From Mobula hypostoma (taxonomy: Eukaryota): a stretch of DNA of 64,000 nucleotides. The notes under the pieces are model-generated. The model saw only the letters and a program-made list of their open reading frames with translations. It was not told the origin of the DNA and did not search any database. Both the position numbers and the translations under genes were made by a program. This document shows positions 1-64,000 of the stretch, one piece after another. Within the stretch, counting starts at the first letter, position 1. Each line of letters begins with the position of its first letter. The DNA is taken from NCBI RefSeq assembly GCF_963921235.1, contig NC_086108.1:90708001-90772000 (forward strand). The letters are read 5' to 3'.

Positions 1-10
1 GAGTCTTATA

Positions 11-1556
11 CAGGTGTCCCCCGCTTTTCGAACGTTCGCTTTATGAAACCTCACTGTTACGAAAGACCTACATTAGTACCATGTTTTCGCTTTCAGAAGG
101 TGTTTTCACTGTTACGAAAAAAAATTCAGCGCGCGATAAAAGGCAGTGCGCGCCCCGAGCAGCTGCTCTCCCCTGGATTCGGAACTGCTTTGCTTAAACA
201 CGTGCCTGTGAGCAGCCGTTTGCAAGATGAGTTCTATGGTATCGGAAAAGCCTGAAAGAGCTTGTAAGGGTGTTACTCTTAGCGTAAAACTAGACATAAT
301 TAAGAGTTTTGATCGTGGTGAACGAAGTAAGGACAACGTGAGTTTGGCTTGTGGAAGCTGACAAACATGATGTTGAAGAGGTTTTGGCATCCCATGACCA
401 AGAACTGATAGATGAAGAGCTGATGCAATTGGAAGAAAAAAGGATAACAATCAAAACCGAATGAGTAATGATAAAGTACGACTTTAATTTTGAAAGGGTA
501 CGTCGGTTTAGGAGATATTTGCAGGATGGTTTGAGTCCTTATTAAAGAACTGTGTGATAGAAAAGTGTGCAGTCAAGCAAGCCTTCCACATCAGCCACAG
601 CAGACGATGAACCTCGACCTTCGACATCAAGGCGGGCAGAGATAGAAGAAGATGAGCTGCCTGCTCTAATGGAAACAGACGACGAGATGACACCCCAGTG
701 TCCCACCACCCCAACCCCCAGGCCACGGACAGATACCGATTCGCGGAGAATGCAACGGTAGCCGGGAGGCACACAGCACATCTTTAAGAAAAAAGCTGAA
801 ATAAACATGCTAATTAATTAGGTGCCGCCAACACATAATTATCGGCCCAGATCAGAGACGACACAATCGGAAATCGGCACTAATCTGGGCCGACAATTAC
901 ATGCTGCGCGGCACCCAATTAATTAGCTTGTTTATTTCGGCTTTTTTCTTAAAGATGTGCTGTGTACCTCCCAGCTACGGCTGCATTCCTGCGTGCTTCG
1001 CAGCAATGTATCGCTCGGCGGCCTGGAGGGTGGGGGCCACCCAACCTGCGACGACTCAGTCTAACACACCATCATCCGTGTGCTCGGCAAGCCATCTTCT
1101 CGATTCCCGTAAGTGATACTACACTGTACATACATTATTTCTACTTAATATAGGCTGTGTATTTTTACGTGTTATTTGGTATGATTTGGCAGCTTCATAG
1201 CTTAAAGGTTACTGGAGAGAGTGTTCTTGCCAACAGCGCTTGCGTGAGATTTTCTGCCGATGGCGCTTGCATGAGATTTTTGCTACGGAGAGCAGTTCAG
1301 TAATGATTGTGGAAAAGTATTTCTACTTTTGTATAGGCTGTGTATTTATCATATCATTCCTGCTTTTACTACATGTTACTGTTATTTTAGGTTTTATGTG
1401 TTATTTGGCAGTATCTGGTAGGTTATTTTTGGGTCTGCGAACGCTCACAAAATTTTCCCATATAAATAGATGGTAATTGCTTCTTCGCTTTACGACATTT
1501 CGGCTTACGAACCGTTTCATTGGAACGCTCTACTTTCGGATGGTGGGGGAAACCTG
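11..1556 (+). mobile_element. Internally deleted Tigger/pogo-like (Tc1/mariner superfamily) DNA transposon
   Basis: TA|CAGGTGTCCCCCGC...GGTGGGGGAAACCTG|TA imperfect terminal inverted repeats with TA duplication. Remnant CENP-B-type HTH (KGVTLSVKLDIIKSFDRGERSKD, ~266-335) is followed closely by a Tigger-type C-terminal segment (DVEEVLASHDQELIDEELMQLEE). Inserted into a CR1 3' tail that resumes at ~1559. Confidence 0.85.
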
Positions 1557-2175
1557 TACAGGCATATGGATGAAAGAAAAACAGAGGGCTGTGTGGGAGG
1601 GAAGGGTTAGATTGATCATGAAGTAGGCTAAAGCATCAGCACAACATTGTGGGCCAAAAGGCCAATATTGTGCTGTACTGTTCTATGTTCTTTGCTCCTT
1701 CTAAGGCTGTATGTAGTTCTGAGCAAGCCTTTTAATAAGAAAAGCGCACATTTGTCCGACATCACACAAAGGGTAAATTGTCTAGTTAGCCGACAATATC
1801 AAGGACTTAGCAGTCAGTTTACATTCACGATGAAGGTGAGCATTTGTCATTTTGTGTATTTTGTATGTATGAATGTACTTTCACTATTGATCATTAATCC
1901 TGTGTGCACAAACCCTTTCTTGCTGTGTATGTATGAGTCAACCTGCAGCCAATTAACCCAGTAACAGCTGAGGTGGCAGTGAATCTTAACACAGAATCAA
2001 ATTAATTTATATCTATACAGATTAGCCAGTGTCAAAAATATATATAAGCAATAGAATTTAATATCCAAAATACCAATATTGTTTTTGGGTAACATTAAGA
2101 TGCCTAACTCTTGTCATTTGATATGCATTCTGAACCACCCAGATTTTGTTGCTCTGGGATAACACGCACAGAAGG

Positions 2176-2310
2176 CTGATGAAGGGTCTCAGTCTGAAAT
2201 GTTGACTGTTTATATCTCTCTGTTGATGCTGATTGACCTGCTGAGTTCCTGCAGCATTTTGTGTGTGTGTTACTCTGGAGTTCTAGCATCTGCAGCATCT
2301 CTTGTGTTTA
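2176..2310 (+). mobile_element. Penelope-like element terminal repeat fragment with decayed hammerhead motif
   Basis: ctgatgaagggtctcagtctgaaatgttgact followed by the gatgctg..gacctgctgagttcc..cagcattttgtgtg..agcatctgcag block shared with the PLE at 43793-46801. Confidence 0.75.
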
Positions 2311-2855
2311 TCCCTCTGGGATGAATGGCCTTGCAGTTTTGAATAAGCAGTGACAGAATTTGAAATAATAAATGATATCCAAAGAAATGTCAATGTTATA
2401 CCGTGGTAATGAAAAATTATTGGATATTGATGCCATTTTATCAATTGTGCAATAGTGCTCCATTTCACAAGACAGGAGGCAAACTCCTTGATTACTATTG
2501 CAGTGTTGGGGATACTTTGATGCAAACTGTGATTTTGAGTGAGAGTTGAAAGCACAGACTGTTGAATGATGCAGTTTTGAAGGAAATCTTTCGAATGGGG
2601 CATTAATCTGTCTGGGCTCCTTCCATTAGTAAAATCATTGTCACATTTAGAGATTTAGACTACACAGCAATTGAGAAAAAACGACCACAGGGTAATATAA
2701 GATAATAAGATTGGAAGAGTAAATAAACAAAGTCCAGAGCAGAGCATTTGAATTAAAGCCATAAACAGACAATAAGTACTTGCAGAACACAAAATATGGT
2801 GGAGGAAGCTGCCCAAGAATGCAGATTATTGAGGGGAAACAATGTTAATTATGTT

Positions 2856-5120
2856 AGAGTGACGTAGTTAATTCAGAAACAAAGGTTCTGAACTTAAAGA
2901 GGGGTAACTTTGAAGGTATGAGACATGAATTAGCTAAGATAGACTGGCAAATGACACTTCAAGGATTGACGGTGGATATGCAATGGCAGGCATTTAAAGG
3001 TTGCATGGATGAACTACAACAATTGTTCATCCCAGTTTGGCAAAAGAATAAATCAAGGAAGGTAGTGCACCCGTGGCTGACAAGAGAAATTAGGGATAGT
3101 ATCAATTCCAAAGAAGTAGCATACAAATTAGCCAGAGAAAGTGGCTCACCTGAGGACTGGGAGAAATTCAGAGTTCAGCAGAGGAGGACAAAGGGCTTAA
3201 TTAGGAAGGGGAAAAAAGATTATGAGAGAAAACTGGCAGAGAACATAAAAACGGACTGTAAAAGCTTTTATAGATATGTAAAAAGGAAAAGACTGATAAA
3301 GACAAATGTAGGTCCCCTGCAAACAGAAACAGGTGAATTGATTATGGGGAGCAAGGACATGGCAGACCAATTGAATAATTACTTTGGTTCTGTCTTCACT
3401 AAGGAGGACATAAATAATCTTCCAGAAATAGTAAGGGACAGAGGGTCCAGTGAGATGGAGGAACTGAGCGAAATACATGTTAGTAGGGAAGTGGTGTTAG
3501 GTAAATTGAAGGGATTGAAGGCAGATAAATCCCCAGGGCCAGATGGTCTGCATCCCAGAGTGCTTAAGGAAGTGGCCCAAGAAATAGTGGATGCATTAGT
3601 GATAATTTTTCAAAACTCGTTAGATTCTGGACTAGTTCCTGAGGATTGGAGGGTGGCTAATGTAACCCCACTTTTTAAAAAAGGAGGGAGAGAGAAACCG
3701 GGGAATTATAGGCCGGTTAGCCTAACGTCGGTGGTGGGGAAACTGCTGGAGTCAGTTATCAAGGATGTGATAACAGCACATTTGGAAAGCGGTGAAATGA
3801 TCGGACAAAGTCAGCATGGATTTGTGAAAGGAAAATCATGTCTGACGAATCTCATAGAATTTTTTGAGGATGTAACTAGTAGAGTGGATAGGGGAGAACC
3901 AGTGGATGTGGTATATTTGGATTTTCAAAAGGCTTTTGACAAGGTCCCACATAGGAGATTAGTGTGCAAACTTAAAGCACACGGTATTGGGGGTAAGGTA
4001 TTGGTGTGGGTGGAGAATTGGTTAGCAGACAGGAAGCAAAGAGTGGGAATAAACGGGACCTTTTCAGAATGGCAGGCGGTGACTAGTGGGGTACCGCAAG
4101 GCTCAGTGCTGGGACCCCAGTTGTTTACAATATATATTAATGACTTGGATGAGGGAATTAAATGCAGCATCTCCAAGTTTGCGGATGACACGAAGCTGGG
4201 TGGCAGTGTTAGCAGTGAGGAGGATGCTAAGAGGATGCAGGGTGACTTGGATAGGTTGGGTGAGTGGGCAAACTCATGGCAGATGCAATTTAATGTGGAT
4301 AAATGTGAAGTTATCCACTTTGGTGGCAAAAATAGGAAAACAGATTATTATCTGAATGGTGGCCGATTAGGAAAAGGGGAGGTGCAACGAGACCTGGGTG
4401 TCATTATACACCAGTCATTGAAAGTGGGCATGCAGGTACAGCAGGCGGTGAAAAAGGCGAACGGTATGCTGGCATTTATAGCGAGAGGATTCGAGTACAG
4501 GAGCAGGGAGGTACTACTGCAGTTGTACAAGGCCTTGGTGAGACCACACCTGGAGTATTGTGTGCAGTTTTGGTCCCCTAATCTGAGGAAAGACATCTTT
4601 GCCATAGAGGGAGTACAAAGAAGGTTCACCAGATTGATTCCTGGGATGGCAGGTCTTTCATATGAAGAAAGACTGGATGAACTGGGCTTGTACTCGTTGG
4701 AATTTAGAAGATTGAGGGGGGATCTGATTGAAACGTATAAGATCCTAAAGGGATTGGACAGGCTAGATGCAGGAAGATTGTTCCCGATGTTGGGGAGGTC
4801 TAGAACGAGGGGTCACAGTTTGAGGATAGAGGGGAAGCCTTTTAGGACCGAGGTTAGGAAAAACTTCTTCACACAGAGAGTGGTGAATCTGTGGAATTCT
4901 CTGCCACAGCAAACTGTTGAGGCCAGTTCATTAGCTATGTTTAAAAGGAAGTTAGATATGGCCCTTGTGGCTACAGGGGTCAGGGGGTATGGAGGGAAGG
5001 CTGGGTTCTGAGTTGGATGATCAGCCATGATCATAATAAATGGCGGTGCAGGCTCGAAGGGCCGAATGGCCTACTCCTGCACCTATTTTCTATGTTTCTA
5101 TGTTTTCTATGTTTCTATGT
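2856..5120 (+). mobile_element. 5'-truncated CR1-clade LINE (HER1-like), young copy
   Basis: Uninterrupted RT ORF, CR1-type 3' UTR and (TTTCTATG)n tail at ~5087-5120. Confidence 0.95.
2918..5011 (+). CDS. CR1 LINE ORF2, reverse transcriptase and C-terminal region (endonuclease domain lost by 5' truncation)
   Basis: 697-aa ORF with KSPGPDG, NYRPVSLTS, QHGF, YLDFQKAFDKV, GVPQGSVLGP, KFADD and RPHLEYCVQFW motifs. The frame stays open upstream of the ATG to the truncation point. Confidence 0.9.
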   Translation: MRHELAKIDWQMTLQGLTVDMQWQAFKGCMDELQQLFIPVWQKNKSRKVVHPWLTREIRDSINSKEVAYKLARESGSPEDWEKFRVQQRRTKGLIRKGKKDYERKLAENIKTDCKSFYRYVKRKRLIKTNVGPLQTETGELIMGSKDMADQLNNYFGSVFTKEDINNLPEIVRDRGSSEMEELSEIHVSREVVLGKLKGLKADKSPGPDGLHPRVLKEVAQEIVDALVIIFQNSLDSGLVPEDWRVANVTPLFKKGGREKPGNYRPVSLTSVVGKLLESVIKDVITAHLESGEMIGQSQHGFVKGKSCLTNLIEFFEDVTSRVDRGEPVDVVYLDFQKAFDKVPHRRLVCKLKAHGIGGKVLVWVENWLADRKQRVGINGTFSEWQAVTSGVPQGSVLGPQLFTIYINDLDEGIKCSISKFADDTKLGGSVSSEEDAKRMQGDLDRLGEWANSWQMQFNVDKCEVIHFGGKNRKTDYYLNGGRLGKGEVQRDLGVIIHQSLKVGMQVQQAVKKANGMLAFIARGFEYRSREVLLQLYKALVRPHLEYCVQFWSPNLRKDIFAIEGVQRRFTRLIPGMAGLSYEERLDELGLYSLEFRRLRGDLIETYKILKGLDRLDAGRLFPMLGRSRTRGHSLRIEGKPFRTEVRKNFFTQRVVNLWNSLPQQTVEASSLAMFKRKLDMALVATGVRGYGGKAGF

Positions 5121-5395
5121 TATTTCACCAGTGGGTCATTCAGCAAACCAGGTGCGTAGTCAGTGTTGAAGCTAATGCAGAGATGAACAATTTTTCTGAT
5201 GACACTGACTTTTAGTCTTTGCACTGACTGGAGTATTAATCTAGAACTATAATGTAGGTGAACACAGCTTGTAAATTAAAGTACAGCTGTTAAACTTGTA
5301 TTTGCTGATGTAATATTTGAAAAAAAAGCTTCCACAATCCTCACTGTCACTTGATTCGCTCAATGAAGGTATGCTGTAATGTTTTCTTGCAGAAA

Positions 5396-6425
5396 TACTT
5401 TGTACTTTATACTTTATTGTCACCAAACAATTGGCACTAGAACGTACAATCATCACAGCGATATTTGATTCTGCGCTTGTGGCCCTTGTGGCTACAGGGG
5501 TCAGGGGGTATGGAGGGAAAGCTGGGGCGGGGTTCTGAGTTGGATGATCAGCCATGATCATAATAAATGGCGGTGCAGGCTCGAAGGGCCGAATGGCCTA
5601 CTCCTGCACCTATTTTCTATGTTTCTATGTTTCTATGTTTCACACTCCCTGGATTACAAATATTAAATATTAAAAATTTAAATTATAAATCATAAATAGA
5701 AAATAGAAAAATGGGAAGTAAGGTAGTGCAAAAAAACCGAGAGGCAGGTCAGGATATTTGGAGGGTACGGCCCAGATCCGGGTCAGGATCCCTTCAGCAG
5801 TCTTATCACAGTTGGAAAGAAGCTGTTCCCAAATCTAGCCGTATGAGTCTTCAAGCTCCTGAACCTTCTCCCGGAGGGAAGAGGGACAAAAAGTGTGTTG
5901 GCTTGGTGGATTGTGTCCTTGATTATCCTGGCAGCACTGCTCGGACAGCGTGCGGTGTAAAGTAAGTCCACGGACGGAAGTTTGGTTTGTGTGATGTGCT
6001 GCGCCGTGTTCACAATCTTCTGTAGCTTCTTCCGGTCTTGGACAGGACAACTTCCATACCAGGTTGTGATGCACCCTAGAAGAATGCTTTCTACGGTGCA
6101 TCTATAAAAATTAGTGAGGGTTTTAGGGGACAGGCCAAATTTCTTTAGCTTTCTCAGGAAGTAAAGGCGCTGGTGGGCCTTCTTGGTAGTGAACTCTGCT
6201 TGGTTGGACCAAGTCAGGTCATTTGTGATATTGACCCCAAGGAACTTAAAGCTTTTGACCTGTTCCACTTGCGCACCACCAATGTAAATTGGGTTGTGTG
6301 GTCCGTTACATCTTCTGAAGTCAACAACCAATTCCTTCGTCTTGCTGATATTAAGCGATAGGTTATTGTCTTTGCACCATGCCACCAGGTTCTTAATTTC
6401 CTCCCTGTATTCTAACTCATCATTA
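5396..6425 (-). mobile_element. Rex1/Babar-like LINE 3' fragment
   Basis: ORF 5783-6385(-): WCKDNNLSLNISKTKELVVDFRR, FKFLGV, KKAHQRLYFLRKLKKF, LPSGRRFRS, NSFFP. AATAAA plus a short tandem tail at ~5396-5420. Confidence 0.85.
5479..5640 (+). mobile_element. Short 3'-end copy of the same young CR1, nested in the Rex1 3' UTR
   Basis: Near-identical to 4959-5120 including the (TTTCTATG)n tail; interrupts the Rex1 element. Confidence 0.85.
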
Positions 6426-6547
6426 CCATGCCTTTGATAGTTCTGGAAATATATTTACATTGCAAATCACTTTCAAATAGATGAAAGTTTTGTGGTATCT
6501 CATGCCACTGATTTTCAACACTGTGTCAGCTCATCACATTGGCATTT

Positions 6548-7055
6548 GACTTTGGAGAGGGTTCAGAGAAGATTCACGAGAATGATTCTAGGAATGAGAG
6601 GGTTACTGTATGAGGAACGTCTGGCAGCTCTTGGGCTGTATTCCCTAGAGTTCAGGAGAATGAGGGGAGATCTCATCGAAATATTCTGCATGTTAAAAAG
6701 CTTGAACAGATTAGATATGGCGAAGTTACTTCCCATGGTAGGGGATTCTAGGACAAGAGGGCACTACTTCAGGATTGAAGGTTGTCCATTTAGAACTGAG
6801 ATGCGGAGAAATTTACTTTAGTCAGAGGGTGGTAAATCTGTGGAATTTGTTGCCATGAGCAGCTGTGGAGGCCAAGTCATTGGGTGTATTTAAGGCAAAA
6901 ATAGACAGGTTCTTGATTAGCCAGGCATCAAAGGGTATGGGGTGAAGGAGGAGGAGTAGGGATGACTGGAAGAATTAGATCAGCCCATGATTGAATGGCA
7001 GAGCAGACTCGATGAGCTGAATGGCCTCCTTCTGCTCCTATATCTTATGATCTTA
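6548..7055 (+). mobile_element. CR1 LINE 3' fragment (older subfamily)
   Basis: LERVQRRFTRMI..YEERL..LGLYSLEFRRMRGDLIE..RTRGH motif with frameshift; CR1-type tail. Confidence 0.85.
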
Positions 7056-7831
7056 TTATCATATCGGTGGTGCTGACAACCGCCTCAATAACCATGAAGA
7101 AAAGGCTACAAAGCAACGTTCTCAGTTATGTGAGTGTGAATGCAGTGCCCATAACAATAACATTGAACACAAAGCTAAAATCGATCCCTGTACATAGTGT
7201 CAAGTCACAAACTGATTTGTGGCTTTATGAATCTCAGGGTTGTATACAGAATACATACTTTAATAATAAATGTACTTTGAACTTTGAAAATGCGACCTTC
7301 AATAATGTTTCCCATGCTACTGAAGAAGTGCAACAAACTTATAATTGAACCCACCTCATCTCTCATTCTATGAGGTAATTACTGTCATCCTGCAGTCATG
7401 AATGAAATATATTATAAATATTATTCAGAAAGCCTGTCAAAGGATCATGAAATCTAAAAATTGTAAAGGGAAGAAGTTACGGTCCCCTGAATGGATTAGT
7501 TGATTAACACAAAATCAACCAATAAAATGTAAATTACCCTAAAGGTCATAGATCAACCTTAGTGCTGACTTTGCAGATATACACTCCTGTGATTATTTGC
7601 TCGTCACTATTGATGGCTATAGTAGATTCCTTGTAATTAAAAAAATCTGTCTTCTGCAGCAGAGGTTGCCATCTCAAATGTTAATTGTATCCGCATTATT
7701 GGTGTTCCTCAAATGGAGAGAATAAAGAATTGAAAGCTGCATAAAATCGATGACTAGGAAGTTTCCAATTTCCTTTGGTTTCATTCATTGTAAAGTCACC
7801 TCACTGGCCTTGAGCGACTGGAGCTCTAGAG

Positions 7832-7910
7832 CAGGGGTACCCAACCTTATTCATGCCATGGATCCCTACCATTACCAAACGGTCAATGGACCGTAGGTTG
7901 GGAACCCCTG
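7832..7910. mobile_element. 79-bp hAT-type MITE, copy 1
   Basis: TIR CAGGGGTACCCAACC...GGTTGGGAACCCCTG; 8-bp TSD ctctagag/cactagag. Confidence 0.8.
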
Positions 7911-8465
7911 CACTAGAGAAATTTGTATGAATAATAAAGAAAAACCGGGCTGTTCATGGTGAAACAGTCCAGGAGGCTGTGTCGTTTTTTTTTGCTGATT
8001 AACAAAGCAGCGTTGTATTTATTGAGAGGATTACATGCAGCCTTCTTTGTCTGCAGAATATCTGCGGGGACGCCGACAGGATTGATTATCAGCATTGACA
8101 ATACAGATACAGCATGAAATCTAATGAGAATGATGACATGGAATTCAGATCTGCTCCATGACTATATAAGATATATATAACACATTTTATGACTTATGCC
8201 AGTGATATTAAATCTGATTCTGAAGCTAGCAAGCAATTCCATATGACATCCAGACATTTCAAGTTACTGACATCAAAGCTTTCATGATCACAGCACTGGA
8301 TGTTTCACAAAACATCATGTACTCGAAACAACGTCTGCTGCCGGCAAATCCAGAATGGGCAATCTTGAGTTTGAAAAAGAAGTTGAACTATCTCAATTGA
8401 TGCACCCTCCACTACCCTCACATTTGGAAAGCTATAATGTAAAGCATAGTGTGAGGGGAAGCCTA

Positions 8466-9566
8466 CACCCAGTGTACACTTTATTAGACACACCTGTACA
8501 CCTGCTTGTTCATGCAAATACATAATCAGCCAATCATGTGGCAGCGACTCAATGCATGACAGTCTGCAAACATAGTCAAGAGGTCCAGTTGTTCACACCA
8601 AACATCAGAATGTGAAGCAGTGTGATTCCAGTCACTTTGACTGTGGAATGATAGTTGGAGTATCTCAGAAACTGCTGATCTTCACGGGAGGCCGTGTCGG
8701 GCCGGAGGTTGTGGGGGGCTGCATCTTGGCAGATGAAGGCCCCACAGAAGGACTGAGTTGGAGCTGTTGCTCGCCTTGATGCTAACGGAGGACATTTTTG
8801 AAATTCCGAGACACATTTTTATTTCTGTGGACTGTAGCTTATATTGGTCTCCTTCAGTTTTTCTGCGTTTTCTTCTTGTTGCTGATTGGTGGGTGGGCGA
8901 TAGGTTACTTTTTTGGGTGAGTGAGAGGTTGGGGGTTTGATGTTATTGAGTATTATTTTGCATGGGAGGGCCTTGGTGTTAGGAGTTTAATGTTTTAGCT
9001 CTCGTGCCCAGGTGGGATCTGTTGATCTGTTAGTTTTTGTGCAAGGGAGGGGTTGGGGGGGGGGTTTGAGAGTTTTGTTTCTTCATCTTTTCCATGTGGA
9101 GCGGGGGTGATGTCTTTTCTTTCAATGTCTGTCATGTTTTTTTCTGTATTACACAGCTCTCTGGAGAAGATGAATCTTAGAGTTGCATTCTGTGTACATA
9201 CTTTGATAATAAAATGAACCTTTTTTTGAGTCTTTGATCTCCTGGGATTCTCATGCACAACAGCTTTTAGAGTTTACAGTGAAAACAAACAAACAAAAAC
9301 ATCCAGTGAGTGACAGTTTTGTGGATAAAAATGCCTTGTTAATGAGAGAGGTCAGAGGAGAATGGCCAGACTGGTTCAAGCTGTCAGGAAGGTGACAATA
9401 ACTCATATGAGCATACGTTACAACAGTGGTGAGCCGAAGAGCAGCTCCAAATGGACAACGCGCTGAACCTTAAAGTAGATGGGTAACAGCAGCAAAAGAC
9501 CATGAACATACGCTTGGTAACCACTTGATTAGGCACAGAAGGTACTTATAAACTGGCCAATGAGTG
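8466..9566 (+). mobile_element. Tc1-like non-autonomous DNA transposon, interrupted by a retroelement 3' fragment (8682-9234)
   Basis: TA|CACCCAGTGTACACTTTATTAG...CTTATAAACTGGCCAATGAGTG|TA termini. The insert is flanked by a tgatct duplication (8676-8681 / 9235-9240) and ends in AATAAA plus a short tail. A second copy lies at ~33710-34340(-). Confidence 0.7.
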
Positions 9567-11152
9567 TATATATCCAATAGAGTTTGTAACAAATTGATTT
9601 AAAGGCTGGGAGTTTCAAATGGTTTCTTTAAGAGGCAGAAACTAATGCTACTATTGCTGTTAGTATATTTTCTGTTCGATATGTCCATCCCCACAGTATG
9701 TGGTTCTGAGGTTGTCCAGTGCTGAATAACGAAAGCAGCTGTTGTTCTATATCATACAACAGTGCACTTATCTAATTAATTTCATATATCAAAGGCTTCC
9801 TTCCAATTAGTAGTTTACAGATAGGTTGAAATCCAATATAATAAAGTTGATTAATTGTAAACATATAAAATTACTTTTGGACTGACCATAATGAGATATT
9901 GTACTGAGAGTGAACAAATTAATCAAATTAATGGCTTCATTAAATGTGTTTAAAATAACAACTATTTAATAATACAATCACAGAGCATGGTTTAATATAT
10001 ATACAGTATAAAAAAGTTACAAATACCAAGCTGTATTGTAGTAATGTTATGCACAATCAAAATTAATATTTGTGCATTATCAAGTTCAATGGCTCAATGC
10101 TTCAATTTAATATCAGAGAATGTATAAATAGCCTGAAATTCCTACTCGTCACATTCATCAATGAAGCAGAAAAATCCACAATATGAATCACAGAAACATC
10201 AGAAAGCCAAAGCCCCCTTCCACCTCCCACACAAAAGCATCAACCCTCTCCCTCCCATTTGTGCCAGTAAAGTGTGAGTGAAATAAAAACAACCACATTG
10301 ATGGTCTTGAGAGACGTTTTGATGTTGATGCCAAAGCACACGATATTTGAATATTATTCCTCAGATGACTTTACCTAACCTGGAAGTGCATACTACTAAT
10401 TAGGAAATGCAGAATAAAGATAATTGCAAAAGAACCAGATGAGCAGATTTTTAACACCAAGATCTCAAGTGGTCTGTTTGAAAAAAATGGTGGAAGAAGA
10501 TTAAATGGTAACATTAAAAAAAAATTTATACTTGAAAAGTGAAAGATTGCGGAGCCATGGGTGAAAACGCAAAGTAGTGAACCTAGGTGGCACAGAAGCA
10601 CTAAACCAAATGATATTCTTTTGTAAAATTCAATGATTGGTTAACTAGTTTTCTCAAATAGACGAGTATACTATTTTGTGCAATGCAGCAACTCACTTGA
10701 CAAATAATTTTGTTCAGAGATCAAAAAATTGTCAAATGCATCATCAAATCTGCGTTTTAGAAGGACAGAGTAATGTTTCTTTATCAGTTTAAAGCAAATT
10801 AAGATGATATCGTAAGGTATACACTTAAAGTACAGTATGTCCTTTTAACATAATTGATAAATATTTTATGAAGATGATGCTTTAAGATAAAGATTCAGAT
10901 TAAATTTGGTGTTTTTACATTTGAAGGCTTAAATAAAGTAGAGAAATTATTATGGTCATTCTTTATAATATATTACCATAGCATTGCTACAGCACCAGAG
11001 AAGGTTGTTGACCCATATTTTGTTTTTTTTTTCTGTCTCGTATCCGTAAATCTGTTCAAACTGTAAAATAACAGCAAATGAGAATTATTGATTTGCATTA
11101 AAAGATGCTTTAATGGCAATTAGAGAATCATGAAATATCTTCTTTTTTGTAG

Positions 11153-11234
11153 TACATCTGAGATTCCTCAGTTCAGATTGCCTTATGATGTTGTCAAGTT
11201 TGAAATCAAGCTGATGAAAGACCTTGGAGTGAAG
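11153..11234 (+). CDS. DPYD: Dihydropyrimidine dehydrogenase exon (equivalent to human exon 7)
   Basis: tcttttttgtag|T ACA TCT GAG...GTG AAG|gtaaac; 82 nt; (S)[27 protein letters not shown], matching [32 protein letters not shown]. Confidence 0.97.
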
Positions 11235-12069
11235 GTAAACACCAAAGTGCATGCAAAAAATAAAATGAAGAATGGCTTGAAGTTTACTGATGATTAACAG
11301 CAAAATGTCACACACATTAATAAAGCACAATTAAATGTCGCCAATTGTTTCAATTGGGTAGGATACCTGATTAAGTTCTGAGCATTTGTCTGTCTATATT
11401 TTGAATGCAACCAGTCTGAAAAAGGGCAATCAATATTTCTGTCGTGTCTTGCACACATGCAATTAATTTTTTGAGTGGAACAGTTTCTTACTATGTTGGG
11501 TAGATTTAGCATTTTTGCTTTAACCAGGGTTTGTTTTGAACTGGTCTTTACACTTTGCATACAAAATTAGAATGTGAAAGAAATGATAAAATTTTAAAAG
11601 ACAGGACCTACAAATGGTCCTGCCCTTTAAAATGTTATCTTTTCTTCCTTATCCTAATTCTGCATGTAAAGTATAAAAATGGAGCTACGTGACTAGCTCC
11701 AATGTGTTGTCACCAAAGACTGTATTTACATTATATACTTAATACTCACTTAAAGCCCTCTTCACAAACACACCAGAGCAAAGGCAGAGTCCACTGTTCA
11801 CCACTGTCATTGATCTTGACATCCCCAGCTCTCTGGTTAGTCATGACCACAGTCCCACTTTTCTCTCCTCTCTCCCCAGCAATGTCCTGACTCCAGAGAT
11901 CTTAAATTTCCCCTTCAACCACCCCACTCCCTCTCCAGTTCCAAAATGATGCTCCCAACTTCGCTGTCATTGCTGGGAAACTCTTCTGTATGACCCTTGA
12001 CCACTCCACCTCTGCTGGATCTGGCGTGGCAGGACAGGTGAAGGAAAGGCCCCTCTGCAGCCAGTTTAT

Positions 12070-12410
12070 ATGAGCACACCCTTCCTACCATCAAGCACAT
12101 TTTCAAGAGGTGGTGTCTCAAGGTGATGGCATCACTAATTAAGGACACTCCCTTTCTGGGTAATGCCTTTTTCTTGTTATTACCATCAGGGAAGAAATAG
12201 AAGAGGCCGGAGACCCACACTCAATAGTTTAATTCTCCCCCATGCCATCAGATTTCTGAATGGTATGTGATCCCATGAACTCTAACTATTCTTTTATTCT
12301 TTTATTTTGACTACTTTATTCGTTCTTGTAATTTGTAGTAATTTTTACATCATAAAGCAACGCACTTCACATCATATATCAGTGATAATAAATTTGGTTC
12401 TGATTCTGAA
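12070..12410 (+). mobile_element. Decayed Rex1-like LINE 3' fragment
   Basis: ttaccatcagggaagaaatag (LPSGR-like), catgccatcagatttctgaatgg, aataaa..tctgattctga tail; same family as 59400-60005. Confidence 0.6.
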
Positions 12411-12507
12411 GATCTATGACATGCTTTGGACCTTATGCAGTTGAACATTACAATGGGGAACCAATAAACAGGACATGTTGGATCATCCCACATCACCCAT
12501 TAAGTAT

Positions 12508-13072
12508 AAACGCAAAAAAATCTGCAGATGCTGTAAGTCCAAAACAACATACACAAAATGCTGAAGGAACTCAGCAGGCGAGGTAGCATTCATGGAAATG
12601 AACAAGCAGTCGACGTTTCGGGCCAAGACCCTTCTTCAGAACTGAAATGGGGGACCATAAGACAGAGGTGCAGAATTAGTCTGCTCCTTCTTTCAATCAT
12701 GGCTGACCCTTTTAGTTAAGGGGAAGATGCCAGAATAAAAAAAGGTTTGGAGGTGGGAAGGAGGCTAGCTAGAAGGTGATAGGAGAAGCCAAGTGGGTGG
12801 GAAAGGTAAAGGGCTAGAGAAAAAAGGATATGATAGGAGAGGAGAGTGGACTCTAGGAGAAAGGGAAGGAGGAGGGGGTCCGGGAGGAAGTATTAGGCAG
12901 GAAAGAAGAGGTAAAAAGCCAGAATGGGGAATAAAAGAAGGACGGGGTGGATTGTTTTTTTACTGGATGGAGAAATTGATATTCATTGCTATCAGATTGA
13001 AGAGAAAGCAGACGGAATATAACCTCCTTAGTGTGGCCTCATCTTGGCACAAGGGGAGGCCGTGGGCCAACA
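12508..13072 (-). mobile_element. Penelope-like element terminal repeat (pLTR) with intact hammerhead
   Basis: Same sequence block as 43793-44290, with a small CR1-tail insertion at ~12653-12712. Confidence 0.8.
12608..12643 (-). ncRNA. Minimal type I hammerhead ribozyme motif (PLE-associated), intact
   Basis: Minus strand reads AGUU-CUGAAGA-A-GGGU(CUUG)GCCC-GAAA-CG-UC^GACU: full catalytic core, stems I and II, palindromic ACGU stem III. Confidence 0.75.
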
Positions 13073-13460
13073 TTAAACCCATTAAGCATGTCTTTGACAT
13101 GGGGAACAAATATTGGATAACCAGAAAACTATTGGATTAAATCAACCATATAATCTTCAATTCATTTTCAGATTAAATGCTTTGAGCCTTGAAGATAGCA
13201 ATCTCTGAACATGCTTCAATATGAAAAAAAATTATATTAAACCTTTGCATTTGAGATTTTAAACATTATTATTCAAACAGAGGTGTTTTAAATAAGGATA
13301 GACCATATGGGTTTCCTCCAAGTGCTTCAGTTTCCTCCCACATCCCAAACTGCATTGGTTGGTAGATGAACTGATCCAAGTGTGTAGTCGAACGGTAGAA
13401 TCTGGGGGGAGTTAAGGAGAAAAGGGGAACGTGTAAAATGGGAGTAATAAAGGATTATTA

Positions 13461-14469
13461 CACTGGACAACAAATATTTTGCTTCCTGAATACCTTTAGG
13501 TGTATGCTATGTATTTTGGGCTACTGATCATGAAAATCACCATGAAATTTCCATATCACGCACCATTTTTTGAAATCACTTAGGTTTATTATTTCAATTC
13601 AAAATTCAAGTCAATTAAATTGTTGCCTACAATGTAAACTGGAAAGTTTCCTATCTTGTCCAGGCGTCATGCTTAGGTGGTGCGGCTGCTGCATGGCAGG
13701 ACAGATTTTAGTAATACTTATTGGGTTCAGGACTGTTAGGATGGAATTTGTTATCACCAGGCACAAAAATTTCTATGAAGGATTTTGATATTTGAGACAG
13801 ATGCTTCCCAGAATAACTGATGCCAAGATTAAGAAAAGCATTGTTGCTGGTCCACGAATCAAACAAGTTATCAATGACAGGCAATTTGAAGAATTTCTAG
13901 TGGGACTGGGGAAAATCACATGGAAGGCATTCAAGGAAGTTGTTGAAATTTTTGTCGGCATCTACAGAGCATCAAACTACACGCAGCTGGTTGTAAGCAT
14001 GCTTCAAGCATATAAAACCATGAAATGCAACATGTCACTAAAGATTCATTTTCTGCATTCCCATTTAGACTTCTTCCCTATACATCTTGGTGTTGTTAGT
14101 GATCAGCATGGTGAAAGGTTTCACCAGGACATTGCAGTCATGGAGAAAAGCCTACCAGGGCAATTGGAATCCATCAATGCTGGCGAATTATTGTTGGACG
14201 CTTAAGCGAGAAGCCTCAGACACTGAGTACAAATGAAAATCATTAACAAAATATTTTTAACTTGGTTGAACTATTGCAAAGCATCAGCACCATTATGCAA
14301 TTAAACATATTATATTCAGTAAAAGTTAATTTGTTGTTTCTCCAAATTCCTACGTGATACAAGTAGTCTGAAATTATATTTGTATTCATCTTCAAGCAGC
14401 CAAAAAAAAGTCAATAAACAAGAAAAAATCTGAGGAAGCAACACTTTTGAAAAAATTTGTTGTCCAGTG
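13461..14469 (+). mobile_element. Chapaev3-like (CMC superfamily) DNA transposon, internally deleted
   Basis: TTA|CACTGGACAACAAAT...ATTTGTTGTCCAGTG|TTA (perfect 15-bp TIR, 3-bp TSD). Transposase remnant 13792-14205 (MKCNMSLKIHFLHSHLDFFP..LGVVSDQHGERFHQDI) continues after a frameshift as YQGNWNPSMLANYCWTLKRE. Inserted in a V-SINE (~13308-14545). Confidence 0.8.
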
Positions 14470-14666
14470 TTATCAAAAGGTGCTTGATGGTCGGGGCAGA
14501 CTGAGTGGGCTGAAGGCAGTCTTTATTTTTCTATAAATCTATGACTTGTGTAAAACTAAAGTACAGATATAAAATAATAAAATTATAAAAGTGAAACATG
14601 GTTTCAATTTTAAAGCAGACATGCATGCACACTGAAACATATGATCAGTATTTGTTCTTTTGTTAG

Positions 14667-14754
14667 ATTGTCCATGGTAAAGGGCTGGGACTTGACGGAA
14701 TGACTCTGGAATCCTTAAAGGATGATGGTTATAAAGCAGTTTTCATTGGTATAG
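14667..14754 (+). CDS. DPYD: Dihydropyrimidine dehydrogenase exon (equivalent to human exon 8)
   Basis: tttgttcttttgttag|ATT GTC...GGT ATA G|gtacgt; 88 nt; IVHGKGLGLDGMTLESLKDDGYKAVFIGI(G). Confidence 0.96.
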
Positions 14755-15260
14755 GTACGTGCATGAGCTTTGCTGTTACTGTTTACCCTCGTTCACAGTA
14801 GATTTTGGTGTCCAGGTGTACAACTCTTTGTCTGGTTATAGGTTCGTTATTTTGAAATGAGAATAGACTTCTTAAAGCTTATCGTGAATGTTTGTTCAAC
14901 AAGAAAACCAAATGAAATTTAAGACTCAGGTGTTACCAACAAAATTGCTCATGTATGTCAGATAGTTTTACACAGCTAAAATTTGACTTGACGTCTAATC
15001 GTGCAGGGGCTTATGGTTTCACGACTGACATATTGTACATTGACCTTTCACCATCGTAAGCAAGCTATGCCTGTTATTGTGACATAATTTCAGCAATGAA
15101 GAAGCTAATGAGCAGACCTCCATGACTTCAAAATGATTTTTTTGAAAAGCTTTATCATGTTATCAAATAATATGATTGTTTCAATAGGGTGAAAAATCTT
15201 GAACTCAGCATGTCTTATGACAATATTAGTTCTCAAATAATGATTTTTCTGTAATTTTCT

Positions 15261-15486
15261 TTCAACACCACTGCTTGTAAGGAGTTTGTGTATTCTCCCC
15301 GTGACCACGTGGGTTTCCTGTGGGTGCTCTAGTTTTCTCTCATAGTCCAAAGATGTACCAGTTGCTAGGTCAACTGCCCATTTTAAATTATTCTGTGATT
15401 AGGCTAGGTGGATCAGGGGTTGCTAGGTGGCATTGCTTGGAGGGCTGGAAGGGTTTATTCCATGCTGTATCTCAATAAATAAATAA
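15261..15486 (+). mobile_element. V-SINE (HE1-like), 5'-truncated
   Basis: V-domain gtaaggagtttgtgtattctccccgtgaccacgtgggtttcctgtgggtgctctagttttctctcatagtccaaaga; (TAAA)n tail. Further copies at about 16225-16545, 25130-25340(-), 35480-35730, 40327-40625 and 60650-60810. Confidence 0.75.
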
Positions 15487-16699
15487 GTTTTCAGTTGTAA
15501 AATTTTTAACTCAAATTAAGCCAATTTTTGCCAAGAAATATGCACATTCACTGTTAAATATCTAAAGTTAGATGATGAAACAACAAAAAGAATAATTTGC
15601 TTCAACTTAATACTCTAGAAAGTCACAGTGTTAAAATATCGTTATGAATCTTCTTAATACTATTTTTAAAAATTCTAAAATAATTGAGTAGTTGTCATAC
15701 ACCTTCTGTAGTGTTTTGCAGTTTCAAAAGCAACAGACGTAACAGAAAAACTCAAGTCAATTTTCTTGCAGCAACCTGTGCTTCCCAGTGCAATTGTAAG
15801 CTCTTCAGCTAGTGTAGAGGCACAGATGCATGATACAATCAGCAGTCTTCTGGCTACGTGGAATCTTGAAACTCTATGCCACAGTGAAAGGCCCATCAGC
15901 CCATCTAATCCATGCCTAACTGTTAATCAGTCCATCTCCTGAGTAAATATAGATACAGAAAATCCATTTAAAGATCCACTTGAGAATGCCATTTATGACC
16001 GTAAGGCATAGGAGCAGAATTAAGCAAATCAGCCCATCAAGTCTGCTGTACCATTTCAGTTGTAAGTATCAAAGCTTAAAAATCTGAATAGTGCAGGCAG
16101 TGGAACCCCAGATGTAGTAAGAGGAACTTGGAATGACCGTCAGCCGTACCTGATCCTTGGGTCTTCAGCACTACTGAATAAGCAAATGCTTCTATAATTA
16201 AAATAGGTATTAGAGGGATGCATTAGTCAATAGTGCTGACTCATTGCTCTTGAGTACTGGGTTCAGTGCTGTCCTTGTATTCTGCTGGTGTAGAGTCTGT
16301 ACATTCAATGCATGTGGGTTTTTTCCAGGTGTTCTGGCTTCCCCAATATCCAAAATCCTACATAAGTAGACAATAAGGAGTTGTAAATTGTCCAGAATGC
16401 AGGTAAATGGCAAAGGAGCTAAGGAGGAATGGATGGGCATGTGTGTAAAAAAAAGATAGATGCAAGAGAGATGGGGAGTGGGAGTGGTGGGATTGTTTCA
16501 GTGGGAGTCAGATCCAGTCAGCTGAATAGCCTCTTTAAATCCCATAACAAGTCTTCCACACAACCAAGACTTACCAGGATTTTGCAGGTGCTGATTTCTC
16601 CTGAAACTTTCAGGACCTCAATTTCTCCACAATTTATTGACGATATTATAACAGAAACTTCTAAAAGCTTTGGCATTTATTCAAGAATATTTTAAAACA

Positions 16700-17100
16700 T
16701 CACTGTGCCGTCCTACCATTACACTGCTGGTGTTTAGAGCAGCAATGAAGGTCCTCCATCTCTAGCAGTGTTCAGGGCTTCCTTCATCATGTCTGTAGCT
16801 AAGTTTTCACTACTGTTGGTCATGCAAGTCCCAGGTGGAGGCTCAAGAGTACTGTTGCACTCAGATGTAGAAGGTTTCTTCATTGCTGTTTCCATAACAG
16901 TTTTGTTTTGCCAGTCAGGGTTGTTAACCCTGAGCTAAACCCCTGAACCTGGAGGACCGGTGGACCACTGTTAGTCTTGCCTCTACCCTTTGACCTGTTT
17001 GGCATGGGCGACTTTACCAAGAGCCAAAGCATGAAGCCCTGATTCCAGTGAACATAGCTCTCCAGGTCATTGAGGCATGCAAGCCTCCAAACCCTACAAT
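16700..17100 (-). mobile_element. RTE-derived bipartite non-autonomous element (RTE 5'-UTR-like part joined to an RTE 3' end)
   Basis: The 3' end (gatggaggaccttcattgctgctctaaacacc) matches the RTE fragment at 20036-20420. The 5' part (caatgacctggagagctatgtt...gcccatgccaaacaggtcaaagggtagaggcaagactaa) resembles the Rex3/Expander RTE 5' UTR from memory. Confidence 0.55.
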
Positions 17101-17975
17101 TAGGTTGTCGTCTGCTTGGAGGAAAAGCATCAGTGTGAGACAATTTAATTGAGCAAAATAACAAATTTTGAAAAAATAAGATTACGAACCAGTCAAAACC
17201 CATCAGAATGAACTTCTGCAAACCATTTCAATGTTTTGAAGATATTACATCTAACATCTCTTTCAAATTTAAAGCCAGTCATTGTTGAAATAGTAAAAAT
17301 ATTTTTTAATTTATTGCATGCCAAGGCACATGGTGAAAAATATGAATTACTCCAACAATTGATATAGTTTAGTGTACTGTGCAGTAGCTGTTTGTAATAT
17401 TGCAGGAATTAATTAAGCATTATGCAGTTCAAGAAAACGGATACTTGATTCGTAATGAAAACTAGTCACTCTTTAATTCTGCACAAGTGGTTGGGTCAGA
17501 AAGCATCTACTAAATAAAAGTTTAGAATCAAAATGAAGTGTCTGTCTTCTGAGCAGAAGAAATGTTATGGCATTGATGCATTACTTGATTAATGAGTAGT
17601 AGCCTCAATGCTGCAGGAGGGATTTGTAAGAAATGATTTATTATTCCATAGGTATTGCTTCTTTCCTCTAAATTAGAGATTTAAGCACCTTTGTTTGAAT
17701 TAACTAAATGAAATGGAACATGTGACAAATGGGATCACAAATCTGCTGAAAGGTTTGTCAGGCACAGATAATGTATGCAGTTTAAAAAAAAATGCAGCCA
17801 GTGCATCTTCCCATGGCGTTTTATTAAAATCAACATGGCTGAATTATTGGCATCTATCGTGCAAAGCAGAAAAATAATATTCAGTGACAATGTCGATAAC
17901 AAGTGTTTGGAACAAACAAAAAATCTGCAGAGGAGCAGAGCTACATATTGTGTATTGTTTTATCAGCATCTAAGC

Positions 17976-18054
17976 CAGTGGTTCCCAACATGTTTTATGC
18001 CATGGATCAATACCATTAGCAAGGGTTCTGTGGACCCCAAGTTAGGTACCCCTG
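17976..18054. mobile_element. 79-bp hAT-type MITE, copy 2
   Basis: CAGTGGTTCCCAAC...GTTAGGTACCCCTG; TSD atctaagc/atctaggc. Confidence 0.8.
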
Positions 18055-19765
18055 ATCTAGGCTTAGGCACTATTGATGCCATATATCAGGAGTGAATCAG
18101 AGCTAAACAAAAAGGAGAAGGAATAGCCCACGTAGCCCTTCTCACCAGCCCTGCCATTCTACAAGATCAATGCTATTTGTCTTCTTCCACTCTATATTCC
18201 TGCCCTATTACAGTTAATCTCCTGGAGCTTGTACTTTTTTTTTTGCATCTCTGGAGCGTACTGTGTAAGTAATATATGTTTGTTTTGACTCCAAATGCTA
18301 GAAATCTGGATTAACATCATTTTGCATCATTTACCATCAAGTCAGTGTTATGGGCTGAGACCCACCATTAGTTCTGATGGCGTCTTGGTCCGAAATGGTG
18401 ACTATTTCTTTCTCTTCGTAGACGCAACCAGAGTTCCTCCAGCTTTTTGTGTGTATTGCAAAGTTAATTTCTTGCAATTCAAGGAACAAAGAAAAGGACT
18501 TCAATTTGTATATCACTTTGCATAGTTTGACAATTAATTAGGTGTGTTAAATCAGTGATTTGGGCCAATAAGGTAGAACTCACACAGCAATGTTCAATTC
18601 CACATTATTGAACTTGAAATGAGTCAACACACAATGAGGCCTTCCTTTCTCTTATTCCTCAGTGCAGAGCTAGCAAAGAAGATTGTGTGGGCTGTAAAGA
18701 GGCCTGAAGTATACATTGAGATAGGACCTTGGGGATTACTGTGCCAAAGGTGGGAGTCAGAATTGTAAAGTAACTGACTGGGAAGTGGTGGAAAATGTTT
18801 GCTGGGGAGATCATGGGACACAACATAAGAACCCCAGCAAGGAAGAAGGCAACATGCGTAAGGGGTGTGAAGAAACCTCAACGGGAATGTACTCAAGGGA
18901 GATTCCATGCACCAGGATCCATAGATTTCATCTGGGTGGTCTTCTTTAAGTTGCTTAGGATCTGGGTTGCCTGCTGTTTAAAGAGCTGCTGCTGCATGAA
19001 TGAATCACACCGACTATGGCCCACACAGACACGCAAATTAATTTCAAGCAAGTGCTGTCAAAACGTGTATTGAATGCCTCTTGATGCCACTGCACATATC
19101 CAGAAACACCTGTTAGTAACCGCATCACACACACAGAAGATGCATTTGCTGTTTTATGAGAAGCGATTATGTTTTTTGATTAAATTCCTTTGCATAGCAG
19201 CAAAGAAAGCTGTGGTAAATGAAAGAAATCTTGACCTTTTGATTTTTATGTTGTAATTGGATGTAGCAATAAAATATATTTTTAAAAAATAAAGAGGAAT
19301 TCCTTCTTGACATGAGTTGAATATTGTACACCCAGTACAAAAAGTTAACATCAAAGCACCACAGTTAGAAGTTCTGTTCATTTTATAAAAATAAAACCAG
19401 GAATTGTAATTTCATTAATGCCTTCATCTTTCTTTATTCATGAGACTGCAGTGAAAAAAAGAATTGTTAAATTGGAAGTTGTATAATCTGCATCTGCCTG
19501 TCTAGCTGCTAAATTAACAATCCTCTTGTTCGGTAAATAGAAGAGTCTACTTGGCTGTAGCAATGAGATATTTTCAAATTTGCAACAAGGAGATCAAATA
19601 GGCAGTAATACCATCACATGTTTGAAATCAAACAATGTTACTTTCCAATTGGAATATCATAAGACTTCAAATGATTAAGTACTTTTCCCAAATTCATCAA
19701 TTAGAGCTCATATGAAAGAATATTTGTGTTAGTTAATAGAATATTATAATAATTAGTTTTATTAC

Positions 19766-19994
19766 TGTGGTAAACCATGTATATATGTTGTAACTCGGTT
19801 ACCTGTCTGGACACACCCCTCTGCTGACTGCCCCTGTGGCTCCTCCCACAGAGTCCTGTATAAAGGTGTTCGCCTTGCCCCTCCCCCTCAGTCCAGGGGC
19901 AGACACTCACTGTGGAGGTCGTATTGTACAGCGAATAAAAGCCTTTCAGTATTTTACCAAACCTTAGTCTTTTGGAGTAATTGAAGGTGCTTCA
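19766..19994 (+). mobile_element. Solo LTR (Gypsy/LTR-retrotransposon type)
   Basis: TG...CA ends, perfect 5-bp TSD ATTAC (19761-65 / 19995-99), internal TATAAA (19859) and AATAAA (19934). Confidence 0.8.
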
Positions 19995-20035
19995 ATTACC
20001 AACTTCCTTCCAAATCGTTAATTAGTTACTGCCTG

Positions 20036-20420
20036 TTACAATGTTTAGGGCAGCAATGAAGGTCTTCCATCTCTGTCTGTCCATGACCATCTTCTCTATT
20101 GTGCCCCAGGGTCCTCATTTTGCCCTCTGTGGTACAGCATCAAGTTGTCTTTGGTCTCTCACATTTCCCTCCGCCACCAGGGGTCCAGTGAAGTGCCGTC
20201 TTGACGATGAAGTTGCTTCATCTTCTTGTCATGTGCCCAATCCATCTCCAACGTTTCCTCATAATGATTGTGGCCTTGTCCTCTTGCTGACACTGAAGGA
20301 GTAGGGCGTGGTTGGAGATCCTTCTTGGCCAGAAAACGTGGAGGATCTTCTGGAGGCTCATGGTGTGGAATGACGACAGCTTGGCAAGGTTATTCTCTGG
20401 CAAGCACAAGCATTCTGAAC
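20036..20420 (-). mobile_element. RTE-clade LINE 3' fragment
   Basis: ORF 20218-20409(-): FHTMSLQKILHVFWPRRISNHALL..IIMRKRWRWIGHMTRR, a typical RTE C-terminus. Confidence 0.8.
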
Positions 20421-23177
20421 CAAAGAAGAGAGTGGACAGAACGCAAAATATATATATATATATCCTCCCAAATAATTATGAAGATATTGCAGGAAAACAA
20501 ACGTTTTAAATTTAGACTCCAGCAGGTGAATTTATCATTTCACCACTGCCAGCAATGTGTTCTTTTTTAAATGTAACAGCTATTAGAAATCTGTAGAATT
20601 GATATTCTTCACTCCATGCCCTAATGCACAAATGTCTCAATGTGCAGGCTCACAAATTTGCATGTATTTACATAGATACAAATAATAGTACGCCAGTTGC
20701 ATAGCAACAGATGATGATGCTTTTTTGGTACATGATGTACAATGCTATGAAATGATTGCACGGAGCTTCAGATTTGATTTTTCTTTTGGGGTATTCTGTT
20801 TTATTTTGAATAAACTTATAAAACAGTGTTTTGTATAGTTTCCTGATCAGAAGCAATGCCCTTCTTCCCTTTGCAAGTCAGAATTCCTTGTTAGACATTG
20901 ACAGTAAGGTTGCTCAGTGTTTTGATTTAAGCTTTAATTCGACTGGCAGTTTCATCCCTTTGATATGGGAAGATATTAAATGGAACCCAGGTGGCTTTTT
21001 ATAGCACAAGTATCATTTGGACAGAGAATACACTTCTTGATGTAAATTTTGCCTAAAGCTGTACTTTTGTTAATATTGTTTATGTATAATAAGACTACTT
21101 AAAAGCTTTTTCTATTAAAATGAGAGACCATTGACCGGCATTAATTTCAATATTAGAAATGTTTAACTGTGGCATAATTGTATTCGCGCTTTGCACAAAG
21201 TTAGCTTGCGTTGAAATAATGAAACATTGTTGGGGATTGCAGAATAAATGCACAGACACCAAAAGTGAATTTTAGGAGGTGAAGGAGTGGAGAGAAGTTT
21301 CAGTTTGTATGTGAGAGTATGTGTGCAACGGTGTGTGGTGGGAGGGGAGGTTGCTGACAGGGTGTTGTTGGGAGGGTATTTATTGGTAGATGCTGTTAGT
21401 AAGTGTTGAAAGAAGAAGAACAAAGCACACGTACATCTAATTGGATAGAGGCAGATGAAAAGGGCATGGAAAATGTAAACTGGGACTAATATTAAAGCAG
21501 AGGCCTCTAGTTAGATCCTACCAGCACTATGTGCAATGGGATTGAAATAAGGCCATGGAGTTCTGGATGAGTGTCTTGCTTGCGTTGTTTTTTTTTTGCA
21601 TTTTATTATTGAATTATTAACCAGCTTTAACCATCCTCACTATAATTAATATCAAACATAAAGTAGAAAATTAATTGCCAGTATTAAAAAAACCTCTAAA
21701 TGCAAATGCAGTCATTAACTGGCTTACTCAAGCATCAATCGTGGCTCTGCCATATTCACGATTGCCTTTGAGTCAGATGATTCAAGTCCCACAACTAAAC
21801 CAATGTGAATCCAACTTCAGATGGAGAGGCATTTCATATGCCTGAGGCGTGCATGTGTGCACATTCAGAGTGCAGGTTGACTTGTCCACTGAAGCATATA
21901 AGAGAAAGGATCTTACATTAGCAGCTGCAGATCACAGGTTCTCCACCACTCTTACTTTGTAATGCAGCTGTGCTTTAACACAAGAATGGTCCATGATGAC
22001 ATCCTGGAAAATGAGGCCTGTTCCCCATATCTCAGGAGGCATCTTTCAATGAATGTGGAATATGATGATGAAATGCCTTCAGTGCTCTGGTGTTAGTCTG
22101 AGGGGAAAAAGAAGTGTTTCACCACAATCTCAAACCCTGCATGATAAACTGAGCAGTAGTAATTCCCCACCTTTTGGTTCGCTTCTTCAAGTCACAATTG
22201 AACTTAGTAATTATATTTAAACTTCAAGTGTATTGCAGAGCACATTAAAAAAAAATCTATTGTCCCAGACATTAGGATTTGTAGCCAATTATCTTGTCAT
22301 TATCGTGTTGTGGTTTAAGGAATCTTGTACACAAATGCATTTTCTACATTTCAACAATAAAGCTGCCTCATTAGTAATTCAGCAGCTGAAGTCATGAAAT
22401 ATATTCAGTTAGATAGTGACTTTCTAACTTTTGTTTATAACCATGGTCCCACTAATTTTGTTAAACAAGTTAACAGGAAGGCAACCTGGTAAATGTTGCA
22501 CAATATATTTATAGTGGATTTCACATAGGTGAAAATAGCACCTATTATTTCTAGTAGTTCACCTTTCCTGCTAAATATATTTTTAAATTTTGTAAAGGCA
22601 GATGTAAATATTGTTACTTCCGAATTTACTTAAGTATTTGAAGTTGACCAGCACATTGTTCTATGATTACTAATTTGTGTTTATTTTTAGTGCTGGAATC
22701 TGCTGGCAGATCTCTGAAATGGCCAGGTTATACATTTTCCTCTCTTAGTAGATCATAGTAGATGTTGTGGCAACTGGGCCTATTTTTCTTAAGCTGTAAG
22801 CAGAGGGAAATGTACTACATTGTAATTAATCTCAAGGCATGACAATATTTTTGGTATTTGTATATTAGAATATAAATAGCATATTTATTGATTCTTTGCC
22901 AGCCCTAAAAGCAAACCATATAACATGGGGCTGAAGTTGTACCTTTGCTTCTCTGAAGGAGATTTGGAGTTTTACATGGTCAAAGTCTGATAGCCAGCTA
23001 ATTAACATTTAATGAGACAACTTACAACTTGTTGTGATGGAATTTGTTCAACCAACTTTCAGTTTGTGAAGAACTTAATATCTAATGCAACAATTTAACA
23101 TAACTCACTTTTTCTGTTAGTATTAGAAGTAGCCATTTCTATTGTAAAGTTATCCATCTGCAATATTAATTAAGTGG

Positions 23178-24156
23178 CTCTCTTTTTCTCTTTCTCTCTC
23201 TCTTTCTCACTCCCTCTCTCTCCCCTCCCTTCCCGCTCATGTTCCCTCTCCCTCTGCCTCCCTCTCCCCCTCTCCCTCTCCCCTCTCTCTCTCCCTCATT
23301 CCTCTCCTTCATTCCTCTCTCTTTCCCTCCCTTCCACCCTCTCTCCCTTTCCCTGCCTCTCCCTCCTCTTCCACTCTCCCTCCATCTTCCATTCCCCTTC
23401 TCCTGCTCCCCTTCTCCCTCTCTCTCTCTCTCTCTCTCACCTCCCTCCCTCTTTCCCTCCCTTTCCGTCCTCCCTCTCCCGCTCTGCATCTCCCTCTTTC
23501 TTCCTCCCTCTCGCCCTGTCCCTCCATCTCCCCTTCCCCTTCTCCATCTCCCCTTCCCCTTCTCCATCTCCCCTTCCCCTTCTCCATCTCCCCTTCCCCT
23601 TCTCCCCCTCCCCTTCTCCTTCTCCCTCTCCCCTTCTCCCTCTCCCCTTCTCCCTCTCCCCTTCTCCCTCTCCCCTTCTCCCTCTCCCCTTCTCCTTCTA
23701 CCTCTCCCCTTCTCCTTCTCCCCCTCCCCTTCTCCCTCTCCCCTTCTCCCTCTCCCCTTCTCCCTCTTCCCTCTCCCCTTCTCCTTCTCCCTCTCCCCTT
23801 CCCCCTCTCCCCTTCCCCCTCTCCCCTTCCCCCTCTCCCCTTCCCCCTCTCCCCTTCTCCTTCTCCCCTTCCCTTCTCCCCCTCCCCTTCTCCCCCTCCC
23901 CTTCTCCCCCTCCCTTCTCCCCTCCTCCTCCTCCCCCTTGCTCCCTCTCCCTCACATCCTCTCTCTTTCCCTGCTTCTCCCTCTCTCTCCCTGCTTCTCC
24001 CTCTCTCTCCCCTTCTTCCTCCTCTATCCTTCTCCCCCTTCCTCCATCTCCCCTTCCCATTCTCCCCCTTGCTCCCCTTCCCTCATCTCCTCTCTCTTTT
24101 CCTCCCTCCCTCTCCCTCTTTCTTCCTCTCTCCCTCTGTCCCTCTCTCCCTATCCT
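23178..24156. repeat. ~1-kb CT-rich polypyrimidine/polypurine low-complexity tract
   Basis: Almost exclusively C/T on the + strand, with (CT)n and tandem CCCCTT/CCCTCT/CTCCAT units. Confidence 0.95.
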
Positions 24157-24414
24157 CAGTGACCTTTTGTGTCTAATCTGGTAGTCAGATTGCTTAATAA
24201 CCAATGCCATTTCGGCATTTCTGGAATTTGCTGTTTTTATTCTAGGATGTGAATCTAATCGTATGTTATTGGGTGCCAAGCTGGAGGAGTTATTTTCTGA
24301 ATGAGGGTCAAGTAGGTATGACATCAGCTCTCTGGAGTTTGAAAGAATAATGTTGGAATCATAGGAGAGATACAACAGGGAACAAGCCCTTCAGCCCATT
24401 GAGTCTGTGCTGAA

Positions 24415-24548
24415 CACAAGAGGTTCTGCAGGTGCTGCAAAATCAGAGCAACACACACACAATTCTGGAGGAACCCAGCACGTCAGATGGCATCTATGGA
24501 AATGAATAAACAGTCGACGTTTCGGGCTGAGACCTATTATTCGGACCC
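24415..24548 (-). mobile_element. PLE terminal repeat fragment, hammerhead core decayed
   Basis: cagtcgacgtttcgggctgagacctattattcgg plus the flanking pLTR block. Confidence 0.7.
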
Positions 24549-24616
24549 TGTTATACTTAGATGATTTTGTGTTCTCCGGGCATGCCAATCGACTTCTCCA
24601 ATATTCATCTGACTGT

Positions 24617-25110
24617 ATGTTGGAGTTGTATAAGACATTGATGAGGCCTAATTTGGAGTTCTGGTCACCTATCTACAGGAAAGATGTCAGTAAGATTGAA
24701 AGAGTGCAGAGACCTGAGGACCAGAGTTATAGGGAAAGGTTGAAGAGATTAGGATTTTATTCCCTGGAGTGTAGGAGAATGAGGGGAAATTTGACAGTGG
24801 TTATACAAAATCATGAGGGATATAAGAGTAAATACAAGCAGGCTATTTCTACTGAGGTTAGGTGAGATTAGAACTAGAGGTTATGGGTTAACAGTGAAAA
24901 GTGAAATATTTAAAGGGAACAAGAGGGAGAAGCTCTTCAGTCTGAGGGTGGTGAGAGTATAGAATGAGCTGGCAGTAGAAGTGCCAGATGAGGGTTTAAT
25001 TTCAGTGGTTAAGAGAAACTTGGATAATTACCTGTATGGGGAAGATGCAGGTTTGGCATGGACTAGGTGGGTTGAAGGGCCTTCTCTGCCATAGTACTCC
25101 ATGACTCTAT
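24617..25110 (+). mobile_element. Decayed CR1 3' fragment
   Basis: LELYKTLMRPNLEFWSPIYRKDVSKIERVQR..YRERLKRLGFYSLE. Confidence 0.8.
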
Positions 25111-25686
25111 AACTATGCCATTCAGCTACACACAGGGGACAATCTAAAGTGGTCAGTGAAACTATCAGCCCGCATATATTTAGGATGTGGGAAGAAACCA
25201 AAGCACCCACTGGAGATACACCAAGTCACAAAGACAACATGCAGCTAGCTCCACACAGTCAACACATAAGGTCAGGACTGAACCAGGGTCACTGGTGCTG
25301 AGAGGCAGTGGCTTTATTAGCTGCACCACCTTGCCACCCTTATCAGATTCTAAGGAGCCTTGGTAGGTGAGTGTTGAGAGGATGTTCCTCTGGAACTGTT
25401 GGGCAGAAGGGATGTCAATTAAAGATGAACTGAGGAGAATTTTTTTTTCACTCAGAGGGCTGTGAGTCTTTGAAATTCTTTCGTCCAGAGAGCTACAGAT
25501 ATTCCAAGATTGAGATGGATTTTAGGGCCATTGCTGAGTCAGGATTATAGGGTGCAGGCAAGAGGGTGTGGTCGAGGCCAACGAGGAGAACAACATGATT
25601 TAAATAAATATTGGAGCATGCTTGAATATGGCAGACCCCCAATTCCTTACCTCAGTGTTGCTATATCCAATCACCTAAACGTGATA

Positions 25687-25962
25687 GGACGGCGCAGTAT
25701 CATAGCATTTGCACAACGCTTTACAGCACCAGTGACCCAGGTTCAATTCCCACCACTGCCTGTAAGGAGTTTGTACGTTCTCTCCATGAATGTGTGGGTT
25801 TCCTCCAGGTGCTCTGGGTCCCTCCCACAGTCCAAGGTTAATTGGTCATTGTCAATTGTTCCCTGATTAGGCTAGGGTTAAATCGGGGGATTATTGGGTG
25901 GTGCAGCTCGAAGGGCCAGAAGGATCTATTCCATGCCGTATTTCAATAAATAAATAAATATA
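25687..25962 (+). mobile_element. Full-length tRNA-derived V-SINE
   Basis: tRNA-like head with B-box ggttcaattcc, V-domain gtgtgggtttcctccaggtgctctgggtccctcccacagtccaa, (TAAA)n tail. Confidence 0.8.
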
Positions 25963-28900
25963 AATGAATGATTTGATCATATGTACAGAGTATTAACTCA
26001 CTTGTGCTGTGTGAGAAAAAACTACTACTTTATGTCAAAGTAATATGATCATTGACATGTATTTATTTGAAGATGAACAGGCACTTGCTAATCATTACGC
26101 TAGTATCTGCCGTTGAATTTGCAGCATTTGAGAGAAATGTTACGTTTCAAGAGGTTGTTTCCAGTGTAAAACCTCGGCAAGGAGGAAGTTGACATGTGTG
26201 CGCAGAGCGAAGCAATGCTGTGGCACTTTAACCAATACGACAGAGCAGATCCTTTTAGATACATGCAAAATGTAAACCAGGAAACATAAATTAACATATT
26301 TCCTCAATTACGTCCATTTGTGTGGCTTTGGGAGTTGCTTTAGATTTGCCAGATAACATCATTGAGTGCTGTTAGCCTCACTGTGCAACACTCAGACCCA
26401 GCATCTACCTTACTTAAAAACTTCCCATTTGTTGTGATTTTTTTCTGACAGAACATAGTAGAGAAATTGCATTAGATTTATTAATTTATGTGACAATTAT
26501 ACAATTTTTAATGCATAAACTTTCAAGCTTTAGTTTAAGAATCTGCACCATTGATACTTGTTGTTTAGAAAATATCTTCCCTCCAGAGTTGTTTCTTTTC
26601 ATCAGTATAAGATTGAAAATAATGCGTAAATATAATGCATAAGATATACTAAGCAATACAGAAAAAAATGCTAACCTCACTTAAATAGCTCTAGTTATTA
26701 AACTATGACAATGTTAAGGTTCTTAATCATACATTGTATGTGTGTAACGTTAGCTAATCTCATGGAGAGCCTTAAGGATGTTTTATTGAACATTTTAGAG
26801 TGGCAGCAAGCCAAAATATATTTAGACTAAGTCCAGATGACACTTCAGTAATGAGGTAATGATTGATGATTGGTGTTTTGTTATAAAATCCGCCTTCATG
26901 TAGAGAGAAATACACAGCCAGCTGTTCTGCTAAGTTGTATCAAATTGTATTGTGGGATCTGATTAGTTGTATACAGGCTCTCTTTATTTCTGTTTCCAGA
27001 CATATCTATAATTTATAAATATATGCATGTTAGAATTTTTCAGTTTATTCCAGGAAGCTATTAAAGGAAAAATGTTTACTTCACTGGCAGAATTTATAGT
27101 TGCCTTTGGAAAACAGGAATGTATTTGTTCTACAAAATGCTCAGTAGGCAAATTGAAACAAAAGAGAGTGCCTTAATTAAATCCTGCTTGTAACCGAGAT
27201 GTTTCACAACCAGTCAAACAACCAGTCTCTTTTTTTATATACTCGGACAGAAACTATTTGAATTGATTACCCTGTAATGTAAAATTGATTAAAGAACACA
27301 GAATTTCATCTCTTATGTTTCAATCACAATGATGCTTAACAAAAAAATGTTGTGAGTTGCCAAATAAAGTTTAACTTTATAACCTGCACTATCAATAAAG
27401 GTAGACTAAAATGCATTGAGGATAACAAGAAAGAATAATAGTTTAAATGTATTCTTTCCTTGAAGTGTTGAATGAATTAATCCTTCTATTCGCACTGCAG
27501 ACATAGAAATCTATAACGCCCTTTAGAAGTGAGCCCAGGACTGACTGCCTGTGTTGTTTTATTCCTGGTCAGGAAATTAAAATTGATCATACCAGACACT
27601 GGGGAATATGTTGTAGTATCAGAGCTCAATCTGGTTAACGAGGATAGGGCATGGCTTGTGTTCCACTCAACTGTGCACTTACAGGTTACAAATATTATTG
27701 ATTGTGAAAGTTAGAGATTTCTGGGAGGTGGTGTCGTGATCTACACTATTGCACAGTTTTAGAGGGCACATTTGAGTGACCGCAAGGCATATAGGGCAAG
27801 TTATTCCAACACCTGGGAAGAGGGCTTTATGCATATGTGAACAGGGCTAACCCATCACTTAGAAATAATGAATGAAGTTGCGATAGGTTAGTTTATCACA
27901 GGTCAAGTAACTGCTGCAGGAAAGGGCTTTTTATTACCATCCTAGCTCAAAGAACTGCAGGAAAAATGCATTAATAATAGGTTTTAGCCTGGAACGTGCA
28001 TTGCAGACCAATGCCTGAAACTCTCAGCAATTTAATTTGGTATTATGTGAATTTTTACAGTAATAAGATAATTAAATTGTATGGCCATTTTAATATCAAT
28101 GTGTGTTCTCAGCGAAATGTCAAAGTGATGTTTTGTAGAAATTGCCCAAGTCCTATTTACAGAATCTAACCAAGTGAGCATTTGATACTGGCAACAATAA
28201 TAAAAGCAGTGCGAAAAAAGAAGTCACATATATGCCACTGTGGAATTGTCCTTTTTATCATTCAGTTTGGAGATGTATTTCCTATTCATTTCAAAGAATT
28301 GGACAGTTGTTGTTTGAGAATAAAACATATTTTGTCGTTCACCTTAGGTATGGTGAGAGACTACAAGGGACCCTAAAGATGATTTAACATGGTGGTGTGG
28401 GGGCGCTTCTGGTAAATGAATGAAAGGCAACACATCAGAGAAAAAAGTAGATGGTCTCATAATTACCATGGATAGATAAATTGTTGTCATTTAGGAGAAG
28501 CATCTATAGAGTTAGGTTAAATGAGCTGGTGTGAGACATTAATTAGTTGCAGTTAGAAATATTGAATGTACAACACAGAGCATGATGTATGTTCGGGCAG
28601 TAATGAAGAGATTTATAGATGAAGGGGAAACAATGCAAAGGAATTGTTTCATAGAACCTTGTTTCACAGAGATTTGCAGTGGGGTTGAGGCTTAATGATG
28701 GACTTATTAAGTACATAAATAGGTTGTACTCTTGCTTTATAATTAAAATCTGTTTATGCTTACCAGTTTTAGATTTGCCAGGAATATTTTTGCATTGTAA
28801 AATTTCAAATTGTGAAGATTTCAGTAAAAAGAACATAATGCCTAGAAATACAATGCAGTTTAATTCTTTTCTCCTTTTCTTTTCCAGATTTATTGTTAGA

Positions 28901-29519
28901 GTTATTTTTATTAGTTCATTCCATTTTCAGTGGGTAGTATCAATAAAGAAAAGGAAGGACTACCATTCTTGATTCTGTTACTGCTTTTAAACGGTCTCAT
29001 TTCTTCATTGACGTCAAACCTTGGATGAGTTATTAGTTCTTCTAGTTAAATAGTTCGTCATTGTGACTAACCCCACCACAAAATCCAAACCTTGTCATGA
29101 ACATTGTCCCTTTATCACACCTCGCATTGAATTGCAGAAGACTTAAGCAGAGTAAGCTGATGCTCGTTACCATGAAATGGTGCACGGAAACAGGCCCTTT
29201 AGTCCATCTCATCCATACCAACCCCACTTGTCTGCCTTAATTCGGTATCCCTCATGCCTTACTCATTGTCTCTATGCCTCTCAAATAGTCCTTCCGTGTT
29301 CACTGTCTGTGGTAGCAAACTCCACATACCAACTACTCCTTATGTGAAAAATTTACAATAATTATCTGTAAACATTCTTTGTCTTAAGAAGACATCAGCT
29401 CCTATGTCCCTTTTCTCATCACTTTGAATGCTTGATCCAGTTCCAGTATATCATTTCATGGTAATCTACCTTTCTCTCCCTTGGAAATTCCAATCACCCT
29501 TATCCCCAAAATGTATGTT

Positions 29520-29813
29520 TTTTATTTTATCTATCTATCTACTTTTAGAGATGCAGCACGGAATAGGCCCTACTGGTCTTTGAGCCGCGGCACCCGGTAA
29601 CCCCTAATTTAATCCCAGCCTAATCACAGGACATTTTACAATGTCCAATGAACCTAGTAACTAGTACATCTTTGAATTGTGGAAGGAAACCGGACAATGA
29701 GGAGAAAACCCCTGCATTCAATGGGGAGACTCATTACAGATGAAATCAGAATTGAACTCTGAACTCCAGAGCCCAAATCTGTAATAGCGTCGTGCTAACC
29801 ACTACACTACCGT
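29520..29813 (-). mobile_element. tRNA-derived V-SINE
   Basis: Reverse complement shows an A-box (ggtagtgtagtggttagc), a V-domain-like tccggtttccttccacaattcaaaga and a (GATA)n tail. Confidence 0.7.
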
Positions 29814-31039
29814 GGGACATATTCCTTATGAGCAGCTGACCACCAAACTGTCCAAGGTTCTGAATGAACCGATTACTGTCAGACCACCATTCCTCGTGTC
29901 AGCTATAATTTCCTCACACCTTCCCACAGACCATTTCTTAACCATCACACCTTCCTCCAAGATAACTTTATCTTCCCTTTTGAAAGGGTTGCTGCAATTT
30001 TCTCAATGGAATCCCTTAGACGGCAAGATCACGCAGCCACAGCCACTTTGTTTTATTCCCCACATCAGAAACGTGTTTCATGGCCCAGAGCTTTGCTGTA
30101 CTGCGGCAGGTAATTGACACAGGGATATGGAGATGCAGTCTTGCTTGATTGAGTTCTATAGAGTCCAGACTTGGCCTCATGAGTATGGTTTCAATTTGAT
30201 GATATTAATTTTTAAACCTCCAATAAAATAGAGCCAACCCAATTACTTTCCATCTGCCCCCCCGATACTTTAGATTTAGATGTATTTATTAATCACATGT
30301 ATATTGAAACATATTATGAAATGCATCATTTGCATTACCAATCAGCACAGTCTGAGGATGTGCTGGGGGCAGCTCTTAAATGTGCCACAAATTCCGATGC
30401 CAACATAACATGACCACAATGTTCAGACAAACAACACACGGCCAACTTATAACAATCAACTGCTGCAAAACAACCCCCCTTCTCACCCCCCCACCTCTCC
30501 ACGCATGCACATAGATAGGCCTCCAGCCCCAGGGCAGGCAACCTCCAGACCATGGACTCCGGACTTCTAGACATTAGGCCCTGTGACATCCAAATGCACC
30601 AATCTTGAGCTTCAACCTCTGGACTCATTGACCTCCAAACTTGTCGACCTCTTGGCTTTGAGTTCAGGACTAACTCAGACTTTCTCAGGCTGCTCCGAAA
30701 GGCACTTATCCTCAATGTTTAGCAGTCCTGATGAAATTTGTGGCCCAAACATCAACTGAGTATTTTCCTCCATAAGTACTTCCTGACCTACTGAGTTCCT
30801 CCAGTATTTTCCACGTTGCTTGACATTCCATCATCTGCATTTTCTTGAATATCCTCAAATATTCATCTCCAACGCATTTATAGTTTGCATCCTGCACTGT
30901 GTTGTTAGGAATCCCATCTTCCAGCTCTGAAACTTTTCCCCTTGCTTTAATTCACCTCTGAGATGAATCCCTTATTGACCACTTCATTATCTCAGATTTC
31001 ACATCTGCATTGGAGCCAAGATTACACTAAGATCCATGC

Positions 31040-31500
31040 ATGCCATACAGAATTTACCCCTCCCCCTTCTCTGTTTTTCCATTTCGCATTCTGGCTCCTT
31101 CTCTTCTCCTCATTTGCCCATCACCTTTTTCCTTCTCATTTTCCTATGGTCTCCTCTCCTCTCCTATCAGATTCATTTTTTCTTCAGTCCTTTACATGTT
31201 CCATCTATCACTACCCAGTTTCTCTCTTATGGTCCCTTCCCCACCCACCCACCCACCCACCCACCTTCCCCTCACCTGTCTTCACCTATTACCTGCCCAT
31301 TTTTTTGTACTCTTTCCGCTCCCCCCCAACTTCTTGTCCTGGTTTCTTCCCACTTCCTTTCCTGTCCTAATGAAAGTTCTCAGCTGGAAATGTTGACTGT
31401 TTATTCCTCTCCATAGAAGCTGCCTGACTTGCTGAGTTGCTTCAGTATTTTCTGTTGGTTACCCTGGATTTCCAGGATCTGAGATAATCTGTGTTTATAG
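31040..31500 (+). mobile_element. Decayed PLE terminal repeat
   Basis: Pyrimidine-rich pLTR body followed by gtcctaatgaaagttctcagctggaaatgttgact (decayed hammerhead); another decayed copy at ~30724-30850. Confidence 0.7.
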
Positions 31501-32075
31501 CATACACTACCTCTCACTTAGCAGAGCATAGGCTACAGGGCACCTGTGCTGCACTGGTGGGCTCATCACGGCGACTAATAGGACAGTGTGAATATCCACA
31601 CATTTCCCAACTCTTGGAGTGGGAGGTCTACCTGGAGTCCTGCCTCAGGTAATGGTGAAACCAATCGGGTAAATAGATTGGCAGGTGAAAGATAAATAAA
31701 GCTGATTATTTGATTTAGGGAACTTCATTTGAATATTTAACTTTGTTAAGTATAAGTTTTAATCAGGTTTTTAAAAAGTTTAATTTTTCTGATAGAAGGA
31801 ACTGGATGAAGCTGACATTCTCAAACATTAAACTTGAGTAGTAACTCTTGGCAGCTAGTGAGCCAGGGTGTGGGGTATCACCAGATATCAAATCTTTTCT
31901 GCTGGAGCAGCACACTGCTTGTGCCTGAAGCATGCTGCCTTTGTTTCATCAATGGCCTTAGAGCCAGATAGAGTATGAATCAGGCCCAGGTAACCCGCCC
32001 AACCAGTCCATATCAACCAAGACACCCAACTAAGCTAGTCACATTTGTCCAGGTTTAGCCTGTATCCCTTCAAAC

Positions 32076-32154
32076 CAAAGTTTCCCAACTGTTTTATGTC
32101 ATGGACCAACAGCATTAAGCAAGGGCTCTGTGGATCCCAGGTTAGGAACCCCTG
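32076..32154. mobile_element. 79-bp hAT-type MITE, copy 3
   Basis: CAAAGTTTCCCAAC...GGTTAGGAACCCCTG; TSD cttcaaac/ctttaaac. Confidence 0.75.
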
Positions 32155-32215
32155 CTTTAAACCTTATCTATCCCAAGTGCCTGTTCAAAAGGGAACAGTA
32201 GATCTGATTCATAAA

Positions 32216-32296
32216 ATGCACAAAATGCTGGAGAAACTCAGCAGGTCAGGCAGCATCTATGGAAAGGAATAAAGAGTCAATGTATCGGGCTTATGG
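32216..32296 (-). mobile_element. Very short PLE pLTR insertion with 13-bp TSD
   Basis: tctgattcataaa at 32203-32215 and 32297-32309 flanks cacaaaatgctggagaaactcagcaggtcaggcagcatctatgg... Confidence 0.7.
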
Positions 32297-33709
32297 TCTG
32301 ATTCATAAATTTTCCATTTCAACATAGTCTGTATCATAACTTCAATATATATGTCCTTATTTTCTTCCAAGGTCTCATCTGACCAATCCTTTGAAATTCT
32401 TACTACTCATCTCCTTGGTTCTTCCATTCCCAGCTGGTACATCCTGCAACTATTTCTTTCCAAACCTCTCTGGTTTACTTACTCCCTTGCCAGACTTGAC
32501 TGATTTCCCCTTTGAGGATACTTCCGTGTGCTTTCTCCACTTTTAGATCATCGTACTGTGTTCCTCTTCTAATGTATCCTAGTGTGCTTCAATATGTGAA
32601 AAGCACTGTGTAAATATTAATCCTGGTAGTCACGCTGTTGCTGTCAGTGGCTGGTAGGTCTGTGAAAACATATGTCTTTGTTTTTGTTATGTACCTAGTC
32701 TAGAGGGGGCATTTGATTACCAGAGGACACAGAGAAGAATATGCATCAGTGCCCCAAATAAGCTATTCAATGCAAAGTGCATGTTTGTGCTTGATCAAAT
32801 CAATTACTGGTGATGCTTTGGTAGATCACGTTTCCAATCTCCCATGTAGTTTTTTTACTGGCTGATCTGTGCCCCTGGCAAGATCTAATTATATATTGTA
32901 TGGCTGAAGTTAAGTGTGTGCTTTCTTTAATGGTGCCATCTGATGTATGGATGTTGACATAAGGTTTACTGCTACTATCCTAACAATTACGTGTACTAGC
33001 ATTTGATCTTTCGTGTGGTTTGAAATTATCACAATAATTTTTTCACCTTTGATGGTGAATTAGAAGCCAGGTACTGAAGACGGAAACATTACAATCGTTG
33101 GCAAACTTGGCCCTAGAACTGTTTTAAATATAGCAGTTAAATTAATGCAAAACAGAAGAGATTGCCTTGTTTTCCCTGTTGTCCATTATGACCCCTGAAA
33201 CAGTGGAACAGTTATGATGATCCTCTTGGAATTCATATAACAAGCAAGGCGATGAAGTTAATTCATATAAAAACCATGGCTTTTGGTGTGGAATGTCGAC
33301 TGTTTATTCCTCTCCATAGATGCTATCTGACCTGTTGAGTTCCTCCAGCATTTTGTATGTTGGTCTGGATTTCAAAATCTGCAGAATTCATTGTGCTTAT
33401 GCTGTCCTTTTAAAAGTGCTTTTAATCAACATCATTGATCTTTCAAATGATGATAATAGTTTAAAATATATGGCCCAATAGTTTTGCACACTGTGTAGCT
33501 TGTACTTTGTTAAATGCAGCAGTATTATGTGCCAGGCATGAGACAGAGGTTTATGTTACATAAAGCAATATTATTATGTCACAGAGTACTTCACACCATG
33601 AATAAGCAAATACCACAGCCAATCTGCAGTGTTGTGATCTTTCATAAAGCAATATGAATGATAACTGGTTGATTTATGAAAGATCAATGATGTTGAAGAC
33701 GTGGAAGTA

Positions 33710-34340
33710 CAGGAGGTACCTAATAAAGAGACACTGTGTGTAAGTTTGTGGTCTTCTGCTGCTCTAGCTCGTCCACTTCAAAGTTTGATGTGTTGTGCAT
33801 TCAGAAATGCTCTTCTGCACACCACTGTTTTAAGGTGTTGTTATTTGAGTTAATGTTTCCTTCCTGTCAGCTTGAACCAGTCTGGCCATTGTTCTGACCT
33901 CTTTCATTAACAAAGCTTTTTTAGAACATGAAACATAGAACATTGAAAACCTACAGCACAATACAATCCCTTTGGCCCACAAAGCTGTGCCGAACATGTC
34001 CTTTTCTCTCACAGAACTGCCACTTGCTGAATTTTTTTTTGTTTTTTTACACCATTTTCTGTAAGCTGTAGAGACTGTTCTGCGTGCAAGTCCCAGGAGA
34101 TCAGCAGTTTCTGAGATACTCAAATCCAGGATCAGCAGTTTCTGAGATAGTCAACCTGGTACCAACAGTCATTCCATGGTCAAAGTCACTTAGATCACAT
34201 TTCTTCCCCGTTTTGATGTTTGGTCTGAACAAGAACTGAACCTCTTGACCATGTCTGCATGGTTTTATACATTTACTGCATCATGAAATCCATTTAACTA
34301 GCAGTGGTACAGGTGTCCCTGAGAAAGTCGCTGCTGAGTG
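33710..34340 (-). mobile_element. Tc1-like non-autonomous element (same family as 8466-9566), with a CR1 tail inserted at ~33922-34000
   Basis: Reverse complement shares tctcagaaactgctgatctcctggga and aatggccagactggttcaagctg. Confidence 0.7.
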
Positions 34341-36155
34341 TACATGGAGCTGTTGGAACCATTCTCACTCACTGTTGACACTCACACAAAGCCTTCCTTT
34401 CACAGCTCCCCTGATGTTGACATGCTAGGAGGTTGCAAGCTGATCTTAAACAGCAAGGTGCAGTGTCATCACATGGGTGGCCCTGAACAAGCAATGCCCA
34501 TGAAATAGGTTAAACGACTAGCAAGCTGTCAAAGCTACACTCCAGGCTTTGCTGGGTGTGAATGTTTCTGTATTTCAGGGACGCCATTGATTTTAATAAG
34601 CTATTGGAAATCAATTAAAAAATGTAAGAATTTTACAACTTTATTCTTCTTCTCCAAATATTAGAAGAAATAAAATCACTTAAAAACACCGGAAACAAAT
34701 GTAAACAAATAAAAGGTATTCGAGCAGACTTGATGCAAAAAAAATGCCCATTATCGTAAGTTTGCCCATACCCTGCACTATTCAACTGAAAGCCCCATTC
34801 TTCCTGTCCATACCTTCAGTGAGCAGGATTTAGGGCTCTAGCACTGAACTCCAAGCACAGCACTTTGTTAGGTGACTGTTAGGAACTTGCTATCGGGCAG
34901 CTTATTCTGAACCTAATTTTTCCTGCCGGCTCAATTCCTGTCATGTGCATGATACTTGTACATAATTAATGTAGGGTGGTACTTCCAACTAATACTCGCC
35001 AGCTGCTGAAGATCGTAAGTGACACTGGTGATTAACAAACACCACTTTATCATTTAAACTTTTTGAGTGTGTATGATGCACAAGTGTAATTTCATTCAAA
35101 TAGACAAATCGGAAAATGGTAACAAAAGTGTGTGAATTTTGCTGTATAGGTAAGGGATTTACATTTCTTGTGAGTTATTAGATTCTTTTCTAATTGTAAA
35201 TGATGTCTATAAGTTTAGATTTCCATTGTCATTTAATGAAATAAGCATTCCACCTCAATTTGTCTTTGTTCATCACGGTGCCTGCAAGTCCACATTAGTC
35301 AAACAAATGTGATTACCAGTAAGGCACTCATTAAGCATGCATCACTTTTTATGTGAATTCAGGAGTAAAATGCTTTTTGTAAATGCATAAACATAGCAAG
35401 TTAAATTATGCTAAGCATGATGCGAATATATTTATATGACTTGGTGTAACTCTGGTGTGAAACATTGATCTGACTTGGATAAGCTTAGCAGTTAGCATTG
35501 TACTATACAGTGATAGGTGACTTGGGTTCAGTTCTGCCACTGTCTGTAAAGAGCTTGGACATTTTCCCCCTGACCACATGGGTTTCCTCTGGGTACTCTA
35601 TATTCTTCCCACATTTCAAAGATGTATGGATTAGTGGGTTAGTTGTTGACAAGGTTGTGATTGAGCTTCACAGGCTTATTGGGCTGGAATAACCTGTTAC
35701 AGTGGTGTATTCCTAAATAAAAAGAAAACTAAATAATGAGAGATCCACTTAAGTAATGTGTTTCCTTCTGGATTTATGCCTTTCAAAAGTTGGTTCAGGA
35801 TGTTGGACTTTCTTGGCAGTATAAATATTTAAATACATACTGCAGTGCATTGATTTACCAGACAGGAAGGAAATGTGCAAACGACGCTCATGCATCACAA
35901 GTTCTAAATGGTAGAAGATACGGAGGTGCTTGACAACCTCGATAAATTAATTATAACTTTTTAAAAAATACATTCTATAATGTTTTAGCCAATTTCTGAT
36001 AGTTCTATTTGTACAAAATTCATGTAAGGAACTGATGACAATTTCTGAACCAATTCAAGTGGTGTTTTATGATGTTATAATTTCAGAGAAAAGCTGAGGT
36101 TCAAGGGGAACATCTATCTTATATGTTTCTGCATTTTGATTTTGACAGCAATATA

Positions 36156-37022
36156 GAGTGGATTCTGGTTAATTTGGACACATGGCGGCTGGTGCATTTT
36201 GGCCCAGTTAAGCAGCTGCCCCATTTAGCTGAAGTTTCATGAATATAGATTAAAAGGTATAAGCAAGACTACCATTTAACAGAGTACAAAATTATGTATT
36301 TAAGTGAAATACATAACAAAATACATAATGAATTAGAACACTACTAATATAGTACAGCACTATAAAACTATGATTTTTTTCCTAAAAGGAAAAAAATGAA
36401 TTCCTTCATTTCTCGATGAAGGAATTCATCTAGTGTACACTGCCTTGCTATTTTGATTGACTGTAAATGAAAAAAATCAGTGTAGACACCTGGTGAAGAT
36501 AATGGATTGACTTCATACAAAGCTTTTGGTGATTGCATCCTCCAAATCTTCATTTTCATTGTAACATTCAATATTATTGTTGATACTTTCAAATTCTTTA
36601 TAGTCTTAACTTGTTAAAGAAGTGAAATCATTCCATTTTCACTCCTGGGTGTTTCTGGCATCTCTAAGCCCAAATGCTTGAAATCGCAGTGAGCAAAACA
36701 GTTCTGAATTGTCTTAATGCTTATCTCTCATCAACAATCAGTGACAAAAATCACTGCTTGAAGAACACAAACACATGCAACAGACACTATTTAAAAACTG
36801 TTTTCTCTAACCTCTGTGTAGTGTTTAACGGACACATGTGCACAAAACTGATACTAGTTAGAAACAGTTTGGCAATAGTTTCCTGTCCCAATTAAATGGC
36901 ATGATGTCCCAAGTAAACAGAGGGAATCCCGGCTATTTTCTTGATTAGTTTTTGTTCTTTAATAGTTTTCCCAAATAAGTGGCTGTCCTGATTAACCAAT
37001 TGCCCAATTAATCAGAATCCAG
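36156..37022 (-). mobile_element. Tigger/pogo-like non-autonomous DNA transposon
   Basis: TA|GAGTGGATTCTGGTTAATTTGG...CCCAATTAATCAGAATCCAG|TA. Minus-strand remnant LQAVIFVTDC**EISIKTIQNCFAHCDFK resembles the end of the pogo DDE_1 domain. Confidence 0.7.
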
Positions 37023-37216
37023 TACATTTAACAAGTGTAGAAGTCCTTTCAGATAGCCTGTATATTTGAGAAATAGTTTTTGCAAATTAGCAGTCTACAT
37101 CTGTAGGCTGTAAAAAAGATTATGGAAGTATCCTACTTGTTTTAAAGATGCAAAGGACTGAACAGAACTCATACTTTGTGCATTATCATTTAATGAAACA
37201 ATGTACATTTCAATAG

Positions 37217-37324
37217 GTTTACCAGAGCCAAATAGAGATCTCATCTTTGAAGGCTTAACAGTGGAACATGGCTTCTACACATCGAAGGAATTCCTGCCCC
37301 TTGTTGCAAAAGCCAGCAAAACAG
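37217..37324 (+). CDS. DPYD: Dihydropyrimidine dehydrogenase exon (equivalent to human exon 9)
   Basis: catttcaatag|GT TTA CCA...AAA ACA G|gtagaa; 108 nt; (G)[35 protein letters not shown](G). Confidence 0.97.
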
Positions 37325-39398
37325 GTAGAACTTATGGTTTAATTTTAATTTTGGAATTAAATGCTGGAGTTTGATTTTTTTTGGTCTCTTCATTAATTTT
37401 TCTAACATGAGTAAGCAAACATGAAATGCCATGCACACAAATTAAATAATACAATGTTATTTTTAGATAAAATTACAAACACTTACTTATAAAATGTTAG
37501 AACTTTTAATCTGTGAAAGAACTGTCAGTAAAGCTGATTTTTCATGTATAAAGTGAATGTATCTTTCAATTTATTGATTTCTAACAGGACTGTAGACCTG
37601 GATTGTTTGTCAGACATTGTCTGTGTGTAGTTATCCATTGATTTTGTTGCATTTATTTGGTCTACTGTGAATGCCTGCAAATGAATCATTCTCAGGGTAG
37701 GATATGGTGACATACTGTATGCATACTTTGATAATAAATTTACTTTGAACTTTAAACTTTGGAATTTGCATATTGACAACTTTTGGAATTTTTGTAGAGA
37801 TCTTATAATCTAAAATTAATCAAATTCTTTATTCCTTGGTGCCAGTCTATTTCAACATCTGGCGAAATACGTACATTCTTAACAAAATAAAGACAAGATC
37901 AGTTTAGTGGCCTAAGGACATTGTCCTCAAAAAGTAAAGGCTAACTAAATGCATGATGCAAAGTAAAAAGGCATTAAGATCAAAGACGAATAGTTTCTTT
38001 TTCTGATTTATTTAGATATTGAGTCTTTTGATTGCTTCAGTGTAATGTATGTGATATCTTCTGTTAAAATCTGCAATTCAATGTAGCCTGCAGTCATCCA
38101 TAGAAGATAAAATAATAGGCCTCTTTGCTGAGGGTGCTGGGTGTGAAATTATGTATATGAATACATTTTAAAAGGAATAAAAATGCCCTGCATTGAAACA
38201 GAATAATTTGATACTAATATGGTTCATCTCTACATTGTAAAATCTACAGCTTTACAATTTACTGAAGTATCTTCTTGTGTCTTTGTGATGGCAGGGATGA
38301 ATAGTTTGGGGACTAAATTGAATAGCCTGTAAGATCCAGTGAGGTATGCTGCAAAAGCATCTCATCAACACCCCTTGATTGCAATGCAGACTGCACAGCA
38401 ACTTGATGCAATCTGCTCATGATTTTTCTGAGCAGCAAGGTCTTAGTGTGTTGTTCATTGGCTGTGGACTGATACCATGAAGAGCTTGCAAGGGAAACCA
38501 CATTCATGTTGCTTAAAGCTAGCCTAAATTTTTTTAAAGGACAATGTGCTAACTTGTAACAGGTCATTTTGCGTCATCCAGGAGTGAATTCGACTAGGAA
38601 CGTGGTGAAGAATTACACCACCTAGAAGAAGCAATCTCCAAGTTTTCAAGTTCTGACTTGGTGAAAATGGGGGGAAATAGTGACAAAATCCTCTATTCTC
38701 CCGGGAGGACCTCCAGACATATGCTCAGACAGTATTGGGATTGCAGAGTCACTGTGGTCAACATTGCAATTTAAGACGAAGGTTGCAGTGTCACGGTGAA
38801 TTCAATGTCTTCTTGCATATGTTCATGGTCGGTGAATCAATTGCCGCATCTGCTCAATACTAGCAGTGCCCTATTTATCTCAGCTACAATAATAGTGATC
38901 CATTTGGACTTGCGTGCTTCACCTTATCCTTGTACACATAGCTCGCACTCATATCTCACAATACATGCTTATGTCAAACATGGCAATCACATCATGTGAT
39001 TATGTGACCGTCGCAAACATTTACAATGACAGGGTTGAATAATCTGAGGATGACATTGTTATAACATCTTCTCTTCTCCTTTTCCTGAAAGCTCCTCTGA
39101 TTGGAAAGGTGCAAGTGCACAATCGTGTACCTATAACTTCCCCCTCTCCTCTAACCATAGTCCTGCCCTTGTGAATTTCATCTTCTGCTGGATAAGTTGT
39201 AACCAGGTCAGAGAGCTGAGCACTAAACAGGGACGGAATAGGCCAGAGGTTCCTTGAAGCCTCATCAACTACTCATTGAACCCACGGTTGATCTGATCAT
39301 GATCTCAGCTTCACTTCCCCTTCCCCCCACTGTTCCTCGTAACAGTTGACTCTGTTACAGACCAAAAAAAAATGCCCATTTCAGCAATATATTGAGTG

Positions 39399-39602
39399 GC
39401 GTACACAAAATGCAGGAATAACTCAGTGGTCAGGTAGCATCTATGGAGAGGAATTAAGAGTTGACGTGCAGGCTGAGAACTTCTTCAGCACCATAGATCC
39501 TGATATTCTCTGTAGAAGCTGCCTGACCTTCTGAGTTCCTCCAGCATTTTGTGTTTGTTACTCTGGATTTGCAGCATCTGCAGAATCTCTTGTGTTTAGA
39601 CT
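39399..39602. mobile_element. Palindromic PLE-derived mini-element (two inverted pLTR ends) with 12-bp TSD
   Basis: acacaaaatgcaggaataactcagtggtcaggtagc...gctgcctgaccttctgagttcctccagcattttgtgt; atatattgagtg at 39387-39398 and 39603-39614. Confidence 0.75.
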
Positions 39603-41707
39603 ATATATTGAGTGATTTGGGTTTCATAGTAGAGAACTCTAAGAATAATGAATCTCATGAAGAAGAAATTCCTCCTTTTCTCATTGGTTAATGCTTTGGG
39701 TTGAAAGAAGACCCTCTATTTTTGGAAACATCCCTATATGAAGTACCATATCAAGTCTTTTCAGAATTTTGTATGTAAGATTAGATATCTTCCAAGCTTC
39801 AGTGAATAAAGGCATAGTGTGTTAAACATATCTTCACTAAAGCCTCACCAGTGATGAGAGCATAGACCACTGGAGACCATCCGGTAGTGTTCCATTCTTC
39901 TGCTGCTGAACTGTTTAAGATCGTCCTCCAAATTCAACTGATTATCGGCAACATCCCCCTCCCCCATCACCCAGTCTTTGATACTGTAGACACTGGTTTG
40001 GCTGCAAAAGAACAGTCGGACAGAAAAGATACCTAGTCAGCAAGCACAAGCATGAATAACATGATGCAAAATCTAATAAGCATGCTTTTATTTATAGAGT
40101 TTATTTAGAGTGTTGATTGTGGTTGGTTTGACTTTTGGTTTTATATCAGGTTGATGCTATGGTAGTCAGTAATATTAGGGAGATGACCTGTAGGACTATT
40201 GATGAAAGCAGAAGTGGCTTGTGCTTACCAGCAGAACATTCAGATGAGTTGTTCCCCATATAATCTGGACAAGGTGGCCTTGTCCTTTCCTCTCCCTTGT
40301 CCTGTGTTTACTCTTCCACTATAATTGGTGGCATGTTAGCGTAGTGGTTAGCATAATGCTTAACACCACCATTGACCAGTATTCAATTCCTGCCGCTGTC
40401 AGTAAAAGGTTTGTACATTCTGGCCATGACTGGTGTTTTTTTTTCCTGATTGCTCCAACTTCCTCGCATTGACATTGCAAAGATGTATGGGTTGTAGGTT
40501 GTGGGCTCTCTTGGCAGTGGAAGCAGGGCACCACTTGTGGCCTGCCCCAGCACACTCTCACACTGTGTTGATCATTGACGTAAATGACGCCTTTCAATGT
40601 ACCTGTGACAAATAAAGCTAATCTTTTAAAATCTGCTGCTTGTGCTCATGATGCTCGGTCACAATGTGTGCCCCTGCATAATGGTGAGATTTTCTATCAT
40701 GTGCAGGGGTGTACACCAGAGCCATGTTCCAAGGTGTTGGCAGGTGCCACTTCTTTTCCTGCTACTACTTTGTGGTTTGTACGTATGCAGCTCAATTTTT
40801 GACTGATGCAGAATTAAAGTATCATACTTGCAACTGACCTTTATAATTTGCAGCCCTTGATAATACATGAGCTGATTGTTGAGAGAATAGAATGCTTCCT
40901 TTAGTTCATGCATAAGCCATGGTTGACGTGTTTGACCTGTGAAGCAATAGGTGTGAATCCAATGTAGCATGAAAGTGCTTACAATCATAATAAAGCCACA
41001 TATTGCTTCCTGTAAGGGAGAATAAAATGCGGTTTGGATGGAGGATCTCAACAACTTATAAGAACAGATGCTGGAAATCCAGTGCAATATTACCTGGATT
41101 TCAAAGGTGATGCTTCCAAACTAGAAGGAGACAAGTGTGTAGAGGTGTACAGTCACGGTCATCTTGACAGCCACTTACAGAGGAATCCCTGCCCAGTTTT
41201 GTGGCTTCAGCTGGCAGATTTTATTCAAAGTGCCTTGTCACACAAGTGTCTTGAGCGTTGTTGCTTGCTGAGGTTTAGGGTTGTTTCCTAGACACCTACA
41301 CTGCGTATGGCCTCTTTCTGACAAACCTGATCCCCTTCTACACCCCCTGCGTTCAAATATTTTCCCATGCTGCCTGCGTTCATTTCCCAATCCCTTCTTT
41401 ATGCGGTATTCCTGCAGAATACTTGCTAATGCAGCCAGTTTATGCAGTGTCCTCAGGGTCTTTCAGTTTTTGCCACACAGAGCCCCACAGACTCCAGAAT
41501 ATTTAAAGTGCTTCATAAAGCACCGGCGACCTCTGTAATCATAGTAAGTCCCATTAGCAGTCAGATAGAAACTGGTCTGGGAGAAACTGTTGATCTCTTT
41601 AAATTACGCAAACACGAGGAATTCTGCAGATGCTGGAAGTTCAGGCAACACACATCAAAGTTGCTGGTGAACGCAGCAGGCCAGGCAGCATCTCTAGGAA
41701 GAGGTGC

Positions 41708-41743
41708 AGTCGACGTTTCGGGCCGAGACCCTTCGTCAGGACT
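41708..41743 (-). ncRNA. Minimal type I hammerhead ribozyme motif, intact
   Basis: Minus strand AGUC-CUGACGA-A-GGGU(CUCG)GCCC-GAAA-CG-UC^GACU. Confidence 0.8.
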
Positions 41744-42198
41744 AACTGAAGGAAGAGCTAGTAAGAGGTTTGAAAGTGGGAGGGTGAGGGGGAGATCCAA
41801 AATGATAGGAGAAGACAGGAGGGGGAGGGATGGAGCCAAGAGCTGGACAGGTGATTGGCAAAAGAGATATGAGAGGATCATGGGACAGGAGGCCCAGGGA
41901 GAAGGAAAAGGGGGAAGGGGGGGAAAACTCAGAGGGGGGGCAAGGGGTATAGTCAGAGGGACAGAGGGAGATCTCTCCTGTCCCTCTGACTATACCCCTT
42001 GCCCACCCTCTGAGTTTTCCCCCCCTTCCCCCTTTTCCTTCTCCCTGGGCCTCCTGTCCCATGATCCTCTCATATCTCTTTTGCCAATCACCTGTCCAGC
42101 TCTTGGCTCCATCCCTCCCCCTCCTGTCTTCTCCTATCATTTTGTATCTCGCCCTCCCCCTCCCACTTGCAAATCTCTTACTAGCTCTTCCTTCAGTT

Positions 42199-42234
42199 AG
42201 TCCTGACGAAGGGTCTCGGCCCGAAACGTCGACT
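42199..42234 (+). ncRNA. Minimal type I hammerhead ribozyme motif, intact, sense to DPYD pre-mRNA
   Basis: AGTC(42199-202) CTGACGA(42203-09) A GGGT CTCG GCCC(42211-22) GAAA(42223-26) CG TC^ GACT(42231-34); predicted cleavage after C42230. Confidence 0.8.
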
Positions 42235-42441
42235 GCACCTCTTCTTAGAGATGCTGCCTGGCCTGCTGCGTTCACCAGCAACTTCGATGTGTGTTGCATC
42301 TCTTTACATTATACTTTTTTGCTGCTGAGCACAAACATAATAATGTAAGTTAAGAGGGGGCATCATCTGGAGCTCTGAGAATTGTATGTTGTAAAATTAG
42401 CATTATACACCAGTCCTCTAGTCCAATTAACATTATACTCC

Positions 42442-42576
42442 AGCCCTGCCAAAGGGTTTCGACCTGAAACGTCGACTGTACCCTTTTCCTAGATGCTGCC
42501 TGGCCTGCTGAGTTCCTCCAGCATTTTGTGTGTGTTGCTTGGATTTCCAGCATCTTCAGATTTTTCTCGTTTGTGA
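42442..42576 (+). mobile_element. PLE pLTR end with partly decayed hammerhead
   Basis: agccctgccaaagggtttcgacctGAAACGTCGACT: CUGANGA core broken, GAAACGUC^GACU retained. Confidence 0.75.
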
Positions 42577-42787
42577 TTATACACTGAGTGATATCTTAAC
42601 CTGCTTGCTCTGAATAATTCCAGCAGACATATACTGTGCATATGTTAATGATTGCACTAATACTTTATCCTATGTGTACACAGGTTGCTCATGTTTAAAA
42701 TGCCACTTTGAATCATTAAAAATGTGTGATGCTTGAAATTGCTCCAATTTCTATCATTCTGAAGGAAAGCCATTTGTTTTCTTTCAG

Positions 42788-42957
42788 GAGTGTGCGCCTG
42801 TCAGGCTGGTCTGCCATCAATGCAAGGCACAGTCGTCGTACTTGGTGCTGGAGACACTGCCTTTGACTGTGCAACATCTGCACTACGCTGTGGAGCTCGC
42901 CGTGTGTTTGTGGTTTTTAGAAAAGGATTTACCAATATCAGGGCTGTCCCAGAGGAG
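42788..42957 (+). CDS. DPYD: Dihydropyrimidine dehydrogenase exon (equivalent to human exon 10; NADPH-binding [10 protein letters not shown] motif)
   Basis: tttgttttctttcag|GA GTG TGC...GAG GAG|gtaaaa; 170 nt; [56 protein letters not shown]. Confidence 0.98.
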
Positions 42958-43792
42958 GTAAAATTCAACAAGCTTTAACACTCAGGATTTAATACAATCA
43001 GGCTCACCAGATGGAGCGTGGATTGCAAGCATTCTCTTTATTAAGTTGTGTGCCCTGTTACTTAATATCTCAAGATCATCATAAGACAACTTAGTTGTTG
43101 TTTGCCTAGCAACTCTATTCCAGAAATAATATTTTTGATCTTTTCTCAGTATCCATTAGAAATCACAGGAAATCTCTCTAATAAAGCTGTCTTTTTTTTC
43201 TATCAACTTAATAGCACGTTGTCTTAATTAGTTAGTATGTTTTTGTGTCATACAATTTATAGTAATTAACAGGAGCAGCATTCTTAAATTTGTCTTGGAA
43301 GTCACTAAATTATAGCAAGAATTGATCATTAGAAACTGAGGAAGTATATATTACTGTAACAAGATTGAATCCTGTTCTAATTAAATAATTGCTATTGTAT
43401 GGTAGTGCGTACTGGGCTGTTTGTTCTGAACAATATATTTGCCCAGTCAGTGCATCAACGTTCCACTGTTGTTTTGGTCATCTTTCTATTAGGGTATGAA
43501 TTACTGTGTTCTGGTTTACTGCATTGACTTGTGAAGCAACTTTTGTAAAGTCAGCTGTGCAATAAAGTGGGGTGCTGTCATGGTGGAGCTCCAGGATATG
43601 TTATCCAAAGACTCATTAGCTAGCATATATTCCCTTTTAACCAGACATATCTGTTGTGTTAGATCTGCCAATGCTTCATCATTGTAAAATCTGTGATTTC
43701 CTTTACCTTCAATTTCTTTGGTCTGAAATGATTTTGCTCCCTTTCCTTGACTTAATAGCTCATTTATTTGAAACCTAAACATGGTTTGTTAC

Positions 43793-46700
43793 AAACACAA
43801 GAAGAGCTGCAGATGCTGGAAATCCAAGCAGCACACACAAAATGCTGGAGCTACTCAGAGGCCAGGCAGCATCTATGGAAAGGAGTAAACATTTGATGTT
43901 CCAGGTCCAGACCCTTCTTCAGAGCTGAGAGGGAAGGGGGTGATGCCCAAATTAAGTGGTGTTGGGAGAGGAAAGAGGCTAGCTGGAAAGTGATAGATGC
44001 AGCCAGGTGTGTGGGAAAGGTCAAGGGCTGGAGAAGAAAGAATCGCATAGGAGAGGAGAGTGGACCATTGGAGAAAGGGAAGGAGGAGGGGACTGGGGGG
44101 ATGTAATGGACAGTGAGAAGAAGTAAAAGCTTAGACTGGGGAATAAAGGAGGGGGTGGGTGGATTTTATTCACTGGAAGGAGAGATCAATATTCATACCA
44201 TCAGGTTGGAGGGTACCCAGATAGGATATAAGCTGTTGCTTCTCCATCCTGAGGGGGACCTCATCTTGGCACAAGAGGAGACAGTGACGGATTGACATGC
44301 CGTGGGAATGGGAATAGGAATTAAAATGTTTGGCCACCGGGAAGTCCTGCTTGTGCAGATGGTGCGAAGATGCTGGACGAAGCAGTCCCTCAATTTAGGA
44401 TGAGTATCACCAATGTAAAGGAAGCCACATTGGGACCACCAGACATAAAATACTACCCCAGCAGATTCACAGGTGAAGTGTTGCCTCACTTGGAGGGTCT
44501 ACCTGGGACTCTAGATGGAGGTGAGGGAGGAGGTGTATGGGCAAGTGTAGCACTTAGGTTGCATGCAAGGATAAGTGCCTGATAGGAGATTAGTGGGGAG
44601 GGAGCGAATGGATTAGGGAAATGCGGAGGGAGTGAATGGATTAGGGAAATGCGGAGGGAGCGAATGGATTAGGGAAATGCGGAGGGAGTGATCTGTATGG
44701 AAAGCTGAGTGGGGGGGGGAAGGAGGTGAAGATATGTTTAGGGGTAGGGTCCATTTGGAGATGGCAGAAGTTGTAGAATATATTATGTTGGATTCAGAGG
44801 CCGATGCGGTGGTTAGTAAGGATAGAAGTGACTCTATCACTATTACAAGCAGGGAAGATGGTGTAAGCACAGATGTATGGGAAATGGAGGAGATATGGGT
44901 AAGGGCAGCATCAGTAGTAGAGGGAGAGAAACCCTGTTCTTTAAGGAAAGAGGACAGGTAAGATATCGCGGAATGTTCTACCCCCACTCCAAGGTTGACA
45001 AACTGTCCGGGTAGGCCTATTGTCTCTGCCTGCTCCTGCCTCACTGAATTTGTGTCCTCGTATCTCGATTCTAATCTTTCTCCTTGGTTCAGTTCCTTCC
45101 CACCTACATCCACGATAGTTCTTGTGCCCTCAATCTTTTCTATAACTTTCAATTCCCTAGGCCCTGACCGCCTCAACTTCACCATGGATGTTCAGTCCCT
45201 ATGCACTTCTATCCTCCATCATAAAGGCCTCAAAGTCCTCTCCTTATTCCTTGACAGGAGAACCAACCAATCCCCCTCCACCTCCACCCTTCTCTGTCTG
45301 GCAGAACTGGTCCTCACCCTGAACAGTTTTTCCTTTGGCTCCTCCCACTTTCTCCAAACCTGAGGGATAGCCATGGACACTCATATGGGCCCAAGCTTTG
45401 CCTACTTCTTCGTTGGCTATGTAGAACAGTCAATGTTTGAAGCCTCCCCGGTTATACTTCCCAACTCTTCCTCTGCTACATTGACAACTGAATTAGTGCT
45501 GCTTCATGTGTCCATACTAAGCTCATCAATTTCATTAACTTTGCCTCTAACTTCCACCCTACCGTTAAATTCACTTGGACCATCTCTGACACTTCCCTCG
45601 CTTTCTTGATTTCTCTACCTCCATCTCTGGAGACAAAGTGTCAACCGATATCTCTTATAAAACTACTGATTCCTATGGTTATTTTGACTATATCTGCTCA
45701 CACTCTATCTCCTGTAAACATCCTATTCCCTTTTCTCAGATTTTTTGCCTCAGCTACATGTGTTCTCAGGATGCGGCTTTCCACTCCAGGACATCAGAGA
45801 TGTCCTCCTCCTTTAAAGAACAAGGTTTCTGTTCCTCTACTATTGATGCTGCTTTCACCTGTATCTCCTCCATTTCCCATACATCTGTGCTCACCCCATC
45901 TTCCCTGCTTTGTAATAGTGATGGAGTCCCTCTTGTACTTATCTACCACCCCATCAGCCTCTGTATCCAACACATTATCCTCTGCAGCTTCCACCATTTC
46001 CAAAGGGACCCTACCACTAAGCATATCTTTATCTACCCTCTACCCCGCCCCCCATCCGCTTTCCACAGGGATCACTCCCTCCCGATTCCTTTGTCCATTT
46101 GTCTGATCCCTCTAATCTCCCTCCAGGAACTTATCCCTGTAAGCGAATACACCAACACCTACCTATACTCGTCCTCGCTCACCTCCATTCAGAACGCCAA
46201 ACAGTTCTTCCAGGTGAGGCAACACTTCACACGTGGATCTGCTGGGGTGGTCTATTGTGTCCTTTGCTCCCGAAGCAGCCGCCTCTACGTCGCTGAGACC
46301 CTTCGTAAATTGGGGGACTGCTTCATCGAGCACCTCCGCACCACCTGCCACAAACTAGACTTTCGGGAGGCCAGACATTTTAATTTAGATTTCCTTTCCA
46401 GTTCTAATATGTTGATCCACGGCTTCCTCTTGTGCCAAGATGAGGCCACCCTTAGTGTGGAGGAGTAATACCTTATATTCCATCTGGGTACCCTCCAACC
46501 TGATGGCATGAATTCCACCCCCCTTCCCTATCCTCAGTTTACCTCTTACTTATTCTCACCTGCCTATTTTTCCCCCGGGTTCCCTCCTCCTCCCTTTTCT
46601 CCTATAATGCATTCTCCTCTACTATCTGATTCTTTCTTCTCCAGCCCTTGTCCTTTCCCATCAACCGGGCTTCACCTATCACCTTCCTGCCAGCCTCTTT

Positions 46701-46801
46701 CCCCTCCCCCCCACCATTTAATTCATCTCCCCACTTCCCTCTCAGTCTAATGAAGGGTCTCAGCCCAAAAAGTCGACTGTTTACTCCTTTCCGTAGATGC
46801 T
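43793..46801. mobile_element. Decayed Penelope-like retroelement with inverted 5' segment (minus arm ~43793-44960, plus arm ~44975-46801)
   Basis: PLE RT motifs (GRPIVSACSC, FTMDVQSL, LAELVLTLNSFSF, AMDTHMGPSFA) and GIY-YIG endonuclease motifs (QHFTRGSAGVVYCVLCS..LYVAET.RKLGDCFIEHLR..ARHFN) on +. The GIY-YIG segment also occurs on - (44193-44489). pLTRs with decayed hammerheads at ~43890-43927(-) and ~46744-46779(+). Confidence 0.88.
44597..44690. repeat. 28-bp tandem repeat, 3 copies plus a partial, inside the PLE
   Basis: ggagggagYgaatggattagggaaatgc repeated. Confidence 0.85.
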
Positions 46802-47284
46802 ACACGACCTTCATTTTGTATATTGTTCTTTGAACTTCTAGTATTAAGTACAACAGCAACAAAATTGAAGGCACAAGTCTTTAAATAGAGTCTGATTAAT
46901 AGTTCATTAGTTATATGGACTATTTTCTCTGATGGTATTAAAACTAGCTATAATCTCCCCCTTCACAAAGTACATGAATTGAAATTTTGGTGCTAAGTTA
47001 TTTGTTGTTAGGTAGTCAAAATGTTAACTACCTTGAAAAATCAATGATTTCACCAAGTTATTATGTTGCCAACACTGTACCCGATTTGCCTTGACAATTT
47101 CTACAGCAGAGTGTCATTACACTTTTAATAATTCGTTAACTGGCAGTGAGACCAACAGAAGGATAAAATTTTTCTGAATTATGAATTAATTGCTCTCTTA
47201 AGATGCGCTCTTTTATCTAGAACAACACAGGAAGAAGTTTGTAATAATGGCACAATTCATATGGGGCATACTGATAAATTACAT

Positions 47285-48140
47285 GGAAACATAGAAAACC
47301 TACAACACCATACAGGCTCTTCGGCCCACAAAGTTGTGCTGAACATGTCCCTACCTTACAAATTATGTCGGGTTACCCATTGCCCCCTATTTTTCAAAGC
47401 TCCATGTACCTATCCAAAAGTCTTTTAAAAGACCCTATTTATCCGCCTCCACCACCGTTGCCGGCAGCCCATTCTACGCACTCACCACTTTCTGCATAAA
47501 AAACTTACCCCTGACATCTCCTCTGTACCTACTCCCCAGCACCTTAAACCTGTGTCCTCTTGTGGCAAACATTTCAGCCCTGGGAAAAAGCCTCTGACTA
47601 TCCACACAATCAATGCCTGTCATCATCGTTTCTATCAGGTCACCTCTCATCCTCTGTTGTTTGGAGGAGAAATGGCCGAGTTCACTCAACCTGTTTTCAG
47701 AAGGCATGCTCCCCAATTCAAGCAACATCCTTGTAAATCTCCTCTGCACCCTTTCTGTACGTCCTTCCCGTAGTGAGGCGACCAGAACTGAGCACAGTAC
47801 TCCAAGTGGGGTCTGACCAGGGTCCTATTTAGCTGCAATATTACATCCTGGCTCCTAAATTGAATTCCACGATTGATGAAGGCCAGTACACCGTATGCTT
47901 TCTTAACCACAGAGTCAACCTGTGCAGCTGCTTTGAGCATCCTATGGACTCTGACCCCAAGATCCCTCTGATCCTTCACACTGCCAAGTGTCTTACCATT
48001 AATACTATATTCCGCCATCATATTTGACCTACCAAAATGAACCACTTCACACTTATCTAGGTTGAACTCCATCTGCCACTTCTCAGCCCAGCTTTGCATC
48101 TTATCATTGTCCCACTTTAACCCCTGACAGCCTTCCACAC
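47285..48140 (-). mobile_element. CR1 LINE 3' fragment
   Basis: ORFs 47686-48138(-) WAEKWQMEFNLDKCEVVHFG..RPHLEYCAQFWSP and 47474-47749(-); CR1 tail. Confidence 0.9.
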
Positions 48141-49044
48141 TATTACACGGTTAGCTATGCCACACCTTTTGACAGATTCCTGGGAAATGATTTGGTTTGT
48201 TAATGTACACATTTATGCACTTACTGCTGCTCAAAACAACAAATTTAATAGCTTATATCAGTGATAATAAACCTGATTCTGATTTGTTCCACACACATAA
48301 TGAGAGCCGCAACATTTCTCAATACATTGGAAGTAATTGACTTAAAGTGGGAGGATAAGCAATATTTTGTTAATAACTGTAAATCTGCACTGTCAAGAAA
48401 TTGAATAGTCCGATTAAGGTTTGATGGTAAACTGGCCTTTAAAATTTATACTGTTTTCGTAGGTCATCTTGACTACTAATGATAAATTAGCTTTATGGTG
48501 TAACCAATATCTTCTGCTTTGAAAAAGAAATATATAACAACTTGCACTGACTATTTATAGTTCATTGTAATGTGTTTCTCATTTGAAACATCCATGCCAG
48601 ACTTCATAGCATTTGTAAAGATTTCTTTAATTATTACAGTTGGATTAGAATTCATTGGATTAATTTGATAACCTCTTAAAGATGTCTAGTTCTGTTAACC
48701 ATCCTGTTTGATAGCAATTTGAATGGGAATGTGAACTAAATAGAAACTAATGTGATGTATATTTTGTTAAATCAGCACTTATATGAACGTAATTCAATAA
48801 TTATTGCTCTTAAGGATGAGTGACTTTTAATGTATAAACATTCATTCAACAAAACCAGTGAAGAACTGATCAGAGGCAAAATGAGATACGATTCCTTCAG
48901 CAACTGGTTAGCAATATTGAACTTTATGTTTTAATGTGATAGGCATTCGCCAAAGTTTTGCAATGTTTATTACTTCTGTCTTCCTAATCCTATTGTTGAA
49001 TGTTACCTAAAATAAAATTAACTCCTTGACAATACAATGAAACC

Positions 49045-49970
49045 CAAGTCAACACACACAAGAAGCTGGAGGAGCTCAGCAGGTCAGTCAGCATCCATGG
49101 AAATGCAAAAAACAGTTGACGTTTTGGGTCGAGACCCTTCTTCACAGTGGGAAAGGTAGGGGTAATACACCGGAATATAAGGTGGTGGGAGGGTAATGAG
49201 GATAGCTAGAAGCTGATAGGTGAAGCCAGGTGGGTAGGAAAGAATCTGATAGGAGAAGCGAGTGGACCATCAGGCAAAGAGAAGGAGGAGGGGCACCAGG
49301 GTGATGTGATAGGCAGATGAGAAGAGCTAAGAGGCTAGAGTGGAGAATAGAAGCTCGGGGGGAGAGAATTTTTTTTTACCAGAAGCAGAAACTGATTTTC
49401 ATACCATCTGGTTGGAGGTTACCCAGACAGAACATAAGGTTTTGCACTTCCACCCTCAGGGTGATCTCATGGACCAAGAGGAGGCCATGGACCAACATGT
49501 CAGAACGGGAATGGGAATCAGAATTAAAATGTTTGGTCACTGGGAAGTTCCATTTTTGGCGGATGGAGCGAAGGTGCTCGACGAAGTGGTCCCCCAATTT
49601 ATGTTGGGTCTTACCAATATAGAGGAGGCCACATTGGGACACGAGACACAATAGACAGTGCTTCATGTAGATGCGCTTAGTGGTGGGGAGAGCTTTACCT
49701 GTGATGGTATCCACTACTTTTTGTGGGATTTTCCATTTAAGGACATTGGTTTTTCCATACCAGGCCGTGATGCAGCCATTCAATGTACTCTCCACTACAC
49801 ATCTATAGAAGTCCCCTCTGTCCACCTTCTTGTTCCGATTTCTTTTCCCTTCCTTTCCAGTCTCCATGGAAACATAGACTATTTATTCCTCACCTTTGCT
49901 GCTACTGCATCTGCTGAGTTCCTTCAGTGTTTTGTGTGTATTGCACTGGATTTCCAGCATTTTGGTCTCT
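49045..49970. mobile_element. Composite: PLE pLTR and GIY-YIG fragment (-), Rex1 fragment (-), pLTR end (+)
   Basis: ORF 49376-49867(-) joins Rex1-type FYRCVVESTLNGCITAWYG to PLE CGLLYIGKTQHKLGDHFVEHLR; decayed hammerhead at ~49114-49147(-). Confidence 0.7.
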
Positions 49971-50032
49971 ATTAGATGGCCTGATTAGTTAGCCTTGGCA
50001 GAAAGAGTTGGTATTGACCTTTGGGAACATTA

Positions 50033-50203
50033 CATAAGAAACATAGAAAATAGGTGCAGGAGTAGGCCATTCAGCCCTTCGAGCCTGCAACGCCATTCAG
50101 TATGATCATGGCTGATCATCCAACTCAGAACCCTGTACCAGCCTTCCCTCCATACCCCCTGATCCCTTTAGCCACGAGGGCCATATGTAACTCCCTCTTA
50201 AAT
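50033..50203 (-). mobile_element. CR1 3' end, close relative of the 2856-5120 element
   Basis: Reverse complement of gggttctgagttggatgatcagccatgatcat..ggcctactcctgcacctattttctatgtttct. Confidence 0.8.
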
Positions 50204-50754
50204 TCAGAAGTCATAGTAACCAACAATGGGAACCACTATCGCCAAGGTCTCAGTGGCAGATTTCAGAGCTAGACAAGTTGGTCTTCAGCGCCATCAAATT
50301 GCACCACAAAGGCCCACCGCAAACTCTGGGTCTCAAGGATTCTTGAAGATATTCAAGATATGATGTTGGAATGTTCAGTTGGATATTTTATCTTGACAGT
50401 AACAGTGCAAGTAAATCGAGTGAAAGTAACTGCTGACTGTTTCCTCAGTAAAAAAAGATCATTCTCACATTGAGGGAGAATAAATATACTTTGAAGGAAA
50501 CCCCCAAAGCATAAGCAGAAATGAAAGAATGTGCAGTTTGAAAATACAACCTGCTATCTAACAAAATCATGTTTGGTGAACATTTTTTTTGTCTTGTTTA
50601 GCAATCGCCTGTTTGTTTTAAAGGGAGTGGGTTTTGGATGGAGTGACGCTTGCAAACACTAGAGGGGGAACTTGGAAGTTTTTCATGATGAGTTGCAATC
50701 ATGTTGGCATTTTATCACTTGTAAGAATATTTTTTGTAGATAGTCTATGTTACC

Positions 50755-51070
50755 ATTGAAAGGCCTAGATCATGTGGATATGAAGAGGATGTTTTCTATA
50801 GTGGGGGAATCTAGGATCACAGGGTGTAGCCTCAGAATACAAGGACATCCTTTTAGAACAGAGACAAGGGTGGTAAATCTGTGGAATTTATTGTTACAGA
50901 TGGCTGTGGAGGCCAGGTCAGAGGGTATAGTTAAATCTTGATTAGTAAGGGTGTCAAAGGTTCTGGATAGAAGGCAGGAAAGTGGGGTTGAGAAGGGTAG
51001 TAAATCAGTTGTGATAGAAAGGCAGAGCAGACTTAATGGGCTGCATGGCTTAATTCTGCTCCTTATGGTT
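50755..51070 (+). mobile_element. Decayed CR1 3' fragment
   Basis: LKGLDHVDMKRMFSIVGESRITGCSLRIQGHPFRTE..RVVNLWN. Confidence 0.75.
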
Positions 51071-51234
51071 CAGAAAATCAGATACAACATTAGGATTGAC
51101 AGTCAGATGCAGACATTTCTGTAAATGCATCAACATTCAAAATTTATAATGCATCTCTCACCAAGATTATAATGAAGGTCATAATTGCCTGGTACTTATT
51201 AGTGTTGTTTTACTCTCCTGTGTTTACCTATTAG

Positions 51235-51445
51235 GTGGAGCTAGCAAAGCAAGAGAAATGCGAGTTTTTGCCTTACATGTCTCCAAGAAGAATTATTCTG
51301 AAAGGTCAGCACATTTCTGCAATTGAGTTTGTTCATACAGAGCAGAATGATGCTGGTGATTGGATTGAAGATGAGGAACAAGTTATTTGCTTAAAAGCAA
51401 ATGTTGTCATCAGTGCTTTTGGCTCGATCCTCTCCAATCCTTCAG
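51235..51445 (+). CDS. DPYD: Dihydropyrimidine dehydrogenase exon (equivalent to human exon 11)
   Basis: tgtttacctattag|GTG GAG CTA...CCT TCA G|gtaagc; 211 nt; [70 protein letters not shown]. Confidence 0.98.
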
Positions 51446-53715
51446 GTAAGCAATTATGAACCAATAAAATTATGTTACAAGTTTAGAAATATATGAAAAT
51501 TAATTGTGAAGTCTTTTTGTTTTCTCTATTGATACATTGTTGGTTTGAGTCATTGACAGCAACATAACTCTCCTTGTCATTGTAGTTTCTTCATAAGTAC
51601 CTTGATTTCTATGTTTGAATTTATTTATTGAAAACAACTTAACCATGACCAAACTAGAACTTAAATTGCTGGAATTGCTCGGTAGGTTAAATAGCATTTT
51701 GGAGAGAGAGAAAAACAAGAATTAATATTTCAGGCCAATGAACTTCCATCAATACACTTAAGTTAGAAATCAACTTACATAAGTCAAATCATTTCCTAAT
51801 TCTTACATCTAATAGCCCCAATATATTTTTAAGTGAAATTCTTAATTTTACCATGTTTTTGTTGAACTGATTGGGAACTGAGTGCTGAATAATTATTATT
51901 GTTAAATGCCTCCAAGTTCAGGATTCCTACCATAGCCTGAAAGTAATTTGAGGTGCAGAATTATTCAGCTAATGAAAGAATGTGATGAAACTGTGAAGCT
52001 GAGAGAAGGCTCAGAACTGTTCTGTTAATGAGCTATCTGCCGAGCAGCATTGTTTTATTGTCTATTATGTCTGGTAAAGCAGAATTTTCTTAAGTGATTG
52101 TGCTTTTTAATTGATTAGTTGAAGCTTGAACAGCAACTGCCGATTTTTATACCCTCATAGAAAACACATATCTGTCATTAACATCATGCAATTTTTGAGT
52201 TCTCAGCTGTGCAGGCACCAATACAGTTTCTCACGCTGTTCATTTCTTTCCACTTGTAGAAAAATAGTCCAAATTTCTTGCAATATTACATTGCAGTTGT
52301 GTGTCAAATGATCTCAGTTGAACTAATTGTGGAAGCCCTTCATTTCAACAAACAGGCCCCTTTATACTGTTTCTTTCACCATAGATTAAGATAAATAAAA
52401 ATTAGTAAAACCTTTAGAGTCAAATTTATAACTTATGAAAATGAGTTCTAACGTGTTGTTAGAGGAATTAATGAGAAAGTGCTTAGCATTGGTTTTTGAA
52501 TTTTTCTTAATGACCTTCTGAATGATTAGGCAACATTCCCACGTGAACTGCTGTTCACAATCTTGTTTTACTGTAGCTCTGCTATCTTTATTTGCCAGGC
52601 TTCGTCTAATGGGTGATGTTGCGTCGATTTTAAAAGAATGTGTCCGATCACTGATTGGATGACTGGCAATAAAAAAATCCATGATAATGTCATACTTCAG
52701 CGTAATAAAAATCTAAATTGTACAACTGTGCCAAAAATCACGATATGTAAAAGTACGTACAATATGGCTCTTAAAGAATGACTATTAACCCTCTACTGTT
52801 GAGCTTATGCCATTTATATTTCAGTAGTCCCTAATCATAGAAGTAAATCATGACACCTTGGGAGTTTAAGATGATAAAAGGAATCAAATTGCAGCCAAAT
52901 CATCTGTACTCTGTCAAAAAAAAACAGTAATGAGCTGATAAAGCTAGAATTACAGAGACTTCGGAAACTGGTTAAACATTACAGCCATTAAACTATTTAT
53001 TGAAGCATTACAGATATACTAAAGCTAATGAGCATCTCTGCTGTTTAAACAAGTGCAAACTGAACACACATTACATGGATGCATAATTAGTTATGGCAGT
53101 TTGTATTGATAAGAATGTTAATATTTTTATCTGCTTTAAATGCTATCAGAATACCACACACAGATAATTGTTACTTCAAAGTGTCTTGTGTAGCTGGTGG
53201 AATTGAAGCCCAAGTTTTTTTCCTTCATTTGCTATTGCCTGTTTCATCCACTGAGCCCCAACACCTCTCTATTGTCTATTGTAATGAATCCTCAGTAGAC
53301 AGATTAAGATCAAAGAAGAAAGCTACTAATTGCATGAGACTGATTGCCATGCAGTCGTTGTACCATGGTGGCTATACTTTAGTTACAGCACAGTGACTGC
53401 TACACCTTAAGCATTGTACATAGCTGCACATAAATGATTACGCCAGGCTATCTCATTTGAATATTTAAATTCTGCTGTTGGCGCATTACTCCTGACATCA
53501 GTGCAAGAATCCCTGCACCAGCAGAATGCAGAGCAAGTAAATCTTAGAGCCCTGGAGCAAAGCAACATGGATACAGGCGTTTTGACTTAACAAGTCCATG
53601 CTGACTAAGGTGCCCACCCAGCTAGTCCCAATTTTCTGCATTCAGCCTCTGAATCTTGCCTGTCCATATACCTATCAAAATGCTTTTTAATTAATATTAT
53701 TTTACCTGCCTCAAC

Positions 53716-55750
53716 TGTATTGTATGGATCTATTTCTTTTAGAGCAATGACACCCCCCCTTAGCATGACGCATTGATTTGTTGGCTACGTATACATATTG
53801 TTCTCTCTCTCTCTCTCACTGCAATGTGAATGTATCAGGTAAAGCCATCTCCCTGTCTGTGCTTTTATTTAATGTATACATAGTTGTGCACGCACACAAC
53901 AAATTGGCGATGAGTACAAACTGGAATGTCAGAAAATATCATGAACTACACCGACAGTTACAGTACGATTACGGGATGAAAAAGCGAGAGTTGATCATTA
54001 CAGAAAAGGCCGTCACAGACGCGAACACATAAGTAACAGAGAACGAGGCGCGGAATTTAAATTGAAAATAACGTGGCGATAGCTTCAGTTGGGAAAGTTA
54101 TCAAATTTGATAGCGCTGATGATGACTGGGAGTTGTATATTGAGAGGGTTGAACTGTATTGTAACGCAACAATATGGAGGAGCAAAAGAAAGCCCCTGCA
54201 CTTCTCAGCTTAATGGGCCCAAGAACATACAGTCTCTTAAGCAATCTAGTAACCCCTGAAAAGCCAGCCAGCAAGACATTCAATAAAATGTTTACAATTT
54301 TACAAAATCAATTGATCCCTAAACCACTGGCATAGCTGAGAGATATAGATTTTGCAAAAGGAACCAGTCAAAAGATGAAAGCATTTCTGAATACATTACA
54401 GAACTGCACCAACTCTCCCAGTACTGTGACTTTAGAGATGGACTTTCTGATGCATTAAGAGACAGGCTTGTATATGGCATGCATCGTCAAAGCACTGAAA
54501 ACGAGGCTGCTGGCAGAAGGAGACCTAACCTTAGAACAGGCATTGACGATTGCAATATCATTAGAGATTGCAGCAAAGGATGCAGCAGATCTACAGAAAA
54601 GGAGTTTAGAATGTGAAGAGCACCAAAAATCCCTGAATGGCGCAAGAAGTCAAAGATGCTATCGATGTGGCAAATCTTTTCAAGATGAAAATGACTGTTG
54701 GTTCCATCCAGGGGGTCAGTGTGGACATGATGGAGGATTACAAATACCTGGGATACGAATTAACAATAAACTGGACTGGTCTAAGAACACTGAGGCTGTC
54801 TACAAGAAGGGTCAGAGCCGTCTCTATTTCCTGAGGAGACTGAGGTCCTTTAACATCTGCCGGATGATGCTGAGGATGTTCTACGAGTCTGTGGTGGCCA
54901 GTGCTATCATGTTTGCTGTTGTGTACTGGGGCAGCAGGCTGAGGGCGGCAGACACCAGCAGAATCAACAAACTCATTCGTAAGGCCAGTGATGTTGTGGG
55001 GATGGAACTGAACTCTCTGACAGTGGTGTCTGAAAAGAGGATGCTGTCTAAGTTGCATGCCATCTTGGACAATGTCTCCCATCCACTACATAATATACTG
55101 GGTGGGCACAGGAGTACATTCAGCCAGAGACTCATTCCACCGAGATGCAACACAGAGCGTCATAGGAAGTCATTCCTGCCTGTGGCCATCTAACTTTACA
55201 ACTCCTCCCTTGGAGGGTCAGACACCCTGAGCCAATAGGCCGGTTCTGGACTTATTTCATAATTTACTGGCATAATTTACATATTACTATTTAACTATTT
55301 ATGGTTCTATTACTATTTATTATTTATGGTGCAACTGTAACAAAAAGCAATTTCCCCCAGGATTAATAAAGTATGACTATGACTATGACCGTAAAAAAAA
55401 GTCTGCAGAAAATGTCACAGACAAGGTCACATAGAAAGAATGTGCAAGGAGTGAAAAGTCTTAAACACAAAACTAAGCAAATGCATCAAGTTACGACATG
55501 TAAAATAGAATCCGGCTACATAGAGTCTGACAAGGGTGAACTGTCAAGCCTAGAACTGCATAGTATAACTGAAGCAGATCATAAAATTGTACGGGTCACA
55601 ATAGATGTGTCTGGTGTAAAACTGTAAATGGAACTGGACACAGAGTCAACTTTGTCTGTAATTTCAAAGGCTGACTACAACAGGCTGTTTCCTAAGATAC
55701 CATTAGAGAAGACCTCATTGATGCTAAAGACTTACACAGGTGAAAAAATG
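53716..55750 (+). mobile_element. Gypsy LTR-retrotransposon 5' fragment (LTR, PBS, gag, protease), decayed and interrupted by Rex1
   Basis: Putative LTR TG(53716)..CA(53901), then PBS-like TTGGCGATGAG. gag remnants DDWELYIERVELY, ALLSLMGPRTYSLL, AERYRFCKRNQ, LRDRLV; zinc knuckles CYRCGK..C and CRKCHRQGHIERMC; protease MELDTESTLSVIS..LKTYTGE. Confidence 0.8.
54705..55389 (+). mobile_element. Rex1/Babar-like LINE 3' fragment nested in Gypsy gag
   Basis: SIQGVSVDMMEDYKYLG, KKGQSRLYFLRRLRSFN, FYESVVASAI, KSFLPVAI; AATAAA followed by a (TATGAC)n tail. Confidence 0.88.
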
Positions 55751-55789
55751 TCACTATCAATGAATTATGTATTGGTAGTCCAAGGACAT

Positions 55790-56440
55790 TCTATTCCAGT
55801 ACATTCCCTAGTCTCTACCATTAATAGTTTAAGACTTATTCTGGTTTAATTTACCACTTATCTGACATATACCTGTATTGAAATCTGTTTTTCTTCCCTC
55901 AGCCCACTTCCCTAAATGATCAAGATCCCTTTGTAATCTAGAATCAATCTACTATCAACAATACTTAGTGTCATCCACAAAGTTACTGATCAAGCCTTGT
56001 GTATTCAGATCCAAATAATTTATATGAATAACAAGCATCTCAACACCAATACCTGAGGCACACCACAAGTCACCAGCCTGCATTCTGGAAAAAAAAGTAA
56101 CCTTCAACCACCACCTTCTGCTTCCTATCTCCATGTCGATTTGAATATACCTAATTGGCTCTCCCTGGATACCATGGGATCTAACCTTACAGACCAGCCG
56201 CCCATGAGGACTTTTGTCAATGGCCTTTCTATTCTCCAAATCAACAACATCTACTACTCTACACTCATCTATCTTTTTGGTTACCTCTTCAACAAAACTC
56301 TAAAATGTTTGTCAAGCACAACTTTCATGAACAAAGCTTCAATGAATTCAATGACTTCCCCTAATCACCTCTGTCTATCCAAATGCTGGTAGATCCTGTC
56401 CCTCAGAATCTTCTCCAGTAACTTTTCTGCTACTGCTACC
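55790..56440 (-). mobile_element. Old CR1 fragment
   Basis: ORF 55955-56239(-) AIDKSPHGRLVCKVRSHGIQG..GLISNFVDDTK. Confidence 0.7.
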
Positions 56441-57536
56441 AGAAGTTCAGGACTAGCGTATGGTTCTCTGGTTTATCCCTTACTTCCCTTCCAGTCTTCA
56501 GGAACTTCACCACTGTCGAACTAAGAAGCAAATTTCTCTGCAAGGGTCTGTATTATTTCCTCTCTGGCCTCCCAAGAAGTCTGAGGATGTACTCTGCCAG
56601 ACCTTGAGACTTACTCAGGGTGTAAATACCTCCTCCTTGGCAATATGAATGTTACCTCAGCCTTTCAAAGGAGGGAAATCAGCCTATTCCCAAACTCTAG
56701 AGAACAGCTGGGTTCACTAAAAAGAAATTTTAACTATACTTTCATGTACACTGCTTCCTGGGAATGGAGTTTGGACAAATGAGGCTCTTTGGCACATAGA
56801 TGAAAGAAAAATGGAGGGCTATGAAAGAGAGAAAGGTTAGATTGATAATGGTGTAGGTTAAAAGGCAGTACAACATTGTGGGCTGAAGAGCCTGTACTGT
56901 GCTGTACTGTTCTATATTCTGATTACTGGAAATAGCAACATTGCACATTTGATCTTGAAGATGTCTAGTTTATTCCAGCCACTTTACATTGGCTACAAAG
57001 GAACACTTAGACCTCCAGAGTTATTAATACAATGAGACAGAACACGCTTGCCTTTTGCTGACACTTCCATAGGTGTCTGTCGGCTACCTTGTCTCCAATT
57101 ACTGTGCCTTTATCTGATCTACAGTTTAACTCTGTGTAAATCAGTCAATGCTCCCCACCCCTACTCGAACAACTTTCTATAGAAGCACCATCAAGTGTGT
57201 CCTTTCTGGCTGCATCTGAAACAGAAAATGAAAAACACTTGAAATACTCATCAAGTCAAGCTGCATCTATAGGAAAAGAAACAACATTTCAAGTGAAAGA
57301 CCCCATGTTAGAACTGGTCCTGATTTGCATTTCATATCTGATCTCTCAGCTCTACGTACAGATTGTCTAGTGTATGAATGTTATTTGACACTGTAAAACA
57401 TCAAGTGATTTTCTTAGCAAATTAGCAGCATCTGCAGAGCCTGCTGCTGGATTTTGAACTGAAACACTGAACATCCCTTTACAGATGTTTTGTTTTGCTT
57501 CAGATTCCAAAAACTGGTAGTCTCTTGTATCTCCAA

Positions 57537-57793
57537 GCAACACACGGACAATGCTGGGGGGACTCAGCAGGTCAGGAAGCATCTATGGAAAAGAGTACAG
57601 TCGACATTTCGGGCCAAGACCCTTCAACAATCAAGAGTCTCAGTCCAAAAAGTCGACTGTACTCTTTTCCATAAATATGCTGCCCAGCCCAAAATGTTGA
57701 CTGTACTTTTTCCCATAGATGCTGCCTGACCTGCTGAGTTCCTCCAAGTATCATTTTGTGTCTGACACTTGGATTTCCGGCATCTGCAAATTT
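57537..57793. mobile_element. Palindromic PLE-derived mini-element joined at the hammerhead cores, with an internal duplication
   Basis: gtacagtcgacatttcgggccaagacccttc-aacaatc-aagagtctcagtccaaaaagtcgactgtac; flanked by tctcttgtatctccaa at 57521-57536 and 57794-57809. Confidence 0.75.
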
Positions 57794-58069
57794 TCTCTTG
57801 TATCTCCAAATTGTTTTCTAATTTTGTTTTATGTTATTACTTTTAATCATTTGCTATGATTTTAATATGTTCTTATACCCCAATTAATAGAGATTCATAA
57901 GATTATGAGATAGAGTGAGATAGAGTGGACAGCCAAGACCTCTTCTTCAGGGCGTCAGTGGCCAGCGCAAGTGATGTGATTTCAATTTCAACATTTAAGA
58001 GAACTTTGGATCGGTAAATGGATGGGAGAGTTATGGAGGCTATGGTCTGGCTGCAGGTCGATGGAACTA

Positions 58070-58810
58070 GGCAGAATATAGTATTAATGGTAAGACTCTT
58101 GGCAGTGTGGAGGATCAGAGGGATCTTGGGGTCCAAGTCCATAGGACGCTCAAAGCAGCTGCACAGGTTGACTGTGTGGTTAAGAAGGCATACGGTGTAT
58201 TGGCCTTCATCAATTGTCGGATTGAGTTTAAGAGCCGAGAGGTAACGTTGCAGCTATATAGGACCCTGGTCAGACCCCCCTTGAGTTCTGGTCGCCTCAC
58301 TACAGGAAGGATGTGGAAACCATAGAAAGGGTGCAGAGGAGATTTACAAGGATGTTGCCTGGATTGGGGAGCATGCATATTGAAAACAGGTTGAGTGAAC
58401 TCGGCCTTTTCTCCTTGGAGGGACGGAGTATGAGAGGCGACCTGATCGAGATGTACAAGATGATGAGAGGCATTGATCGTGTGGATAGTCAGAGGCTTTT
58501 TCCCAGGGCTGAAATAGTTGCCACAAGAGGACACAGGTTTAAGGTGCTAGGGAGTAGGTACAGAGGAGATGTCAGGGCTAAGTTTTTTACGCAGAGAGTG
58601 GTGAGTGCGTGGAATGGGCTGCCGGTAACAGTGGTGGAGGTGGATACGATAGGGTGTTTTAAGAGACTTTTGGATAGGTACATGGAGCTTATAAAAATAG
58701 AGTGCTAGGGGTAAGCCTAGTAATTTGTAAGGTAGGGACATGTTCGGCACAACTTTGTGGGCTGAAGGGCCTGTATTGTGCTGTAGGTTTTCTATGTTTC
58801 TACGTTTCTA
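58070..58810 (+). mobile_element. CR1 LINE 3' fragment (same subfamily as 47285-48140), nested in an older CR1 tail
   Basis: ORFs 58107-58325 and 58313-58708 (ERVQRRFTRMLPGL..FFTQRVVSAWNGLP); tttctatg tail. Confidence 0.9.
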
Positions 58811-59399
58811 ACTTAAATGGTTTGGCACAGACTAGATGGGATGAAGGACCTGTTTCTGTGATGTAGTTATCTATGACGGTGAAACTGAGCCATATAATTA
58901 ACCACTATTTTAAATGCAATCTTGCTTTCAAGGGAGCAGGAATCTCAATGGTTATAAAAGGGCAAGGATTTCTAGATTCAGGATACCTACTTCAACCTTC
59001 AAACATCAGACACCTTTCTGATCTCTGTCTTTCCTGTTTTGATAAACTTACTGATTTCTAGACCTCCACAGGACTAACAGTCTCCACTGCACTATTACCT
59101 AGGATACTTAATGGTCTCATGACCTGCCTTAGACAAGCTGTTAATTAGGTCCTACAATATCTAGCCCATCTCCCAATAAATAAAAGATTTGAGCAGGGGA
59201 CATTTAGGGAAATCGTTTTCTGTGGTGAGACTATAAGGAGACATTATCCACAAAATTATCTGTGCCTCATTCAGGGACATTATCAGGAAGCAACTTTTCA
59301 TGCAGAGAATAATGGAAGTCTGGAATTCTTTACTAAAGAGCTGTTGAAGTTAGATTTAGAATGTTAGCACTGAATTTGATTATCCATCATGAGCATAGC

Positions 59400-60005
59400 C
59401 TCTGTAATATCCAGGACATCTTCAAGGAGTGATGCCTGAAAAAGGCAGTGTCCATCAATAAGGACCTTCATCACCCAGGGCGGGCCTTGTTCTCATTGTT
59501 ACCATCAGGAAGGAGGTACAGAAGGCTGAAGGCACACACTGAACAATTCAGGGACAGCTTCTTCACCTCTGCCATCCAATTTATGAATGCACATTGAACC
59601 CATGACCACTGCCTGACTAATTTTCACTACTTACTTTATTTAGCTGTTTTATTTATATATATATACATACTTACTGTGATTGATGTTTTTTTACTTATTG
59701 CGTTATACTGCTGCTGCAAAGTCAACAAATTTCATGTCGTTTGTCAGTGATATTAAACCATCTTCCCCTTTGCCTTCCGATTCCTAAATGGGCATTGAAT
59801 CCATGAACACTATCTCACTTCTGTTTCTCTTATTTTTGTTCTTGCTCTATTTTAATTTGACTATTTAATATAAATATATATACTTACTGTAATTGATTTA
59901 CTTATATTTTTGTTCTTTATTATCATGTATTGCATTGTACTGGTGCCACTAAGGTAACAAATTTTACAGTATATGCCATTGATATTAAACCCGATTCTGA
60001 TTCTG
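59400..60005 (+). mobile_element. Decayed Rex1-like 3' fragments with partly duplicated 3' UTR
   Basis: ttaccatcaggaaggaggtacag (LPSGRRY), cagcttcttcacctctgccatc, (TTCTGA)n tail. Confidence 0.65.
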
Positions 60006-61709
60006 AGTTTGTACTCGAAGGTACAGAACTTATTCTCAGAGGCCCAAGAGACAGAATGGCTCACTCCTCTTTCTTGATTCCTATTTTCCTGACTGATGGG
60101 CATTAAAAGTAAAGTTTAACACAGGATTATAAAATGGAAAGCTGAAAGTCACGATCAAACATATTAAATGCAAAAGAGTATGGAGTTATTTTACTTAAAC
60201 AGGACATCCTACTGATGTGAGGAAGCATGTGTTTGTTATTTGTACTGTTCAACTTATTATTGTTATTATTGAGGAAAATGTACCTGATTCTGACTTACAA
60301 CATGTGTCCATTAGCAGTGAACAAATGGATTCAATGATCATCACTTAGCTGTGCCTTACCTCGTCTCTTGGTCTGCTTTGAAAGGATTAGAGATACACGT
60401 GAATGAAAGACATGAATATCCAGTTCAGATCACAAGAGGGTACTGTTGTTACACTTGTGGGTTACACTTTTAGATAACTAGATGTTGGATATGCAGTATT
60501 TAAATGATACACTCTTTAAATGATGGATGCTCCAACCACTTACCAGAATACCAAAGTTGCAGTATTTAAGAGAATATCTGTAAGTCAATGCCCTAAACTT
60601 GTAACAATGCTCCTGAGAGAGTGCACACGTCAAGGGGGCAAGAAATATTAGTTTCCTTTCCCAGTCCAAAGATGTACTGGTTTGTAGGTTAATTAGTCAT
60701 TGTAAATTGTCCCATGGTTAGGCTAGGATTAAATCGGAGGTGTGCTGGGGGGCACAGCTTGAAGGGCCAGAGTTCCACTTTGCATCTCAATAAGTAAATA
60801 AGTAAGTAAATATTCCAATTCCAGTAGAAGGGACAAAGGAACTTGTAAACAATATCAGATTCTTGAGCGAAATAGAATATTGTTAGATCTTTTCAGCATT
60901 TCTATATGCCCTCTGATCTGGAAGTTTGGGATGTTTATTTTGGAAATGCATTACATGCAGGTTATTCACTGAAGTATAATTTTAGATATTTGACGTTGGC
61001 TGGTACCAGTCCCAACATCCAATGGCATCCAAGAATGAAAGAATTATGTGCTGTAAACAATAATTAGATGAATTACACCAACCACCAATTTGCTGGAGGG
61101 CAGTCTCAATAAGGCAGACCATTCTGGAATTTGGGATTACATGAGATATATGTACATATTCCTGATAAACCTATTTGATCATGCTTTGCATCACACACGC
61201 AGCGTTGATGTCCAGAGTTATCAATTCCCTTTCTACAACTGGTGCTTGCACTATTTCCCTCTTCCTCTTCTGATTCTGGTCTTAGCACTTCCTCAGTTAT
61301 GATTTTCAGAACAAATATTTGTAGTTACCACTTTCACTATTTATATAATAATATGACATTTATTCCATTCATTTTTAAAGGGCTAACCTTCTTCTGTTTG
61401 TAAATATTGTATTACAATTTAGTAATTAGTTTACTTCCCATGAAAGTGTTTTTCTTGTTTAGGTTCTTATTTAATTCTACAGTTATGTCAGGTTTCTTAG
61501 CTTGAGGCTGCGTCTTGGCTGTCCTGTCGGTCATGATTGCTAAAGGCATCAGTAGGGCTTTGCCCTTCATGAATGGATTCTGATTCAAAAATCTGAGGTT
61601 TACGTTCCAACCTTCGGTATTGAATAGGAGCCTCACGGGGATCAGAACATAATTTTTCCTGCTTAGCAATTTGCAAAATGATATCAAAAGTACTGGGTAC
61701 TTTACTGCT

Positions 61710-61962
61710 CGGCAGCATGGCAAGGTAGCAGTTAGCATAATGCTATTACAGCATCAGGGAACCATATTCAATTCTCACCAATGTCTGTAAGGAGAGTTCA
61801 TGTTCTCCCCGTGACCATCTGGGTTTCCTGCAGGTGCCCTGGTTTCCTCTCACATTCCAAAAGCATCCAGGTTAATTGGTCACATGGGTGTAATTGGAAA
61901 GTGTGGACTTGTTCAGTTGGAAGACCCTGTTACTGTGCTGTAGCTCTAAATAAAAAAAAAAT
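61710..61962 (+). mobile_element. tRNA-derived V-SINE
   Basis: Head ggcagcatggcaaggtagcagttagc, V-domain gttctccccgtgaccatctgggtttcctgcaggtgccctggtttcctctcaca, A-rich tail. Confidence 0.75.
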
Positions 61963-63628
61963 AAAACTTCAGGAAGAAAGGGTACTTGGTAGTTTTGAAA
62001 AGAAATAACTGTTTCGTTTTATAACTTGACGATTACTCAGATTTGGTTTATTTGTTATATGCTCCAATAAACACCAAACAGAACCAACCCCTTGCTTGTT
62101 AAATGTTGCTGTATACAGAGGCATGTTAAGGGGCTCTCTTTTTGTCTAATAATAACACGGTGGCTCCAAAATAAATGTTTCTTGATGAATGAAAAAACTA
62201 AGTGGCAATGCAGTGAGTAGAAATGAGATCAGAGATTAATAAACATATTCTTTGTTACAGCATTGTAAAATTCAGATCCAACATTTCACAATGTGGAAAA
62301 GTGATACGTATGAAAAAGATTGGTAGTACTTCAAGCAGAGATGCAGAAATTAAGTTGCTTGACTTAAGAAATGACCCATTGCCAAAGGACACAATAAACT
62401 TGAACATAATGAAAGATTTCTCATTAATAAGAGTGGAAAAGCAAAGTGATATGCCTGTGAATACAGACCATTCAATAAAAGTGTCTACTCAAGTTACTCA
62501 GACCTTGAGTAGATTATTAGTCAAACCATACTTGGAACACTGTGCAATTTTATTATTCTGCTTTCAAAAGGACATTTATATGCTGGAGAGCATTCAAAGA
62601 ACAATGAGGATAATTCCAGAGGTACTTTCAGAACTGAATGTTTTATTAGAGAAAAAATGATAAAGAGAGACAGATTTTTAAAATTCTGAAGGAGAACATT
62701 ACACAAATAAAAGTGTTATTTAATATATAATGAAATGAGAAAGTTATTCTTTTTATTCATATCTGACTGTAAGCTCAATATGTAATGCCTTCTTCACCAA
62801 ACTGTGTTGCCACTCTCAGGGAGTTATGCATTTATACCCCTAATTCAGGACCCTGCCATTCAATGTTTAAGATTTACCCTGATTTAACTTCCTAAAGCAC
62901 ACTTTCTGAGTTAAATTTTTCTGCTATTCCTTTATGAACCATCACAGATGTTGATCTGGATCCCATTGTAACCTCAGACCACGCTCTTCATCATCCACCA
63001 CATTACCAGTTTTGGTTTCAAAGTTCACAGTACATTATTATCAAAGCATGTATGCATTGTATACTTAGATCCGTCTCCTTACAGGCAGCTGTATAACAAA
63101 GAAGCCCCCAAAACAACTCATAAAAAAGTGTTAAACAGCCAAAGTACAGAGAGAAAAGTAAACAAATCGTGCAAACAATAAATGTAAGCAAATAGCATCC
63201 AGAACAAAATTGAGTCCATAGACACAAAGCCTGGAGCAGGCCACAGCCTCAGACTCAGTTCAGCACACAGCTGAGTAAATGTTGCAGTGCCCCCAGTGTC
63301 ATCTGCAAACATACTTGCACCAACACTTGCACCCAAATAATTAATGTACTGTAAGTGATGAACAACAATGGACCAACACTAATCCCTGTGGTATACCAGT
63401 CTGAGTAACTATCCTCCATTGCCACTCTACCTCCTACTACCAAGCACACTACCAGTGACGTATTTCCAAACCAAGAAGATGTGAAACTTAAGGGGGAATC
63501 TGCTGATACTGAAGTTCCCACGATCCTAATGTTCTTATCCTTCTTGATGTTGTGACTTGGAGAGGACTTGTCAGTGAGGATTTGTAATATAATTCTGATG
63601 TATTTTCTAGATACTTCATACTTACAAC

Positions 63629-63937
63629 ATAATAATAGGCATCCGTTAGTCTTGTGAGACCATGGATTTGCGCCTTGGAAGGTTTCCAGGATGCAGGCCT
63701 GGGCAAGGTTGTATGGAAGACCGGCAGTTACCCATGCTGCAAGTCTCCCCTCTCCATGCCACCGATGTTGTTCAAGGGAAGGGCACTAGGGCCGATACAG
63801 CTTGGCACTGGTGTCATCGCAGAGCAATGCGTGGTTAAGTGCCGTGCTCAAGAACACAACACGTTGCCTCAGCTAAGGCTCGAACTAGCGACCTTCAGAT
63901 CACTAGACTGATGTCTTAACCACTTGGCCACGCGCCA
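63629..63937 (-). mobile_element. tRNA-derived SINE with CORE-like central part and (TAT)n tail
   Basis: Minus strand: ggcgcgTGGCCAAGTGGttaag (A box), aGTTCGAGCC (B box), gtgttgtgttcttgagcacggcacttaacc (CORE-like), ending gactaacggatgcctattatta. Confidence 0.75.
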
Positions 63938-64000
63938 ACACACTTGTACTATAGAACATAGAAATCTACAGCACTTTACAGGCCCTTCGGCCCATAATGT

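What the first reader, a model, noticed from the sequence alone, without database searches (positions are those of the whole stretch)
12608..12643. Dispersed family of minimal hammerhead ribozymes in Penelope-like terminal repeats, with an extra A in the core
Seen directly: the motif AGUY-CUGANGA-A-GGGU(CUYG)GCCC-GAAA-CG-UC-GACU is intact at 12608(-), 41708(-) and 42199(+). Decayed copies lie near 2176(+), 18370(+), 24512(-), 30724(+), 31364(+), 39458(-), 42442(+), 43890(-), 46744(+), 49114(-) and 57598(both strands). It has the hammerhead core (CUGANGA, GAAA, GUC cleavage triplet), a 4-bp stem I, a 4-bp stem II with a tetraloop, and a stem III reduced to the palindrome ACGU. Established: PLE pLTRs carry minimal type I hammerheads whose palindromic stem III makes them cleave as dimers, and an extra A between A9 and G10.1 is known from the CChMVd viroid hammerhead. 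Inference: this genome holds a very large population of such ribozymes, invisible to ORF-based annotation.
Basis: partly seen in the sequence, partly recalled or inferred. Interest (0 to 1): 0.75.

Follow-up and report, generated by a model that had tools for sequence, protein, structure and literature searches.

The report
Penelope retrotransposon minimal hammerhead debris
The motif is real and sits in the end repeat of a very abundant Penelope-type jumping gene; it is an already described kind of tiny hammerhead RNA, predicted to cut itself only slowly, and the scattered copies are likely inert leftovers copied from RNA that had not been cut.

Summary
Confirmed but known. The 36-nt motif is intact at 12608(-), 41708(-) and 42199(+); all listed decayed copies are there, far above chance. 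It lies in the terminal repeat of a Neptune-type Penelope element (hammerhead - RT/GIY-YIG ORF - hammerhead, about 3.5 kb). The no-loop palindromic helix III and the extra base between positions 9 and 10.1 are defining features of the published minimal PLE hammerhead (Cervera and de la Pena 2014), so neither is new. The population is large (53,589 exact 32-mers), but young copies show no significant core conservation and no compensatory changes. Insertions therefore likely copy uncut RNA that may begin just before the ribozyme. Cleavage was not testable. The scan noted this family, and the front-edge pile-up, before on other DNA of this and other genomes.

The parts
12608..12643 (-). Minimal type I hammerhead, core intact, in an old (O1-type) 5'-truncated PLE copy; antisense to the host gene
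   Evidence: passes the structural descriptor
12487..12607 (-). PLE tail downstream of the ribozyme
   Evidence: self-BLAST to many other copies; tail profile hit
12718..13073 (-). Decayed end of the PLE ORF and 3' UTR of the same copy; separated from the ribozyme by about 70 unrelated bases
   Evidence: 74% to 43934-44286; 12970-13065 aligns to the ORF end of a full-length unit; sequence
41602..42297 (.). One head-to-head twin insertion of a young PLE end (97% inverted repeat, arms ending at the long and the short tail site), flanked by a 9-bp target duplication at 41593-41601 and 42298-42306
41708..41743 (-). Intact hammerhead, left arm of the twin
42199..42234 (+). Intact hammerhead, right arm; in the sense intron RNA all 36 bases are predicted to pair with the other arm
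42442..42477 (+). Decayed copy of the old O2 subfamily, with C at position 6 of the core
43891..43926 (-). Decayed hammerhead at the 3' end of an RT-thumb/GIY-YIG remnant (44179-44975)
46743..46778 (+). Decayed hammerhead at the 3' end of an RT/GIY-YIG remnant (45004-46513), head to head with the previous copy
49114..49149 (-). Decayed hammerhead downstream of a GIY-YIG remnant (49388-49660)
2172..2207 (+). Decayed copy
18340..18403 (.). Two decayed copies head to head (18340-18375 minus, 18370-18403 plus)
24512..24547 (-). Decayed copy
30724..30757 (+). Decayed copy
31363..31398 (+). Decayed copy
39459..39491 (-). Decayed copy, short twin insertion
57599..57658 (.). Decayed twin copies (57599-57634 minus, 57623-57658 plus)
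42790..42957 (+). Context: exon of the host dihydropyrimidine dehydrogenase (DPYD) gene; the preceding exon lies near 37210-37325
   Evidence: residues 322-376 of DPD, E 1.6e-28; upstream exon by motif

Best explanation
The motif is the minimal type I hammerhead in the terminal repeat of a Neptune-type Penelope-like retrotransposon, likely a slow ribozyme that would need a partner copy or the element's protein to cut, and the scattered copies are likely inert insertion stubs that were probably reverse-transcribed from uncut RNA. Shown by sequence: the unit (hammerhead, about 165 nt, RT + GIY-YIG ORF, 3' UTR, hammerhead, tail; period about 3.5 kb); two clusters of 3' ends about 65 and 100 nt past the cut site; 5' ends that pass the cut site and pile up at -5 to +10. 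Inferred: the element's protein starts cDNA at the two tail sites, as shown for an anole element; the RNA often begins a few bases before the ribozyme (an initiator-like TCAGTT lies there), so priming at the first tail gives 100-140-nt stubs and priming from both target ends gives head-to-head twins; cutting, if it occurs, acts on a minority of master transcripts (trimming read-through RNA, turnover or translation) and is not the step that makes the template.
For: [quoted passage not shown] Three window copies sit at the 3' end of RT/EN remnants. 3' ends of 88 young copies: 49 at +81 to +107, 39 at +126 to +149, none between, as with the two RT starts of PAc (PMC11167929). 5' ends: 152 of 159 extend past the cut site, 2 end at +32 to +34 (both at inverted junctions), 40 end at -5 to +10 (2.0-2.3% per nt against 0.1-0.5% further upstream); among the 92 without an inverted partner 0 end at +31 to +36 and 17 at -5 to +10. 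PAc: ribozyme needs the protein, catalytic mutants still insert, uncut RNA is the main substrate, no RNA-seq ends at the cut site. Minimal PLE hammerheads cut poorly even as dimers; 1 of 9 Xenopus dimers cut. Neutral-looking decay of young copies. Monomer folds into a rod in which GACG of the core pairs with CGUC at the cut site (-11.9 against -7.9 kcal/mol for the hammerhead fold); the hammerhead dimer (-14.7) is far above the dimer minimum (-32.1).
Against: The 36 nt are kept as a block across subfamilies whose flanks differ: majority bases of the young, O1 and O2 groups differ at only a few sites, mostly CpG decay, and contigs of four organisms break off at exactly 42199 and 42233-42235. 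This says the motif matters in master elements. An uncorrected count showed fewer core changes than flank changes (0 of 360 against 74 of 3,853) and the corrected stem count is borderline (15 against 22.5, P 0.06). No RNA start was observed; the pile-up is a ramp, not a sharp peak, and cDNA fold-back in the hairpin would also give it. Six elements begin 240-1,090 nt upstream of the first hammerhead, so not all templates start there. The sample comes from the first 10.6 Mb of one contig and counts both arms of some twins.
Confidence: 0.62

Rival explanations
1. Cut-and-circle model: two hammerheads in a tandem transcript cut as a dimer, the unit is ligated to a circle, and the RT copies round it; the cut site is crossed because it was re-ligated.
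For: Proposed in PMC4209133. Explains more-than-unit insertions (6 elements with 240-1,090 nt of extra upstream repeat) and why cDNA crosses the site. In 4 of 6 elements the own 3' repeat is the nearest or joint-nearest to the 5' repeat.
Against: A circle has no end, so it does not explain the pile-up at -5 to +10 unless by fold-back. No variant was private to both repeats of any of the 6 elements, and in L037 the 5' repeat is nearer to another element (2 differences) than to its own 3' repeat (7) (star-like tree, little power).
Confidence: 0.15
2. The motif no longer needs to cut in this lineage and is kept for another role: an internal promoter, a splice-acceptor context or a protein-binding hairpin.
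For: A subfamily with A6C amplified (14 of 23 O2 copies; 385 exact matches); A6C cripples cleavage in Mg2+ in other hammerheads (PMC7151607). The largest subfamily has G10.1-U11.1. Naiad PLEs thrive without canonical hammerheads (PMC8557442).
Against: All other core bases stay fixed in the three groups; G10.1-U11.1 occurs in 8 of the 56 published representatives; the related PAc ribozyme does cut with its protein.
Confidence: 0.15
3. One reading: tens of thousands of dispersed copies are working ribozymes that cut host transcripts, for example as dimers between copies in one intron.
For: 53,589 exact 32-mers; 64 of 159 young copies keep core and stems by a loose test; many lie in introns, as here.
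Against: No significant conservation or covariation among copies; most are single, so have no near partner; of the three intact window copies two are antisense to DPYD and the third is predicted to be fully paired with its inverted arm; low activity of this class.
Confidence: 0.06

Closest known systems
Minimal hammerheads (min-HHR) of metazoan PLE pLTRs (Cervera and de la Pena 2014, PMC4209133)
   Same: CUGANGA + one extra base + stem II + GAAA + palindromic 15.2-16.2 without loop + UH; short stem I; in both terminal repeats and dispersed as single truncated copies. The Acropora Neptune row has the same layout (CUGACGAA, 4-bp stem II with tetraloop, CG, UC).
   Different: No cartilaginous fish among the 56 rows of Fig. 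S3. Copy number is higher (53,589 exact, against about 4,000 and 9,000 reported for coelacanth and Xenopus) and the sequence is uniform rather than highly variable; stem II is at the short end.
Neptune clade of EN+ Penelope-like elements (features as summarised in Craig et al. 2021, PMC8557442)
   Same: C-terminal GIY-YIG, CX2-5CxxC linker, DKG motif, partial tandems, inverted 5'-truncated partner, one-sided 30-40-bp tail, hammerhead near the 3' end.
   Different: No tree against reference PLEs was built, and Nematis shares the linker, so the clade is assigned by motif only.
PAc (Poseidon of Anolis; Frangieh et al. 2024, PMC11167929)
   Same: Two internal RT starts that give the tail; uncut RNA as template; no ends at the cut site.
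   Different: In PAc the ORF starts inside the ribozyme; here the first ATG of the long frame lies about 130 nt past it. A pile-up of 5' ends at the ribozyme's front edge is not in the parts read.
Non-LTR retrozymes (bioRxiv 10.64898/2026.07.22.740005; one chondrichthyan sampled)
   Same: Type I hammerhead derived from PLE pLTRs; dispersed monomers.
   Different: Retrozymes are tandem non-coding repeats; here the copies are truncated ends of an autonomous element, single or head to head.
CChMVd viroid hammerhead with extra A (De la Pena and Flores 2001; title seen in a reference list only, content recalled)
   Same: Extra nucleotide between 9 and 10.1.
   Different: Full hammerhead with a stable helix III in a plant RNA replicon; unrelated context.

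Membership tests
PLE minimal hammerhead (min-HHR) | Core CUGANGA ... GAAA ... UH | tested here: met
   O2 subfamily departs at A6
PLE minimal hammerhead (min-HHR) | Extra nucleotide between 9 and 10.1 | tested here: met
   A in 95 of 96 young copies; listed as conserved in PMC4209133
PLE minimal hammerhead (min-HHR) | Palindromic 15.2-16.2, helix III without loop | tested here: met
   ACGU in all 8 descriptor hits of the unbiased sample plus window
PLE minimal hammerhead (min-HHR) | G10.1-C11.1 pair | tested here: inconclusive
   met at the three window copies; the commonest genomic form is G.U (45,022 against 8,567), a form also seen in 8 of 56 published rows
PLE minimal hammerhead (min-HHR) | Located in both terminal repeats of a PLE | tested here: met
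   8 of 20 long-ORF loci have one on each side of the ORF
PLE minimal hammerhead (min-HHR) | Covariation in stems I and II within the genome | tested here: not met
   no double change in 8 pairs over 96 young copies; stems are the same in the three subfamily groups, so there is little variation to test
PLE minimal hammerhead (min-HHR) | Self-cleavage as dimer or with protein | not testable with these tools
   only contigs of uncertain RNA status were available
EN+ Penelope-like element | Single ORF with RT and C-terminal GIY-YIG | tested here: met
   1,043-aa frame of L032: RVT_1 E 2e-5, GIY-YIG E 0.002, both below Pfam's cut-off; L004 GIY-YIG above it; motifs
EN+ Penelope-like element | Partial tandem pLTRs, inverted truncated partner, optional tail | tested here: met
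Neptune clade | Zn-finger-like CX2-5CxxC linker between RT and EN | tested here: met
   CX4CxxC at residue 910 of the L032 frame; feature as
Neptune clade | RT phylogeny with reference Neptune elements | not tested
   no reference set was fetched
Non-LTR retrozyme | Tandem short non-coding units each with a hammerhead | tested here: not met
   window copies are single or head to head; same-strand pairs in fetched loci are separated by PLE ORF sequence or kilobases; no genome-wide search for tandem arrays was made

The most novel reading that the evidence does not exclude
This genome is a natural experiment on what the PLE hammerhead is for: the element's RNA starts at the ribozyme's front edge, is copied uncut, and the family has amplified hundreds of thousands of times through masters with weakened cores (A6C, then G10.1-U11.1 plus an N7=C inhibitory helix). 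The hammerhead would then be a 5' leader device kept mostly switched off, not a tool for making the insertion template.
Probability: 0.3. Interest if true: 0.5.

Novelty: new member of a known kind. Interest (0 to 1): 0.2.

Why it matters
As a ribozyme it adds one lineage and a high copy number to a class described in 2014; the extra A and the loop-less helix III are already part of that description. What is useful is the record left by the insertions: the role of the PLE hammerhead is still stated as unclear (PMC8557442), and here the genomic ends say that the template is uncut and often stops at the ribozyme's front edge, in line with the one in vitro system. Three natural core versions in one family make the catalysis question cheap to test.

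Tried and rejected
Rfam scan: no hammerhead family match at E<=1. Sequencing runs: no RNA holder listed on record, all contigs; they cannot show starts, ends or strand, so say nothing on expression or cleavage. Splicing at the branch-point/CAG site just upstream of the ribozyme: no joint there among the 15 best-supported of 186, and no constant upstream exon at the genomic 5' junctions; not shown, not excluded. Preferential core conservation among young copies: looked real, fell to P 0.24 after matching base composition and setting shared variants apart. Register shift that would pair the extra A with U11.1: predicted less stable than G.U (-1.1 against -2.3 kcal/mol). C11.1U as plain CpG decay: rejected, since it stands at 55 of 94 copies while the other CpG sites of the motif decay at 66 of 757 and 23 of 23 repeats of long-ORF elements carry it. 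Circle versus linear template by repeat identity: inconclusive. Other hammerhead families in the fetched 1.57 Mb: none clearly distinct by the descriptor. PDB: no relative of the ORF. Old window ORF fragments gave no Pfam match and were identified by tblastn. Lunse et al. 2017 is not held; file 1 of the 2014 supplement and the preprint's supplements were not seen and may list chondrichthyan motifs.

Full report
Observation. The motif is present as described at 12608-12643(-), 41708-41743(-) and 42199-42234(+). All 12 listed decayed strand-sites align to it, and 12 ungapped matches of at least 24 of 36 letters stand against 0 in each of 30 shuffles. A tail profile that ignores the ribozyme found 91 hits in 60 arbitrary 10-kb stretches, which scales to roughly half a million remnants; 19,504 of those 600,000 bases align to one full unit. 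A structural descriptor found 5 complete motifs in the same 600 kb and 3 in the window, 0 in each of 10 shuffles. Rfam does not detect it. The window overlaps a DPYD gene on the plus strand. That the host is a cartilaginous fish is my recall and the wording of earlier scan notes; I did not test it.

What carries it. Sequence upstream of exact copies encodes RT and GIY-YIG fragments. A search with an RT fragment gave 34,278 candidates, 150 scored; I fetched 20 of these, chosen mostly for long open frames. Eight have a hammerhead on each side of the ORF, about 3.5 kb apart. [quoted passage not shown] In the window, the copies at 43891, 46743 and 49114 sit at the 3' ends of such ORF remnants, and 12608 follows a decayed ORF end. 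41708 and 42199 are the arms of one head-to-head insertion with a 9-bp target duplication. The target copy at 12608 belongs by its flanks to an old subfamily and lies antisense to DPYD.

Comparison with print. Cervera and de la Pena 2014 (PMC4209133; main text parts 1-2 of 4, supplement file 2 parts 1-2 of 3) define a minimal hammerhead without helix III or loop 3 and list the extra nucleotide between 9 and 10.1 and the palindromic 15.2-16.2 among its conserved features; they found thousands per genome and only low cleavage in dimers. Their 56-row alignment holds the same layout (for example Acropora Neptune) and no cartilaginous fish. A 2026 preprint (parts 1-3 of 5) searched one chondrichthyan for tandem retrozymes with canonical and minimal models and saw cleavage in 1 of 9 Xenopus dimers. 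Frangieh et al. 2024 (parts 1-2 of 4) showed two internal RT starts, a protein-assisted ribozyme, and insertion from uncut RNA. Seen as passages only: PMC6765202, PMC6155905, PMC3088659, PMC2377424 (Penelope has an internal promoter and a 5' intron), PMC13725137 (self-cleavage can aid translation). PMC7151607: abstract and results. Lunse et al. 2017 was not held. Searches listed no paper that, by title or abstract, describes this family or the 5'-end pattern; the library lacks most subscription papers and Repbase.

Subfamilies. The commonest exact form has U at 11.1: 45,022 against 8,567. It is a lineage change, not CpG decay: 55 U against 37 C in 94 tail-anchored copies, while the other CpG sites of the motif differ in 66 of 757 cells; 23 of 23 repeats of the long-ORF elements have it (these were picked with one RT query and may favour this lineage). 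Depth-weighted contigs show 66% and 68% U in two organisms and 16% in a third; the fourth was too shallow. G.U at this pair is not new: 8 of the 56 published rows have it. An older group carries C at position 6 in 14 of 23 classified copies (385 exact matches), a change that strongly lowers Mg2+ cleavage in other hammerheads. Otherwise the 36 nt stay the same across groups whose flanks differ, and contigs of older relatives break off at exactly the two edges of the motif. So the motif is constrained in master elements, yet tolerates weakening changes.

Selection among copies. In 96 young copies picked by the tail, rare non-CpG changes numbered 8 in the core against 10.9 expected from base-matched flanks (P 0.24) and 15 in the stems against 22.5 (P 0.06); no stem pair showed a double change. 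An earlier unmatched count had suggested core conservation.

Ends. Young copies were picked by three exact tail patterns (64,413, 10,911 and 7,608 matches); 150 listed places, all from the first 10.6 Mb of contig C1, gave 160 copies, 159 mapped. 3' ends (first 88 copies) fall in two groups, 49 at +81 to +107 and 39 at +126 to +149 (+1 is the first base of stem I, the cut lies between +32 and +33). 5' ends: 152 of 159 reach past the cut site, 2 end at it, 40 end at -5 to +10, and the rate drops about five- to tenfold upstream of -5; the pattern holds in the 92 copies without an inverted partner. The window of the peak was chosen after seeing the first batch, and twins are counted by arm, so the P value of that call is descriptive. 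An initiator-like TCAGTT and a branch-point/CAG acceptor-like stretch both lie at -5 to -1 (consensus motifs recalled). A start of transcription there is the simplest reading; cDNA fold-back in the hairpin is the alternative. Six elements start 240-1,090 nt further upstream and need read-through or circular templates; repeat identity could not decide.

Folding. With C at position 7 the monomer is predicted to form a rod that pairs the core with the cut site (-11.9 against -7.9 kcal/mol); the hammerhead dimer is possible (-14.7) but far from the minimum (-32.1). At 12608, N7=A removes this helix and the hammerhead-like fold is the minimum. The one intact sense copy, 42199, is predicted to be fully paired with its inverted arm.

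Verdict. A real, very abundant, new member of a known kind. The extra A is not a novelty, and the dispersed copies look inert. The worthwhile residue is the genomic evidence that insertions come from uncut RNA ending at the ribozyme's front edge, and three natural core versions to assay. I reached the end pattern, before reading earlier scan notes that report the same on other DNA; those notes are unchecked and are not counted as support. Interest 0.2.

Noticed in passing
window 42177-42198 (+) and L034:6346-6365 (-): Branch-point-like TACT(A/C)AC, pyrimidine tract and CAG directly upstream of stem I; in older subfamilies the AG is the first two bases of stem I. D. virilis Penelope has its intron end at the same place.
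   Followed up: partly
window 43790-46810: Old head-to-head pair of long PLE remnants joined near 44975-45004, each ending in a decayed hammerhead.
   Followed up: partly
window 41645-42297: The 97% inverted repeat would form a 650-nt hairpin in the DPYD intron RNA, a likely ADAR substrate; it draws the miRNA-type Rfam matches.
   Followed up: partly
window 2858-5011 (+): 717-aa open frame of a CR1/L2-type LINE reverse transcriptase (RVT_1 E 6e-34); many shorter fragments of such LINEs in the window.
   Followed up: no
window 23148-24184: About 1 kb of low-complexity purine/pyrimidine repeat, open in several frames.
   Followed up: no
L030 (oriented 3261-6650): 1,130-aa frame that joins a LINE RT fragment in frame to the PLE ORF, probably a nested insertion.
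   Followed up: no
L045 (oriented 3878 and 7268): Upstream hammerhead has C11.1 and the downstream one U11.1; the upstream one looks like a separate short twin insertion.
   Followed up: partly
L255, L283: Twin insertions that turn round exactly at the ACGU palindrome of helix III.
   Followed up: no
window about 12649-12717 (-): About 70 unrelated bases interrupt the 3' UTR just upstream of the target ribozyme.
   Followed up: no

What the first reader, a model, noticed from the sequence alone, without database searches (positions are those of the whole stretch)
41593..42311. Near-perfect ~650-bp palindrome with an intact hammerhead in each arm, inserted as one event ~490 nt upstream of exon 10
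The ~326-bp arms (41645-41971 / 41972-42297) differ at only a few positions and have essentially no spacer (centre ...gaga|tctc...). A 14-bp TSD with one mismatch brackets the whole unit. Transcription in either direction gives one sense ribozyme and its full antisense, so the RNA can be a long dsRNA hairpin (ADAR/Dicer/MDA5-type substrate) that masks its own ribozyme, and the DNA can extrude a cruciform. Inverted pLTR structures are known for PLEs, but this ORF-less, young, double-ribozyme palindrome inside a host intron is the best candidate here for an undescribed retrozyme-like mobile RNA unit.
Basis: partly seen in the sequence, partly recalled or inferred. Interest (0 to 1): 0.75.

Follow-up and report, generated by a model that had tools for sequence, protein, structure and literature searches.

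The report
Head-to-head Penelope stump in DPYD intron
This 690-base mirror-image insertion is real but ordinary: it is two shortened end pieces of an abundant Penelope-type jumping gene that landed back to back in an intron, a layout already published for this class, and its ribozyme motif is predicted to be inactive here.

Summary
The palindrome is real: 320-bp arms with 8 substitutions, a 14-bp target duplication with one mismatch, in the intron before the DPYD exon at 42790. Contigs of two related species span the empty site. It is not a retrozyme-like mobile unit. Each arm is a 5'-truncated pseudo-LTR of a Penelope-like element (PLE) with an RT + GIY-YIG frame elsewhere in the genome; the 37-nt hammerhead stretch occurs 4,542 times. 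The centre junction occurs once. This layout (inverted pLTR, one-sided tail, TSD) is published. The hammerhead is the minimal PLE type, with no loop 3; it likely needs a same-sense partner, and the hairpin would mask it. Likely mechanism: both cut target strands prime reverse transcription, one at each of two fixed RNA start sites, and the truncated cDNAs join head to head. Editing and expression were not tested. This scan reported the same pattern at other loci before.

The parts
41594..41607 (+). left target-site duplication (14 bp)
   Evidence: one copy only at the empty site of organisms C and D, judged from contig coordinates
41608..41644 (-). 37-nt PLE 'tail', present on the left arm only
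   Evidence: family ends are bimodal at arm position ~324 and ~362; in L088 the sequence runs on from the tail into the ORF N-terminus
41645..41971 (-). left arm: 5'-truncated pseudo-LTR, element sense on the minus strand
41707..41743 (-). minimal type I hammerhead motif of the left arm (antisense in the DPYD pre-mRNA)
   Evidence: mirror of 42199-42235
41965..41977 (.). head-to-head junction; unique in the genome
41978..42297 (+). right arm: 5'-truncated pseudo-LTR without tail
42199..42235 (+). minimal type I hammerhead motif (stem I AGUC/GACU, core CUGACGA, extra A, stem II, GAAAC-GUC, predicted cut after C42230)
   Evidence: sequence; descriptor in PMC4209133; folds into a non-hammerhead rod as a monomer
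42298..42311 (+). right target-site duplication (1 mismatch to the left copy)
42442..42563 (+). separate, older copy of a related pLTR end (82%) with a broken hammerhead core (CUGCCAA); not part of this insertion; its 5' part is present beyond the empty site in organisms C and D
42790..42957 (+). host DPYD exon downstream of the insertion (residues 321-376); the upstream exon lies near 37210-37315

Best explanation
The palindrome is a single, ORF-less insertion of two 5'-truncated pseudo-LTR ends of an abundant Penelope-like retroelement joined head to head between a 14-bp target duplication, likely made when both cut strands of the target each primed reverse transcription on element RNA, one at the tail start site and one ~37 nt upstream. 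Shown: identity of the arms as PLE pLTR, TSD, empty site in relatives, one-sided tail, unique junction, family-wide pattern. Inferred: the GIY-YIG endonuclease makes a staggered cut of about 13-14 nt; the two cDNAs stop early (here at arm positions 1 and 8, in a TC-rich stretch) and their free ends are joined with a few added or micro-homologous bases; both copies came from RNA of one source copy (four or five shared minor alleles). The unit is likely dead on arrival: no ORF, no tandem same-sense hammerheads, and in the DPYD pre-mRNA the sense hammerhead is predicted to be paired with its antisense.
For: Arm lies directly downstream of an RT + CxxC-linker + GIY-YIG frame at other loci; 738-aa open frame at L064:2322-4535, RVT_1 E 1.7e-5 and GIY-YIG E 0.0013, both under the curated cut-offs; L088 reads from tail into the next ORF start, i.e. 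tandem pLTR-ORF. 4,542 exact hammerhead 37-mers, reversed control 0. In 86 loci (84 distinct) 3' ends fall at <=340 (48) or >=350 (37), 1 between. 34 head-to-head units (33 distinct): 32 of 34 have the tail at one end only; TSD >=10 bp in 26 of 34 against 3 of 300 mismatched pairings, mostly 13-14 bp. Either arm can be the longer: tail-less 13, tail 8, equal 2 of 23 simple units. Centre unique. Empty site spanned in organisms C and D. Published layout: PMC3846280, PMC8557442; tail = stretch between two RT start sites, both strands cut and extended in vitro: PMC11167929.
Against: The two-primer step is not shown by any search; a self-priming fold-back (proposed in PMC3846280) also gives head-to-head arms from one template and would equally explain shared minor alleles (40 observed vs 10.4 expected over 24 units, 18 of the 40 from one unit). 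The sample is one contig and only copies with a perfect hammerhead 37-mer. 8 of 34 units have no TSD of 10 bp or more. The in vitro work is on a Poseidon-clade element and reports no start-site difference between strands. The arms here are more alike (97.5%) than either is to any of 82 other copies (max 96.9%), which held for only 1 of 25 other units, so later arm-to-arm conversion is not excluded.
Confidence: 0.9

Rival explanations
1. Same identity (dead PLE insertion), different mechanism: one priming event followed by fold-back or self-priming of the cDNA or an antisense template makes the second arm.
For: Proposed for head-to-head PLE units in PMC3846280; arms share minor alleles, 5 vs 0.29 expected here; several units are nearly symmetric.
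Against: Both outer ends sit at two fixed family positions (tail ends 358-364, tail-less ends 310-333 in 31 units) and either arm may extend further 5'; many junctions are far from symmetric, 5' ends differing by up to 1,518 nt.
Confidence: 0.3
2. The palindrome is itself a non-autonomous, retrozyme-like mobile RNA that spreads as a unit.
For: ORF-less, TSD-flanked, hammerhead core in both arms; three other 660-680 bp look-alikes with centres within about 10 nt exist (L004, L122, L124).
Against: Junction unique; the look-alikes have different junctions; a control centre 120 nt away has 9 palindromes against 3 here; retrozymes are defined as same-sense tandem repeats with a hammerhead in each unit (10.64898/2026.07.22.740005), while this unit gives one sense and one antisense motif; minimal PLE hammerheads did not cleave as monomers (PMC4209133).
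Confidence: 0.02
3. Assembly or library fold-back artefact.
For: The centre junction is not among the contig pieces listed for run X1 (table cut), and X1's two junction contigs reach only 22 and 25 nt into the element, under the tool's 31-letter rule; X1 may be the assembly's own sample.
Against: Arms differ at 8 sites with 3 derived on the left and 5 on the right, the tail is one-sided, a TSD brackets the unit, both X1 junction contigs match with 0 differences at flank depth with outward-facing ends, and the empty site is contiguous in two other organisms.
Confidence: 0.02
4. The insertion has been co-opted: the intronic hairpin is edited or diced and affects DPYD splicing or level.
For: Predicted 320-bp hairpin 492 nt upstream of an exon; probably shared by two organisms; arms unusually alike.
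Against: Arm divergence (2.5%) matches neutral flank divergence between A and B (2.1%); absent in C and D; hundreds to thousands of like units are expected genome-wide.
Confidence: 0.05

Closest known systems
EN+ Penelope-like element insertions with inverted pLTR, one-sided tail and TSD (Pen2a_Av, Pen2_Av of Adineta vaga, PMC3846280; general scheme in PMC8557442 Fig. 2)
   Same: [quoted passage not shown]
   Different: Here both arms are truncated inside the pLTR so no ORF is left; TSD mostly 13-14 bp against 8-10 bp in the rotifer; family is very abundant.
PAc (Poseidon of Anolis carolinensis), PMC11167929
   Same: Hammerhead in the pLTR just before the tail and ORF start, two fixed 3' ends about a tail length apart, AT-rich target.
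   Different: The family here has a cysteine motif between RT and EN (TYPCKRNKCYTCPY), the feature that PMC8557442 gives for Neptune/Nematis rather than Poseidon; no tree was built. The PAc hammerhead overlaps the start codon, whereas here the likely start lies some 40 nt beyond the tail.
Minimal type I hammerheads of metazoan PLEs, PMC4209133
   Same: No loop 3, palindromic 15.2-16.2, extra base between 9 and 10.1, G10.1-C11.1 pair, short helix I.
   Different: Here arranged as sense plus antisense, so the dimeric active form cannot form within the unit.
Non-LTR retrozymes (10.64898/2026.07.22.740005)
   Same: ORF-less, about 300-400 nt, type I hammerhead, PLE pLTR origin.
   Different: Retrozymes are direct tandem repeats; this is an inverted pair made at insertion, with no sign of spreading as a unit.

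Membership tests
EN+ Penelope-like element (truncated insertion) | Parent element with RT followed by C-terminal GIY-YIG endonuclease in one ORF | tested here: met
   738-aa frame at L064 upstream of the same arm; RVT_1 E 1.7e-5, GIY-YIG E 0.0013, both below Pfam cut-offs; motifs YIDD and IYC..YIGET visible
EN+ Penelope-like element (truncated insertion) | pLTR shared by the 3' end of one unit and the 5' end of the next (tandem organisation) | tested here: met
   L088 and L109 run from the tail into the ORF 5' region; partial tandem in L064
EN+ Penelope-like element (truncated insertion) | Inverted 5'-truncated copy adjacent at the 5' end with a 30-40 nt tail at one end only | tested here: met
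EN+ Penelope-like element (truncated insertion) | TSD around the whole unit, single at the empty site | tested here: met
   (empty site judged from contig coordinates; its letters were not printed)
EN+ Penelope-like element (truncated insertion) | Hammerhead motif in the pLTR | tested here: met
   sequence fits the minimal descriptor of PMC4209133; not detected by Rfam
Neptune clade | [quoted passage not shown] | tested here: met
   cysteine motif TYPCKRNKCYTCPY in L064; criterion from PMC8557442
Neptune clade | Placement in an RT phylogeny | not tested
   no reference PLE proteins fetched, no tree built
Non-LTR retrozyme | Two or more consecutive direct tandem units, each with a complete hammerhead | tested here: not met
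   inverted pair; the only same-sense neighbour (42442-42482) has a broken core
Non-LTR retrozyme | Spreads as a unit (several copies with the same structure and junction) | tested here: not met
   junction found once at up to 2 mismatches
Non-LTR retrozyme | Self-cleavage and circular RNA | not testable with these tools
   needs in vitro cleavage and RNA data

The most novel reading that the evidence does not exclude
The family-wide rule seen here (one tail end plus one tail-less end in 31 of 33 head-to-head units, 13-14 bp TSD, either arm longer, arms from one source copy) is the genomic footprint of a two-primer mechanism: a dimeric PLE protein cuts both strands with a fixed stagger and starts one cDNA at each of the two RNA start sites, so the inverted pLTR and the one-sided tail of all PLEs come from one reaction. 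This genome would then offer a thousand or more dated products to test it, and each is a long intronic or intergenic dsRNA, a fish counterpart of inverted Alu pairs.
Probability: 0.45. Interest if true: 0.5.

Novelty: new member of a known kind. Interest (0 to 1): 0.17.

Why it matters
As a locus it matters little: a dead PLE stump in an intron, one of many. The family statistics are of some use because how PLEs make inverted pLTRs and one-sided tails is still stated as open (PMC8557442, PMC11167929), and they give a concrete prediction for the existing in vitro system. The presence/absence pattern also makes it a clean phylogenetic marker among the organisms.

Tried and rejected
Rfam scan of the whole window: no hammerhead family; only generic miRNA-hairpin matches under their gathering scores. 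Copies with the same centre: none; the DNA search scored only 40 of 1,281 candidates and gave one near-centre palindrome (L003/L004) with another junction. A hot spot at this centre: rejected, 3 palindromes against 9 at a control centre. Fossil A-to-I editing in the arm differences: the 8 changes are of mixed kinds with no A>G excess. Co-folding two hammerhead 56-mers gave an intermolecular duplex, not a clear double hammerhead: uninformative. tRNA-like segment (lead from note e1-8797765): ARAGORN finds no gene in the window, a weak test. Pfam found nothing on four decayed PLE frames in the window. A paper search for Penelope + palindromic + shark + retrotransposon gave 2 unrelated listings; three searches in all found no paper naming this family, which is a narrow search and does not cover Repbase or Dfam. 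Sequence look-up of earlier scan notes gave nothing.

Full report
Observation. The inverted repeat is there: arms 41645-41964 and 41978-42297, 320 nt, 98% complementary. Aligning the reverse strand of 41608-41971 to 41972-42297 gives 9 mismatches and 1 indel, 8 mismatches within the 320-bp arms, and shows 37 nt (41608-41644) on the left with no counterpart on the right. A 14-bp direct repeat with one mismatch (41594-41607, 42298-42311) brackets the 690-bp unit. The + strand RNA is predicted to fold into one long hairpin, -715.7 kcal/mol, z -40.9. The exon at 42790-42957 is dihydropyrimidine dehydrogenase residues 321-376 and the preceding exon-like stretch lies near 37210-37315; exon numbering (9, 10) and the guess that the host is a ray-like cartilaginous fish are recalled, not tested. 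The window is G000:C50:90708001-90772000 of a 3.48-Gb assembly.

What the arms are. A search of the genome with the centre returned mostly single arms (82 matches from 40 scored candidates of 1,281). At those loci the arm continues upstream into the end of a reading frame with a GIY-YIG-type C-terminus whose stop lies about 80 nt before arm position 1. L064 holds a 738-aa open frame with RVT_1 (E 1.7e-5) and GIY-YIG (E 0.0013), both under Pfam's curated cut-offs, followed by the same arm and a partial tandem copy. In L088 the sequence runs on from the 37-nt extension into the N-terminal part of the next ORF, and L109 shares 206 nt of that run-on. So the arm is the pseudo-LTR of an endonuclease-bearing Penelope-like element, and the 37 nt are its tail. 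A cysteine motif between RT and EN fits the Neptune-type linker named in PMC8557442 (passages read); no tree was built. The 37-nt hammerhead stretch occurs 2,294 + 2,248 times without mismatch, reversed control 0.

Is the palindrome special? I took the first 87 of the 100 listed matches, in positional order on contig C1, as 86 loci; two pairs (L052/L053, L057/L058) cover the same place, leaving 84 distinct. This sample holds only copies with a perfect 37-mer and one contig. Their 3' ends are bimodal: 48 at arm position 340 or less (mode 324), 37 at 350 or more (360-364), 1 between. By nearest upstream neighbour 35 are inverted, 7 tandem and 44 solo (the window's own unit left out). Chaining to an inverted copy that reaches the 3' region gives 34 head-to-head units (33 distinct); 32 of 34 (31 of 33) have the tail on exactly one end, the exceptions being L088, which reads on into an ORF, and the complex L074. 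A duplication of 10 bp or more flanks 26 of 34 (25 of 33), mostly 13-14 bp, against 3 of 300 mismatched flank pairs; 20 of 42 solo copies also have one, by a slightly looser search without its own control. Junction positions differ from unit to unit. The junction of this unit occurs once in the genome at up to 2 mismatches. A gapped pattern finds 3 near-symmetric palindromes at this centre, own included, and 9 at a control centre about 120 nt away. Of 8 other near-symmetric units examined (L004, L122, L124 and 5 of the 9 controls), 8 have one tail end and one shorter end and 7 have a duplication of 10 bp or more; L004, L122 and L124 are 660-680 bp look-alikes with the hammerhead pattern in both arms and their own junctions and flanks. 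Each palindrome is thus made anew at insertion.

Empty site and age. Contigs of four runs were laid on 41000-42760. In organism C one contig covers 41006-41592 and continues at the next base with 42298-42469, skipping 705 bases (690 + 14 expected, plus one). In organism D one contig covers 41006-41574 and 42298-42479 with 3 letters between. Both are empty sites with long flanks on each side. In organism A both junctions are present with 0 differences at flank depth, though only 22 and 25 nt into the element, below the tool's bridging rule, the centre is not among the listed pieces, and the run may be the assembly's own sample. In organism B a contig joins the right flank to the last 23 nt of the element, the left contig stops at 41595, and no listed contig spans an empty site: presence is likely, not shown. 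Flank divergence from the window is 2.1% (B), 6.7% (C) and 9.3% (D); the arms differ by 2.5%. This fits insertion after the split from C and around or just before the A/B split, followed by neutral decay. Of the 8 arm differences 3 are derived on the left and 5 on the right, of mixed kinds, which argues against a fold-back artefact and shows no editing bias.

The ribozyme. The motif has stem I AGUC/GACU, core CUGACGA, an extra A, stem II closed by G-C, then GAAAC-GUC with no loop 3. That is the minimal PLE hammerhead of PMC4209133 (passages read), which did not cleave as a monomer and only weakly as a dimer. As a 56-nt monomer it is predicted to fold into a rod with the core paired, z -0.38. 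In PAc the hammerhead needed the protein and was not needed for insertion in vitro (PMC11167929, parts 1 and 2 of 4 read). The palindrome offers one sense and one antisense copy per transcript, and the nearest same-sense relative (42442-42482) has a broken core. 'Intact' is true of the letters, not of a working monomeric ribozyme.

Mechanism. Shown: one event, TSD, two fixed 3' end positions, unique junction. Inferred: a staggered double-strand cut, two priming events at the two start sites that PMC11167929 equates with the tail boundaries, early termination and end joining. In favour, tail ends lie at 358-364 and tail-less ends at 310-333 in 31 units, and either arm may be longer (13, 8, 2 of 23). 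Against or neutral, the arms share minor alleles more than expected (5 vs 0.29 here; 40 vs 10.4 in 24 other units, 18 from one unit), which fits one source RNA population but also the self-priming model of PMC3846280 (passages read) or later arm-to-arm conversion; this unit's arms are more alike than to any of 82 other copies, true of 1 of 25 other units.

Comparison with what is known. PMC3846280 describes an inverted pLTR completing the insert, a 31-bp tail on one inverted pLTR, a TSD around the unit and head-to-head junction palindromes; PMC8557442 gives the same as the general PLE scheme. The retrozyme preprint 10.64898/2026.07.22.740005 (part 1 of 5 and passages read) defines non-LTR retrozymes as direct tandem repeats with a hammerhead in each unit and derives them from PLE pLTRs; this unit fails that definition. 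No supplements were read; those of the preprint are closed and might list a chondrichthyan family like this one. PMC11722881, PMC10794571 and PMC5745447 were seen as listings only. Earlier notes of this scan, read after my reading was fixed, reach the same conclusion at other loci of this and other genomes; they are not independent evidence.

Verdict. A real, ordinary product of PLE insertion: new member of a known kind, interest 0.17. The part worth keeping is the family-level rule, which gives a testable prediction on how PLEs make inverted ends.

Noticed in passing
window 39394-39597: An older, smaller head-to-head unit of a related pLTR end in the same intron, tail on the right, with an apparent 12-bp flanking repeat (ATATATTGAGTG) read by eye.
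   Followed up: partly
window 43792-46512: Decayed head-to-head unit of a related PLE (68-75% to the reference) that includes RT and GIY-YIG pieces: antisense 44956-44180 and 43922-43792, sense 44976-46512, downstream of the DPYD exon.
   Followed up: partly
window 2858-5011 (+): 717-aa open frame of a CR1/L2-like LINE reverse transcriptase (RVT_1 E 6e-34; class recalled), apparently young.
   Followed up: no
window 23148-24184: About 1 kb of pyrimidine-rich low-complexity repeat (GC skew -0.52 in 22001-24000), a possible triplex-forming tract.
   Followed up: no
L088 (G000:C1:30022223-30028259): Copy in which pLTR and tail run into a long N-terminal ORF region of the PLE, giving the element's 5' organisation; frame broken further on.
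   Followed up: partly
L048 (G000:C1:7791656-7794692): Head-to-head unit whose arms share 18 minor alleles against 1.6 expected: a divergent source copy or arm-to-arm conversion.
   Followed up: no
L034, L041, L057, L094, L101, L109: Head-to-head units with one or more short internal element segments in either orientation at the junction, suggesting template jumps before end joining.
   Followed up: no
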